From IMG/VR virus record IMGVR_UViG_2541047758_000018: a stretch of 34,871 bases of DNA. The stretch is one strand, 5' to 3'. Below, piece by piece: positions 1 to 34,871 of the stretch. This DNA comes from a virus (taxonomy: Duplodnaviria > Heunggongvirae > Uroviricota > Caudoviricetes). The translations under genes and the position numbers were made by a program. Position 1 is the stretch's first letter. The number at the start of each line of letters is the position of its first letter. The notes beneath the pieces were generated by a model, which saw nothing but the letters and a program-made list of their open reading frames with translations, made no database searches and had not been told where the DNA came from.

Positions 1-1260
1 ATGCCAAAACTCACAGATATGCAGATCCGCACATGGATAAAGGCGGGAGACAGATTTGATGGCAAGGCAGACGGCAACGGCCTTTATATTTGCTACCCCA
101 AAAACTACACAGTCCCGTTCTGGCGATTCCGCTATAAGCTCGCAGGAAAGCAGCGGGCTATGGTTATAGGCTCTTACTCCGAACTGTCACTATCAAAAGC
201 CAGAGAAACAGCAAAAGAGCTGTCAGCCAGAGTTGCTCTTGGCTATGACGTAGCAGCAGAGAAACAGGAACGAAAAGCTGAAGCACTGGCAAAAATGGAG
301 GCTGAGAAAAACGCCATGCGTGTTTCAGATCTGGCCTCCGAATACTTCGAGCGCCAGATACTTCCGAGATGGAAACATCCCGATATCCTTCGCCGGAGAA
401 TTGATAAGGATATTAACCCCTGCATTGGGCATATGAAGGTAGAGGACGTTAAGCCACGTCACATTGACGACATGTTGAAAGGTATCGTTGACCGAGGAGC
501 ACCAACGATAGCAACAGATGTATTACGCTGGACACGCCGTATCTTTGACTATGGGATAAAACGCCACGCTCTGGAGATAAACCCTTGTTCAGCGTTTGAA
601 GTATCTGATGCTGGTGGTAAAGAGGTTTCCCGCGACCGTTGGCTAACTCGCGATGAGCTTATCAGGCTATTCGAGGCTATGCGCACCGCAAAAGGATTCA
701 GCCGCCAGAACGAACTGACATTTAAGCTATTGCTGGCACTATGCGTTCGTAAGATGGAGTTATGCGCCGCACGATGGGAAGAGTTTGATTTAGATGGTGC
801 GGTATGGCATTTGCCGGAAGAACGCAGCAAAAACGGAGACCCTATTGATATACCTCTACCTTCCCCAGCCGTTGAATGGTTGAGAGAGCTACACACCTTT
901 TCATGTAATAGCGCATGGGTGCTTCCAGCCAGGAAAATGCAAAACAGAATGATCCCACATATTCAGGAAAGCACTTTACCCGTAGCACTGGCTAAGGTTC
1001 GCGCCGAAATGCCGGATGTGCCTAATTTCACGATTCACGACTTCCGACGCACCGCACGTACTCATTTAGCAGCGTTGGGTGTTGATCCTGTCGTAGCGGA
1101 ACGATGCCTCAATCATCGCATTAAGGGCGTAGAGGGGATTTATAACCGCCATCAGTATTTTGATGAGCGTAAAGCAGCACTGGCACTGTGGGCTGATCTG
1201 CTGGTGGCACTGGAAAGCGGAAAAGACTACAACGTAACGCCTCTCAGAAGGGCGAACTAA
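1..1260 (+). CDS. int: Tyrosine recombinase, P4/CP4-57-type integrase
   Basis: Full ORF beginning at window base 1. The long N-terminal arm-type region is typical of P4-like integrases. Catalytic residues are visible: R in ALCVRKMEL, H-x-x-R in HDFRRTARTHL, and LNHR...GIYNRHQY with the nucleophile Tyr. The att/tRNA target would lie upstream of the window. Confidence 0.92.
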   Translation: MPKLTDMQIRTWIKAGDRFDGKADGNGLYICYPKNYTVPFWRFRYKLAGKQRAMVIGSYSELSLSKARETAKELSARVALGYDVAAEKQERKAEALAKMEAEKNAMRVSDLASEYFERQILPRWKHPDILRRRIDKDINPCIGHMKVEDVKPRHIDDMLKGIVDRGAPTIATDVLRWTRRIFDYGIKRHALEINPCSAFEVSDAGGKEVSRDRWLTRDELIRLFEAMRTAKGFSRQNELTFKLLLALCVRKMELCAARWEEFDLDGAVWHLPEERSKNGDPIDIPLPSPAVEWLRELHTFSCNSAWVLPARKMQNRMIPHIQESTLPVALAKVRAEMPDVPNFTIHDFRRTARTHLAALGVDPVVAERCLNHRIKGVEGIYNRHQYFDERKAALALWADLLVALESGKDYNVTPLRRAN

Positions 1261-1355
1261 CTGAATAGATTGAGCCTAGCTCGACGGGGCGAAAAGCGGG
1301 AAGCCTTACCGCCTGGCTCAATCACAAAATAAGGCGCAGCGTAAAAGGTGACGCA

Positions 1356-2321
1356 ATGAACGACTCTCATGAAACAACTGCGGTGCATAGAAATTTATGG
1401 CAGGAATCAGGTATCCCACCTTTGGACTACTGCACGATAGAGCGAGCATCAAAATTATTAAATTGTGAAATTGATGATATATGGCATTGGAAAGATAGAC
1501 TACATATAGACTTTTATGTCTATGCTGACTTTCTTGATTTCATTGAAGCTGATGCCACCATCCACTTCAAAAAAGATGCTGATTTTATAACTGATTTATT
1601 ACTTATGTACCCAGAAGAAGTAAGGTTTACATTTCCTTTTCTTATTACCAGCGCAAGCAACGAAGTTTATATCCCAGCATCTGAAAGCGGTGCTTATGAG
1701 CTATTTTATGCACATAAACCACTGACAGTTGAAGACAGAGACAATAAAAATGTTTTTGAACAAATTGGCAAAAACTCTTTTATTGTAAGAAAATCAATTG
1801 CATGTGGATTGTTGCGTGTACGCGGTAGTACAACACGACATTATCATTCACAAGAATGTGGAGAGCCATATGTGCGACTTGAAGCAACATTTGATTGTGA
1901 TCTATATAAATTCAAAATGCAAAGTTCCCAGATTCACCTGAGTAGCCTGTCAGATAAAAACATTTATATAACAAAGGCTGATTTAGAATACCTTCACGAC
2001 GCAAAGGTTAATGGAAGCTTTGACGCAGCTAAGAGCAAAAAACGATACGAAATGGCGGTAGAACAGGAACTAATACCTGAAATAAAAAATAGCAACCATA
2101 ATGCCGAGAGACATGCTGAAAACAGGGAAAAACTTTTCAAATCAGCAATATATCTTTTGTCAAAGTATCCTGATGAATGCCGTGGCAAAAAGAAAGAAAT
2201 AAGCCCTGAGAAGTGGCGGGATTGCATAGTGGCTCATAAAGACGAAATTCCACCGTTAGCAATCACAAATGAAGATGTGATTTTGAGACACTTACGTGCT
2301 GCCGCCAACGGTAAGGGGTAG
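1356..2321 (+). CDS. Hypothetical protein (321 aa), AT-rich cargo between int and alpA
   Basis: ATG preceded by AAAGGTG. It is visibly more AT-rich than int and alpA and is followed by a perfect 10-bp-stem terminator. I recognise no catalytic motif. The N-terminal stretch CTIERASKLLNCEIDDIWHW looks HTH-like. Confidence 0.75.
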   Translation: MNDSHETTAVHRNLWQESGIPPLDYCTIERASKLLNCEIDDIWHWKDRLHIDFYVYADFLDFIEADATIHFKKDADFITDLLLMYPEEVRFTFPFLITSASNEVYIPASESGAYELFYAHKPLTVEDRDNKNVFEQIGKNSFIVRKSIACGLLRVRGSTTRHYHSQECGEPYVRLEATFDCDLYKFKMQSSQIHLSSLSDKNIYITKADLEYLHDAKVNGSFDAAKSKKRYEMAVEQELIPEIKNSNHNAERHAENREKLFKSAIYLLSKYPDECRGKKKEISPEKWRDCIVAHKDEIPPLAITNEDVILRHLRAAANGKG

Positions 2322-2336
2322 AGTAGCTAACTATTC

Positions 2337-2367
2337 AGGCACAGTATCATTACTGTGCCTTTTTATT
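2337..2367 (+). terminator. Rho-independent terminator
   Basis: AGGCACAGTA (2337-2346), loop tcat, TACTGTGCCT (2351-2360), then TTTTATT. It sits directly after the 1356-2321 stop. Confidence 0.8.
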
Positions 2368-2435
2368 GTTCATATATGTACAGATACTTCCTCCCGTAAC
2401 GAAGCAACAACTATCGCTAAGAGGTTACGGGAAGC

Positions 2436-2639
2436 ATGAACACCGACACTATTCCTACAAAAGGCTATATCAGACGCTTTCGCCTGGCTGAATTGCTGGG
2501 CGTTAGTGTATCCACCATCGACCGTAAAGTAAGAAACGGTTCACTACCACGTCCGGTAAAGCTGGGAGAAAAAATAACTGCGTTTGATGCGGTTGAGATT
2601 CACAACTGGCTGGCAGAACGCCGCGGGAAGGTGGCCTGA
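2436..2639 (+). CDS. alpA: AlpA-family (MerR-like HTH) phage regulatory/excisionase-type protein
   Basis: 67 aa. RFRLAELLGVSVSTIDRKVRNGSLPRPVKLGEKITAFDAVEIHNWL matches the AlpA/Phage_AlpA HTH pattern. Its position after int is typical of P4-like and PICI elements. Confidence 0.85.
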   Translation: MNTDTIPTKGYIRRFRLAELLGVSVSTIDRKVRNGSLPRPVKLGEKITAFDAVEIHNWLAERRGKVA

Positions 2640-3070
2640 TGGAAAAGAAAAACCGCCCATTACAGGCGGCTAATTCAGATATTCGCGTATCTGATGTTAC
2701 GCCCCTTACAAAATCCCTTCAAGAACCAAAGCGCACACCGAAAAAGCATCGTGCCCGAGTCTATATGCTGCGTACTGGTATAGAGGGATGGACAGAAAAT
2801 GACATTCTTCGCTACTGCCGTCTGTCTTCTGGTCGTAACTATGCAACAGAGTTAGAACGCCAGCTTGGAATCACTCTGGAGCGTATCGACGAAAAGAATC
2901 CTGATGGTATCGGAACACACCTTCGCTACCGTTTCTCCTGCCGTGGTGATGTTCTGAAAGTGATCACTCATGTTAACCATCTTGCGAACATAAATGATCA
3001 CAACGGACTTTCTCAGCAGGAAATTGCCGACATTCTGAAACTCTACCCGGACGCGTTTAACGCCGCCTAA
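2639..3070 (+). CDS. Hypothetical protein (143 aa)
   Basis: The start overlaps the alpA stop by 1 nt (cctgATGg), so it lies in the same operon. No motif recognised. Confidence 0.7.
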   Translation: MEKKNRPLQAANSDIRVSDVTPLTKSLQEPKRTPKKHRARVYMLRTGIEGWTENDILRYCRLSSGRNYATELERQLGITLERIDEKNPDGIGTHLRYRFSCRGDVLKVITHVNHLANINDHNGLSQQEIADILKLYPDAFNAA

Positions 3071-3082
3071 CGGAGACTGAAA

Positions 3083-3916
3083 ATGAACATCGAAAAAAGC
3101 AGATTAATTTCTGAGGCCGCCCCTCATCTGAACGCCTCTCTGGGCACAATTAACGGTAATGAATTTGCCGCAATTGTCCCGGTTATTCCTGGTCATATCG
3201 GTGGGCGTGAAACCAATATTGTTAGCGCAAAAGCGTTACACAAAGCGTTGGGCGTGGGAAAAGACTTCTCTACATGGATCGCTGATCGCATCTCTGAATA
3301 TGACTTCACCATTGGGCACGATTACTCAGTCCATAAAACAATTTCCCCAAATTTGGGGAAAAGCCCGAATGGCGCGGCTTACAGCAAGATTAAGCACTCT
3401 GGCAGACCCGGCAAAGACTATCTGTTAAGTGTCGGAATGGCGAAAGAACTGGCAATGATCGAACGCAATGATCAGGGTCGCGCTATCCGTCGTTATTTCA
3501 TCCAGTGCGAGGAAGAATTACAGCGTAGCGTTCCTGAAATCGCCGCCCGCTATCGTCGCCAGCTAAAAGCCCGTATCAGTGCCGCAAACAACTTTAAGCC
3601 AATGTGCGATGCGCTGAACATGGCCCGTGCCGAGCAGGGGAAAACGACGCAGCAACACCACTACACAAACGAGAGCAATATGATTTCTCGTATCGTTCTT
3701 GGTGGGCTAACTGCTAAGCAGTGGGCGCGGATAAATGGCTATTCTGGCGAACCTCGCGACCATATGAACGCAGAACAGCTTGAGCACCTCTCATATCTCG
3801 AAAGCACCAATATCACGTTAATTGATATGGGCATGGAATATGAGCAGCGCAAAGGAGAACTCACCCGCCTGTCGCAACGCTGGCTCGCTAAGCGTCTGGA
3901 GGCGGTCAATGTCTAA
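3083..3916 (+). CDS. AntA/AntB antirepressor-domain protein
   Basis: GGAG RBS. The stretch SAKALHKALGVGKDFSTWIADRISEYDF...SPNLGKS...GRPGKDYLLSVGMAKELAMIERNDQGRAIRRYFIQCEEEL matches the AntA/AntB antirepressor N-terminal domain as I remember it. Confidence 0.75.
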   Translation: MNIEKSRLISEAAPHLNASLGTINGNEFAAIVPVIPGHIGGRETNIVSAKALHKALGVGKDFSTWIADRISEYDFTIGHDYSVHKTISPNLGKSPNGAAYSKIKHSGRPGKDYLLSVGMAKELAMIERNDQGRAIRRYFIQCEEELQRSVPEIAARYRRQLKARISAANNFKPMCDALNMARAEQGKTTQQHHYTNESNMISRIVLGGLTAKQWARINGYSGEPRDHMNAEQLEHLSYLESTNITLIDMGMEYEQRKGELTRLSQRWLAKRLEAVNV

Positions 3917-4091
3917 GCCAACAGGAACACCACAACCACAAAAACGCTACAAAGATGCCCACGGAGCACTCGTTACTGTCGAAAGCGTGTCTCACAACCG
4001 AGTGACGTTTTATCGCGACGGGTATCAATCGCCATGCGTACAACCGCTGGCACGTTTCATGAAGGAGTTCGCGGAGGTTAACAAATGCTAA
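3909..4091 (+). CDS. Small protein (60 aa), DUF4222-like
   Basis: An internal ATG of track ORF 3822-4091 overlaps the upstream stop (ATGTCTAA). MSKPTGTPQPQKRYKDAHGALVTVESVSHNRVTFYRDGY resembles small proteins common in P4-like islands. The family name is from memory. Confidence 0.6.
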   Translation: MSKPTGTPQPQKRYKDAHGALVTVESVSHNRVTFYRDGYQSPCVQPLARFMKEFAEVNKC

Positions 4092-4522
4092 CCGCCCAGA
4101 AGAAGATATTTTCACTGGCTGGTATATCGCCAAAATCCAGCAATATGACAGCAAAGTCTGGCATTAATACAGCAGATACAAGCAAAGTTTATCATTTTCT
4201 GGTGGTAGGAGCGGATGCCTTAACTATGTCAGAAATTACGGTCGATGGTGTTAGCATTGAGAAGGTCAGCGGCTGCGCCAGAGAATTTCTGGTCGTAGAT
4301 GACCTGTTCTGCTCGCGTAGTGACTCCACAAAAATCTTCGTCCACGCGCGTGACGTTAACGAAATGAGCGCGATGTACTGTGCTTCTGGTTCTTCCAATA
4401 GTGAGTTTTCGGAGTCCATAAAAAAGAGCTTGCCGTTATGCGGCAACACGGTTTATGGTTATAAGGCACCTCATAAAACGGGTGCCGGGTTTCGCAGCCC
4501 GGAAATGTACGAGGCGACACAT

Positions 4523-4544
4523 GACGCGCCGAGCGTCTTTTTTT
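4523..4544 (+). terminator. Rho-independent terminator candidate
   Basis: GACGC (4523-4527), loop gccga, GCGTC (4533-4537), followed by T7 (4538-4544). The stem is short, so this is moderate only. Confidence 0.45.
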
Positions 4545-4550
4545 GTGCCG

Positions 4551-4596
4551 TTAGCCAGACTCACACTTTTTTCAGTGATGTGGTTATAATCCGCGT
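4551..4596 (+). promoter_or_regulatory. Candidate constitutive promoter (P4 PLE-like position)
   Basis: Perfect TATAAT at 4585-4590, downstream of the terminator and upstream of the structured leader and the icd-like operon. The -35 is weak (cacact at 17-bp spacing). Confidence 0.3.
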
Positions 4597-4599
4597 CGC

Positions 4600-4730
4600 T
4601 TGCAAAATTATGGTGGGCTGGACAGGGCAGCCGAAAGGCTGGCCGGTTTCCTTGTACGCCGGTACTGCGAACTCTGTTCAGTCCACCACCAGCGAGTTTC
4701 GCAGCTCCGGTGGTGGGAAGAATTCCCAGT
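4600..4730 (+). ncRNA. Candidate P4 CI / C4-type immunity RNA leader
   Basis: Hairpins: CAGCC-GAAA-GGCTG near 4630, and an 8-bp stem CCACCACC (4683-4690) / GGTGGTGG (4709-4716) enclosing a GCGA-gtt-TCGC mini-hairpin. An upstream GGTGGG (4612-4617) could pair with the same CCACC element. The order resembles P4 seqA-seqB-seqC. The exact ends are unknown. Confidence 0.3.
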
Positions 4731-4746
4731 ACAAGGAGGCTGCCAC

Positions 4747-4941
4747 ATGCTGGCTACTACCCCTACCCAAAAACCGCAATTTATCTGGATTATCGCCGCA
4801 GTTCGCCGCGATTGCCCGACAATTACCGCCAAAATTCATCATATTGCTGCCGAGTCTGAACGCGATGCTCGCCGTTCTCTGGTGCGCGATCACGTCTGCT
4901 TTTTTGCTGGTCGTATCCGCATGGAGGTGGCACATGATTAA
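4747..4941 (+). CDS. Icd-like (host cell division inhibitor-like) small protein
   Basis: Strong RBS AAGGAGG at 4733-4739. MLATTPTQKPQFIWIIAAVRR...ESERDARRSL resembles P4-family Icd-like proteins as I recall them. It is an internal start of track ORF 4600-4941. Confidence 0.65.
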   Translation: MLATTPTQKPQFIWIIAAVRRDCPTITAKIHHIAAESERDARRSLVRDHVCFFAGRIRMEVAHD

Positions 4942-5152
4942 AACCTACGATGTGCATATGGACCCCCTCGAACGCACAAGCCAGATCATCACACTGACAG
5001 AAGTGATTAATGACATTCTGGTGAGCAACTCTCCCTCACGAGACGAAAAACTGAAGGCGTTACTCGCGATATTGGATCTCGCCGTTCGTGACGTTCATTT
5101 CCTGCTGGAAGGTGGCGAAATGCCGGTAAAAACGGGGGCAACCAATGAATAA
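4934..5152 (+). CDS. Hypothetical small protein (72 aa)
   Basis: The ATG overlaps the icd-like stop (ATGATTAA), with a GGAGGTG RBS. It is the C-terminal part of the long track ORF 4085-5152. Confidence 0.6.
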   Translation: MIKTYDVHMDPLERTSQIITLTEVINDILVSNSPSRDEKLKALLAILDLAVRDVHFLLEGGEMPVKTGATNE

Positions 5153-5339
5153 CTCAATCAATACCCCTCGCCTTACGTCCGCACTTCAATTAATCGAGCA
5201 AGCAGCGGCTGTCCTGCTTGCTGTCAGTCTTTCGGCTGAAGAAATGGATGCTGCTGATGTCGTGGATGCGATTAAAGCGTGCTCATCTTTGGTTAACGAT
5301 GCCCGTGCAGAGCTGGTAATTCTTGGGGGTGAAAAATGA
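5145..5339 (+). CDS. Hypothetical small protein (64 aa)
   Basis: The start overlaps the upstream stop (ATGAATAA), so it is translationally coupled. Confidence 0.6.
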   Translation: MNNSINTPRLTSALQLIEQAAAVLLAVSLSAEEMDAADVVDAIKACSSLVNDARAELVILGGEK

Positions 5340-5599
5340 ATATCAACTTAATTTATCGTCATCCGTGTGAGCTGGAAATTGAATCATTGCTGGGGCGCGA
5401 AGAGCCATATCCAGACACATTCACTCCCGCAGATTGCGCGACTGAACGGCTTACCAGAGCGCGCACAGGTCTGGTTCATGTGATGAATGAGATTATTCCC
5501 TCGGTGGGAGGGGAACAGGCGACAGTAATCAATAGCTGGCTACAAAAAGTTACCTTTCTGATAGATATCAGTTTAATCGATGTGGAGAGTGCGAAATGA
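5336..5599 (+). CDS. Hypothetical small protein (87 aa)
   Basis: ATGA start/stop overlap with the upstream ORF. Confidence 0.65.
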   Translation: MNINLIYRHPCELEIESLLGREEPYPDTFTPADCATERLTRARTGLVHVMNEIIPSVGGEQATVINSWLQKVTFLIDISLIDVESAK

Positions 5600-5817
5600 C
5601 CAACATCCAGCTCATTGAAGCGCAATGTCGCATCGAACAGGTTCAGACTGTTTTAGGGTTCTGGCTTGAAGGGGCCAGCCCAAGCAACAGAGACAAGTTA
5701 ATGATTGGCGCGGTTATGTCACTGCTCAATGGCGTACCAGAAGCTATTCAGGAAGCAGACGAATTGTTGGGCAAATATGAGTTACAGAATCATTCAGGCG
5801 AGGCGAAACATGAATAA
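5596..5817 (+). CDS. Hypothetical small protein (73 aa)
   Basis: ATGA start/stop overlap with the upstream ORF. Confidence 0.65.
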   Translation: MTNIQLIEAQCRIEQVQTVLGFWLEGASPSNRDKLMIGAVMSLLNGVPEAIQEADELLGKYELQNHSGEAKHE

Positions 5818-6412
5818 TTTCTTAACTTTCCATGCAGAAGCAACGCCTGACGGCGTAAACATCATGCACCGCAGCAACGATGGCATGACAGAACGCGTTG
5901 AGACCGTCTCATATATTGATGCCGTAAATCGTCTGGATGCCGGGGATTATGACGATAAACCAGATGAAGGTATGTCAATACATCTCGCTATAGCCGATGG
6001 CGGCAACCAGGGATATTTCGATTACACATCACAGCATAACGTCATTATGTGGAGATGGTTGATCGCAACAGTATTCATGCTGGAAATGAGAGAGGAAAAC
6101 GGCACTGTCAGCATCATTGATGATACTGGCAATCCTTCCGAAGTGGCTGTTTATTCCAACGGCATCGTCGCCATGCCGCTGTATCCAGTAGCAGAGCGCC
6201 TCGCTATGGCAAACAACATTGAGGGCGCGATGATAGAACGTTTTGGCATCGAGTCTGGCACAGAACGCGCCATCATTTTCTACAGAGCCATGATGGATGT
6301 GGAACAAGGAACACTAACTCCATTTGGTCGTGAAACGCTTGCTGAACTTCACAACAGCTTTATAGCTGAACTGAATGAAAACGGCATGCCATCGGAACCA
6401 GTGACGCACTGA
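5810..6412 (+). CDS. Hypothetical protein (200 aa)
   Basis: I chose the internal ATG of track ORF 5705-6412 because it overlaps the upstream stop (ATGAATAA), which continues the coupled chain. Confidence 0.65.
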   Translation: MNNFLTFHAEATPDGVNIMHRSNDGMTERVETVSYIDAVNRLDAGDYDDKPDEGMSIHLAIADGGNQGYFDYTSQHNVIMWRWLIATVFMLEMREENGTVSIIDDTGNPSEVAVYSNGIVAMPLYPVAERLAMANNIEGAMIERFGIESGTERAIIFYRAMMDVEQGTLTPFGRETLAELHNSFIAELNENGMPSEPVTH

Positions 6413-6422
6413 GGATGGAGCC

Positions 6423-6764
6423 ATGATTACTAAAAATTTCCGACTGAATGCGCTGGCAAATAAGTATGCGTCGGCACTGTATAACCACATTACCTCCACC
6501 AGCGGCGGGGACTATTTCATGGTTGATGCGGACGGCGAGGCCGTCCGTGTGGAAATCGTCAATGGAGTAAAAGGCGTTCGCAGCCTGATCGATAGCTACA
6601 CACTGGCAGCCATGAAAGTGTTCTACCCGCAGTGGGAAACCGTGGGGATCGAGCTTCTTGAACGTTGCGTCACTAAGGACGGATTGACTGACGTCGGGCG
6701 TGAGATATGGCAAAGCATGGTTAATGACATGGGCGCAACTGTAGCGGGAGGTTCTCATGCGTGA
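6423..6764 (+). CDS. Hypothetical protein (113 aa)
   Basis: GGATGGAG RBS, same strand and operon. Confidence 0.65.
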   Translation: MITKNFRLNALANKYASALYNHITSTSGGDYFMVDADGEAVRVEIVNGVKGVRSLIDSYTLAAMKVFYPQWETVGIELLERCVTKDGLTDVGREIWQSMVNDMGATVAGGSHA

Positions 6765-7128
6765 AAATGCAGAAATGGCGCTTAGCTCCGCAATCGGAGA
6801 GCAGGTGGCAAAGATTGCTGGTGCTGTGTGGATTCATAACCTTCATTCTACTGGTGAAGAGAAAATGGCAATTCAGACGCCAGAGGGACGCACCATTACT
6901 ACATCTCTGAAGCCGTCAGATGTTTGTGATCTGATTTGCGCATTCATGTACCCAGCAATGAGGACTGTCCACGGCGATAAGTGGAAACTTGCGACAACCG
7001 CTGAATTTGATATGTGGCTAAACAATGATGGCATGCTGACTGATTACGGAATAACCAAGTGGCAGATGCTGGTTAGCCATATCGCAAACGCTATAGACCA
7101 CGTGGGGTACGGTGATGCGAAACATTGA
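6757..7128 (+). CDS. Hypothetical protein (123 aa)
   Basis: Overlaps the upstream ORF by 8 nt. Its own stop overlaps the primase start region. Confidence 0.65.
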   Translation: MRENAEMALSSAIGEQVAKIAGAVWIHNLHSTGEEKMAIQTPEGRTITTSLKPSDVCDLICAFMYPAMRTVHGDKWKLATTAEFDMWLNNDGMLTDYGITKWQMLVSHIANAIDHVGYGDAKH

Positions 7129-9871
7129 TCTTATCCGTCAGGTTATCAGTGCGTCTGAAAACAACTGGCCTCATGTGCTGGGCTGCCTGAACATAAATGT
7201 CCCTGACTCTCCGCGCCGTCATGCTCCCTGCCCTGCATGTGGGGGCAAAGATCGATTCCGATTCGACGACAACGGGCGCGGTAGCTTCATCTGTAATCAG
7301 TGCGGCGCTGGTGATGGGCTGGATTTAATTAAACGCGTAAATAACTGCGACACAACAGAGGCGGCGTTGCTTGCCGCTGATGTTCTGGGTATTGATTACC
7401 GGACAACGGAAACACCAGAAGCCACCAGCCAGAAACGGGAACAACTGGAAACCGAGCGCCAGCGACGCGAACAGGAGCGCCTGAAAAGGGCAGAGAAGGA
7501 CGAACAACAAAGACGGGATACGTTTTCCCGTCAGTTTGATGACATGCGCAGAAAGGCTGTAAACGGCAAATCTGATTATCTGGTTGCGAAAGGGGTAGGT
7601 GATTTTACATTCCCCGTGTTGCCCGATGGATCTCTGTTGCTGGCGCTGGTGGATAAATCCGGCGCAGTCACAGCAGCACAGACTATTACCTCACATGGTG
7701 AAAAAAGACTCCTGACAGGTTCAGCAAAGCGAGGGGCATATCACGCCATAAACGCACCAGAAACAACACAGAGCATCTTAATCGCAGAAGGGCTGGCAAC
7801 GGCATTATCTGCCCATTTAATTCGTCCAGAGGCGCTGACAGTGGCGGCGATTGATGCCGGGAACCTGTTATATGTCGCCCAGGTACTGCGGGATAAATTT
7901 CCTTCAGCACAAATCATCATTGCTGCGGATAACGACCACAGCGAAGGAAGACAAAACACGGGGAGAATAGCAGCAGAAAAAGCAGCTTTATCTGTTTCTG
8001 GATGGGTGGCATTACCCCCGACAGATCACAAAGCAGACTGGAATGATTACCACCAAAAACACGGCATTAAATGCGCCACAGAAGCGTTCAATAAGTCAAT
8101 GTACCAACCACAGGGTAATGGCGTGAAACAGGAGCCACAGACCATTGAGGGAAGCGATTTTAAGGTTATGGATACCGACCCACTGAAACCAAGAATAGAA
8201 AGCCGCGAGGATGGTATTTATTGGGTATCTCCGAGAGCTGACAGCCAGAGTGGAGAAATCATCAATAACGAAAGCTGGTTATGTTCTCCGTTAAGCGTTA
8301 TCGGTACTGGCAGAGACGATAAAGACCAGTATCTCATTCTTCGCTGGCTGTCGTTTGGTTCTGAAACGCCGACAACCGCTGCCATTCCACTGGCTGATAT
8401 TGGTGAACGTGAAGGATGGCGCACACTTAAAGCTGGTGGGGTAAATGTCACGACCAAAAGCAGCCTCAGAGCAATACTGGCAGACTGGCTACAACGCAGT
8501 GGCTCTCGTGAATTGTGGCGTGTTGCTCATGCCACTGGCTGGCAATGCGGAGCGTACATCATGCCTGATGGGGAAATCATCGGAACACCTGAAAATCCTG
8601 TGCTGTTCAGCGGGAGAAGCTCAGCCGCAGCCGGATATACCGTCTCAGGGAGCGCGAAAAGCTGGCGTGATAACGTGGCGCGTCTGGCCTTTGGTAACTA
8701 TTCAATGATGACCGGGATCGGCGCAGCACTGGCAGCGCCATTGATTGGGCTGGTGGGCGCTGACGGGTTCGGCATTCATTTCTATGAGCAGTCGAGCGCA
8801 GGTAAGACCACCACGGCAAACGTGGCGAGCAGCTTATACGGCAACCCTGATTTACTGCGGCTGACGTGGTACGGAACCGCGCTGGGGCTGGCAAATGAAG
8901 CTGCCGCCCACAATGACGGACTAATGCCGCTTGATGAAGTTGGTCAGGGCGCTGATCCTGTCAGTGTTTCACAGTCTGCCTATGCGTTATTTAACGGTGT
9001 AGGGAAACTGCAAGGCGCTAAAGATGGTGGAAACCGGGATCTAAAACGCTGGCGTACAGTGGCAATCAGCACCGGAGAAATGGATTTAGAAACATTTATC
9101 GCTACTTCCGGGCGAAAAACCAAAGCCGGGCAACTGGTGCGACTGCTGAATATTCCGTTGAGTAAAGCAGTACGCTTTCACGATTACCAGAACGGAAAAC
9201 AGCACGCAGACGCACTGAAAGACGCTTACCAGCATCACCACGGCGCGTCCGGGCGTGAGTGGATTAAATGGCTGGCAGACCACCAGCAACAGGCTATTAA
9301 AACTGTTCGTGATTGCGAAAGCAGATGGAGAAGCCTGATCCCATCCGATTATGGTGAGCAGGTTCACCGTGTAGCCGCGCGATTTGCCATTCTGGAGGCC
9401 GCATTGTTGTTAGGCGAGGTTGTAACAGGCTGGGATGCTCAGACATGCCGTGATGCGATACAGCACAGCTATAACGCATGGTTGCGCGAGTTCGGCACAG
9501 GTAACAAAGAGCATCAGCAGATTATTGAACAAACGGAGGCATTTCTTAATGCCTATGGGCTTAGCCGTTTTGCACCATTTCCATACAGCCCGGCAGATTT
9601 GCCCATCAAAGATTTAGCCGGATACCGTCAGCGTGGAGAACATGACGAAAGTCCAATGATTTTCTACACATTCCCGGCCACATTTGAAAAGGAGATCGCA
9701 TGTGGTTTCAACGCAAAACAGTTTGCTGAAGTGTTGAAAAAAGCCGGGATGCTAACCCCACCAAACAGCGGTCGTGGATACCAAAGAAAATCACCACGTA
9801 TTCAGGGACGACAAATAAACGTTTATGTACTCAATTACCAGCCAGGAGATTACAACTCATCTGAAGAATGA
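7115..9871 (+). CDS. Primase-helicase (P4 alpha-like: zinc-ribbon + Toprim + DUF927/P-loop)
   Basis: CPACGGKDRFRFDD...FICNQCG zinc ribbon. Toprim signature IAEGLATALS ... IIAADNDHSEGRQNTG. Walker A-like YEQSSAGKTTTA followed by MPLDEVGQ (Walker B-like). ATG at 7115; a GTG at 7112 is the alternative start. Confidence 0.88.
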   Translation: MRNIDLIRQVISASENNWPHVLGCLNINVPDSPRRHAPCPACGGKDRFRFDDNGRGSFICNQCGAGDGLDLIKRVNNCDTTEAALLAADVLGIDYRTTETPEATSQKREQLETERQRREQERLKRAEKDEQQRRDTFSRQFDDMRRKAVNGKSDYLVAKGVGDFTFPVLPDGSLLLALVDKSGAVTAAQTITSHGEKRLLTGSAKRGAYHAINAPETTQSILIAEGLATALSAHLIRPEALTVAAIDAGNLLYVAQVLRDKFPSAQIIIAADNDHSEGRQNTGRIAAEKAALSVSGWVALPPTDHKADWNDYHQKHGIKCATEAFNKSMYQPQGNGVKQEPQTIEGSDFKVMDTDPLKPRIESREDGIYWVSPRADSQSGEIINNESWLCSPLSVIGTGRDDKDQYLILRWLSFGSETPTTAAIPLADIGEREGWRTLKAGGVNVTTKSSLRAILADWLQRSGSRELWRVAHATGWQCGAYIMPDGEIIGTPENPVLFSGRSSAAAGYTVSGSAKSWRDNVARLAFGNYSMMTGIGAALAAPLIGLVGADGFGIHFYEQSSAGKTTTANVASSLYGNPDLLRLTWYGTALGLANEAAAHNDGLMPLDEVGQGADPVSVSQSAYALFNGVGKLQGAKDGGNRDLKRWRTVAISTGEMDLETFIATSGRKTKAGQLVRLLNIPLSKAVRFHDYQNGKQHADALKDAYQHHHGASGREWIKWLADHQQQAIKTVRDCESRWRSLIPSDYGEQVHRVAARFAILEAALLLGEVVTGWDAQTCRDAIQHSYNAWLREFGTGNKEHQQIIEQTEAFLNAYGLSRFAPFPYSPADLPIKDLAGYRQRGEHDESPMIFYTFPATFEKEIACGFNAKQFAEVLKKAGMLTPPNSGRGYQRKSPRIQGRQINVYVLNYQPGDYNSSEE

Positions 9872-9894
9872 GCTTCTTCATGTGCGTAGAAAAG

Positions 9895-10009
9895 GTGTTG
9901 GTTCAGTTGGTTCAGTTGGTTCAATTTGTAAAGAGTATTGTTTTATAAGGATTTTATTCTTTTTATTGAACCAACACTGAACCAACAACACGGTATTTTG
10001 AACCAACAC
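9895..10009. repeat. Iteron cluster, candidate replication origin
   Basis: Three perfect tandem GTTGGTTCA 9-mers (9897-9905, 9906-9914, 9915-9923). A 43-bp AT-rich spacer follows, then three inverted copies TGAACCAAC (9967-9975, 9978-9986, 9999-10007). The cluster lies immediately 3' of the primase-helicase gene. Confidence 0.6.
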
Positions 10010-10327
10010 AATGTGACTGAATTGATGCGCACAACACCTGGCTGGCATCAGAGAGTGTTTTACGAGACTTTCGTAAAATCCTGTGTACAAGGGCGTGACG
10101 TTTTTGAAAGTGAGCACTACGAAATTTTCGTAGTTCAAAAAACAGCCTCTGAGAAGTTGTTATGCCTGTTCAGCAAACCATCCGCATAGCTGATCGCGAA
10201 TCAAATTACCAATGGAGCCAGAAGCAAGGGCAGAACTGAAAAGCACCTGCCGTGAAGAGTAATGCGATACCATAAATATAGTTTTTAGAGTCCATAAAAA
10301 ACCTGTCAAAACCTGACACACAGAACG

Positions 10328-10361
10328 ATGCCACCAGCTACTGAGCGGTGGCATTTTTTTT
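10328..10361 (+). terminator. Rho-independent terminator
   Basis: ATGCCACC (10328-10335), 11-nt loop, GGTGGCAT (10347-10354), then a run of T to 10361. Confidence 0.75.
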
Positions 10362-10456
10362 GTGCTATTTGTTTCATATTTTGCAATTACGATGATGAAT
10401 ATTGCGATTTGTGAAACTATAATAACTGTTGTTTTATACAGTTCTAAGGGGGCGTT

Positions 10457-10618
10457 ATGGCTATTTCAGTAAAGCCGGTATTGATAAGTGAGAAGCAAAT
10501 GGAAGCGATAAAGAAAATTCAGGAAGAGCAGCGTAAAAAATCAGGAATTGGAGTAGCGCCAACTCTGCATGAAATTGCACGAGGGTTAATAGATAAGGCG
10601 CTGGCAGGCTGTATGTGA
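10457..10618 (+). CDS. Small ribbon-helix-helix-like protein (53 aa)
   Basis: Too short for the ORF track. AAGGGGG RBS 6 nt upstream of the ATG. The translation MAISVKPVLISEKQMEAIKKIQEEQRKKSGIGVAPTLHEIARGLIDKALAGCM has a strand-helix-helix layout like Arc/CopG. Confidence 0.5.
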   Translation: MAISVKPVLISEKQMEAIKKIQEEQRKKSGIGVAPTLHEIARGLIDKALAGCM

Positions 10619-10634
10619 AAATGGATGGCATCGC

Positions 10635-11096
10635 ATGGAACTAAAATTTATTGATAACCCTGTGCGATTACAGGCCTTTCTTAACGAGCCAGGCAATACC
10701 GAAAATATTGTTGAGCCGGGGCACACGTACTACATCAAGCCTGATGCGGTATATCTCGGCATCTACGAAGGATTAGTGCTGGCTGGCGTTCATGAAGTGC
10801 GTAACTTCTGGCATAGCGTTGTTGAATGCCATGCGGTGTACGACCCCGGATTCCGTGGTGAATATGCACTGCAAGGGCATCGATTATTCTGCAAATGGCT
10901 TCTCGAAAACTCACCATTCCTTAACAGCATCACTATGGTTCCTGACACCACGAAATACGGACGGGCAATTATCCGTTTGCTTGGCGCTACCCGTGTTGGT
11001 CACCTTGATGATGCTTATATCAGATGTGGTAAACCCGTCGGCGTAACGCTTTATCAGTTAACTCGGCAACAATATAAGGAATTCAGCGAATGTTAA
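10635..11096 (+). CDS. Hypothetical phage-module protein (153 aa)
   Basis: Sits in front of the ejection-protein-like genes, and its stop overlaps the next start (ATGTTAA). It may be the P22 gp14/DUF2824-type protein, but I cannot confirm that. Confidence 0.65.
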   Translation: MELKFIDNPVRLQAFLNEPGNTENIVEPGHTYYIKPDAVYLGIYEGLVLAGVHEVRNFWHSVVECHAVYDPGFRGEYALQGHRLFCKWLLENSPFLNSITMVPDTTKYGRAIIRLLGATRVGHLDDAYIRCGKPVGVTLYQLTRQQYKEFSEC

Positions 11097-11767
11097 TTAC
11101 CCATATAGCTCATAAACATCTCAATCGTGCCGTATACGAAAAAGGCGGTGATGGTGGTGCCTCTAAAGCTCAGGCGAAGGCCCAGCAGCAGGCAATTGAT
11201 TTGCAGCGCGAGCAGTGGAATACGGTGATGAATAATCTCAAGCCGTATGCAGAAGTCGGATTGCCTGCTTTACAACAACTGCAAGGACTGATGACTCTGG
11301 AAGGGCAGAATAAAGCCGCGAATGATTTCTTTGGTTCTGGTTTATATAAAACACAGGCAGATCAGGCCCGTTATCAGAACCTTGTCTCAGCAGAAGCTAC
11401 CGGGGGGCTTGGCTCAACAGCTACCAGTAACCAGTTATCTTCCATTGCGCCCATGCTTTATAACAATTGGCTCAGTGGGCAAATGCAAAATTATGGAAAC
11501 CTGCTAAATGTCGGGATGAATGCGGCATCAGGGCAGGCAACGGCAGGGCAAAACTACGCCAATAATACCGGACAACTCTTGCAGGGGCTTGGCGCTATTC
11601 GTGCAGGTCAGGCGCAGCAGCCATCCAGTCTTGCGCGTGGTATTGGTGGGGCAGCATCAGGCGCTTTAGCGGGTGCGCAACTTGGTTCCGTTGTTCCTGG
11701 AATAGGAACTGCGGCCGGCGCTATTGGTGGTGGGCTTATTGGTCTTGTTGGGGGGCTTGGATTCTAA
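11090..11767 (+). CDS. Gly/Gln-rich internal virion (ejection/DNA-transfer, P22 gp7-like) protein
   Basis: 225 aa. The N-terminus includes EKGGDGGASKAQAKAQQQA. The C-terminus is a glycine-zipper-like hydrophobic tail, GGAASGALAGAQLGSVVPGIGTAAGAIGGGLIGLVGGLGF. Its position and composition match the first podovirus ejection protein. Confidence 0.55.
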   Translation: MLITHIAHKHLNRAVYEKGGDGGASKAQAKAQQQAIDLQREQWNTVMNNLKPYAEVGLPALQQLQGLMTLEGQNKAANDFFGSGLYKTQADQARYQNLVSAEATGGLGSTATSNQLSSIAPMLYNNWLSGQMQNYGNLLNVGMNAASGQATAGQNYANNTGQLLQGLGAIRAGQAQQPSSLARGIGGAASGALAGAQLGSVVPGIGTAAGAIGGGLIGLVGGLGF

Positions 11768-13086
11768 TGGCGACATGGCAACTTGGCGGGCTGCCTAGCA
11801 TGGCACCGCAAAATGATAATGCTCCTCGTTCTTCCGTTCCTCAGCCTGTGCAGTATCAGCAGCAGCCAAACGTAGGTTTAATGGCGCTACAGGGGCTAAG
11901 AGGCGTTGCTGAGATTAATCAGCAGGCGCAAATTTCCCAGCAGTTAAAAGAATATCAGGCACGGTTGGGTAGTGCGGTAGCTAATAATGATCGTGTTGGC
12001 GTGCAGAAGTTAATGGCCCAGTATCCCCAGTTTATGGCTGATTCTCAAAAACAGATGGGATTCATTGATGCTGAGCAAAATCGACAGACCGCTGACGCTG
12101 CCATGAATCTGCGTCTTGCGTCACAAACTGGAGATCCACTGACCATGCAGAAGGCCATTCAGCAGGCAAATCCAGTATTACAGCGATTTGGTCTTCCTGC
12201 TGAAGAGGTTTATCAGTCTTGGCAGAATGACCCACAGGAATTCAACAGAATCACTGACCTCATCCACCTCCATGCTGATCCAAATAGTTACTTTAGTGTT
12301 CAAGAGAAGCAGCAAGGGCAGAGCATTGCACAGCAGAACGCAGATACATCCGCATATAATGCTCAGGTTAATGCGGAACAGGGTAATCGACGTCTCGATA
12401 TGGAGCAGTTCAAAGTCCTATCCGATAACCAACTACGCACGAGAGAAATGGTTCTGAAAGCACGACTTGGACGTGCTCAAAATGACATCGAGAGAGACAA
12501 GCTCAATGCTGAACTGAGCAAGGTACAGCAGGCGAAAGTGGAGAAGATGAACGATAAAATTAATACTGTTGCAGGTAACATCGACTCCTTGAACTCTGCG
12601 CTTGAAGTGGGTCATGAACTGGCGGGAATTGTAGGGAAACATCCTTCGGCCGTTACCCGCTCGCAGAACTATAACCCCCTGACGCTGGGGTTTGGATTCC
12701 TTCCTGATGTAGCAGAAGACACACGAAGCCTACGCGCCAAAGCTGATGAATACAACCTAAAGGTTATTCTGCCTAGCCTCAAAGGGACTTTTGGCTCTAA
12801 CCCAACCGAAGGGGAAAGGGCTGCCCTTATGCAATCTCAAAATGGCATTAAGTCAGCAACCAGCAATGAGGCATTTTTGCGAGAGTTGAATAAAGCGCAG
12901 GACGTAATTATTCGAATGCAGAAACGACAGATTGCCGGGCTCGGTATTCCTGTAACCAAATCTAAGGACGAAGAAACTGATACCAAAATGCTGTTGCAGG
13001 ATCCTTCACTAGTTAAGGATTATGTGACCGCACATGGCTATCTGCCGGAAAGTTACTATCAGGCAAAACTTAAGGGATGGCAATGA
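11767..13086 (+). CDS. Gln-rich internal virion (ejection, P22 gp20-like position) protein
   Basis: 439 aa with 1-nt start/stop overlap. It is Q/N-rich and looks coiled-coil. It is the middle gene of the three-gene ejection set. Confidence 0.5.
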   Translation: MATWQLGGLPSMAPQNDNAPRSSVPQPVQYQQQPNVGLMALQGLRGVAEINQQAQISQQLKEYQARLGSAVANNDRVGVQKLMAQYPQFMADSQKQMGFIDAEQNRQTADAAMNLRLASQTGDPLTMQKAIQQANPVLQRFGLPAEEVYQSWQNDPQEFNRITDLIHLHADPNSYFSVQEKQQGQSIAQQNADTSAYNAQVNAEQGNRRLDMEQFKVLSDNQLRTREMVLKARLGRAQNDIERDKLNAELSKVQQAKVEKMNDKINTVAGNIDSLNSALEVGHELAGIVGKHPSAVTRSQNYNPLTLGFGFLPDVAEDTRSLRAKADEYNLKVILPSLKGTFGSNPTEGERAALMQSQNGIKSATSNEAFLRELNKAQDVIIRMQKRQIAGLGIPVTKSKDEETDTKMLLQDPSLVKDYVTAHGYLPESYYQAKLKGWQ

Positions 13087-15414
13087 TGGCACAACTGACA
13101 GAAAAACAGAAAGCCTATTCCCGTCATCTCGATGAAAAATATGGTTTCCCATCAGGGACGATGGAAACATTAGTTGGCAATGAATCTAGTGGTAACGGAA
13201 GTGCCGAGTCACCGAAAGGAGCTAGAGGATTTGCTCAACTGATGCCCTCAGTAATGAGTGATGCTGGTTATCGTGGAACAGATCCGCGCTCACTGCCATT
13301 TGAAAAGCAAATGGATATCGCAGCAAACCATCTCAATAAAGGAATGAAGCGATTTGGTGATATAGGTATGGCATTGGCTGGGTATAATTCTGGCTATGCT
13401 CGTATTAATGCCGTCAGAAACGGTAAATCTACACTGCCAGATGAAACGGCTAATTACGTAAGTAAATTTGCAGATGCTGGAATAATCCCTGATGACAGTG
13501 AAATCTTGCAGTTTGCACAAACCAGTCAACATCGCAATCTTCAGCAGCCTGACTACTCAGAGCTTGATAAAGAAATCTCTCAGGTGGGAGATATTTCTGC
13601 ATGGGAAGCAAAACGTCAGCAATTTAAGAACATAGAAGCAGGACTACCAACAGCCAGTTCATGGGAGCAGAAAAGAGCTCAGTTTCTCGCCGATGAAAAT
13701 GCCGGGGAACCGCAGCAGCAAGTAGCCAAGTCTAACCTTAATCCTGAGATGGAATATCTTTCGCCAGGACTGAAAGCTGCGCCAGAGCAGATGGCCAGAG
13801 GGATTGCTAATATACCGTTTGATGTAATGGACGCAGGCGTGGGGGTAGTCAATGCGGCGCAATCAGCCGGAGCATGGGCAGCTCAGAAGCTTGGTGTGGG
13901 TGATGGCACATACACGCCCATATCACCTGTCTTTCGCCCAGTAGACCAACCTACAGATCCATACGCGCAGGCTGGTGAGCAGCTAGCACCTTACCTTATT
14001 ACAGGATTAGGTGCAGGAAAGGCAGCTACCGCAGCTTCTTCAGTTGCCAACGCTCCACGTGCTGAACGTGCGGCCACAAAGGTGGCTAGTATGTTGGCAG
14101 AAAACCTGCCAGGTACATTGGTGAACGCCCAAAAGAACGGGCAGATCAGCCCAGAAGACCTAGCAAAAGAGACAGGTATTGGCCTAGCAGGATCGCTAGG
14201 AGCACGCGCTTTAATAAAGAGCGGACAGACAGCCAGTGACGTAATGCGAGATGTATTGCGGAGTAATACAAATCAATCAGGCCATGTGTTAGGGGCAGCA
14301 AATACTCTGGAAACCGCCAATGATGTATCGAAAGCAGCGCGTTCTGCCGTAGGCCGAGAGCATATCGCATCGCAGGCATCAAACGTCAGAGATGATGTCG
14401 CTAAGGCGGCGAAAATCACTGGTATTAATATCAACACCCTGACGCCTGGAATGCGCTCAGGTAGTCGTGGAATTGCCCAAGCAGAAGGTGTTCTGGCATC
14501 AACTCCTGGGAATGTTCAGGATGCTCACCTTACGGCCTTCAATGAAATATCCTCAAAGTTGAATAAGCAGTTGTCTGATTTCGGTGCTGAGTCTGGAAGC
14601 GCATCAGAAAAAAGCGCAGCAATTAAAGAGCGCATCATCGCGAGCCTCAGTGATATGAAAACAGCAGAGAATATGGCATGGGCAGAACTGCGAAGCACGA
14701 TGCCACGCGAAAGGATGAAAATGAGTAATGGGATGGCTGTCGTCCAAGCAGAAAAAGCAGCCAATGTTCCACTCAGCCCGGAGATGAAACAGTTTCAGGC
14801 TGCCAACAACCAAGGTGGCGGCATAACCTTCGACGGGATGAAGGCATGGCGTGCTAAGTTTGCTGATGCTGAACAAGCAAACACCCGGGCAGGTAAGGCC
14901 AATGCCGCCCGGATTGCCGGAGAAATGCGCAGAGCTATCACTGATGACATGCGCATCATGGCTGAAAAAGGAAACTTCCTCACAGAATGGCAGAAAGCTA
15001 ACGATCTCTCTAAAAGTTACATTATCGCCAAACAAAATGCCGAATCTGTTTTTGGTCGAGATCTCGCATCAGACGCTATGGTAAGAAAAGGTGCCGATAC
15101 GCTTAAGGCATCCGCAAACACTGGAACGGGAGCTTTTCACCGTCTTATCTCCGCGCTGCCGGAAGCAGAACGCCAACCTGCAATAGCATCTATTCTTCAG
15201 CATGCTGTGGCGCAGGGAGAGAAGGGAGGAATCGGTGAAGAGTCAGGTATCCAGTATTTTGCCAAGCTCATGACCCAGCAGAATGTAAACGCCATCAGTC
15301 GTCATGCGCCAGATCTCGGTAGAATGATGAAAGAGTTCGGTGTACTCGCTAAAGCCAGTACCAGACCGCAGCGATACGTAGAGCGCACGGGAAGAACAAC
15401 TGAGGCTCTCAAAA
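13077..15414 (+). pseudogene. SLT-domain internal virion/ejection protein, 3'-truncated by IS911
   Basis: N-terminal lytic transglycosylase motif: NESSGN...GARGFAQLMP...AGYNSGYARI. The native reading frame runs straight into the IS911 inverted repeat at 15415. The last 52 codons of track ORF 13077-15569 are IS-encoded. Confidence 0.75.
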
Positions 15415-15444
15415 TGAAGTGGTCAACAAAAACTGGCCACCGAG

Positions 15445-16592
<1,148 letters not shown>

Positions 16593-17052
16593 TATGGCAC
16601 CTGTGTTGTTCTGAGGTGAGCATATCACCTCTGTTCAGGTGGCCAAATTCAGTAAACCACTTCAGTTCCTGGAGATGATTCGTTGCTTGTGAGCAAGAGG
16701 TGGTCCGCTTTACTGGACAAGTTTTGCATTTGTTGAGTGGTGAAATGGAAGTAAAAAGAGCCCCTTTCTGGCAATGACTGAAAAAGTCAGTAGCGTGTGA
16801 CAGTAAAAACTAACATAAAGTGATTATCGTATGATTATGACAATGACTTATAACTTTTATGAAAAGAACAACAGAAACTATGAAACCATAGCAGATTCCT
16901 GAGACCATGTTTTTTGAGGTAGAGAAAATAATTCAAGAGTAAACCAGTTTGTTTTTTGATCAGTAAAGAACCATGCCTGATGTGAAAACGGGTAATCAAC
17001 ATTCAGTCTGCATGAGTGTCTGAGAATGTTGCTAATGTCGGTATGATACTAT

Positions 17053-17195
17053 ATACACATATTTTACTAAGTATTTTTACTAAGCATTTCAGTAAGTGTT
17101 ATACACGTATTTTCTACTAAGTGTTTTACCAGACATACACGTATTTTCATAAACACTTCTACAAGTGTTTTCATTAAGTATTGTTATACACATTG
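17053..17195. repeat. Array of degenerate short direct repeats in ORF-free AT-rich DNA
   Basis: ATACAC(A/G)TATTTT occurs at 17053, 17101 and 17135, with a partial copy at 17186. ACTAAGT(A/G)TTTT-like units occur at 17066, 17079, 17091, 17116, 17161 and 17173. An embedded palindrome is AAACACTT/AAGTGTTT (17151-17170). Confidence 0.7.
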
Positions 17196-18034
17196 CTTTG
17201 TCTGACACACATCCAGTTTAGTAAATCTTTACGTTAGCTAAAATCAGTTTAAAGCTGCTACAAAGCAATCTTTCCTGTTTAAGCAATCAAGATGACATTC
17301 TGTTTTTCTGAAGTTACGTTTAACCTTTTCTGAGTTTTTGTGTTTTTGGTCGTTAACCGGAGAAAAGTATCTTTACGTAAAAACGCAAATCCGACTGAGA
17401 TAACCTGGCGTGATTTACGGAGTGCTTACGACGATTTAGTTAAATGGTTTTATGGATGATTTTGTAGCGATGAGGTTGATGAGATGATTAACTGGCCCTG
17501 GTGTTTTTTTTTCTCAGAGCAAGGCTCTTTTCAGAAAAAGCGTGATGATTGGTTCTGGTGTTTTGATTCAGATGAGGTTTACGTTATCGATGGTTAATCG
17601 CTTTTATGGTGCGTAGTGAAACGTAACATTTTCAGGATGAGAAAATCGATTCTGATGTTAGTGGTTTTTGTTCTTGGGGTGGGGTTATCTGTAAACAGGT
17701 TTTAAACGCGCTATTCGGCTCTGTGATTGAGTTGTGTGGTTAAGCTATAGGTTTTGGTGTTGTTGTTGATTCACAGCGCCAGAAATCGTTCTGATTGCGT
17801 TTTTGATGTTTTGTTTGCACGTTCTGTTGATCCGTTTCCCTTCTGACTTTTCTCGTCGTCCATGCCGTTTTTAAATTCATTTGCTGTTGTTGTGTTTTTT
17901 TACCATCTTTTCGTTTGTAGGGGATTCCATTTTTATCCGGAGTAGGTTGTGTTGCTCAATGGTGGGAGTTCGTAAAGTTTTACCGCGGTGATTAATGATG
18001 TGAAGTCAATCCAAATCAATGGAGATCTCTCATC

Positions 18035-18766
18035 ATGAATCAACCAATACACAATGCTTACTGGTTATCCCGTTTTGAAAGTATTCTCAACAGTGCCCTG
18101 GCGCAACACCGTGCCGTCTCGTTAATCCGGGTGGATTTACGTTTCCCTGAGTATATGCCTGCCACCATTATGGATACCGATTTAGATTCAGCGGTGATTT
18201 CTCGTTTTTTCGAATCCCTGAAAGCAAAAATTCAGGCTTACCAGCGACATAAACGACGTGCCAACAAGCGTGTGCATGCAACCACTCTGCGTTATTTCTG
18301 GTGCCGGGAGTTCGGCAAGGAAAAAGGCAGGAAACATTATCACGTGATATTACTGCTCAACAAAGATACCTGGTGCTCGCCAGGGGATTTCACCGTTCCT
18401 TCTTCGCTGGCGACGCTGATCCAACTGGCATGGTGCAGTGCTCTGCATCTTGAGCCCTGGCAGGGTAATGGACTGGTTCATTTTTCCAGGCGGACGCCTT
18501 TCCGTAAACCGACATCATCCGATGCTCGCCCTTCTTCCGATGACACGCCTTTACCTGGTGGATGTTCTGATACCCGGAAGGATTCTGACAAAAAGTCTGG
18601 TGGATCCGCTGTGCTCTGGATCAAGCGTGGTGATGTAGAAGCGATGCAGAAAGCCATGGAGAGAGCCCGTTATCTCGTGAAGTATGAGACGAAGCAGCAT
18701 GACGGTTCTGGTCAACGTAATTATGGTTGCAGTCGTGGAGCGGGGCGTCTACTGGATGGCAGGTGA
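18035..18766 (+). CDS. YagK/YfjJ-family (inovirus Gp2-like) protein
   Basis: IRVDLRFPE...DSAVISRFFESLKAKIQ...RVHATTLRYFWCREFG...KHYHVILLLNKD...GLVHF...RYLVKYETK...RNYGCS follows the YfjJ/YagK pattern. An HUH-like HYH is followed by hydrophobics. GGAG RBS. Confidence 0.7.
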   Translation: MNQPIHNAYWLSRFESILNSALAQHRAVSLIRVDLRFPEYMPATIMDTDLDSAVISRFFESLKAKIQAYQRHKRRANKRVHATTLRYFWCREFGKEKGRKHYHVILLLNKDTWCSPGDFTVPSSLATLIQLAWCSALHLEPWQGNGLVHFSRRTPFRKPTSSDARPSSDDTPLPGGCSDTRKDSDKKSGGSAVLWIKRGDVEAMQKAMERARYLVKYETKQHDGSGQRNYGCSRGAGRLLDGR

Positions 18767-19149
18767 ACCCTGTAAAACGGCATCCGGTGCCTGAGCGTAT
18801 GCCACGGTAGGGCGTCAGCCAACGCCCTTACCTCGTATTCTGATCACTCATTCTGAAGTCATGCAACGGTATTTTTATCTGCTTCCGCTCTTGGAAACAC
18901 TCCGTCGGTAAAAACTTACCGCCTTGATTAATGATGTGAACCGAAGTCAACGGAGGTCATTCACCTTAAACCCACCTCAGGAATTTTACACCTGTCAGGT
19001 CTCCTGACTGTCCTGGCATACGACATCTGCCATCCCCGGTTCCACGGTTATTACATCAACAACCTCTGTACACGACGCCTTCAGTTTCACAATACGCTCG
19101 TCTTTCGCTGGCGGGGATGCGTCGTGCGTTTCTATATGGAGCATATCTT

Positions 19150-19722
19150 ATGAATGGTATCCCTCATTTCGACTATAGCCTGGCGCCCTTCTGGCCGTCT
19201 TATCAGAACAAAATCATCGGTGTTCTCAACCGTGCGCTGCGTGAACAGTCCTGCTCCCGGGTACGGCGGATCCTGCTTCGTCTGCCATGTGAATATGACA
19301 CTACCTTCAGTAGCAGAAAGACCTGGTTTGGTATGGACTTTATCGAAACTGTCAGTGCGCTGATGAATGCAAACCCCGGACGTGATCTCTGCTGGCTCCT
19401 GACTCGTCATCCGGAAAAGCCGGAATACCACGTGGTGCTGTGCGTCAGACAGGAGTATTTCGACGGCCCCGAACTGGATCGGTTGATACTGGATGCCTGG
19501 AGCAACGTACTGGGCTTCGCGTCACCGGGTGAAGCGGCACCGTACCAGAAGCAGATAACACGGGATGTGGTGCTGGACAGTCGTTCACCGGACTGCGAAG
19601 ACATCCTCAAAGAGCTGATATGGGCATTCAGTGATTTCGCCCGCGATCGTCGTGGTGTGCGCGATCCGGAAGCCCGTTACCTCGTCGGTAATCCCTGGTA
19701 TCCCGTAGCAGGCCAGCTCTGA
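19150..19722 (+). CDS. Diverged YagK/YfjJ-like protein (190 aa)
   Basis: Internal ATG of track ORF 19117-19722 with GGAG 8 nt upstream. RRILLRLPCEYD...EYHVVLCVRQEYF parallels the family core but keeps only one His. Confidence 0.5.
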   Translation: MNGIPHFDYSLAPFWPSYQNKIIGVLNRALREQSCSRVRRILLRLPCEYDTTFSSRKTWFGMDFIETVSALMNANPGRDLCWLLTRHPEKPEYHVVLCVRQEYFDGPELDRLILDAWSNVLGFASPGEAAPYQKQITRDVVLDSRSPDCEDILKELIWAFSDFARDRRGVRDPEARYLVGNPWYPVAGQL

Positions 19723-19790
19723 AAGCACAGTTCAGCAGATTCACCCGCATTTGCCCAACCTTCATAAATCTCACAAAGGACATTCTGACC

Positions 19791-20024
19791 ATGTTGACCA
19801 CAACAAGCCACGACAGCGTATTGCTGCGTGCTGACGATCCCCTGATCGACATGAACTACATCACCAGTTTCACCGGTATGACCGATAAATGGTTTTACAA
19901 GCTGATCAGTGAAGGCCATTTTCCTAAACCCATCAAACTGGGTCGCAGCAGCCGCTGGTACAAAAGCGAAGTGGAGCAGTGGATGCAGCAGCGAATCGAG
20001 GAGTCACGAGGAGCTGCTGCATGA
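19791..20024 (+). CDS. alpA: AlpA-family phage regulatory protein (second copy)
   Basis: MNYITSFTGMTDKWFYKLISEGHFPKPIKLGRSSRWYKSEVEQWM matches the AlpA HTH pattern. Confidence 0.8.
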   Translation: MLTTTSHDSVLLRADDPLIDMNYITSFTGMTDKWFYKLISEGHFPKPIKLGRSSRWYKSEVEQWMQQRIEESRGAAA

Positions 20025-20134
20025 AACGTGTTGTAATACCGGTACGCTGGCGATGTGCAAAATGCCGGCGCTGGTATTGTGGAAATCAGCCCTGTCCCTG
20101 GTGCTGGCGACACTCTCGTTCATCTTTCTGCTGA
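20021..20134 (+). CDS. Cys-rich mini-ORF (37 aa), coupled to alpA
   Basis: Not in the ORF track. The ATG overlaps the alpA stop (ATGA). Translation: MKRVVIPVRWRCAKCRRWYCGNQPCPWCWRHSRSSFC, with CxxC...C...CxxC spacing like a zinc knuckle. Confidence 0.3.
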   Translation: MKRVVIPVRWRCAKCRRWYCGNQPCPWCWRHSRSSFC

Positions 20135-20289
20135 TACCCTCCTGTCAGTAGCGGGTTGTAGCTCTTCCCTGACCGATTTGTCATTCCACTCTTATTGTTT
20201 ATAACGGGTATTGAGCCGGTACTGGCGTGTTTTCCTGCATGTTTGCACCGGTTCAGTAAAATTCAACAGGATTCGAAAAGGAACATTTC

Positions 20290-20838
20290 GTGCAAATAAC
20301 CGAAGCATTACTTTCAGAGCCAGGGGAAATCCGGCGTTTTGTTCAGCAGGCGGTGGATCACTGGCCGCATCTGTTGGCATTTCACTTCACGCTCCATTCG
20401 GCTGAAGAAAACATCAACGGGCAACGGGTTCAGACATTCTGTACTTCCTTTTACCGGCAGGTACACGAACGTATTGCTGAACGTAATCACACGGCCAGTC
20501 CATCATCGCCGTTGGTATTACGCTGGTTGCGGGAACAACATGGAAAAGCAACAATACGATGCCTGTTGCTGCTCAGCCAGACGAGCATTTGCCATCCGCG
20601 AGCCAGTGTCACAGTTGATGAACAATGTTCGCAAGTGGTGGATTTACTGCAACATAGCTGGCAGGTGATAAGTGCTGGCGGACAATGCCGGGTGGAAAGG
20701 TGTTTTCGGGTTGCCCGGGGTGATACATCCGGTCAGTATGTTGCGTTAAAAACAGTCGCATTGTCTCTGGGGTTACCGGTTGTGACCGCCATTACCCATC
20801 GTCCGGTACAGCGCTGTACATTGATTACAGCTCAGTGA
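20290..20838 (+). CDS. Diverged YagK/YfjJ-like protein (182 aa)
   Basis: GTG start with an AAAGGAA RBS. HLLAFHFTLH...FCTSFYRQVHERI...LVLRWLREQHG...IRCLLLLSQ parallels the family core but lacks the HUH-like histidines. Confidence 0.45.
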   Translation: MQITEALLSEPGEIRRFVQQAVDHWPHLLAFHFTLHSAEENINGQRVQTFCTSFYRQVHERIAERNHTASPSSPLVLRWLREQHGKATIRCLLLLSQTSICHPRASVTVDEQCSQVVDLLQHSWQVISAGGQCRVERCFRVARGDTSGQYVALKTVALSLGLPVVTAITHRPVQRCTLITAQ

Positions 20839-20839
20839 A

Positions 20840-21181
20840 TCAGCGCTTTCTGGCTTTTCGTCGGTCATTCAGCACCATTAGCCGGGCCTCTGCCTCTTTC
20901 TGTTCCTGTAGTGTCACTTCCCCGCACGGCAGCCCCTTCAGATCGTAACGGGCGCCATCTGCCATTAACGCACATGAATAGTGCGGAGACTGCACATAAG
21001 ACGCCACTGCCGCGTGTAATGTACCAGCGCCAAACGCCAGTTCTCTGATGGCGATATCCTGTATCAGGTCGTCAGGTATCTCAACTTTAAGCGGTTGGGG
21101 TTTTTCCCGGTTGAATAACTCAGGCCAGAGTTCCACAAGACGATTAATACGCTTACGGTTTTTACGCTGGCGTTTTGTCAT
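20840..21181 (-). CDS. FinO/ProQ-domain RNA-binding protein
   Basis: LVELWPELFN...PQPLKVEIPDDLIQDI...LHAAVASYVQSPHYSCALMADGARYDLKGLPCGEV aligns by eye with the ProQ N-terminal FinO domain (FPHCF...RPLKIGIFQDL...ALRLYTSSWRYL...RVDLDGNPCGEL). It has basic N- and C-terminal tails. Confidence 0.8.
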   Translation of the reverse strand: MTKRQRKNRKRINRLVELWPELFNREKPQPLKVEIPDDLIQDIAIRELAFGAGTLHAAVASYVQSPHYSCALMADGARYDLKGLPCGEVTLQEQKEAEARLMVLNDRRKARKR

Positions 21182-22016
21182 ATGCCGCCACGGTGTTTTT
21201 TCAGCAGAGCAGGGCTCTGTTTATCGTTCAACTGTGGTATCCGTTCCCTGGCCTTCACGTTGTGTGCAGTGTTCGTTTTATCCTGCAGCGGCGTTGCCGG
21301 TGATTTACTGAAAATGCCCTGTGGTTTACGGTTAATGGTCAGCGTTACCATCAGTATTGTTACCTCATGCTGTCAATGGAAGTAGTACTCCATCCAGAGC
21401 CTTGGCGACCCCGGGGCTGAAAACGAAACAATAACCCGCGCACAGTGCGAGGAGCCCGGGCGTGAAGCAATCAGCAGGTAATATTAATGGCAAGACCAGT
21501 AGGTTCTTTAAACAAACGAACAATATCAGCAAATACGACAACTCCCGGAGAGGTAAAAAGTTTTTCACTTGAGCACTTCTTAAAAAAATGGAGACGAACA
21601 AAAATGGGGCGACATACCTGGAAAGTATTGCTACCAGATGATGCTAAAAAGCAGAAATAGTGTTCCAGGCCTGAAAGGGATGAGAATCAGTATCTGTGTG
21701 TATTTATAACATCTTCTTGAAGAGGCTGGAGATTGTTAGTCCATTAGTATAATCGATATTCGTGTTCCTGCGAATATGCAGGCTACACCAGATATATGAT
21801 TGCTACCGAATTTCATCAGTTTGATGAAATTACGCATCATACTGCGGGCTTTTCTCATTAACATTAACGAAAGTGAATGGACTCAGACAAGTAGTGACCG
21901 GCGCAATTTCGCTAAGTATCAAATACAAAGAACGTTCTCTTACTTTCTGCGATGGCCTTTCCTTCGGAAAGGAAGTGACGATTAAGTACCGAAAAATGTG
22001 ATACACATATTATTTT

Positions 22017-22047
22017 TATGGCAAATCACCTGATAGGATTTGCCATA
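22017..22047. promoter_or_regulatory. Perfect 11-bp inverted repeat upstream of the hns-like gene
   Basis: TATGGCAAATC (22017-22027), 9-nt spacer, GATTTGCCATA (22037-22047), ending 28 bp before the ATG at 22075. No T-run follows, so it looks like an operator or RNA hairpin rather than a terminator. Confidence 0.3.
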
Positions 22048-22074
22048 AATGAATGAAAAGCTGAGTGTTAATAA

Positions 22075-22509
22075 ATGAGTAAGAAGAAAATTTCTTTTGA
22101 AAATGAAGAGTTCATTACTTACCGGGCATTACTTCTGAGTATTGACTTTGTTAAAAAACTGGTTATAGAAATGTCTGATGAAGATTTAAATAAGGTTAAG
22201 GAAAACTTTGACATAGCTATTCAGCAACGTAATGAGCGAAAGGAAAATATGAAAGCTATCAAATCACTCATGGATGAACATGGTATATCTCTGGAAGATT
22301 TTTATTGTGAATTTGGCAAAAAATCACAGGCAGGCAGAAAAAGTGTGTCAGGAAGGCATAAATACGAGTATGACGATAACGGTAAAAGAATGTACTGGAA
22401 TGGACAAGGACGTCGGCCTAAGGCCATAGCAGAGGCTATAAAAGCCGGAGGTTCTCTTGATGATTTTCTTATATCTCAGGAAGTATCATCTGGTCCTGAT
22501 TATGAATAA
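22075..22509 (+). CDS. H-NS family nucleoid-associated protein (horizontally acquired paralogue)
   Basis: The C-terminus KYEYDDNGKRMYWNGQGRRPKAIAEAIKAGGSLDDFLI matches H-NS [28 protein letters not shown]...SLDDFLI. The N-terminus looks coiled-coil. Confidence 0.88.
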   Translation: MSKKKISFENEEFITYRALLLSIDFVKKLVIEMSDEDLNKVKENFDIAIQQRNERKENMKAIKSLMDEHGISLEDFYCEFGKKSQAGRKSVSGRHKYEYDDNGKRMYWNGQGRRPKAIAEAIKAGGSLDDFLISQEVSSGPDYE

Positions 22510-22925
22510 CAGCAATATATATTTTGATCTGTATTAATATCAAGAAATATATAGTAAACACTTCTCCGGAGTTGATATATTATCGGCAGGGAATGAAAAT
22601 GCCTGACTTCATGCTAATATATGGCAATAAAGATAAATGAGTTATACTGTAGAGTTATGAAATAACGATAGTGATAAGAGCCAGTCAGCGAGACTGATTG
22701 TTTTATCTGTACTGGCAGCAGGCAGTTTACCATGGCTTACTGCTTCAGCTTCTGAATCTGTGTTGATGATATTTATCTGTTTATAAGGCAAGGCTTGTCT
22801 CTGTGAGTTGGTAATCTTTATCCCGGGATAGCTTTTCTCTGTATTTTTAGTATAGCCAGTAATCGATTACTCCTGTATGCGCAAAAATATAGCAACTCAT
22901 CCATGGTAAACATGTCAGCTTTTAC

Positions 22926-23498
22926 CTACATATAGATAAATTCATATTTCACGATATACGACCCAATTTTATTAACACGAGCTGTTACCCATACACCTGT
23001 CATCCCCTGTTTATGGTGACTGCGCGGGAACTCTTTATTTGTACAAAGTTGTATCCATCTGGAAGTGTTTTGATCTTTCAACCAGAGTCCCGCTTCACAA
23101 TGTCCATACTTTCCTCTTGATGGTCCCGGAAAAACAACATCATATTCAGATTCATAGCTAATAACCTTATCCGGAAAAAGATAAACACAGACATCGTAAC
23201 AGTTCAGACTCAGTATAAATCCAAGACAAAATCCCCCCGTGAATGCATTTAATAAATACTTTAATGTTCTGTTAAAGGTGCGGATATAAAATGCATAAAT
23301 AAAAGAAAGAGAACCGGTGGTTATACCGGTGCAAAAATATGTTGTCCATTCAGGTACCGTATTTTGTAAAACAGTATAATGAGATATGGCGGATGCCCAC
23401 AACATATACCAGCACAAACCACCTGCAATAAGATATGTTATTGCTGTGGAAAACCATTTCCTGTATTTATTTTCAGGGTGATTGTTTTTGCCCATCAA
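22926..23498 (-). CDS. Membrane protein (about 4 TM helices plus a C-terminal soluble domain), unknown function
   Basis: Four hydrophobic segments: ITYLIAGGLCWYMLWASAI, YFCTGITTGSLSFIYAFYI, LLNAFTGGFCLGFILSL and a weaker fourth. It lies 97 bp downstream of the dGTPase-like gene on the same strand. Confidence 0.7.
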   Translation of the reverse strand: MMGKNNHPENKYRKWFSTAITYLIAGGLCWYMLWASAISHYTVLQNTVPEWTTYFCTGITTGSLSFIYAFYIRTFNRTLKYLLNAFTGGFCLGFILSLNCYDVCVYLFPDKVISYESEYDVVFPGPSRGKYGHCEAGLWLKDQNTSRWIQLCTNKEFPRSHHKQGMTGVWVTARVNKIGSYIVKYEFIYM

Positions 23499-23595
23499 CG
23501 CATTTCCAGAATATTTAAAAATAACCTGTCACCGAAACAGAATAAAGGCGCAATAACCATAACGGGAAAATATGCGCCTCTGGTAATCGACAGTG

Positions 23596-24849
23596 TTACT
23601 TCAGACAGTGAGTTTCCCATTCCTTGACTGCAAATGTATCCATCATACCTGAAATATAGTCAACCACTGCTCGTTTTTTGCTGATTTTAAATATATAGGA
23701 ATCTGGTTGGGGTAAGGTGAATTTAAGTTCAGGAGGCAGAAATTTATAATTCTCTCCTTCATTGTAAAAGTCATATAAATCCCTGATTATTTTATTTCCC
23801 CTGAACTCATAGGTGAGGATATTACGTTTTCGCATGATGACTTTAAAGAGAAGTTTTTTGAGCCCTTCGGATAACGCATTCAGTTTCCCGAATCCCAGTT
23901 CCTGAAAACCATTCAGGTTCGTTACTACAGAAATATCTGCAACGAGGCGATTGACAATATTTGAAGTTAACTCCTTGCGGAATATGATGGCAAATTCTTC
24001 TGAGGTTTTCAGTAAGTTAGCCTGAAAAGCGGTGTTTCTCGACTGAGTAACGATTTCCCTGAACTGTTCCCTCGCTCCCCGGAATTCGTCAGAAATCTGA
24101 AACTCATATTCAATATCTTCAATCGTGACCATGTTCCTGCTAAGGGCATCTTCCAGGTCATGCGCGGCATAGGCAATCTCATCCGCGAGATCCATTATCT
24201 GCGCATCAATCGTTTTCTCTCCGGGATTCAGATCGAGCTGATTTTCAGCAAGCAGGTTAATGTAAAAATAGTAATCATCATCATAAATGAACTTGCCGGC
24301 AGTAGCTGCAGCGCGGGGGATGGGATACTTAACAACCGAAAGTAAACTACGGTGAGTCAGATTTAATCCGTTGCAGTATGAAAATTTCTTCTCCAGTTTT
24401 CTCAGGATACGTAGCGCCTGTGCATTGCCTTCATAGCCGCCGATTTCTTCAGACAGTTCATTAAGCAGTTTTTCACCGGAATGACCGAAAGGAGGATTTC
24501 CGATGTCATGCGCCAGCGCTGCCAGTTCAACCACCACCGGGTTAACCAGTTTGAGGTCTGACGCGATACTTCGGGCGATCTGAGCAACCTCAAGACTGTG
24601 CGTTAATCTGTTTCTGTTGAATTTTTCAGGATCAATTTCAAAAAGTTGCATCTTTCCCTGCAGCCTGCGAAATGATGATGAATACAGAATACGCGCATAA
24701 TCCCGTTGATAATTATCCCGGCTTCTTGTTTCACCATCGGGGGACGGGTGCTCTCTGGTATCAGCAAGCGCACTGATAAGTTTTTGTTCCTGCTCTTGCG
24801 CAAATTCTTTTAATTCATTGCAGTACATATTTCTTCCTTTCTGGAGCAT
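23596..24849 (-). CDS. dGTPase-family HD-domain dNTP triphosphohydrolase
   Basis: RDYARILYSSSFRRLQGKMQLF, RLTHSLEVAQIARS, HDIGNPPFGHSGE and YEGNAQALRIL are the Dgt-family signature blocks. The ATG at 24828 (MYCNEL, preceded by AGGAAG) is a likely alternative start. Confidence 0.88.
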   Translation of the reverse strand: MLQKGRNMYCNELKEFAQEQEQKLISALADTREHPSPDGETRSRDNYQRDYARILYSSSFRRLQGKMQLFEIDPEKFNRNRLTHSLEVAQIARSIASDLKLVNPVVVELAALAHDIGNPPFGHSGEKLLNELSEEIGGYEGNAQALRILRKLEKKFSYCNGLNLTHRSLLSVVKYPIPRAAATAGKFIYDDDYYFYINLLAENQLDLNPGEKTIDAQIMDLADEIAYAAHDLEDALSRNMVTIEDIEYEFQISDEFRGAREQFREIVTQSRNTAFQANLLKTSEEFAIIFRKELTSNIVNRLVADISVVTNLNGFQELGFGKLNALSEGLKKLLFKVIMRKRNILTYEFRGNKIIRDLYDFYNEGENYKFLPPELKFTLPQPDSYIFKISKKRAVVDYISGMMDTFAVKEWETHCLK

Positions 24850-24978
24850 GTTACCAAATCAGAATACCGGATGAACAAAACTGGTGGCTACATCCTGTAG
24901 GGATTATGTATTAGTAAGCTCTGGCCATTAGTGCCATTTCAGGTTATGTGATCCTACTCACGTAATATGGACACAGGC

Positions 24979-25845
24979 CTAAGTGAGGTTCTGGTTTTCA
25001 AATTGTTCCGGACTGAGGCCGCCACACCAACTGTGCCGCCGCCACCGATTGTAATCACATTCGATATAATTAAACACCGTTGCCCGCATTATTTCCCGGC
25101 TGATAAAGTGTTCTCCATGGATACATTCCACTTTCAGCGAATGAAAGAAGCTTTCCACGCAGGCATTATCGTAGCAGCAACCTTTTGCGCTCATACTTCC
25201 ACGCAGATTATGCCGCTTCAGTTGCGCCTGATAATCTGCTGAACAGTACTGGCCTCCACGGTCCGTGTGAACGATAACGTTCCGGGGCCTCTTACGCCGC
25301 CACAGCGCCATCTGCAGGGCATCGCAGGCCAGTTGCGCCGTCATGCGTGGCGACATTGACCAGCCAATAACGGCACGTGACCACAGGTCAATGACCACTG
25401 CCAGATACAGCCAGCCTTCATCTGTACGTAAGTACGTGATGTCTCCTGCCCACTTCTGGTTCGGGCCACTGGCGTAAAAATCCTGCTCCAACAGATTTTC
25501 TGACACAGGCAGGCCGTGTGCGCGGTAGCTGACCGGGCTGAACTTCCGGGAGGCCTTTGCCCTCAGTCCCTGACGGCGCAGGCTTGCCGCCACGGTTTTT
25601 ACGTTAAAGGGGTAACCCTGAGCACGCAGTTCATCCGTCAGGCGTGGGGCACCGTAACGCTGTTTTGACCGGGTAAAAGCCGCGAGGACAACGCTGTCGC
25701 AGTGTTGGCGGAACTGCTGACGCGTGCTTATCCTTGTCCGCCGCTGACACCACGTATACCAGCCGCTGCGGGCCACCCGGAGCACGCGGCACATTGCTTT
25801 GATGCTGAACTCAGCCTGATGTTTTTCAATAAAGACATACTTCAT
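24979..25845 (-). CDS. insF: IS3 OrfB (DDE transposase)
   Basis: [10 protein letters not shown]...[11 protein letters not shown]...[12 protein letters not shown]. The start overlaps the orfA stop. Confidence 0.9.
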
Positions 25846-26141
25846 TTCAGGCGCTTCGCGAAGTATGTCGCGGCCTTTTGGAGGATAGCCAGCTCTTCAT
25901 CCCGTTCTGCCAGCTGGCGTTTGAGACGTGCAATCTCGGTAGACATCTCCAGTTCACGTTCAGAAGACGTCTGCTGATTTTGCTGTTTACTGCGCCAGTT
26001 GTAGAGTTGTGATTCATACAGGCTGAGTTCACGGGCTGCGGCAGTAACACCGATGCGTTCAGCAAGCTTCAGGGCTTCACTGCGAAATTCAGGCGAATGC
26101 TGTTTACGGGGTTTTTTACTGGTTGATACTGTTTTTGTCAT
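25842..26141 (-). CDS. insE: IS3 OrfA
   Basis: [50 protein letters not shown]..., 99 aa. This is an internal start of track ORF 25842-26150. Confidence 0.9.
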
Positions 26142-26220
26142 GTGAGTCACCTCTGACTGAGAGTTTACTCACTTAGCCGCGTGTCCACTATTGCTGGGTA
26201 AGATCACCCTGTGAACCATG

Positions 26221-26297
26221 TTGATATTGATACTATATTGACTATATGCCATACAGGTGGTAATGATTAGTTACTACCATACAGGAAAAGGTAGAAA
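26221..26297 (+). promoter_or_regulatory. Candidate promoter/operator of the TS-like operon
   Basis: Tandem TTGATA TTGATA (26221-26232) with TATATG at 26243-26248, 16 bp from the first hexamer. Two CCATACAGG direct repeats (26249-26257 and 26277-26285) bracket a near-palindrome, GGTGGTAAT gat TAGTTACTACC. RBS AAAAGGTAG. Confidence 0.3.
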
Positions 26298-27278
26298 ATG
26301 ACTCTTTTGGTAACGGCTGAGTGTGTTGACGATCTGATAAACGATGTTCATCAAGCTATCCTAGCGGATGGACTCAGTAACGATCCTACAAAAGGATCAA
26401 CTCTAGAGATTCTTGGTGCCTATCTTGTCCTTACCGACCCCCGCCGAAGAATAAGTAGAACAGAATCCCGAGGAAAACTAATTAGTTGCTTAGGTGAATT
26501 TCTGTGGTATCTCTCAGCTCAGAACGATCTTGAGTTTATAAAACACTTCATACCACGTTACGCTGAATCCGCTGAGTCAGATGGGAAAATACATGGTGGT
26601 TACGGGCCACGGTTGTTTAATATGCGTGGTTTATATAATCAGCTAAAAAATGTCATCAACCTTTTGCAGGAGAAAAAACCTACCAGACGTGCAGTAATAC
26701 AGCTTTTCGATGCCTCAGACTTGGTGCCCTCAAAAACTGAACAGCGAGAATACGTAGATATTCCTTGTACAATATCTATGCAGTTTATTGTCAGATGTGA
26801 AGAGCTGCATCTATTTGTTTGTATGCGTTCTAACGATGCCTTTATGGGGCTGCCTCATGATGTATTTGCGTTCACGATGCTACAGGAATTAGTTGCCCGC
26901 TTGATAGGATGCGAATTGGGTCACTATCATCACTTTGTATCCAGCCTACATCTCTATAAAAATGATTTAGAAAAAGTGAAGGCTCTTCAGAAAGAGGGGT
27001 TCATGAGCACCCTACCAGTCATGGGATCGATGCCTGAAATGCATTCCTTAGATGATATCTTACCCCTGCTTGAGGCAGAAAAAGCTCTTCGAGAGAATAA
27101 GGAATTTGATATTGACACTACTTCCTTGAATGACTACTGGAAGGATTTATTGCGTATATTAAAAATCCACTTTTTGTTACGTTCACATACACCCAACCAC
27201 AAAGGACTAGCCTTCCAAGAGTTGGCTGCAATGAAAAATCAGGAATATCGGTTTATTTTTGAAGGAAGACTACAATGA
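26298..27278 (+). CDS. Thymidylate-synthase-fold pyrimidine C5-transferase (predicted cytosine-nucleotide methylase/hydroxymethylase)
   Basis: Aligns by eye to ThyA at GEFLWYL (E58), GGYGPR (Y94), TRR (R126/R127), IPCTISMQF (C146, here C157), CMRSND (R166/S167/D169) and SLHLY (H207/Y209). ThyA N177 (GLPFNIAS) is Asp188 here (GLPHDVFA). Confidence 0.8.
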   Translation: MTLLVTAECVDDLINDVHQAILADGLSNDPTKGSTLEILGAYLVLTDPRRRISRTESRGKLISCLGEFLWYLSAQNDLEFIKHFIPRYAESAESDGKIHGGYGPRLFNMRGLYNQLKNVINLLQEKKPTRRAVIQLFDASDLVPSKTEQREYVDIPCTISMQFIVRCEELHLFVCMRSNDAFMGLPHDVFAFTMLQELVARLIGCELGHYHHFVSSLHLYKNDLEKVKALQKEGFMSTLPVMGSMPEMHSLDDILPLLEAEKALRENKEFDIDTTSLNDYWKDLLRILKIHFLLRSHTPNHKGLAFQELAAMKNQEYRFIFEGRLQ

Positions 27279-28219
27279 AAAGACATAATCAAATCAGTCA
27301 GCTGGTTAGTAATTTGCAAAATTTTAGCCGCAATGAACACAACCTAAATGGTCTAAGTTCTCCTGCCTGCTTTGATGTTTTAGCCTGTCAGATTATCGAC
27401 AGTATACGTCGTATACGCTATGTGGAAACTCTTGCATTACGGACCGATTATATGACTCCGTTACGAAAAGAGCCGAATTCTGATGTTTTTGATCCTCTCC
27501 GCGCTGCCTGCCTTTATCTTCGTGACAACAATTACGATGAAGCCTGCTGGCTGGTTTTCCTTGCCACACATTTCGGCAAGAGTAACAAAACCGGCTGGAT
27601 TTTGTGTCGAGATATATACAGTGGACTCGGTACACAAACGTGGACATGGGATACGATAACTGATGACTTTGCTGCTTTTGAACAATGGTTCGCCAGCGTC
27701 TCTGATGAGTTGACAGCTAACAGTAGCCTAAGACAATATGGTAACCATCGGAAATATGAAACGAAGAAATATCACTCTCGTCGTTCAATACCTGCGGTTT
27801 TTCGCTCTTACATCGGATTCATTGGTGCTACACACAGTCATGAGGCTAGGTTTGCAGAGGCCAAGAGCTTTTCATCTTCACCAGAATCTTTATTCGAACT
27901 ATTGTATTCAGGGCTAAATGCCGTGATCTCATTTGGACGAACCGCAAAATTTGATTACCTAACTATGCTCAAGAAAACGGGACTTCTGGATGTAGAGCCG
28001 GGTCATGCTTTTCTGAATGGAGCAACCGGGCCCCTTCAAGGAAGCCGGCTACTTTTCAGCAATAGCCGGACTGCTGGTGACACAATAGACGTATTGAATG
28101 AAAAACTAGCTGACCTTGCGGCAATTATTCCTGCACCCTACTTGAGAATGCAGGTTATTGAAGATGCGTTGTGCAACTGGCAGAAATCACCTGACCGTTA
28201 TGTCTATTTCGGCGGCTGA
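27275..28219 (+). CDS. Hypothetical protein (314 aa), partner of the TS-like enzyme
   Basis: The ATG overlaps the TS-like stop (ATGA). I recognise no motif with certainty. Stretches such as EACWLVFLATHFGKSNKTGW and FGRTAKFDYLTMLKKTGLL remind me loosely of helical DNA-base-modification/glycosylase-like families. This is unverified. Confidence 0.75.
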   Translation: MKRHNQISQLVSNLQNFSRNEHNLNGLSSPACFDVLACQIIDSIRRIRYVETLALRTDYMTPLRKEPNSDVFDPLRAACLYLRDNNYDEACWLVFLATHFGKSNKTGWILCRDIYSGLGTQTWTWDTITDDFAAFEQWFASVSDELTANSSLRQYGNHRKYETKKYHSRRSIPAVFRSYIGFIGATHSHEARFAEAKSFSSSPESLFELLYSGLNAVISFGRTAKFDYLTMLKKTGLLDVEPGHAFLNGATGPLQGSRLLFSNSRTAGDTIDVLNEKLADLAAIIPAPYLRMQVIEDALCNWQKSPDRYVYFGG

Positions 28220-28221
28220 TA

Positions 28222-29304
28222 TCAGACGATATCTTCTTTACGGAATCTCACTTTAAACCGATTAAGGTGAGAAAAAGGTATATTACCTTCATGCTGCAAA
28301 TATCCCAGTACGATCCCTTTGGATACCCCCATTTTCCTAGCTAACCGGATGATCTCTTTCCAATGCCGGACACCATAGCGACTAAGTTGCTGCCGGTATT
28401 CTTCTGGGATAAGAACATCAACGGCAAATTTATCTGCTTCCTTTTCCTCTTCCGACGAAAGACTATCTTTACCTTCTACGCGAACTCGGACAGCTTCATG
28501 CAAGATGAGATGCCCAATCTCATGAAACAGCGTAAACCAAAAATGGTCATCGGTCAGATAACGGAAACTCATGACTAGGGTTGCGCGATCTGGTGTAAAA
28601 AAGCAGGTAGCACCACTTGCCCGACATCCCTTTGGCGTTGGCAACACAACGAGAGAAACTCCAGCAGTGGCGAGAAGGTCGCGAATGTAAGGGATAAAAA
28701 TCCTCATGTCGGGTTCATTTGTAGCTTTGCGCAGTTCTGGCAACAATGCTATCAGCACCTCTTTATCCCATACAGCACAGTTTTGGTTTGAGGTAAGTTG
28801 TGCAGCCCTAGTCAGCCACACCAAATCGGCCATAGGCTCGGTTGCCAGATTAAGAGATTTACGAAAAGCGACCAAAGGAGCATCTGACTGAATTTTATAA
28901 AAAAAATCATTGACGGAATTTATTCCGAAAAACGATAGGCAGTGCTGGAATTTACTTTCCCGAGTTGTAGTTTTGGGGATCCAACCAAACTCCATCATAT
29001 CACGTACAGGCAATGATTCGAGCCAATCATTATTCACTTTCTCGAGGTATCCAATTTGCTGGCGATAAGCGACTTCGCGCTTGATCCAGAAGTCTGTCGA
29101 TACGTTGAATAACTCCTCAAGCTTACAAGCCAGAGACTCATTGAGTCGGATTTTTCCTTCAAGAAGTTGCTGACCCCGGATAAGAGACAATCCAATCCTC
29201 TTACTCAGTTCTTCACCAGAAAGCCCATGTTCATCCATTAGATCTATAATTGTATCACCGGGTGGAGATACCCAGTCAGGCTGGAAGTCCTGCGTAACTA
29301 TCAT
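28222..29304 (-). CDS. HigA-like XRE HTH fused to an ImmA/IrrE-type zinc metallopeptidase
   Basis: The N-terminus PGDTIIDLMDEHGLSGEELSKRIGLSLIRGQQLLEGKIRLNESLACKLEELFNVSTDFWIKRE fits the HigA/VapI HTH pattern. The C-terminus carries HEXXH in TLFHEIGHLILHE, typical of ImmA/IrrE (DUF955). Confidence 0.82.
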   Translation of the reverse strand: MIVTQDFQPDWVSPPGDTIIDLMDEHGLSGEELSKRIGLSLIRGQQLLEGKIRLNESLACKLEELFNVSTDFWIKREVAYRQQIGYLEKVNNDWLESLPVRDMMEFGWIPKTTTRESKFQHCLSFFGINSVNDFFYKIQSDAPLVAFRKSLNLATEPMADLVWLTRAAQLTSNQNCAVWDKEVLIALLPELRKATNEPDMRIFIPYIRDLLATAGVSLVVLPTPKGCRASGATCFFTPDRATLVMSFRYLTDDHFWFTLFHEIGHLILHEAVRVRVEGKDSLSSEEEKEADKFAVDVLIPEEYRQQLSRYGVRHWKEIIRLARKMGVSKGIVLGYLQHEGNIPFSHLNRFKVRFRKEDIV

Positions 29305-29627
29305 TTCACGTCACCTATGAACACTAACCGTATCCGGCTAACTCGGGACCAGTTAATTGTATTATCTTGATTTTTGGGCTGAACTGTATTCCCACAGACA
29401 AATCCCATTTTTACATCACCGAGAATGGTAATTGTAATACACTCTTCCCCATCCTCAAAGCAGACCTCCGGCGAACCTACGGGCAACAGTAATATGTTGT
29501 CTGTCACGGAAAGATCGGAAAGTCGCGAGCGTAGTCTTGATGCCACTTTGTCACCAAAGATCTCATTTGCCTCATGCATACTCTCGCAAATAGTCCTTAA
29601 CTTCTTGCTTTGAAAGGTAATGAACAA
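29301..29627 (-). CDS. Small protein, weak HigB/RelE-like toxin candidate
   Basis: 4-nt overlap with the downstream HTH-peptidase gene. The N-terminus MFITFQSKKLRTICE...VASRLRSRLSDL resembles HigB 'killer' proteins, but the C-terminal catalytic-type residues are not evident. Confidence 0.4.
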   Translation of the reverse strand: MFITFQSKKLRTICESMHEANEIFGDKVASRLRSRLSDLSVTDNILLLPVGSPEVCFEDGEECITITILGDVKMGFVCGNTVQPKNQDNTINWSRVSRIRLVFIGDVK

Positions 29628-29770
29628 AATTATCCACTTTTATTTTTCTTGGTTGCTACGTTTATAGCAAACTCAACGCTCATTCACAAAATGAGATGTA
29701 GCGAATTAATGGACTCTGCACATATTAAATGTTAATGATGGACTTAAAATCACGGATTCGTAAGGGAAAC

Positions 29771-30034
29771 ATGAAAGGTAAACATCAAGACACTAAAGCC
29801 CTGTCTGACGTGCTAGCGGAAATGCAACGGCAGGATGCCAAATGGGGGGCAGACCGTAATCAAGATCCTTTTATCTGGGGAGCGATTCTCGGAGAAGAGG
29901 TGGGAGAATTTCATCAGGCTGTCCTCCATGATCGTTTTGGTGGTAAAGCAGCCGGTACCAGTAGGGAGGAAGCAGTACAAATTGCTGCTGTTGCACTGCA
30001 AATCATCGAATATTATGATCGCGTAATAGATTGA
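29771..30034 (+). CDS. MazG-like all-alpha nucleoside triphosphate pyrophosphohydrolase (87 aa)
   Basis: Internal ATG of track ORF 29729-30034 with an AAGGGA RBS. LGEEVGEFHQAV and EEAVQIAAVALQIIE resemble the two acidic metal-binding helices of small MazG-type enzymes. Confidence 0.6.
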   Translation: MKGKHQDTKALSDVLAEMQRQDAKWGADRNQDPFIWGAILGEEVGEFHQAVLHDRFGGKAAGTSREEAVQIAAVALQIIEYYDRVID

Positions 30035-30308
30035 TAAATTAGAATTAATCAACTAAGAGTCTTTTACACGCGAAGATGAACTCTGGCAGCCATCTACCTT
30101 CGTGGGCCTGTAGAACACATCTAATTGCAATACTCCCAGTTAATCACTAACCAGCCTCTCCAGTAAGGCTGGTCGATTAGGTTTAATTAAACAGATATAA
30201 CAAGCAATTCACTTGGTATTACGCGGTTCACACAGACTTCTTTAGTTGTGTCATATCCTATAACTTTCAGAGGCTTATTTACGGTATTATCACGAACGGT
30301 GCAAAAGT

Positions 30309-31174
30309 GGCTCTTCCGCAACCTAGGTGGAGATTTTCATGCCAGTGGACTCATTACCCTCTGCCTAAGTAGTTCAAATCCGGCTCGACCATACATCAGA
30401 CGTTTCAGCATCTTCAGGCGATTTACATGACCTTCGACAACACCGTTACTCCAGCGGCTGCTGGTTGCCTCACATATAGCCGCGGCATCAGCTTCCATCC
30501 CCGCAGCCACGCGCCGAAGTTCTGCTGAACCGTTTTCGTGGACTCGAGTGAACCAACTGCTTAGATTTGATTTATTTGGGGTTTTCAGAATACGGTAGAA
30601 CTCAAGTACTAGTTGCTGCGCTATTTTCAGCGCCGGTTCTTTTTCACACATCAGACTAATAAATCGGGAAGCATAATTTTCTTCACCCCTGATTATTATC
30701 CAGGGCATCAACCAGCGGCTTACCCGGGACACTGAAGGAAGTCTGGCGGCAGTAGTAACTGGTGGGTTCCAGCCTTTACGCCATTTGGCAACAGCATCCC
30801 TGACGATGGTTTCACTGCCTGTAACCCCCGGCCACCATTTCCCGCCATATCCAGTCGCTGGTGTGCTGAATTGGTCATGTATGAAGGAAGATATCAATGG
30901 TGGTATCTCCCTTTCAAAAGGAAGTGAAAAGCTTGATGCCTGCTGCCAGGCAATCAATATTACGTGCTTTTAACGACTATCCTAAATGGTGGTAGCTATG
31001 CAGAGCTCCCGGTCCTAGCGCTGGGAGCTTATCGCTTATCTTTACCGTAAGCGTAAACGGACCGCCGTATGTAGCCATTAAACCAGTATTGGTAACGTAG
31101 ATACCCACCTTTTCAAAAGGGAAGTGGATAAAAGATAGCGAAAATGCGAAGAGTTGATTAATGCATTGAAACAA
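30309..31174 (-). mobile_element. ISL3-family insertion sequence remnant
   Basis: The terminal sequence GGCTCTTCCGCAACCTAGGTGGAGATTTT starts at 30309, 28 bp beyond the transposase stop. The transposase frame is broken, with fragments at 30337-30957 and possibly 30977-31174. No matching second inverted repeat was found, so the far boundary is uncertain. Confidence 0.5.
30337..30957 (-). pseudogene. ISL3-family transposase, C-terminal fragment
   Basis: SSRWSNGVVEGHVNRLKMLKRLMYGRAGFELLRQRVM is the characteristic ISL3 transposase C-terminus. The N-terminal half is missing or frameshifted. Confidence 0.7.
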
Positions 31175-31457
31175 AATTCATTAATGATGAACTTGGAGAA
31201 AAGCTCCATCGTTTTATTGGCTCAAAAAACATATCCCATAGATGATCAGCCATACCTTCATTGGTTAGCAAGGTATCCTGTGAGTAGCCATGGCTGAAGA
31301 TGCCCATTGATGGGCGAAAACCAAGGATCTGACCGTTAGAGCAGTTATGTCGTTAAACACATCACCACCATATGCCATCCGGCTCACTTCGTCGGCCAAA
31401 TTAGTGTGATATTCTTTCCAGAAATGCTGTTGTATCCACGACATAAGGCGATGATTG

Positions 31458-34400
31458 ATGGAGCAGTCTCTCAATTTTGAAATGTTGCGCAGCCAGTGGC
31501 CGGAACTGGCTGAACTCGCGTGTATGGCGGAACGCTATGTTCACTCCGATCCGGAAAGTTGTCTGGTCAAGCTGCGCAACTACACTGAATTGATGGTGCG
31601 CTGGTTGTATCGTCAGGAGCGGTTGCCGGAAGGTATTAAGGCTAATCTTTACGATTTAATGAATGCTGATGTCTTTACCAGCATGATGCCGGAAGCCATC
31701 ATCATGAAAATGGATGCGCTGCGTATCCATGGCAACCGTGCCGCGCACGGCGGACGTATCAAAGCTAAAGATACTTACTGGCTGCTCAAAGAAGCGTATT
31801 TGTTGGGAATTTGGCTGTATGTTCGCTACGCCCACGGTAATGTTGATGACTGCCCCAAATTTACACTCCCTCCATTAACACAATCTTCAGGTCGTGCAGA
31901 TGAAAAACGTCTGGAAGATGCAATCAGGGCTCAGGATGAAAGCCGTGAGCGCGAACTGGCGCTGCAACGCGCACTACAGCAAGAACAGGAAAAGGCCGAA
32001 CACCTCACTCAACGCCTGAATGAAGCCAGAGCGCGTAACCAGCATGTTGCCGATATTCTCTCTATTGATGAAGCGGAAACCCGCCGTCGCCTGATTGACT
32101 CTCGCCTGCTTGCTGCTGACTGGAATGTAGGCGAAGGCCTTAAAAATACCGATCAGGTTACGCAGGAACATCCCGTTAAAGAACAACCTACCGCGACCGG
32201 AGACGGTTATGCGGACTATGTCTTGTGGGATGAGGCACACAAACCGCTGGCGGTGGTGGAAGCAAAAAAAACCAGCGTCAATGCCGAGCAAGGACGAATT
32301 CAGGCCCGGCTGTATGCAGACTGGCTGGAAAAAGAATACGGCCAGCGTCCGATCATCTTCTACACCAACGGCTATGATATCTGGCTGTGGGATGACCATA
32401 AAACTCATGGTTATCCCCCGCGTCGGGTGTTTGGCTTCTACAGCAAGGAAAGCCTGCAATATCTTATTCAACAGCGTGAAACCCGTCTTCCGCTGAACAG
32501 TGTGCCGCACGTAAAAGATAACGAAGGTAAGGCCGTTGCCGGACGTTTGTACCAGCTTGAAACCATTGCCCGTGTCAGCGAGCGGTTTACCAACAAATAC
32601 CGGCAATCGCTAATTGTTCAGGCTACGGGTACAGGCAAAACCCGCGTGGCAATAGCGCTAAGCAAACTGATGATTGATGCCCGCTGGGTAAAACGCGTCC
32701 TGTTTCTTTGCGACCGCAAGGAACTACGTAAACAGGCGGCGAATGCCTTTAATCAATTCACCAATGAGCCGCTGTATGTGGTCGGGAAATCGAAAAAAGC
32801 AGACAGGCAGAATGCTAGGATCTACATCGCCACCTATCCTGGTATGATGAAAATCATGGACCATTTCGATGTTGGTTATTTCGATTTGATCATCGCCGAT
32901 GAATCCCATCGCTCTATCTACAACGTTTACGGCGATCTGTTTAAGTATTTTGATGCCCTCCAGATTGGCCTGACGGCCACGCCGATTGACATGGTGAGTA
33001 AAACCACTTTCGGCCTGTTTGGTTGTGAAGGACGTATTCCTACCGCCAACTACAGCCTGGAAGATGCCATCGCCGATAACAATCTGGTTCCCTATGAGGT
33101 TGTCACGCACACCACAGAATTCCTGCGCGAAGGCATCAAACGGGAGAAATTAAGCGACGCACAAATCCGCGAGCTGGAAGAACAAGGCATAGATCCCAAT
33201 ACGCTGGAGTTTGATGGCAAGGCGCTGGATGAGGCGATCTACAACAAAGACACCAACCGCTATATCCTGCGTAACCTGATGGAAAATGGCCTGAAAGATC
33301 GGGACGGCCAGTTGCCAGGTAAAACCATCATTTTCGCCCGTAACCACAAACACGCGCTGCTGTTGAATGAATTATTCGACGATATGTACCCGCAGTTTGC
33401 CGGGCGCTTCTGCCAGGTCATCGACAATTACGATCCCCGCGCCGAGCAACTGATTGATGATTTTAAAGGGCTGGATGAAAGCACCAACAAAGAGCTGACC
33501 ATCGCTATCTCCGTTGACATGCTCGATACCGGTATTGATGTCCCGGAAATTGTGAATCTGGTCTTTGCCAAACCGGTCAAATCAAAAGTGAAGTTCTGGC
33601 AGATGATTGGCCGTGGTACGCGCCTCTGTCCGGGGTTGTACGGTTACGACGATAACGGCAAACCTCTGGATAAACAGAAATTCCGCATTTTCGATCACTG
33701 GGGCAATTTTGAGTATCACGAACTGCATACCGAAGAGGCCGAAGTCACAGCGACAAAATCGCTTGCACAAAAACGCTTCGAAGCGTGGGTTATGCTGGGG
33801 GCCGCTGCGCAACGTAAATTCGACAAACAGGCGGTGGATTTAGTTGCTCACCAGCTACGCGAGCAAATCAATGCACTGGATGAAAAGTCGATTGCCGTCC
33901 AGGAAAAGTGGCATCAAAAAGCGCAGTACAGCGATGAAAAAGTGCTGCGCCAGCTTTCCCCGAAAACACAGCAGGATTTGCTATCTGTCCTGGCCCCGCT
34001 GATGCAGTGGCTGGACGTGCGCGGGCAAAGCGACGCTATGCGCTTTGATATGGATATTCTGGCGGCGCAAACTGCCCGTTATACCAACCCGGAAGAGCTG
34101 GATGTGCTCTGGCCGGTCATCGTCGAAAAAGTGGAGCGCCTGCCGCCGCATTTGGCGCAAGTCCAACAGCAAGGACCGCGGATCAATCAGCTTCGTGATT
34201 TAGGCTGGTGGAAGCAGGCCAGCCTGGAAGAGCTGGAAGATATCCGCATTCATCTGCGCGGCATCATGCACCTGATGGAAAAAGACGCGACGCCGAAATT
34301 TGGTTCGATACAGGTGGATATTACCGAAGATGCGAACCTGATTCAGACGGAAAACCGTAAAACCAACATCCGCTCGATTGACTTCAAACTCTATCGCCAG

Positions 34401-34871
34401 CAGGTGCAGGGAGCGCTGGAGCCGCTGTTCCAGCAAAATCCGGTGCTGAAGAAAATCCGCAACGGCGAGCCTGTGACGCAAAGCGAGCTGGATGAACTGG
34501 CTAAACTGGTGCTGATCCAGAACCCTAACGTTGATATCCGGGCACTGAAAGAGTTCTACCCGCAGGCGACCGCCAGCCTGGATAAACTATTGCGTACCAT
34601 CATCGGGATGGACAGCGACGCGGTGGAAGTGCGCTTTGCTCAGTTCGCCGCTGATAACAGCCTGACCAGCCAGCAATTGCGCTTCCTGTCATTGCTGAAA
34701 AACCACATTCGCGATTACGGCACCATTGAAATGCGGCAGCTCTTTGAACAGCCTTTTACGCATATCCACAACGAAGGCGTTACCGGTGTGTTCCCTGATA
34801 TAGAACAGATCGCCCGCCTACAAAAGATAGTCGAAGAGCTGGGTGTTGTGACCGACGCAGCAACGGTATAA
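31458..34871 (+). CDS. hsdR: Type I restriction endonuclease R subunit
   Basis: PD-(D/E)xK nuclease YADYVLWDE...AVVEAKK. Helicase motifs are QATGTGKT, IIADESHR, LTATP and QMIGRGTR. The C-terminal region is of the EcoEI_R_C kind, and there is an N-terminal helical domain of about 130 aa (DUF4145-like). ATG at 31458; the track starts at TTG 31455. The stop is the last base of the window. Confidence 0.92.
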   Translation: MEQSLNFEMLRSQWPELAELACMAERYVHSDPESCLVKLRNYTELMVRWLYRQERLPEGIKANLYDLMNADVFTSMMPEAIIMKMDALRIHGNRAAHGGRIKAKDTYWLLKEAYLLGIWLYVRYAHGNVDDCPKFTLPPLTQSSGRADEKRLEDAIRAQDESRERELALQRALQQEQEKAEHLTQRLNEARARNQHVADILSIDEAETRRRLIDSRLLAADWNVGEGLKNTDQVTQEHPVKEQPTATGDGYADYVLWDEAHKPLAVVEAKKTSVNAEQGRIQARLYADWLEKEYGQRPIIFYTNGYDIWLWDDHKTHGYPPRRVFGFYSKESLQYLIQQRETRLPLNSVPHVKDNEGKAVAGRLYQLETIARVSERFTNKYRQSLIVQATGTGKTRVAIALSKLMIDARWVKRVLFLCDRKELRKQAANAFNQFTNEPLYVVGKSKKADRQNARIYIATYPGMMKIMDHFDVGYFDLIIADESHRSIYNVYGDLFKYFDALQIGLTATPIDMVSKTTFGLFGCEGRIPTANYSLEDAIADNNLVPYEVVTHTTEFLREGIKREKLSDAQIRELEEQGIDPNTLEFDGKALDEAIYNKDTNRYILRNLMENGLKDRDGQLPGKTIIFARNHKHALLLNELFDDMYPQFAGRFCQVIDNYDPRAEQLIDDFKGLDESTNKELTIAISVDMLDTGIDVPEIVNLVFAKPVKSKVKFWQMIGRGTRLCPGLYGYDDNGKPLDKQKFRIFDHWGNFEYHELHTEEAEVTATKSLAQKRFEAWVMLGAAAQRKFDKQAVDLVAHQLREQINALDEKSIAVQEKWHQKAQYSDEKVLRQLSPKTQQDLLSVLAPLMQWLDVRGQSDAMRFDMDILAAQTARYTNPEELDVLWPVIVEKVERLPPHLAQVQQQGPRINQLRDLGWWKQASLEELEDIRIHLRGIMHLMEKDATPKFGSIQVDITEDANLIQTENRKTNIRSIDFKLYRQQVQGALEPLFQQNPVLKKIRNGEPVTQSELDELAKLVLIQNPNVDIRALKEFYPQATASLDKLLRTIIGMDSDAVEVRFAQFAADNSLTSQQLRFLSLLKNHIRDYGTIEMRQLFEQPFTHIHNEGVTGVFPDIEQIARLQKIVEELGVVTDAATV

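Follow-up and report, generated by a model that had tools for sequence, protein, structure and literature searches.

Depletion of nucleotides by a dGTPase or a dCTP deaminase is a known type of phage defence, and in T4 the dCTPase gp56 supplies the dCMP hydroxymethylase gp42. PD-λ-2, validated as a system of abortive infection, is composed of a HigB-like protein A and an HTH-peptidase B, and its defence requires an additional component (Vassallo et al. 2022, PMC9519451). DS-4, an E. coli defence system validated experimentally (DefensePredictor, DeWeirdt et al. 2026, PMC13092281), exploits a thymidylate synthase (TS)-fold enzyme together with a dNMP-kinase-like protein, a 5-hmdU DNA kinase, a TIR protein and an NMAD protein. 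[quoted passage not shown]

Here we analysed a stretch of 34,871 nucleotides (the window), in which an original prediction had recognized four clustered enzymes of nucleotide metabolism upstream of hsdR. Every gene it named is present where it had been placed (Table 1), however as two inherited blocks rather than four independent modules. One block comprises the TS-fold enzyme, its aGPT-Pplase3 partner and a toxin-antitoxin (TA)-like pair, with a MazG-like gene added in Enterobacterales, and the other is the dGTPase gene; the two are unrelated mobile units that meet at an IS3 element.

Results

Table 1. Features of the locus (coordinates are those of the window)
Feature	Coordinates	Strand	Evidence or remark
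190-aa protein, three N-terminal hydrophobic segments	22926..23498	-	downstream of dGTPase; outside cassette
dGTPase-family dNTP triphosphohydrolase, 410 aa, module 1	23596..24828	-	HD 1.2e-14, HD_assoc 5.4e-15
IS3, 1258 bp, module 1/cassette junction	24949..26206	-	rve, HTH_Tnp_1 domains
IS3 orfB	24979-25845		
IS3 orfA	25842-26150		
Candidate sigma-70 promoter, TTGACT-18-AATGAT	26238..26267	+	consensus scan; for TS/aGPT-Pplase3 operon
TS-fold enzyme, predicted dCMP C5-hydroxymethylase, cassette gene 1	26298..27278	+	Pfam Thymidylat_synt 5e-25
aGPT-Pplase clade 3 / amino-acid:DNA-transferase homologue, cassette gene 2	27275..28219	+	PF18746 4.8e-90
HigA-like HTH + M78 (ImmA/IrrE) metallopeptidase fusion, gene 3	28222..29304	-	HTH_3 4.3e-5, Peptidase_M78 9.9e-11
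108-aa HigB-fold protein, cassette gene 4	29301..29627	-	AF2 model pLDDT 92.5
Palindrome TTGCTA-N6-TAGCAA, candidate operator	29653..29670	.	divergent region, HigB-fold gene/MazG-like gene
MazG-like protein, 87 aa, accessory fifth gene, Enterobacterales only	29771..30034	+	NCBI/IMG names, motif
ISL3-family transposase remnant, C-terminal part only	30337..30957	-	DDE_Tnp_ISL3 1.1e-10
hsdR, type I restriction R subunit	31455..34871, extends beyond window	+	PADLOC REase_I 1.3e-273

The block, with a GC content of 0.35-0.45 across most of its length, is bounded on the right by the ISL3 remnant, which covers positions 259-368 of 370 of NF033550; homology to the Kluyvera cassette stops at 30222-30228. 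The hsdR product displays HSDR_N, ResIII and EcoEI_R_C domains, and in L001 and L092 the gene is followed by hsdM, hsdS and an AAA ATPase. Comparison across E. coli of the position upstream of this hsdR allele (460 of 5426 complete genomes), as had been proposed, recovered unrelated cargo in other strains, namely WYL and GTPase genes in E. coli W, and ImmA/IrrE, 'beta family' and sce7726 genes in strain F8111-1SC3. The postulated hotspot thereby stands as a place in a mobile island where the cargo varies, not as a site specifically gathering nucleotide-pool modules. Considering that the concentration of such enzymes comes down to two adjoining units, it is explicable by chance within the cargo slot.

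The dGTPase module is present in 344 of the 5426 complete E. coli genomes and encodes an intact protein, 408/410 identical to the annotated intact WP_000271620.1 (Met start at 24828, the ORF reaching 24849). Like the enzymes of dGTPase and dCTP-deaminase defence, this HD-domain protein fits the PADLOC dGTPase model (1.4e-109; TIGR01353, 2.1e-94), from which group it differs in its NF041026 antiphage_dGTPase score of 284.7, under the NCBIfam curated cutoff of 400, and in having no conserved link to the cassette. The neighbouring 190-aa protein yielded sub-threshold Pfam matches only, and none in PADLOC, NCBIfam or PHROG; its gene is swapped out in some of the dGTPase-bearing E. coli genomes, where query coverage is confined to 405-2149.

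The original prediction held that the four enzymes jointly hit the phage dNTP supply or guard the host, with the hotspot selecting for this theme. Indeed, the dGTPase and the dCMP-directed enzyme, possibly along with the NTP pyrophosphatase, are adjacent in 186/5426 E. coli genomes, and lowered dNTP availability is plausible for both. However, no dGTPase adjoins the cassette at any of 80 loci from other taxa, each unit occurs alone within E. coli (the cassette in L090, the dGTPase in L091), the IS3 junction shows no 3-bp target-site duplication (flanking triplets atg and ccc), and strain 10205 has lost its cassette through an IS3-adjacent deletion. The dGTPase is therefore independent of the cassette. 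The IS3 itself has 40-nt terminal inverted repeats, and its right flank is not the same in L091 and L093. With unrelated cargo in the same slot of other strains as well, cooperation of all four enzymes is largely refuted, the suggestion that some genes guard the host from its own dGTPase is without support, and the joint reading has become highly doubtful.

The cassette occurs in 238/5426 complete E. coli genomes (4.4%), and the 80 loci, surveyed with phmmer, come from a one-genome-per-species collection (388 places matched, many phyla). TS lies beside aGPT-Pplase3 in 76 of these, the HTH-M78 gene adjoins aGPT-Pplase3 in 79, the HigB-fold gene is found in 74, and all four genes are together in 70; the TA/regulator pair, previously taken for an interleaved outsider, is hence the most constant partner of the two enzymes. 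The TS stop and the gene 2 start share 4 nt, the convergent genes 2 and 3 are separated by 2 nt between their stop codons, and the end of the HigB-fold gene runs into the start of gene 3. Across the survey, genes 2 and 3 are tail-to-tail, with stops overlapping or at most 20 nt apart, in 72/78 loci, and the small-protein and M78 genes overlap, stop on start, in 67/73. The flanks are mixed, each family contributing to at most 3 of 111 nearest neighbours, and the same trio of cassette genes is also located on plasmids and, in unrelated contexts, in Vibrio, Bradyrhizobium and Salmonella; nucleotide identity to the Kluyvera cassette is 95%. The four-gene cassette is a self-contained single unit, patchily distributed and horizontally transferred, a pattern that fits a role in defence.

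Domain families best known in phages, in a block between IS elements on a mobile island, could also represent the decayed, now functionless remnant of a prophage DNA-hypermodification cluster. This appears exceedingly improbable, as every ORF is intact, catalytic residues do not vary between phyla (about 40% identity), and tblastn returned 0 matches in 50,697 phage genomes, with viral structural relatives being distant only.

The nearest solved relative of the TS-like enzyme is the CMP hydroxymethylase MilA (E=1.6e-41, residues 26-304), a likeness that includes the C-terminal extension and the Asp at the cytosine/uracil specificity position. Cys157, the nucleophile, Asp188 and Ser178 are each retained in 72/72 cassettes and Arg130 in 71/72; the Asp and Ser/Arg residues mark cytosine and 2'-deoxy specificity in MilA, T4 CH and TS (PMC5175136). 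The enzyme is predicted to be dCMP-specific, hydroxymethylation and methylation not being separable from sequence.

A two-step operon is a feature in common with MilA/MilB and BcmA/BcmB. MilA belongs to mildiomycin biosynthesis, in which its hydroxymethylated product is cleaved by the following enzyme, and the kinship with it hints at a role outside defence. The cassette would then be an addiction (toxin-antitoxin) module bearing a small-molecule or self-marking pathway, which may release a 5-hydroxymethylcytosine-derived metabolite in the manner of MilA/MilB or place an epigenetic mark on host DNA, with the HigB/HigA-M78 pair merely stabilising or regulating the pathway. The TA-like architecture fits plain addiction, many cassettes are not located in any recognisable defence island, and defence genes do not dominate the nearest neighbours, housekeeping genes adjoining several cassettes. 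On the other hand, the cassette enzyme has deoxy-type Ser/Arg and not the ribose-specificity residues Ala/Lys of MilA/BcmA, and its partner combines an HhH/AADT fold with a Cys-based transferase motif, unlike the MilB-type glycosidases. Moreover, tailoring, export and resistance genes are not recurrent beside the cassette, and the machine-learning method DefensePredictor lists the exact TS protein, WP_000174035.1, as a prediction only, under 'predicted novel defense gene' (Table S10, log-odds 7.63; PMC13092281). Aggregated, we regard a non-defence function as unlikely, though not negligible.

The partner of the TS-like enzyme, previously listed as unknown, was identified as an aGPT-Pplase3 (PF18746) homologue that also matches ADDT (PF18724, 9e-59). 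Its Cys/Glu site is conserved, its fold is the HhH one of base-flipping glycosylases, and the motif E-D-x2-C-N-W-Q-K is present in 82/82 sequences. Upstream of the operon, the candidate promoter is followed by an imperfect palindrome, GTAAY-N5-RTTAC; when seven Enterobacterales cassettes are aligned, ATTGACT does not vary and the GGTGGTAATGATT core is conserved.

The nearest solved aGPT-Pplase3 relative, gp46, is a dsDNA-binding protein that flips its target base, and DNA is the sole substrate of the clade 2 enzymes so far characterised. Action on DNA and not on free nucleotides fits a pure nucleotide-pool mechanism awkwardly, and the fold, as well as the reuse of DNA-hypermodification enzymes by DS-4, likewise points to the DNA level. 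Here, the AADT-like enzyme would flip C5-hydroxymethyl pyrimidines, in incoming T-even-like phage DNA or in DNA holding the TS product, and form bulky or cross-linked adducts that would stop replication or packaging, a modification-dependent or 'hypermodification-poisoning' defence instead of pool depletion. However, mononucleotides are the substrates of TS-fold enzymes, and the translational coupling of the two genes suggests successive steps on one small substrate. Unlike the phage pathways, the cassette includes no kinase to bring hm-dCMP to the triphosphate and no 5-hydroxymethyl DNA kinase for leaving-group activation, which also tells against the nucleotide-pool reading. It further departs from phage thymidine hypermodification in being cellular, in its predicted cytosine instead of uracil specificity, in lacking PLP, radical-SAM and FAD tailoring enzymes, and in being tied to a TA-like pair. 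Defence through adducts in DNA is in our view unlikely to about the same degree as a non-defence function.

The HTH-M78 protein fits the PADLOC PD-Lambda-2_B model along almost its entire length (3.3e-30, residues 15-341; capP, 1.8e-10) and its HExxH motif is kept in 75/75 sequences. The best Foldseek matches of the HigB-fold protein are P. vulgaris HigB, YoeB and RelE (probability 1.0, TM 0.63-0.72), and homologues carry the IMG names HigB or killer protein. As in PD-λ-2, a small HigB-like protein is encoded upstream of an ImmA/IrrE (M78) peptidase that carries a fused HigA-type HTH. Unlike there, the small protein resembles A at the fold level only, the family giving no PD-Lambda-2_A or Pfam HMM match save a weak PF05015 in 1/31 members, and in place of the P4-antitoxin-like PD-λ-2 C there is the convergent TS-like/aGPT-Pplase3 operon; both the missing A match and the missing C homologue count against the reading as a defence system. 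The candidate operator palindrome is preserved in 6/7 Enterobacterales cassettes (~79% overall nucleotide identity). Judged by sequence, the TS-like, aGPT-Pplase3 and M78 enzymes look active.

The MazG-like gene was recovered in 7/80 loci, every one Enterobacterales, and is part of the block that Kluyvera, Yokenella, Citrobacter, Enterobacter, Raoultella and E. coli ET151 share at 79-95% nucleotide identity. Its position is as predicted, and the family call draws on NCBI and IMG names (MazG-like / NTP pyrophosphatase) and the EEVGE (EExxE) motif only, the second motif being E-x-x-Q; no match came from Pfam, from profile searching of the PDB or from hhalign against E. coli MazG. Where present, the protein may convert dCTP to dCMP for the TS-like enzyme, as gp56 does for gp42, which would recreate a dCTP to hm-dCMP route in Enterobacterales. 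Unlike in T4, the putative MazG-like gene is missing in most cassettes, and the cassette is host-encoded, with neither an hm-dNMP kinase nor a glucosyltransferase. Restriction to a single clade and the weak family call count against the proposed role.

Discussion

DS-4 offers a precedent for the reuse of phage-type pyrimidine-hypermodification enzymes, a TS-fold enzyme among them. The systems are nonetheless distinct: the DS-4 TS is only 29% identical to that of the cassette, its specificity position holds Asn (uracil type), and DS-4 has neither an aGPT-Pplase nor a HigB/HTH-M78 pair.

The explanation towards which we lean, at slightly better than even confidence for the whole, is that the cassette serves as a phage-defence system, that the dGTPase is a separate, stand-alone gene of the known nucleotide-depletion type, and that both sit in the cargo slot of an integrative island. 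For the cassette we infer the trigger and the chemistry as follows. The HigB-fold/HTH-M78 pair would be the switch responding to infection, possibly doubling as an effector of growth arrest in the manner of PD-λ-2, and the translationally coupled TS-like and aGPT-Pplase3 enzymes would constitute the effector. The products may be 5-hydroxymethyl-dCMP and a further adduct from the AADT-like enzyme, the enzyme pair thus diverting deoxycytidylate to C5-substituted nucleotides that would be unusable by host or phage.

Conservation of the cassette

The main interest of this island lies in a conserved cassette with a predicted role in defence, assembled from known parts, rather than in the dGTPase. 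The original prediction of four nucleotide-metabolism enzymes beside a type I restriction gene gave the correct inventory of a block that is mostly of 0.35-0.45 GC, lower than the roughly 0.51 of the core-like DNA around it. Two labels require adjustment: the 'unknown partner' of the TS-fold enzyme belongs to a named family, aGPT-Pplase3, and 'MazG-like' found no independent confirmation.

Genes and insertion elements of the block, in window positions
Feature	Position	Strand	Matches and remarks
Hydrophobic protein, 190 aa	22926-23498	-	without family matches
HD-domain dGTPase	23596-24828	-	PADLOC dGTPase 1.4e-109; TIGR01353 2.1e-94
IS3, 1258 bp	24949-26206	-	40-nt terminal inverted repeats
TS-fold gene	26298-27278	+	Pfam Thymidylat_synt 5e-25
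aGPT-Pplase3 / ADDT gene	27275-28219	+	PF18746 4.8e-90; PF18724 9.1e-59
HTH_3 + Peptidase_M78 protein	28222-29304	-	PADLOC PD-Lambda-2_B 3.3e-30
108-aa protein	29301-29627	-	without profile matches
87-aa protein	29771-30034	+	named MazG-like by PGAP and IMG
ISL3 transposase remnant	30337-30957	-	PF01610; NF033550 partial
hsdR, type I R subunit	31455-window end	+	REase_I 1.3e-273

A scan of one genome per species recovered 388 places, the best 80 of which were analysed with the window proteins by phmmer. These loci span Alpha-, Beta- and Gammaproteobacteria, Myxococcota, Acidobacteriota, Planctomycetes, Bacteroidota, Chloroflexota, Gemmatimonadota, Actinobacteria, Spirochaetota and one Saccharibacteria MAG. 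All four cassette genes are present in 70 of these best 80 loci, the TS-like gene in 76, the HTH-M78 gene in 79 and the 108-aa gene in 74, with the misses falling mostly at contig ends; the MazG-like gene occurs in 7/80, all of them Enterobacterales, and the dGTPase in none. Thus, the HTH-M78 and 108-aa genes, previously regarded as a TA/regulator pair interleaved among the enzymes, are constant partners within the cassette. In Vibrio cholerae, Bradyrhizobium and Salmonella, the TS gene is followed by aGPT-Pplase3 and then the convergent M78 gene, in otherwise unrelated surroundings. The cassette was also found on ten plasmids.

The spacing of the genes is similarly preserved. The stop codons of aGPT-Pplase3 and M78 overlap (by up to 20 nt) or lie no more than 20 nt apart in 72 of 78 loci across phyla, with a median of 0 (28219-28222 in the window), and in 67/73 the small gene runs at its stop into the start of M78. 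In the window, the convergent genes leave no space for an intrinsic terminator. Since such ends have no room for terminators, regulation by antisense read-through may itself be conserved. The TS-like gene is preceded by two copies of an exact 9-nt direct repeat, CCATACAGG (26249-26285, 28 nt apart), which flank the presumed -10 region together with an imperfect palindrome and show only partial conservation in other Enterobacterales. We rejected the repeat as a shared operator, since it is missing from the TA-side intergenic region and only partly conserved.

The flanks of the cassette are heterogeneous. Among 111 nearest neighbours the commonest families (3/111) are integrases, recombinases and a phage GPA replication protein, accompanied by a few defence genes and several housekeeping genes; with mixed matches and no recurrent family, these neighbours neither strongly support nor refute defence-island enrichment. 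A general link to type I restriction-modification was likewise rejected, such a system lying within 10 kb in only 4/80 loci; the link is confined to islands of the E. coli/Kluyvera/Yokenella and ET151 types.

The only recurrent extra gene in or beside the cassette encodes a 266-aa protein, placed between TS-like and aGPT-Pplase3 in approximately 28% of cassettes (survey loci L024:9174-9974, L067:7751-8551 and about 20 others), with the motifs GLNPSNREF, ACHLDLIPYAT and GFNHNIQSSFG. Neither Pfam nor NCBIfam offers a match for it, and its PDB profile matches are weak and not meaningful (best E=0.003, to a retron reverse transcriptase). The GLNPS and NHN motifs made a UDG/Mug-like glycosylase a candidate, which was discarded at an hhalign probability of 0.2 against E. 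coli Mug. A protein of about 114 aa (motif WCHLVADS...ELH.FA) adjoins the cassette in six survey loci (L052:5172-5516, L064, L071, L076, L088 and L089).

A TS-fold enzyme predicted to act on dCMP

The closest solved relative of the TS-fold enzyme is MilA (E=1.6e-41, residues 26-304), the CMP 5-hydroxymethylase of mildiomycin biosynthesis (PMC5175136), a far better match than any true TS (nearest 6auj at 1.4e-18, most at 1e-9 to 1e-14). C157, E67, H218 and Y220 align with C155, E68, H216 and Y218 of MilA, and are kept in 71-72 of 72 cassettes. In MilA, Asp186 (equivalent to N177 of E. coli TS) marks the position where Asp directs the enzyme to cytosine and Asn to uracil, while Ala176/Lys133 favour ribo substrates and Ser/Arg 2'-deoxy substrates, the A176S/K133R double mutant having switched its preference to dCMP (PMC5175136). 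The window protein carries Asp188, Ser178 and Arg130 along with the Cys157 nucleophile, and across the 72 cassettes, from many phyla, Cys, Asp and Ser are present in 72/72 and Arg in 71/72. Because these specificity residues are invariant or nearly so, the earlier prediction of an enzyme for cytosine nucleotides is supported, and can be sharpened on sequence grounds to dCMP. Judging from closeness to MilA only, the product would be hydroxymethyl rather than methyl.

The aGPT-Pplase3 partner

The partner has the all-helical, HhH glycosylase-like fold common to a solved AADT. Clade 2 enzymes of the aGPT-Pplase/AADT family rely on a Cys and a neighbouring Glu, and the Cys, which is essential, attacks C6 of a C5-(phospho)hydroxymethyl pyrimidine while the base is flipped out of DNA. 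The clade 3 motif reads Q-V-[LI]-E-D-A-L-C-N-W-Q-K, where E296, D297 and C300 to K304 are invariant in 82/82 sequences; E296, D297 and C300 are putative counterparts of C247 of gp46, the nearest solved relative, or of the Cys/Glu of M6 gp51. In contrast to clades 1 and 2, aGPT-Pplase3 is no phage family: tblastn returned 0 matches in 50,697 phage genomes, PHROGs yielded only a marginal match to a family of unknown function (E=0.009), and roughly 3900 homologues in a large protein collection derive mostly from bacterial genomes and metagenomes. A phage origin was therefore rejected, the viral relatives of aGPT-Pplase3 being structural and distant only.

The HigB-fold/HTH-M78 pair and the MazG-like gene

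The model of the 108-aa protein (AF2, pLDDT 92.5) matches P. vulgaris HigB, YoeB and RelE in Foldseek with probability 1.0 and TM 0.63-0.72, giving it a HigB/RelE fold, and many homologues are named HigB or killer protein in IMG. Assignment by sequence to PD-λ-2 A or Pfam HigB was rejected, as 0 of 31 members match PADLOC PD-Lambda-2_A (E<=1) and 1 of 31 matches Pfam HigB, weakly; it is the predicted fold alone that supports HigB-likeness. The HTH-M78 protein combines a HigA-like HTH with an M78 domain, its HExxH being intact in 75/75, and residues 15-341 align to positions 60-378 of 402 in PD-Lambda-2_B. PD-λ-2 is a validated abortive-infection system, where the HTH-peptidase B is toxic, the HigB-like A neutralises B, and defence requires a third, P4-antitoxin-like component C (PMC9519451). 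The cassette shares the B-type fusion of HigA HTH and ImmA/IrrE. Its small gene lies upstream of and overlaps M78 and, by the modelled fold, encodes a candidate counterpart of A, with no match to A in sequence. C is absent from the operon, which has no third gene; the constant neighbours are instead TS-like and aGPT-Pplase3.

The MazG-like gene is a cassette accessory in Enterobacterales, as a fifth gene. NCBI and IMG name the 87-aa product MazG-like or NTP pyrophosphatase, and we have kept the annotators' name. It shows an EEVGE motif, and the second motif, expected as E-x-x-D, reads EEAVQ (E-x-x-Q). The protein has no Pfam match at E<=10 and no PDB profile match, the hhalign probability against E. 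coli MazG is 0.3, and no Pfam assignment among 120 homologues supports MazG.

The dGTPase module and the island

The dGTPase is ordinary. It comprises an HD domain (PF01966, 1.2e-14) and an HD-associated C-terminal domain (PF13286, 5.4e-15), with TIGR01353 over its cutoff. Of the defence-family models, PADLOC dGTPase matches (1.4e-109), and NCBIfam NF041026 antiphage_dGTPase stays at 284.7 bits, under the cutoff of 400. We adopted the Met at 24828 as start, with an alternative upstream ATG at 24849. The gene is annotated as frameshifted in strains 4FM (locus L001, 21597-22828) and FORC 064 (locus L092, 25662-26893), both 99.9% identical to the window; in the window a frameshift was rejected, the protein being identical to an intact annotated one at 408/410 positions without gaps. 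An H-NS/StpA-family paralogue at 22075-22509, where AT content peaks, lies just upstream of the dGTPase module and accompanies the dGTPase side of the island in ECC-1470 (L091) and 10205 (L093).

Among 5426 complete E. coli genomes, the cassette is found in 238, the dGTPase module in 344, the hsdR allele of the window in 460 and the whole block, at >=80% coverage, in 186. The IS3 that joins the two units ends 120 bp upstream of the adopted dGTPase Met (100 bp from the alternative ATG) and, on its other side, 91 bp before the TS-like gene starts; a simple insertion was rejected, as the flanks, atg and ccc, form no 3-bp duplication. Homology to the cassettes of Kluyvera and Yokenella, at 94-95% nucleotide identity, sets in exactly at the IS3 end and is lost about 190 bp past the MazG-like gene, just short of the ISL3 remnant; in these genera hsdRMS precedes the cassette and an integrase adjoins it, without dGTPase. 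Equally without dGTPase, E. coli ET151 (L090) carries a 79%-identical cassette, including the MazG-like gene, directly after a leuX-side integrase and beside a different type I system. Conversely, ECC-1470 keeps dGTPase and IS3, followed by IS1 and the fec operon, and in 10205 (L093, 7525-7540) the right end of IS3 is fused to window position 29840 within the MazG-like gene, a clean IS3-adjacent deletion that took the whole cassette and retained dGTPase and hsdR. The dGTPase and the cassette are thus independent and separable, and their adjacency is an IS-mediated accident.

The slot upstream of hsdR is a generic cargo position, whose contents vary by strain: in other strains this hsdR allele is preceded by WYL and GTPase genes, or by ImmA/IrrE, 'beta family' and sce7726 genes. 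The proposed hotspot accordingly holds as a site of cargo, but its nucleotide theme does not, given this unrelated cargo and the independence of dGTPase and cassette. The island site itself also varies, beside cadC in 4FM and beside setC in FORC 064.

The hsdR product has HSDR_N, helicase and EcoEI_R_C domains, and hsdM and hsdS are annotated downstream in 4FM and FORC 064, beyond the window. Its N-terminal residues 5-212 (31455-32090) form a DUF4145 region, for which the PADLOC candidate PDC-M16A is a further match (1.5e-40); downstream of hsdRMS, matching genomes have an AAA ATPase and a hypothetical gene (L001, 35733-38251). At the other end, positions 1-9871 are the backbone of a P4-like satellite or integrative element, with a tyrosine integrase (1-1260), an AntA-domain protein, an Ash-family protein and a DUF927/Toprim primase-helicase (7112-9871); a PDC-S22-like C-terminal region lies within 3083-3916. 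Three consecutive genes at 11090-15569 resemble the P22 ejection proteins gp7, gp20 (Inj_translocase) and gp16 (SLT domain), with no other phage structural genes noticed nearby, and are followed by an IS3-family transposase gene (15445-16263, minus strand).

Possible mechanisms

The cassette has a fixed unit structure, with conserved active sites, folds and specificity residues, and we infer that it is a phage-defence system. The two coupled enzymes may convert deoxycytidylate to hm-dCMP and on to a further C5 adduct, with the HigB-fold/HTH-M78 pair probably serving as a switch and possibly also as a growth-arrest effector. At the level of the pool, dCMP released from host DNA, or obtained from dCTP via the MazG-like protein, would be turned unusable. 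TS enzymes act on mononucleotides, and because of this, together with the absence of a kinase and the translational coupling of the two genes, the pool-level mechanism fits. Modification at the DNA level is a serious rival, with which the base-flipping fold of aGPT-Pplase3 agrees. Alternatively, the unit may play no part in defence and instead be an addiction module with a small-molecule pathway of the MilA/MilB kind, a reading made less likely by the deoxy-type residues and because no tailoring or export genes recur beside the cassette.

Returning to defence, the parts may be joined in one tentative model, which we regard as rather unlikely to hold as a whole: a widespread immune system built on an undescribed cellular pyrimidine-hypermodification pathway, where a dCMP hydroxymethylase of the host and an AADT-like transferase directed at cytosine would generate C5-adducted deoxycytidine, as nucleotide or within DNA, so that phage replication is poisoned or starved, with the HigB-fold/HTH-M78 pair exerting restraint and the convergent overlap antisense control. 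If true, this would be the first AADT-family enzyme on cytosine and the first outside viruses.

Relation to known systems and significance

DefensePredictor (Science 2026) gives this very TS protein, WP_000174035.1, a log-odds of 7.63 and classes it as a 'predicted novel defense gene', and has aGPT-Pplase and MazG among its predicted, unvalidated defence domains (PMC13092281). The same work validated another TS-containing E. coli system, DS-4 (PMC13092281), which is of the uracil type and comes with kinases and a TIR protein, whereas the cassette TS is predicted to be of the cytosine type. By its predicted cytosine-type TS and its lack of a recurrent kinase gene, the cassette also departs from phage thymidine hypermodification, with its uracil-specific hydroxymethylase and 5-hmdU DNA kinase. 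Neither the TS-like nor the aGPT-Pplase3 gene is covered by a PADLOC v2 model, and in the literature we found no description of the four-gene unit, the cytosine/deoxy specificity or the link to a PD-λ-2-like pair.

Enzymes that hydroxymethylate or hypermodify pyrimidines are phage weapons against host restriction. The cassette places such families in bacterial chromosomes and plasmids of many phyla, apparently redirected, as far as the residues indicate, towards deoxycytidylate and firmly linked to a toxin-antitoxin switch that resembles PD-λ-2. For annotation, one unit is concealed in such islands behind the names 'thymidylate synthase' and 'XRE family regulator'. If the cassette is defensive, nucleotide-directed defence, now comprising dGTPase, dCTP deaminase, viperins and DS-4, would gain a new chemistry and aGPT-Pplase clade 3 its first function, in a compact four-gene system that is readily testable in E. 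coli.

Follow-up and report, generated by a model that had tools for sequence, protein, structure and literature searches.

Introduction

The dGTPase Vdg of Vibrio cholerae (DGT1B_VIBCH; PDB 9VWA, 9VWC, 9VWG) is a stand-alone antiphage enzyme that assembles as an octamer (Shi et al., Nat Commun 2026, PMC13519002). Without any other gene of its source, Vdg defends E. coli against T2, T4, T5, T6, T7 and phiX174, and the octameric assembly is required for its defence function (PMC13519002). Four further dGTPases were each tested as a single cloned gene (Tal et al., bioRxiv 10.1101/2021.04.26.441389). The enzymes described by Tal et al. 2022 as defence dGTPases, including Sp-dGTPase, likewise are HD-superfamily dGTP triphosphohydrolases, and it is these enzymes that the PADLOC model 'dGTPase' and the NCBIfam model NF041026 describe. 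A precedent for a regulated dNTPase with a partner is given by Clover, which consists of the dNTPase CloA and the nucleotidyltransferase CloB, a soluble Pol-beta enzyme that makes an inhibitory nucleotide (PMC12265719). Clover contains the sole described defence enzyme of the dGTPase family with a dedicated partner gene.

An arrangement of this kind had been suspected in the first-pass annotation of the locus studied here, a window of 34,871 nucleotides (the whole stretch of DNA that was analysed), in which a dGTPase gene is followed on the same strand by a gene for a small membrane protein. It was suggested there that the membrane protein could be an effector or a sensor or, as a fallback, the product of an unrelated superinfection-exclusion gene. 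Our analysis strongly favours another reading, namely that a single-gene dGTPase defence of a known type lies beside an unrelated orphan membrane gene. Were the improbable link between the two genes true, no earlier defence by dNTP depletion would have had such a coupling to the envelope. The practical value of the present result is a negative one, since it prevents a spurious pairing of dGTPase and membrane partner from being catalogued as a system.

Results and discussion

The locus is part of a mosaic island of E. coli

In E. coli the window corresponds to a chromosomal island. Over the 2.5 kb that surround both genes it is 100% identical to strain S3 and to several other strains, and all of the four proteins compared between S3 and the window are identical. 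The island is a mosaic (Table 1), whose AlpA-like gene was named from its sequence and carries the RefSeq label 'helix-turn-helix transcriptional regulator'. Both open reading frames of interest were present where the first-pass annotation had placed them, co-oriented on the minus strand. The defence-like context described there is real, with a type I restriction R subunit, an XRE-M78/PD-Lambda-2_B-like gene, insertion sequences and remnants of prophages and satellites nearby. Both the dGTPase gene and the membrane gene are AT-rich. Together with the defence-rich surroundings, this would suit a lineage-specific two-gene defence operon, in which the dGTPase is modulated by a membrane protein that detects a disturbed envelope or the entry of phage DNA, or that is itself a further effector. 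We assign only a very slim probability to such an operon.

Table 1 Features of the window, with predicted gene starts
Feature	Position	Strand	Remark
Integrase, P4-like primase, P22-like ejection proteins	1-15569		
IS3-family element	15445-16628		
CP4-type genes YagK/YfjJ, AlpA-like, ProQ/FinO, H-NS paralogue	between the IS3-family element at 15445-16628 and the membrane gene		
Membrane gene	22926..23495	minus	189 aa from ATG
Candidate stem-loop and U-rich run	23535..23580	minus	RNA folding
dGTPase gene, HD and HD_assoc	23596..24828	minus	410 aa from Met8
IS3 copy	24979-26150		
Thymidylate-synthase homologue and aGPT-Pplase3	26298-28219		overlapping pair
XRE-M78 gene	after the 26298-28219 pair		PD-Lambda-2_B-like
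Small ORF	between the 26298-28219 pair and the type I restriction R subunit		RefSeq 'MazG-like'
Type I restriction R subunit	31455-34871		

The dGTPase resembles the stand-alone enzyme Vdg

The open frame of the dGTPase spans 23596-24849 and comprises 417 amino acids, with an upstream ATG at 24849. The ATG at 24828 (Met8) is the likely true start, because a Shine-Dalgarno-like sequence (AGGAAG) is located upstream of it, the RefSeq entry (WP_000271621.1) has 410 amino acids and the alignment with Vdg begins at Met8. The protein matches the Pfam families HD (1.2e-14) and HD_assoc (5.4e-15), which corresponds to an HD-domain dGTP triphosphohydrolase fold followed by a C-terminal HD_assoc domain. 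It scores 317 bits against TIGR01353 (cutoff 152) and 365 bits (1.4e-109) against the PADLOC dGTPase model. With 284.7 bits, a point against its reading as a defence enzyme, it remains under the cutoff of 400 of the narrow NCBIfam model NF041026 (antiphage_dGTPase) and thus falls outside that clade, being nearer to the Vdg clade.

The best solved relative is Vdg itself (9VWA/9VWC, 2e-114). Both enzymes belong to the same length class, have a single-domain architecture, occur in mobile or defence contexts and share 55.6% identity over 387 aligned positions. Residues named for Vdg (PMC13519002) were mapped onto the window dGTPase by alignment. The catalytic dyad H123/E126 corresponds to H114/E117 of Vdg, and both HD motifs, at residues 114 and 230, are conserved. 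All nine residues in contact with dGTP (Q, L, D, E, N, K, Y, K, Y) are identical, as are seven of the eight residues of the allosteric dAMP pocket, where R31 of Vdg is replaced by Glu. At the interface of the Vdg octamer, three of five positions are identical (E236, R322, K323) and two carry exchanges, H235 to Tyr and K324 to Arg; the interface residues Y400 and K402 lie outside the alignment. At the 16-mer contact three of four residues differ (C127, C366, N364), while D180 is identical.

By these sequence criteria the window dGTPase is an ordinary member of the known single-gene antiphage dGTPase family. The earlier view of the enzyme as a defence-type, single-gene dGTPase is well supported, as its closest characterised relative protects E. 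coli by itself; the same fact speaks against an operon in which the enzyme depends on a second gene. From the relatives we infer dGTPase activity, a defence phenotype and an oligomeric state for the window enzyme. It would act as a stand-alone enzyme of the Vdg type that does not need a partner protein, and would assemble as an oligomer like the octameric Vdg. During infection it would hydrolyse dGTP to deoxyguanosine and triphosphate, and the loss of dGTP would starve phage DNA replication.

Two other dNTPases are more distant. The housekeeping Dgt of E. coli is encoded by a core gene and forms a hexamer of 505-aa subunits. It belongs to the same HD dGTPase superfamily (PDB 4X9E and related), but matches the window enzyme only partially (1.9e-21), and unlike core Dgt the window dGTPase is encoded by a separate accessory gene, found in ∼6% of complete E. 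coli genomes; at a coverage of at least 80% it is present in 359 genomes. This accessory enzyme can now be placed in the recently solved Vdg class. The 41 records with only 60-80% identity to the dGTPase correspond to another allele, which is carried by prophages. The Clover enzyme CloA matches the window enzyme only with 3e-25 and over part of the protein, and belongs to a different dNTPase clade. No nucleotidyltransferase is adjacent to the window dGTPase, whose neighbours are the membrane protein and an IS3 element. A Clover system at this locus was rejected because of the missing adjacent Pol-beta nucleotidyltransferase and the distant CloA match.

The membrane protein belongs to a small orphan family

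The membrane ORF extends over 22926-23498 and encodes 190 amino acids from a TTG, whereas RefSeq uses the adjacent ATG at 23495 (189 aa). Since dN/dS values are low (0.08-0.15 against seven orthologues) and 61 clusters of homologues exist, the ORF is a genuine gene under purifying selection. The homologues are all ∼190 aa long; their sources are Enterobacterales and, in a few cases, Pseudomonas. When 1.84 billion representatives were searched with a profile, the family amounted to only 53 clusters, and domain fusions were absent. The membrane protein had no significant match in Pfam, NCBIfam, PADLOC or PHROGs; a sub-threshold hit to Voltage_CLC of Pfam (0.0066) was treated as noise from hydrophobic segments. 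Likewise, a PDB sequence-profile search with the family alignment gave chance matches only (E > 1). By these searches the protein is a rare orphan inner-membrane family.

The AlphaFold2 model of the protein (pLDDT 82.6) has helices at residues 10-38, 49-71 and 78-106, thus three rather than the four transmembrane helices assumed in the first-pass annotation, and the soluble tail, estimated there at ∼90 aa, measures ∼80 aa (residues 110-187). According to hydropathy, helices 1 and 3 are strong and helix 2 is weaker. The C-terminal domain is predicted to form an all-beta, OB-like barrel (pLDDT 83.6) with weak likeness to the membrane-anchored barrels DUF1093 (3npp) and YhhM/DUF2500 (3q6c). The positively charged residues Lys and Arg accumulate at the N-terminus (mean 4.0) and in loop 2 (2.8, as against 1.4 in loop 1), and the N-terminus is therefore predicted to be inside and the C-terminal domain outside. 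The predicted topology comprises a cytoplasmic N-terminus, three helices and a periplasmic barrel. Cys133 and Cys151, both in the barrel, are invariant across the family and probably form a periplasmic disulfide. The predicted location of the soluble domain in the periplasm, away from the cytoplasmic enzyme, argues against a two-gene operon in which the membrane protein modulates the dGTPase. The membrane gene is marked by a very small family, purifying selection and a conserved cysteine pair, and nothing ties it to nucleotide depletion.

The two genes occur together only in one island lineage

Co-occurrence was surveyed from the side of the membrane gene by a scan with one genome per species, which covered 33 loci in 33 other species with flanks of up to 6 kb on each side, as far as the contigs permitted. 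None of the 33 loci gave a tblastn match to the dGTPase. Clustering of all flanking ORFs of these loci found no neighbour that is kept across genera; the one shared most often, a LysE exporter, was present at 9 of the 33 loci, mostly in Pectobacterium. The nucleotide homology between the window and the loci of other species does not reach past the coding sequence of the membrane protein. We further recorded the 117 nearest neighbours (two per side) in 31 other species. Most of them are housekeeping genes, very few match PADLOC defence models, and the Pfam families met most often among them are LysE, SBP_bac_3, FdhE, beta-lactamase, sulfate permease, chemoreceptors and LysR. Among the two closest metagenomic relatives, one lies beside a chemoreceptor and one beside ParAB. 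In these other bacteria, the membrane gene sits alone among unrelated, mostly housekeeping genes.

The second survey started from the dGTPase, whose relatives with 64-83% identity are found in eight other genomic contexts. Three of them are prophages, one of Proteus (where the relative adjoins the integrase), one of Edwardsiella and one of E. coli (at its integrase end). In Klebsiella variicola the neighbour is a NACHT gene, and in Pantoea the relative lies upstream of a SIR2_2 gene. Two variants of a site flanked by the hyc operon and an HNH gene, and a site beside a SNIPE/T5orf172 nuclease, complete the eight. The membrane gene was found by tblastn in none of the eight contexts, and no neighbour is common to them. 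This genomic distribution supports a dGTPase that works by itself and does not require a partner. The co-occurrence of the two genes, which the first-pass annotation had suggested to survey, was therefore not observed at any of the 33 membrane-gene loci or in any of the eight other dGTPase contexts, and both counts stand against the two-gene operon.

Within E. coli, among 5,426 complete genomes, the membrane gene was present at a coverage of at least 80% in 204, and every E. coli copy is located in one island next to the dGTPase. That E. coli carries the membrane gene only beside the dGTPase would be expected for a two-gene operon, but since all copies are in one island, the linkage reflects common descent of a single inherited island and not repeated co-selection or independent co-occurrence. 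A further 131 of the 5,426 genomes have kept only the 5' half of the membrane gene, although the observation carries less weight if these genomes, as may be the case, descend from a single clone or a small number of clones. In strain 746, the only one of these genomes inspected, the dGTPase is annotated as full-length and the membrane gene is broken, which counts against the two-gene operon. The break coincides with a back-to-back palindrome, which we take to be IS10-like ends.

The proposal of a membrane partner, be it effector or sensor, is consequently not supported, in view of the restriction of the pair to one E. coli island lineage, the end of homology at the coding-sequence borders and the loss of the 3' half from ∼131 genomes. 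We propose that dGTPase and membrane gene came to be adjacent by chance when the island was assembled, and that E. coli strains have since inherited the arrangement. It is scarcely probable that the orphan membrane protein was newly recruited in the E. coli island lineage to gate an octameric dGTPase, either as a sensor that faces the periplasm or as an effector in the membrane. In a weaker variant of this idea, the orphan membrane family itself might be an undescribed envelope-level antiphage gene.

For the function of the membrane protein on its own, two further explanations were considered. Many exclusion proteins are small polytopic membrane proteins, and the membrane gene could serve defence or superinfection exclusion independently of the dGTPase, with no more than the island in common. 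Its location in a defence island, its polytopic character and its small size would fit, as would its patchy, horizontally mobile distribution, with 53-61 clusters, copies on two Pantoea megaplasmids and one on a plasmid-like contig with ParAB. However, the family had no tblastn match in 50,697 phage records and none in PHROGs or PADLOC, and the neighbours in the 31 other species are overwhelmingly housekeeping genes, so that we regard this explanation as highly improbable. On the same grounds, a prophage superinfection-exclusion protein was rejected as a candidate. The fallback of the earlier annotation thus stands in one part, as an unrelated gene remains the best reading, while the assignment to exclusion finds no counterpart among the phage records.

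The second explanation is an orphan immunity protein against a membrane-targeting toxin (a pore former of the colicin or pyocin type, or a contact-dependent or type VI effector), or else a small envelope stress or ligand-binding protein that is unrelated to phages. A small three-helix inner-membrane protein with patchy occurrence in Enterobacterales and Pseudomonas would be compatible with such a role. One metagenomic contig, a ParAB replicon, carries the membrane gene close to the immunity genes Barstar and Imm42, and the weak resemblance of the barrel to DUF1093 and YhhM/DUF2500 points in the same direction. But a conserved toxin neighbour is absent from the 33 loci, and the protein has no sequence similarity to known immunity families; we therefore give an immunity or envelope role little probability as well. 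An unrelated orphan gene beside a single-gene dGTPase is still the reading that we prefer.

Read-through between the two genes is quite possible

The gap between the dGTPase stop and the membrane gene measures 97 bp to the TTG, in agreement with the spacing reported earlier, or 100 bp to the ATG. A scan of the gap for a consensus promoter and terminator found neither. RNA folding, however, predicted an 8-bp stem (GAGGCGCA/UGCGCCUU, 23580-23545), which begins 15 nt past the dGTPase stop, with a run rich in U (23544-23535) directly behind it. The hairpin was missed by the consensus scan because its loop is longer than 8 nt. The earlier statement that no terminator is obvious accordingly needs some correction, as the folded structure is a plausible candidate for a weak intrinsic terminator. 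A clear long stem-loop after the dGTPase stop was also present in three of four orthologues examined from other species.

Since only 97-100 bp separate the two co-oriented genes, with a putative terminator that is weak and no consensus promoter in between, read-through co-transcription of dGTPase and membrane gene in E. coli is quite possible. This arrangement, together with the precedent of CloA and CloB in Clover (PMC12265719), is what a two-gene operon would have in its favour. For the preferred reading of two unrelated neighbours we infer that dGTPase and membrane gene are separately transcribed.

A neighbouring gene pair

Another pair of the island, the overlapping genes for the thymidylate-synthase homologue and aGPT-Pplase, appears to be of greater interest than the pair of dGTPase and membrane gene. 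Genes of the thymidylate-synthase/aGPT-Pplase type are known in phage thymidine hypermodification. In the DefensePredictor paper, aGPT-Pplase is a defence domain that is predicted but unvalidated, and the thymidylate-synthase protein (WP_000174035.1) is among the predicted novel defence genes in the supplement of that paper.

The thymidylate-synthase/aGPT-Pplase pair and its neighbours

Near the dGTPase lies a two-gene unit which probably carries greater novelty than the dGTPase gene and its downstream membrane gene. The two reading frames of this pair share 4 nt (27275-27278), and the thymidylate-synthase homologue scored below the cutoff of every NCBIfam ThyA model. The combination of thymidylate-synthase and aGPT-Pplase domains is familiar from thymidine hypermodification in phages; unlike in that setting, the pair is located here in a defence island of a bacterium. 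The supplement to DefensePredictor gives WP_000174035.1, the thymidylate-synthase protein, the label 'Predicted novel defense gene', and in the paper itself aGPT-Pplase is named as a predicted, unvalidated defence domain.

The genes downstream of the pair (28222-30034) may form a single nucleotide-targeting module together with it. A Pfam search with the 101-aa ORF matched no family, and a RefSeq MazG-like gene (window about 29781-30044) partially overlaps this ORF.

Features of the window around the dGTPase and in its left part
Feature	Position	Strand	Remarks
Integrase, AntA and Ash genes, P4-like primase (Zn-ribbon, Toprim, DUF927)	within 1-15569	+	
P22-type ejection proteins (DUF2824, gp7, injectosome translocase, SLT-domain protein)	within 1-15569	+	after P4-like primase
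ProQ/FinO-family gene	20840-21181	-	near H-NS/StpA paralogue
H-NS/StpA paralogue, AT-rich	22075-22509	+	convergent with membrane gene, 416-bp spacer
IS3 copy (orfA/orfB)	24979-26150	-	~130 bp upstream of dGTPase
Thymidylate-synthase homologue and aGPT-Pplase3/ADDT protein; two-gene unit	26298-28219	+	thymidylate synthase, Pfam match 5e-25; aGPT-Pplase3/ADDT, match 4.8e-90
XRE HTH and M78 (ImmA/IrrE) peptidase gene	28222-29304	-	resembles PD-Lambda-2_B, 3.3e-30
108-aa ORF without annotation	29301-29627		overlaps start of XRE-M78 gene
101-aa ORF	29729-30034		divergent from XRE-M78 gene; phrog_24212, 4e-37

The dGTPase and the membrane gene in other genomes

The IS3 copy keeps the dGTPase apart from the pair and may influence dGTPase transcription. 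E. coli genomes which do not carry it, such as A1.S1.65, have a ShlB/FhaC two-partner secretion locus after the dGTPase instead.

About 131 complete E. coli genomes carry a truncated membrane gene, broken off after ~97 codons. In strain 746, the one genome inspected, the dGTPase is intact; the cut lies at about 7960-8010 of its locus (L002) and corresponds to window position 23204. The break is marked by a perfect palindrome (CTGATGAATCCCCTAATGATTTT...AAAATCATTAGGGGATTCATCAG), presumably two IS10 ends back to back, and papA, sul2 and ISCR2 DNA come after it.

In Proteus and Klebsiella variicola long perfect stem-loops are found directly 3' of the dGTPase stop codon (loci L037, 5228-5300, and L040, 5240-5290), with a stem of ~20 bp after the Proteus orthologue, and this fits with every dGTPase being a self-contained single-gene cassette. 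In a Pantoea genome (L043, 5377-6684) a SIR2_2-domain gene lies 147 bp downstream of a 76%-identical dGTPase, in the same orientation, and the two may represent another, different dGTPase-adjacent defence pairing.

Island regulators and the left part of the window

H-NS/StpA and ProQ/FinO proteins are typical regulators of CP4-type islands, and the two genes present here could silence the AT-rich segment; the ProQ/FinO-family gene is frameshifted in some strains. Neither capsid nor tail genes were recognised among the ORFs examined in window 1-15569, and this segment has the appearance of a satellite or of a decayed prophage. It is interrupted by an IS3-family element (15445-16628).

Follow-up and report, generated by a model that had tools for sequence, protein, structure and literature searches.

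Phages that hypermodify thymidine, such as M6, ViI, PaMx11, SP10 and PhiW-14, do so with a dUMP hydroxymethylase, a 5-hmdU DNA kinase and an aGPT-Pplase/amino-acid:DNA transferase. Phage enzymes of the aGPT-Pplase type work on a 5-substituted pyrimidine flipped out of the DNA: a Glu/Cys pair attacks its C6, and the substituent carried by the 5-methylene carbon is exchanged; the characterised phage transferases need a 5-phosphorylated hydroxymethyl-uracil, which is made by the 5-hmdU DNA kinase. Every aGPT-Pplase/AADT enzyme characterised so far is of phage origin, has thymine precursors as its substrate and guards phage DNA. MilB, the glycosidase partner of MilA, has a nucleoside 2-deoxyribosyltransferase fold. 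For MilA, T4 dCMP hydroxymethylase and thymidylate synthase (TS), the determinants of cytosine and deoxyribose recognition were shown experimentally, with a Lys/Ala sugar pair in the ribo enzymes (MilA, BcmA) and Arg/Ser in the deoxy enzymes (T4 gp42, TS) (PMC5175136). Two defence systems are also relevant here: PD-lambda-2, a validated abortive-infection system (Vassallo et al. 2022; PMC9519451), and DS-4, a validated E. coli system from DefensePredictor (Science 2026), which contains a TS-like protein, an adenylate/dNMP kinase, a 5-hmdU DNA kinase-like protein, a TIR protein and Nmad2.

The stretch of DNA analysed here (34,871 nucleotides, hereafter the window) lies within an integrated mobile element that also encodes an integrase and a P4-like primase. 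It carries a cassette whose two operons converge and abut: the first, operon 1 (26298-28219, plus strand), encodes two enzymes, ORF1 and ORF2, and operon 2 (29627-28222, minus strand) encodes a regulator-like pair (Table 1). An earlier, sequence-only reading of the window had described a two-gene operon, and had treated the toxin-antitoxin (TA)/regulator-like pair (28222-29627) as mere context. Our comparison of loci revises both points: the conserved unit consists of four obligately associated genes, of which the ORF1/ORF2 pair is half, and in roughly one third to one half of loci a fifth gene, with a uracil-DNA-glycosylase (UDG) fold, is added.

Table 1 Features of the cassette and its immediate surroundings (positions in the window).
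Feature	Coordinates	Strand	Basis
Promoter and leader of the enzyme operon (function inferred)	26207..26297	+	Conserved block, promoter-like site
ORF1, MilA-like pyrimidine C5-hydroxymethylase (predicted), 326 aa	26298..27278	+	Pfam, PDB-relative match, residues
ORF2, aGPT-Pplase clade 3/amino-acid:DNA-transferase family, 314 aa	27275..28219	+	Pfam, fold, motif
Xre/HigA-like HTH + M78 (ImmA/IrrE-type) zinc peptidase fusion, HEIGH	28222..29304	-	Pfam, PADLOC, conservation
HigB/'killer protein'-like small protein, 108 aa	29301..29627	-	Conservation, homologue names
MazG-like small protein	29729..30034	+	RefSeq 'MazG-like family protein'; PHROG 24212 4.1e-37

ORF1 has a TS fold (Pfam Thymidylat_synt, PF00303, 5.3e-25), and its best solved relative is MilA (5b6d/5jnh; E 1.6e-41, residues 26-304), with the best TS match weaker (1.4e-18) and the best NCBIfam thymidylate-synthase model reaching 81 bits against a cut-off of 327. 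The extra C-terminal residues noticed in the sequence-only reading are real and can be aligned, as far as residue 304, with the extension that MilA itself has. Like MilA and T4 gp42, ORF1 combines a Cys nucleophile (Cys157, codon tgt at 26766-26768) with a cytosine-specifying Asp (Asp188, codon gat at 26859-26861), both exactly where they had been placed before. In alignments, Asp188 falls opposite MilA Asp186 and the Asn of thymidylate synthases; Asn also occupies this position in the uracil-type relatives PaMx11 gp51 and the DS-4 TS, so that ORF1 differs here from the phage hydroxymethylases and from DS-4 alike. The other residues claimed for the catalytic core are present too (Arg130/Arg131, R-S-x-D as R-S-N-D, His218/Tyr220), as is Glu67. 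In the 71 homologues that are linked to ORF2 relatives, Arg130, Cys157, Arg177-Ser-Asn-Asp180, Asp188 and His218 are invariant and Tyr220 is kept in 70, whilst Arg131 varies (Arg in 31, Gln in 35, Lys in 5); the assignment of a TS fold with a cytosine-type Asp thus stands.

The sugar-selectivity pair of ORF1, Arg130 and Ser178, is of the deoxy type, in place of Lys133 and Ala176 in MilA, and makes ORF1 resemble the dCMP-preferring MilA A176S/K133R mutant and not a MilA-type CMP enzyme. On this pair of residues, dCMP is predicted as the substrate and 5-hydroxymethyl-dCMP as the product, a 5-hydroxymethyl rather than a 5-methyl group being probable given the closeness to MilA and the partner's need for an oxygenated methylene. 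Unlike MilA, ORF1 has no MilB-type glycosidase partner and lies outside an antibiotic gene cluster, and unlike T4 gp42 it is not in a phage. The two enzyme genes are AT-rich, as had been observed (GC 41% in ORF1 and 44% in ORF2, against 47% in the window), and they overlap by ATGA at 27275-27278, which supports the translational coupling proposed for them.

ORF2, an unknown protein in the sequence-only reading, is a member of the aGPT-Pplase family by Pfam score, fold and catalytic motif. It matches PF18746 (aGPT-Pplase3) over its full length at 4.8e-90 (302 bits, cut-off 25) and PF18724 (ADDT) at 9.1e-59 (199 bits, cut-off 26.2), and RefSeq already names it as aGPT-Pplase-type in some genomes; searched as a profile against PDB sequences it found nothing at E up to 10. 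Its fold is all-helical and helix-hairpin-helix DNA-glycosylase-like, as in the solved gp46/PUGT, and its closest structural relative is a dsDNA enzyme. Of the hypotheses offered earlier, hypermodification with an aGPT-Pplase-like partner acting on DNA was therefore on target as to family, and the MilB-like partner was rejected on the ORF2 fold. The Glu-x-x-x-Cys motif of the phage enzymes is shared, Glu296-Asp297-x-x-Cys300 being invariant in the ORF2 family, with Glu296 and Cys300 aligned with gp46 Glu243 and Cys247 in an hhalign match that is local and, taken alone, weak (E 0.046). Two features set ORF2 apart from gp46: Asp297 stands in place of Thr244, and the protein terminates 14 residues past Cys300, so that a portion of the gp46 pocket proposed for the leaving phosphate (Lys261, Asp262 and Glu265) has no counterpart and the chemistry may differ.

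The cassette as a whole is like the phage hypermodification pathways in pairing a TS-fold C5-hydroxymethylase with an aGPT-Pplase-family enzyme, and differs from them in being bacterial, in the clade of its ORF2 (clade 3, the characterised phage enzymes being clade 2), in its linkage to a TA-like module and in what it lacks, namely a DNA kinase and PLP, radical-SAM or FAD tailoring enzymes. Clustering of 78 genome loci found no kinase among conserved neighbours in or near the cassette; the co-encoded 5-hmdU DNA kinase that the phage transferases require is thus missing for ORF2, and its partner hydroxymethylase is cytosine-type. DS-4 likewise places a TS-fold enzyme alongside DNA-hypermodification-type proteins, but has kinases, a TIR protein and Nmad2, all absent from the cassette, and no aGPT-Pplase.

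The stop codons of ORF2 and of the convergent HTH-M78 gene lie 2 nt apart. The HTH-M78 protein matches Pfam Peptidase_M78 (9.9e-11) and HTH_3 (4.3e-05), and over residues 15-341 the PADLOC model PD-Lambda-2_B (3.3e-30); RmrA (down to about 4e-10) and capP models also match, and the HExxH motif is kept in 70/70 homologues. Its start is overlapped by 4 nt by the stop of the preceding small gene, which is unannotated in RefSeq record NZ_CM137007 and gave no credible match to Pfam (to E 10), NCBIfam, PADLOC, PHROGs or PDB sequences, although JGI and NCBI give some of its homologues the names 'toxin HigB-1' or 'proteic killer suppression protein'. An Xre-HTH + M78 fusion preceded and overlapped by a small HigB-like gene is the arrangement of PD-lambda-2/RosmerTA, systems that pair such a peptidase with a HigB-like or another toxin, and the small gene agrees with component A of PD-lambda-2 in position and size, but does not match the PADLOC A model; nor is there a conserved component C (related to a P4 antitoxin), the convergent enzyme operon occurring instead. 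The UDG-fold protein, the middle gene of the larger cassettes, found nothing credible in Pfam (to E 10), NCBIfam, PHROGs or PDB sequences, yet its top twelve structural matches are all proteins of the uracil-DNA-glycosylase superfamily. This exposes a family of that superfamily, without a name, of about 2,000 sequence clusters.

Linkage between ORF1 and ORF2 was found in 74/75 loci when starting from ORF2 relatives and, reciprocally, in 62/62 when starting from ORF1 relatives, bearing out the co-occurrence expected of the two genes. The HTH-M78 gene is present in 76/78 genome loci and in 58/58 metagenome loci with room for it, and the small gene in 74/78 genome loci; the pair is convergent and abutting with the enzyme operon in ~95% or more of loci from many phyla, with a median ORF2/HTH-M78 stop-to-stop gap of 2 nt (n = 135 loci, 51 of which overlap). 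No further conserved neighbour genes emerged from the clustering of the 78 loci; a MazG-like homologue sits at its position in seven of them, all enterobacterial; it is an accessory gene of that lineage, outside the core. The cassette is compact and horizontally mobile, with a patchy distribution over 234 of 5,426 complete E. coli genomes and 449 matches among 185,579 species genomes from many phyla. IMG/VR gave only 28 loci, every one with the same cassette, and tblastn with ORF2 matched none of 50,697 phage genomes, for which reason an origin as phage cargo was dropped.

The defence-type setting ascribed to the gene pair is supported. An IS3, a dGTPase-family gene, the MazG-like gene and hsdR are all present as its neighbours; none of the gene clusters common to many loci contained homologues of the dGTPase, IS3 or hsdR genes. 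Shedu, HipA, type I R-M and dGTPase genes are among those found next to the cassettes, and the 123 nearest flanking ORFs, searched against PADLOC with no background set for comparison, gave a few type I R-M and mad5 matches. The earlier view of this as an undescribed system stands in one respect and falls in another: we found no experimental work on cassette members in the literature (a description in Iyer 2013/Burroughs 2015 is possible), but the genes are already published as an anti-phage candidate, as a prediction only. In DefensePredictor, ORF1 (WP_000174035.1) appears among the novel defence genes predicted, with log-odds of 7.6, aGPT-Pplase is given as a defence domain on prediction without validation, and a TS-like gene is part of the validated system DS-4.

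Besides the family identities, specificity residues, fold, catalytic motif, obligate four-gene architecture and lack of ORF2 matches in phage genome records, all shown above, we infer a substrate, an action on DNA, a mode of regulation and a role in defence, and tentatively favour an inducible defence cassette which makes 5-hydroxymethyl-dCMP and derivatises 5-hydroxymethylcytosine in DNA, an explanation we put a little short of even. In healthy cells the HTH-M78/HigB-like pair would prevent expression or activity of the enzymes, until infection or DNA damage brings about their release. ORF1, folate-dependent and with an active site set for a cytosine deoxynucleotide, would then divert dCMP into 5-hm-dC nucleotides, and the transferase-like ORF2, joined by the UDG-fold protein where a cassette has one (roughly one third to one half), may act on 5-hydroxymethylcytosine in replicating DNA, such that the base is either derivatised or excised and phage replication is blocked, possibly costing the cell. 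T4 requires its own gp1 to take 5-hm-dCMP to the triphosphate. Against the favoured explanation, the cassette has neither a dNMP kinase that would carry 5-hm-dCMP to that level nor the kinase on which the characterised phage transferases depend, no component would tell host DNA from phage DNA, and neither ORF1 nor ORF2 is matched by a PADLOC model.

More specific, and doubtful, is the proposal that the cassette represents a branch of DNA hypermodification that is cellular, independent of a kinase, directed at cytosine and employed for immunity, in which 5-hydroxymethylcytosine is loaded into replicating DNA on infection, the clade-3 transferase converts it directly to an adduct or lesion, and a new UDG-family glycosylase joins in many lineages. 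If true, the Thr-to-Asp change beside the catalytic Glu of ORF2 would parallel the Asn-to-Asp switch in ORF1, no aGPT-Pplase-family enzyme before ORF2 would have been shown to act on cytosine, and the cassette would be the first bacterial defence by chemical hypermodification of DNA as opposed to cutting. The occurrence of this chemistry in bacteria, with a cytosine-type partner, no kinase and an abortive-infection-type module, suggests phage-style hypermodification turned weapon or signal. With defined point mutants, a defence prediction that is published yet unvalidated becomes testable in E. coli, and the cassette may offer new enzymes for writing on or removing 5-hydroxymethylcytosine, useful for epigenetic sequencing.

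dCTP is not made via dCMP, so a dCMP sink alone would deplete little, which weighs against an unlikely alternative in which the enzymes act on free nucleotides only: ORF1 would convert dCMP to 5-hm-dCMP, fed from dCTP by the enterobacterial MazG-like pyrophosphatase, and ORF2 would break down or derivatise the mononucleotide and make the step irreversible, starving phage replication of dC as in dCTP-deaminase and dGTPase defences. Such a sink requires no kinase, ORF1 retains the arginines and serine that bind the mononucleotide 5'-phosphate, and MazG-like and dGTPase genes adjoin the cassette in E. coli; however, the MazG-like gene is confined to seven loci, the closest structural relative of ORF2 works on dsDNA, and the third gene often present encodes a UDG-fold protein. 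Abortive infection of the PD-lambda-2 type, which we rate as less probable than the sink, would make Xre-M78 the toxin and the HigB-like protein its neutraliser, with the two enzymes replacing component C as a sensor or accessory (recognising, for example, phage hydroxymethyl-pyrimidine nucleotides or DNA) and not acting as effector. The match to the B model, the kept HExxH and the same order of small gene and Xre-M78 are as expected under this alternative, and in PD-lambda-2 itself B is toxic on its own, an effect that A reverses, and defence further depends on a third, unrelated component (PMC9519451). The enzymes, however, occupy a separate convergent operon, the catalytic residues of both are invariant across phyla, which fits turnover better than mere binding, and the small protein gave no hit with the PD-Lambda-2_A model.

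Lower again we place self-modification, that is, modified cytosine in the DNA of the host or island itself as an epigenetic or anti-restriction mark and not an anti-phage weapon. The characterised members of the aGPT-Pplase family all build protective DNA hypermodifications and the window lies inside a mobile element, yet ORF2 has no relative in the phage genomes searched, the Vibrio and Bradyrhizobium cassettes stand alone between housekeeping genes, the tight linkage to a TA-like module is typical of inducible systems, and the 78 loci revealed no conserved cognate modification-dependent partner. It is very improbable that the genes form a small-molecule pathway of the MilA/MilB or bacimethrin type, freeing a base derived from 5-hydroxymethylcytosine or an antimetabolite: 5-hydroxymethylcytosine is similar to the thiamine pyrimidine and MilA is the closest solved relative of ORF1, but the sugar pair of ORF1 is not the Lys/Ala of ribo-specific MilA and BcmA, the fold of ORF2 is not MilB-type, and no tailoring, export or resistance genes are conserved near the cassette in the 78 loci. 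An ordinary second thymidylate synthase with unrelated neighbours, which the RefSeq product name (thymidylate synthase) and the Pfam match would suggest, is effectively refuted by the obligate linkage of ORF1 to ORF2; ORF1 as an ordinary ThyA was rejected on the Asp that replaces the uracil-specifying Asn, invariant in all 71 homologues, and on NCBIfam scores a quarter of the cut-off.

Upstream of ORF1 lies a promoter-like site in the leader of the enzyme operon, with TTGACT at 26238-26243 and a -10-like TAATGAT at about 26261-26267. An inverted repeat, GTAATGATTAGTTAC, spans the -10 at 26260-26274 and is the sole copy in the window, against 0.08 expected by chance, making it a candidate operator. 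The palindrome at this promoter (GTAAT-N5-GTTAC) differs from that in the other intergenic region, and there is therefore no evidence for one operator common to both promoters. The block from 26207 to 26297 is conserved in eight related enterobacterial loci, where homology starts just past the end of the IS3, at about 26206.

A scan of one genome per species with an alignment of ORF2, the downstream gene of the enzyme pair, detected 449 relatives, and 78 loci were retrieved for neighbourhood counts, from Proteobacteria, Bacteroidota, Acidobacteriota, Planctomycetota, Verrucomicrobiota and other phyla. A homologue of ORF1, the upstream gene, lay directly upstream on the same strand in 74 of 75 loci with room, and the reciprocal scan from ORF1 recovered an ORF2 relative downstream in 62/62 with room, which bears out the co-occurrence of the two genes. 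The real unit is four genes, however, not the two of the sequence-only reading: a ~363-aa gene convergent with ORF2 was present in 76/78 loci (58/58 with room in the reciprocal scan) and a ~109-aa gene upstream of it in 74/78. When all flanking ORFs were clustered, the only further conserved genes were homologues of these two, which in the window had been taken for a neighbouring TA/regulator-like pair and are a conserved part of the cassette; homologues of the dGTPase, IS3 and hsdR were absent from the gene clusters common to many of the 78 loci. Genes inside each operon usually overlap by a few bases (ATGA for ORF1 and ORF2), and the stop-to-stop gap between the two operons has a median of 2 nt, with 51/135 overlapping and 126/135 within 20 nt. 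As the convergent operons abut and leave no room for a terminator, their transcripts should overlap, which may be a regulatory feature; in the window their stop codons lie at 28219/28222.

Features of the window in and around the cassette
Feature	Position	Strand	Product or remark
Integrated element	1-15569		AntA and Ash-family proteins
Tyrosine integrase	1-1260
P4-like primase	7112-9871		Toprim + DUF927
P22 gp7 and gp20 homologues, SLT-domain protein	11090-15569
dGTPase-family defence gene	23596-24849	-	intact 417-aa ORF
IS3	about 24950-26206
Palindrome across -10 of enzyme operon	26260-26274
ORF1	26298-27278	+	326 aa
ORF1 codon 157	26766-26768		tgt
ORF1 codon 188	26859-26861		gat
ORF2	27275-28219	+	314 aa
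HTH-M78 gene	28222-29304	-	360 aa
Small HigB-like gene	29301-29627	-	108 aa
Perfect inverted repeat	29653-29670		TTGCTA-N6-TAGCAA
MazG-like gene	29729-30034	+	beside the cassette only in Enterobacteriaceae, 7/78 loci

Both ORFs, their overlap and the Cys157 and Asp188 codons are as first read from the sequence, and the pair is indeed AT-rich (GC 41% in ORF1 and 44% in ORF2 vs. 47% in the window). ORF1 matches Pfam Thymidylat_synt (5.3e-25), but its closest solved relative is MilA (5b6d/5jnh, E 1.6e-41, residues 26-304), the CMP 5-hydroxymethylase of mildiomycin biosynthesis, and this match takes in the C-terminal segment earlier regarded as extra. The top true thymidylate synthase is at 1.4e-18, and NCBIfam thymidylate-synthase models reach <=81 bits against cut-offs of >300. 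There is practically no chance that ORF1 is an ordinary thymidylate synthase. Asp188 does sit at the base-recognition position, aligned with MilA Asp186 and the thymidylate synthase Asn, where Asp denotes cytosine and Asn uracil substrates (PMC5175136); among relatives of uracil type, PaMx11 gp51 and the TS-like protein from defence system DS-4 both have Asn. The ribonucleotide preference of MilA is due to Lys133 and Ala176, and an A176S/K133R mutant turns to dCMP (PMC5175136); ORF1 has Arg130 and Ser178 at these positions. Taken together, Asp188, Arg130 and Ser178 predict a deoxycytidylate enzyme, in logic nearer to T4 gp42 than to MilA. Across the 71 homologues whose loci include an ORF2 relative as well, there is no variation at Arg130, Cys157, Arg177-Ser-Asn-Asp180, Asp188 or His218. 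We infer a hydroxymethyl rather than a methyl product from the nearness to MilA and the nature of the partner enzyme. The identity of ORF1 to phage pyrimidine hydroxymethylases is at most about 34%.

ORF2 had been presented as an unknown protein, with an aGPT-Pplase-like partner among the hypotheses, and this is the right family: it matches Pfam aGPT-Pplase3 (PF18746) over its full length (4.8e-90) and ADDT, amino-acid:DNA transferase (PF18724, 9.1e-59), and RefSeq already uses the family name in some genomes. The family numbers 3,903 sequence clusters (E 1e-5 or better), with GNHRKYE, SFGRTAKFDYLTM, ATGP and QVLEDALCNWQKSP sharply conserved. In gp46, Cys247 clamps the flipped thymine, whilst Glu243 and Thr244 hold O4 via a metal (PMC11472151); M6 gp51 and ViI gp247 strictly require the corresponding Cys and Glu, and act by attack on C6, loss of phosphate from the 5-phosphomethyl-dU of DNA and addition of an amino acid to the exocyclic methylene (PMC8989533). 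Profile comparison aligned MQVIEDALCNWQK of ORF2 to IQEVETILCKWKS of gp46 locally (E 0.046, weak alone), so that Glu296-Asp297-x-x-Cys300 of ORF2, all three residues invariant, corresponds to Glu243-Thr244-x-x-Cys247. We speculate that Asp297, in the place of gp46 Thr244, is a counterpart to the Asn-to-Asp change of ORF1. ORF2 ends 14 residues past Cys300, and therefore gp46 Lys261, Asp262 and Glu265, part of the pocket proposed for the leaving phosphate (PMC11472151), have no counterpart.

Between the ORF1 and ORF2 homologues, 26/78 genome loci and 31/62 metagenome loci, though not the E. coli window, carry a 266-aa UDG-fold gene, which matters to the mechanism as a second DNA base-flipping fold in the same operon; its product had no match in Pfam, NCBIfam or PHROG, and its family comprises 2,026 sequence clusters with no informative names. 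No conserved kinase was found near the cassette in the 78 loci; every characterised AADT acts on a base already phosphorylated by a 5-hmdU DNA kinase (PMC8989533). A tblastn search of 50,697 phage genomes with ORF2 (E 1e-3) returned no match, and in IMG/VR it occurred in only 28 contigs, each with the same cassette. The cassette combines known parts in a new way: its enzyme pair is a bacterial counterpart of the phage hypermodification pair, of cytosine type and with no kinase, and its architecture couples this pair to a module of the PD-lambda-2 type. Decayed copies turned up twice (related loci L010:5572-8474 and L077): in Enterobacter hormaechei an IS21 element interrupts the transferase gene, and Chryseolinea serpens retains the transferase with a truncated UDG-fold gene and no hydroxymethylase within 8 kb.

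The 360-aa protein of the second operon fuses an Xre/HigA-type HTH to an M78 (ImmA/IrrE) zinc-peptidase domain, with HExxH kept in 70/70 homologues, and matches PADLOC PD-Lambda-2_B (3.3e-30), with weaker matches to RosmerTA RmrA and CBASS CapP. PD-lambda-2 is a validated abortive-infection system in which component B, an HTH-M78 type fusion, is toxic alone and rescued by the HigB-like component A, and defence needs an unrelated component C (PMC9519451). The 108-aa gene occupies the position of component A; its product had no profile match in Pfam, NCBIfam, PADLOC or PDB searches, and JGI and NCBI give several of its homologues the name "toxin HigB-1" or "proteic killer suppression protein". 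This gene is without annotation in RefSeq NZ_CM137007 (L001), and gene callers overlooked it in several more contigs (L109, L111, L112).

Beyond the established identities, residues, fold, linkage and architecture of the cassette, the whole mechanism that we propose is tentative and falls a little short of an even chance. The Xre-M78/HigB-like pair would hold the enzyme operon in check, through repression at the -10 palindrome, convergent transcription or protein-level control, and release it upon infection or DNA damage; ORF1 would convert dCMP to 5-hydroxymethyl-dCMP, Cys300 and Glu296 of ORF2 would attack 5-hydroxymethylcytosine flipped out of DNA, leaving the base altered or trapped, in many lineages the UDG-fold protein would excise the product, and replication would be blocked. 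Its main weaknesses are the lack of a kinase and of a dNMP kinase in the cassette, the truncated leaving-group pocket of ORF2, and the lack of any part that tells self from non-self DNA. Alternatively, the cassette may be a pure nucleotide-pool sink, which we consider unlikely, or may act in the manner of PD-lambda-2, with the peptidase fusion as toxin and the enzymes as sensor, a somewhat poorer prospect. Self-DNA marking by the cassette is slightly less probable again, and a small-molecule pathway, the setting of MilA, is very improbable.

A literature search found no experimental study of the cassette, and no paper on the cytosine signature, the four-gene architecture or the UDG-fold gene, comparative-genomics coverage of clade 3 being incomplete; to this extent the locus was rightly called undescribed. 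DefensePredictor (Science 2026) does, however, already list WP_000174035.1, the RefSeq protein encoded where ORF1 lies in a genome that matches the window at 100% identity over this region, as a "Predicted novel defense gene" (log-odds 7.6) in a table covering 3,000 E. coli strains, and places aGPT-Pplase among predicted defence domains which "have not been experimentally validated". The same study validated DS-4 (TS-like protein, dNMP kinase, 5-hmdU-kinase-like protein, TIR protein and Nmad2), so a TS-fold enzyme can belong to a working defence system. The cassette occurs in E. coli and is directly testable: 234 of 5,426 complete E. coli genomes carry the 2.1-kb region, always on the chromosome, at >=99% identity in 233 carriers and 95-99% in the remaining one. 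Elsewhere, the Vibrio cholerae cassette is flanked by pilus genes and a HipA module, and that of Bradyrhizobium adjoins a Shedu nuclease gene; among 123 nearest flanking ORFs, a PADLOC scan gave a raw tally of a few R-M and MADS components.

The window derives from the E. coli chromosome, and the neighbours originally listed (IS3, dGTPase-family gene, MazG-like gene and hsdR) are all there. The cassette is next to the dGTPase gene (PADLOC dGTPase match 1.4e-109) and a type I R-M system, and the integrated element that holds it also carries an integrase and a P4-like primase. Unusual in this element are the homologues of the P22 ejection proteins gp7 and gp20 and the SLT-domain protein, and no further virion genes lie near them. 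The dGTPase-family counterpart in strain 4FM (L001:17398-18629) carries a frameshift annotation. The MazG-like protein shares its all-alpha NTP-pyrophosphatase superfamily with T4 gp56 dCTPase, and if this kinship holds the gene could supply dCMP to ORF1, as gp56 does for gp42. The perfect inverted repeat falls in the intergenic stretch that separates the MazG-like gene from the small gene, and is unlike the enzyme-promoter palindrome. IS3 lies just ahead of the cassette's conserved promoter block, and the promoter itself appears intact; among the E. coli matches listed, six begin at query position 1 (26200) and thus have the IS3 junction in common, and the other nine start only at position 7 (26206).
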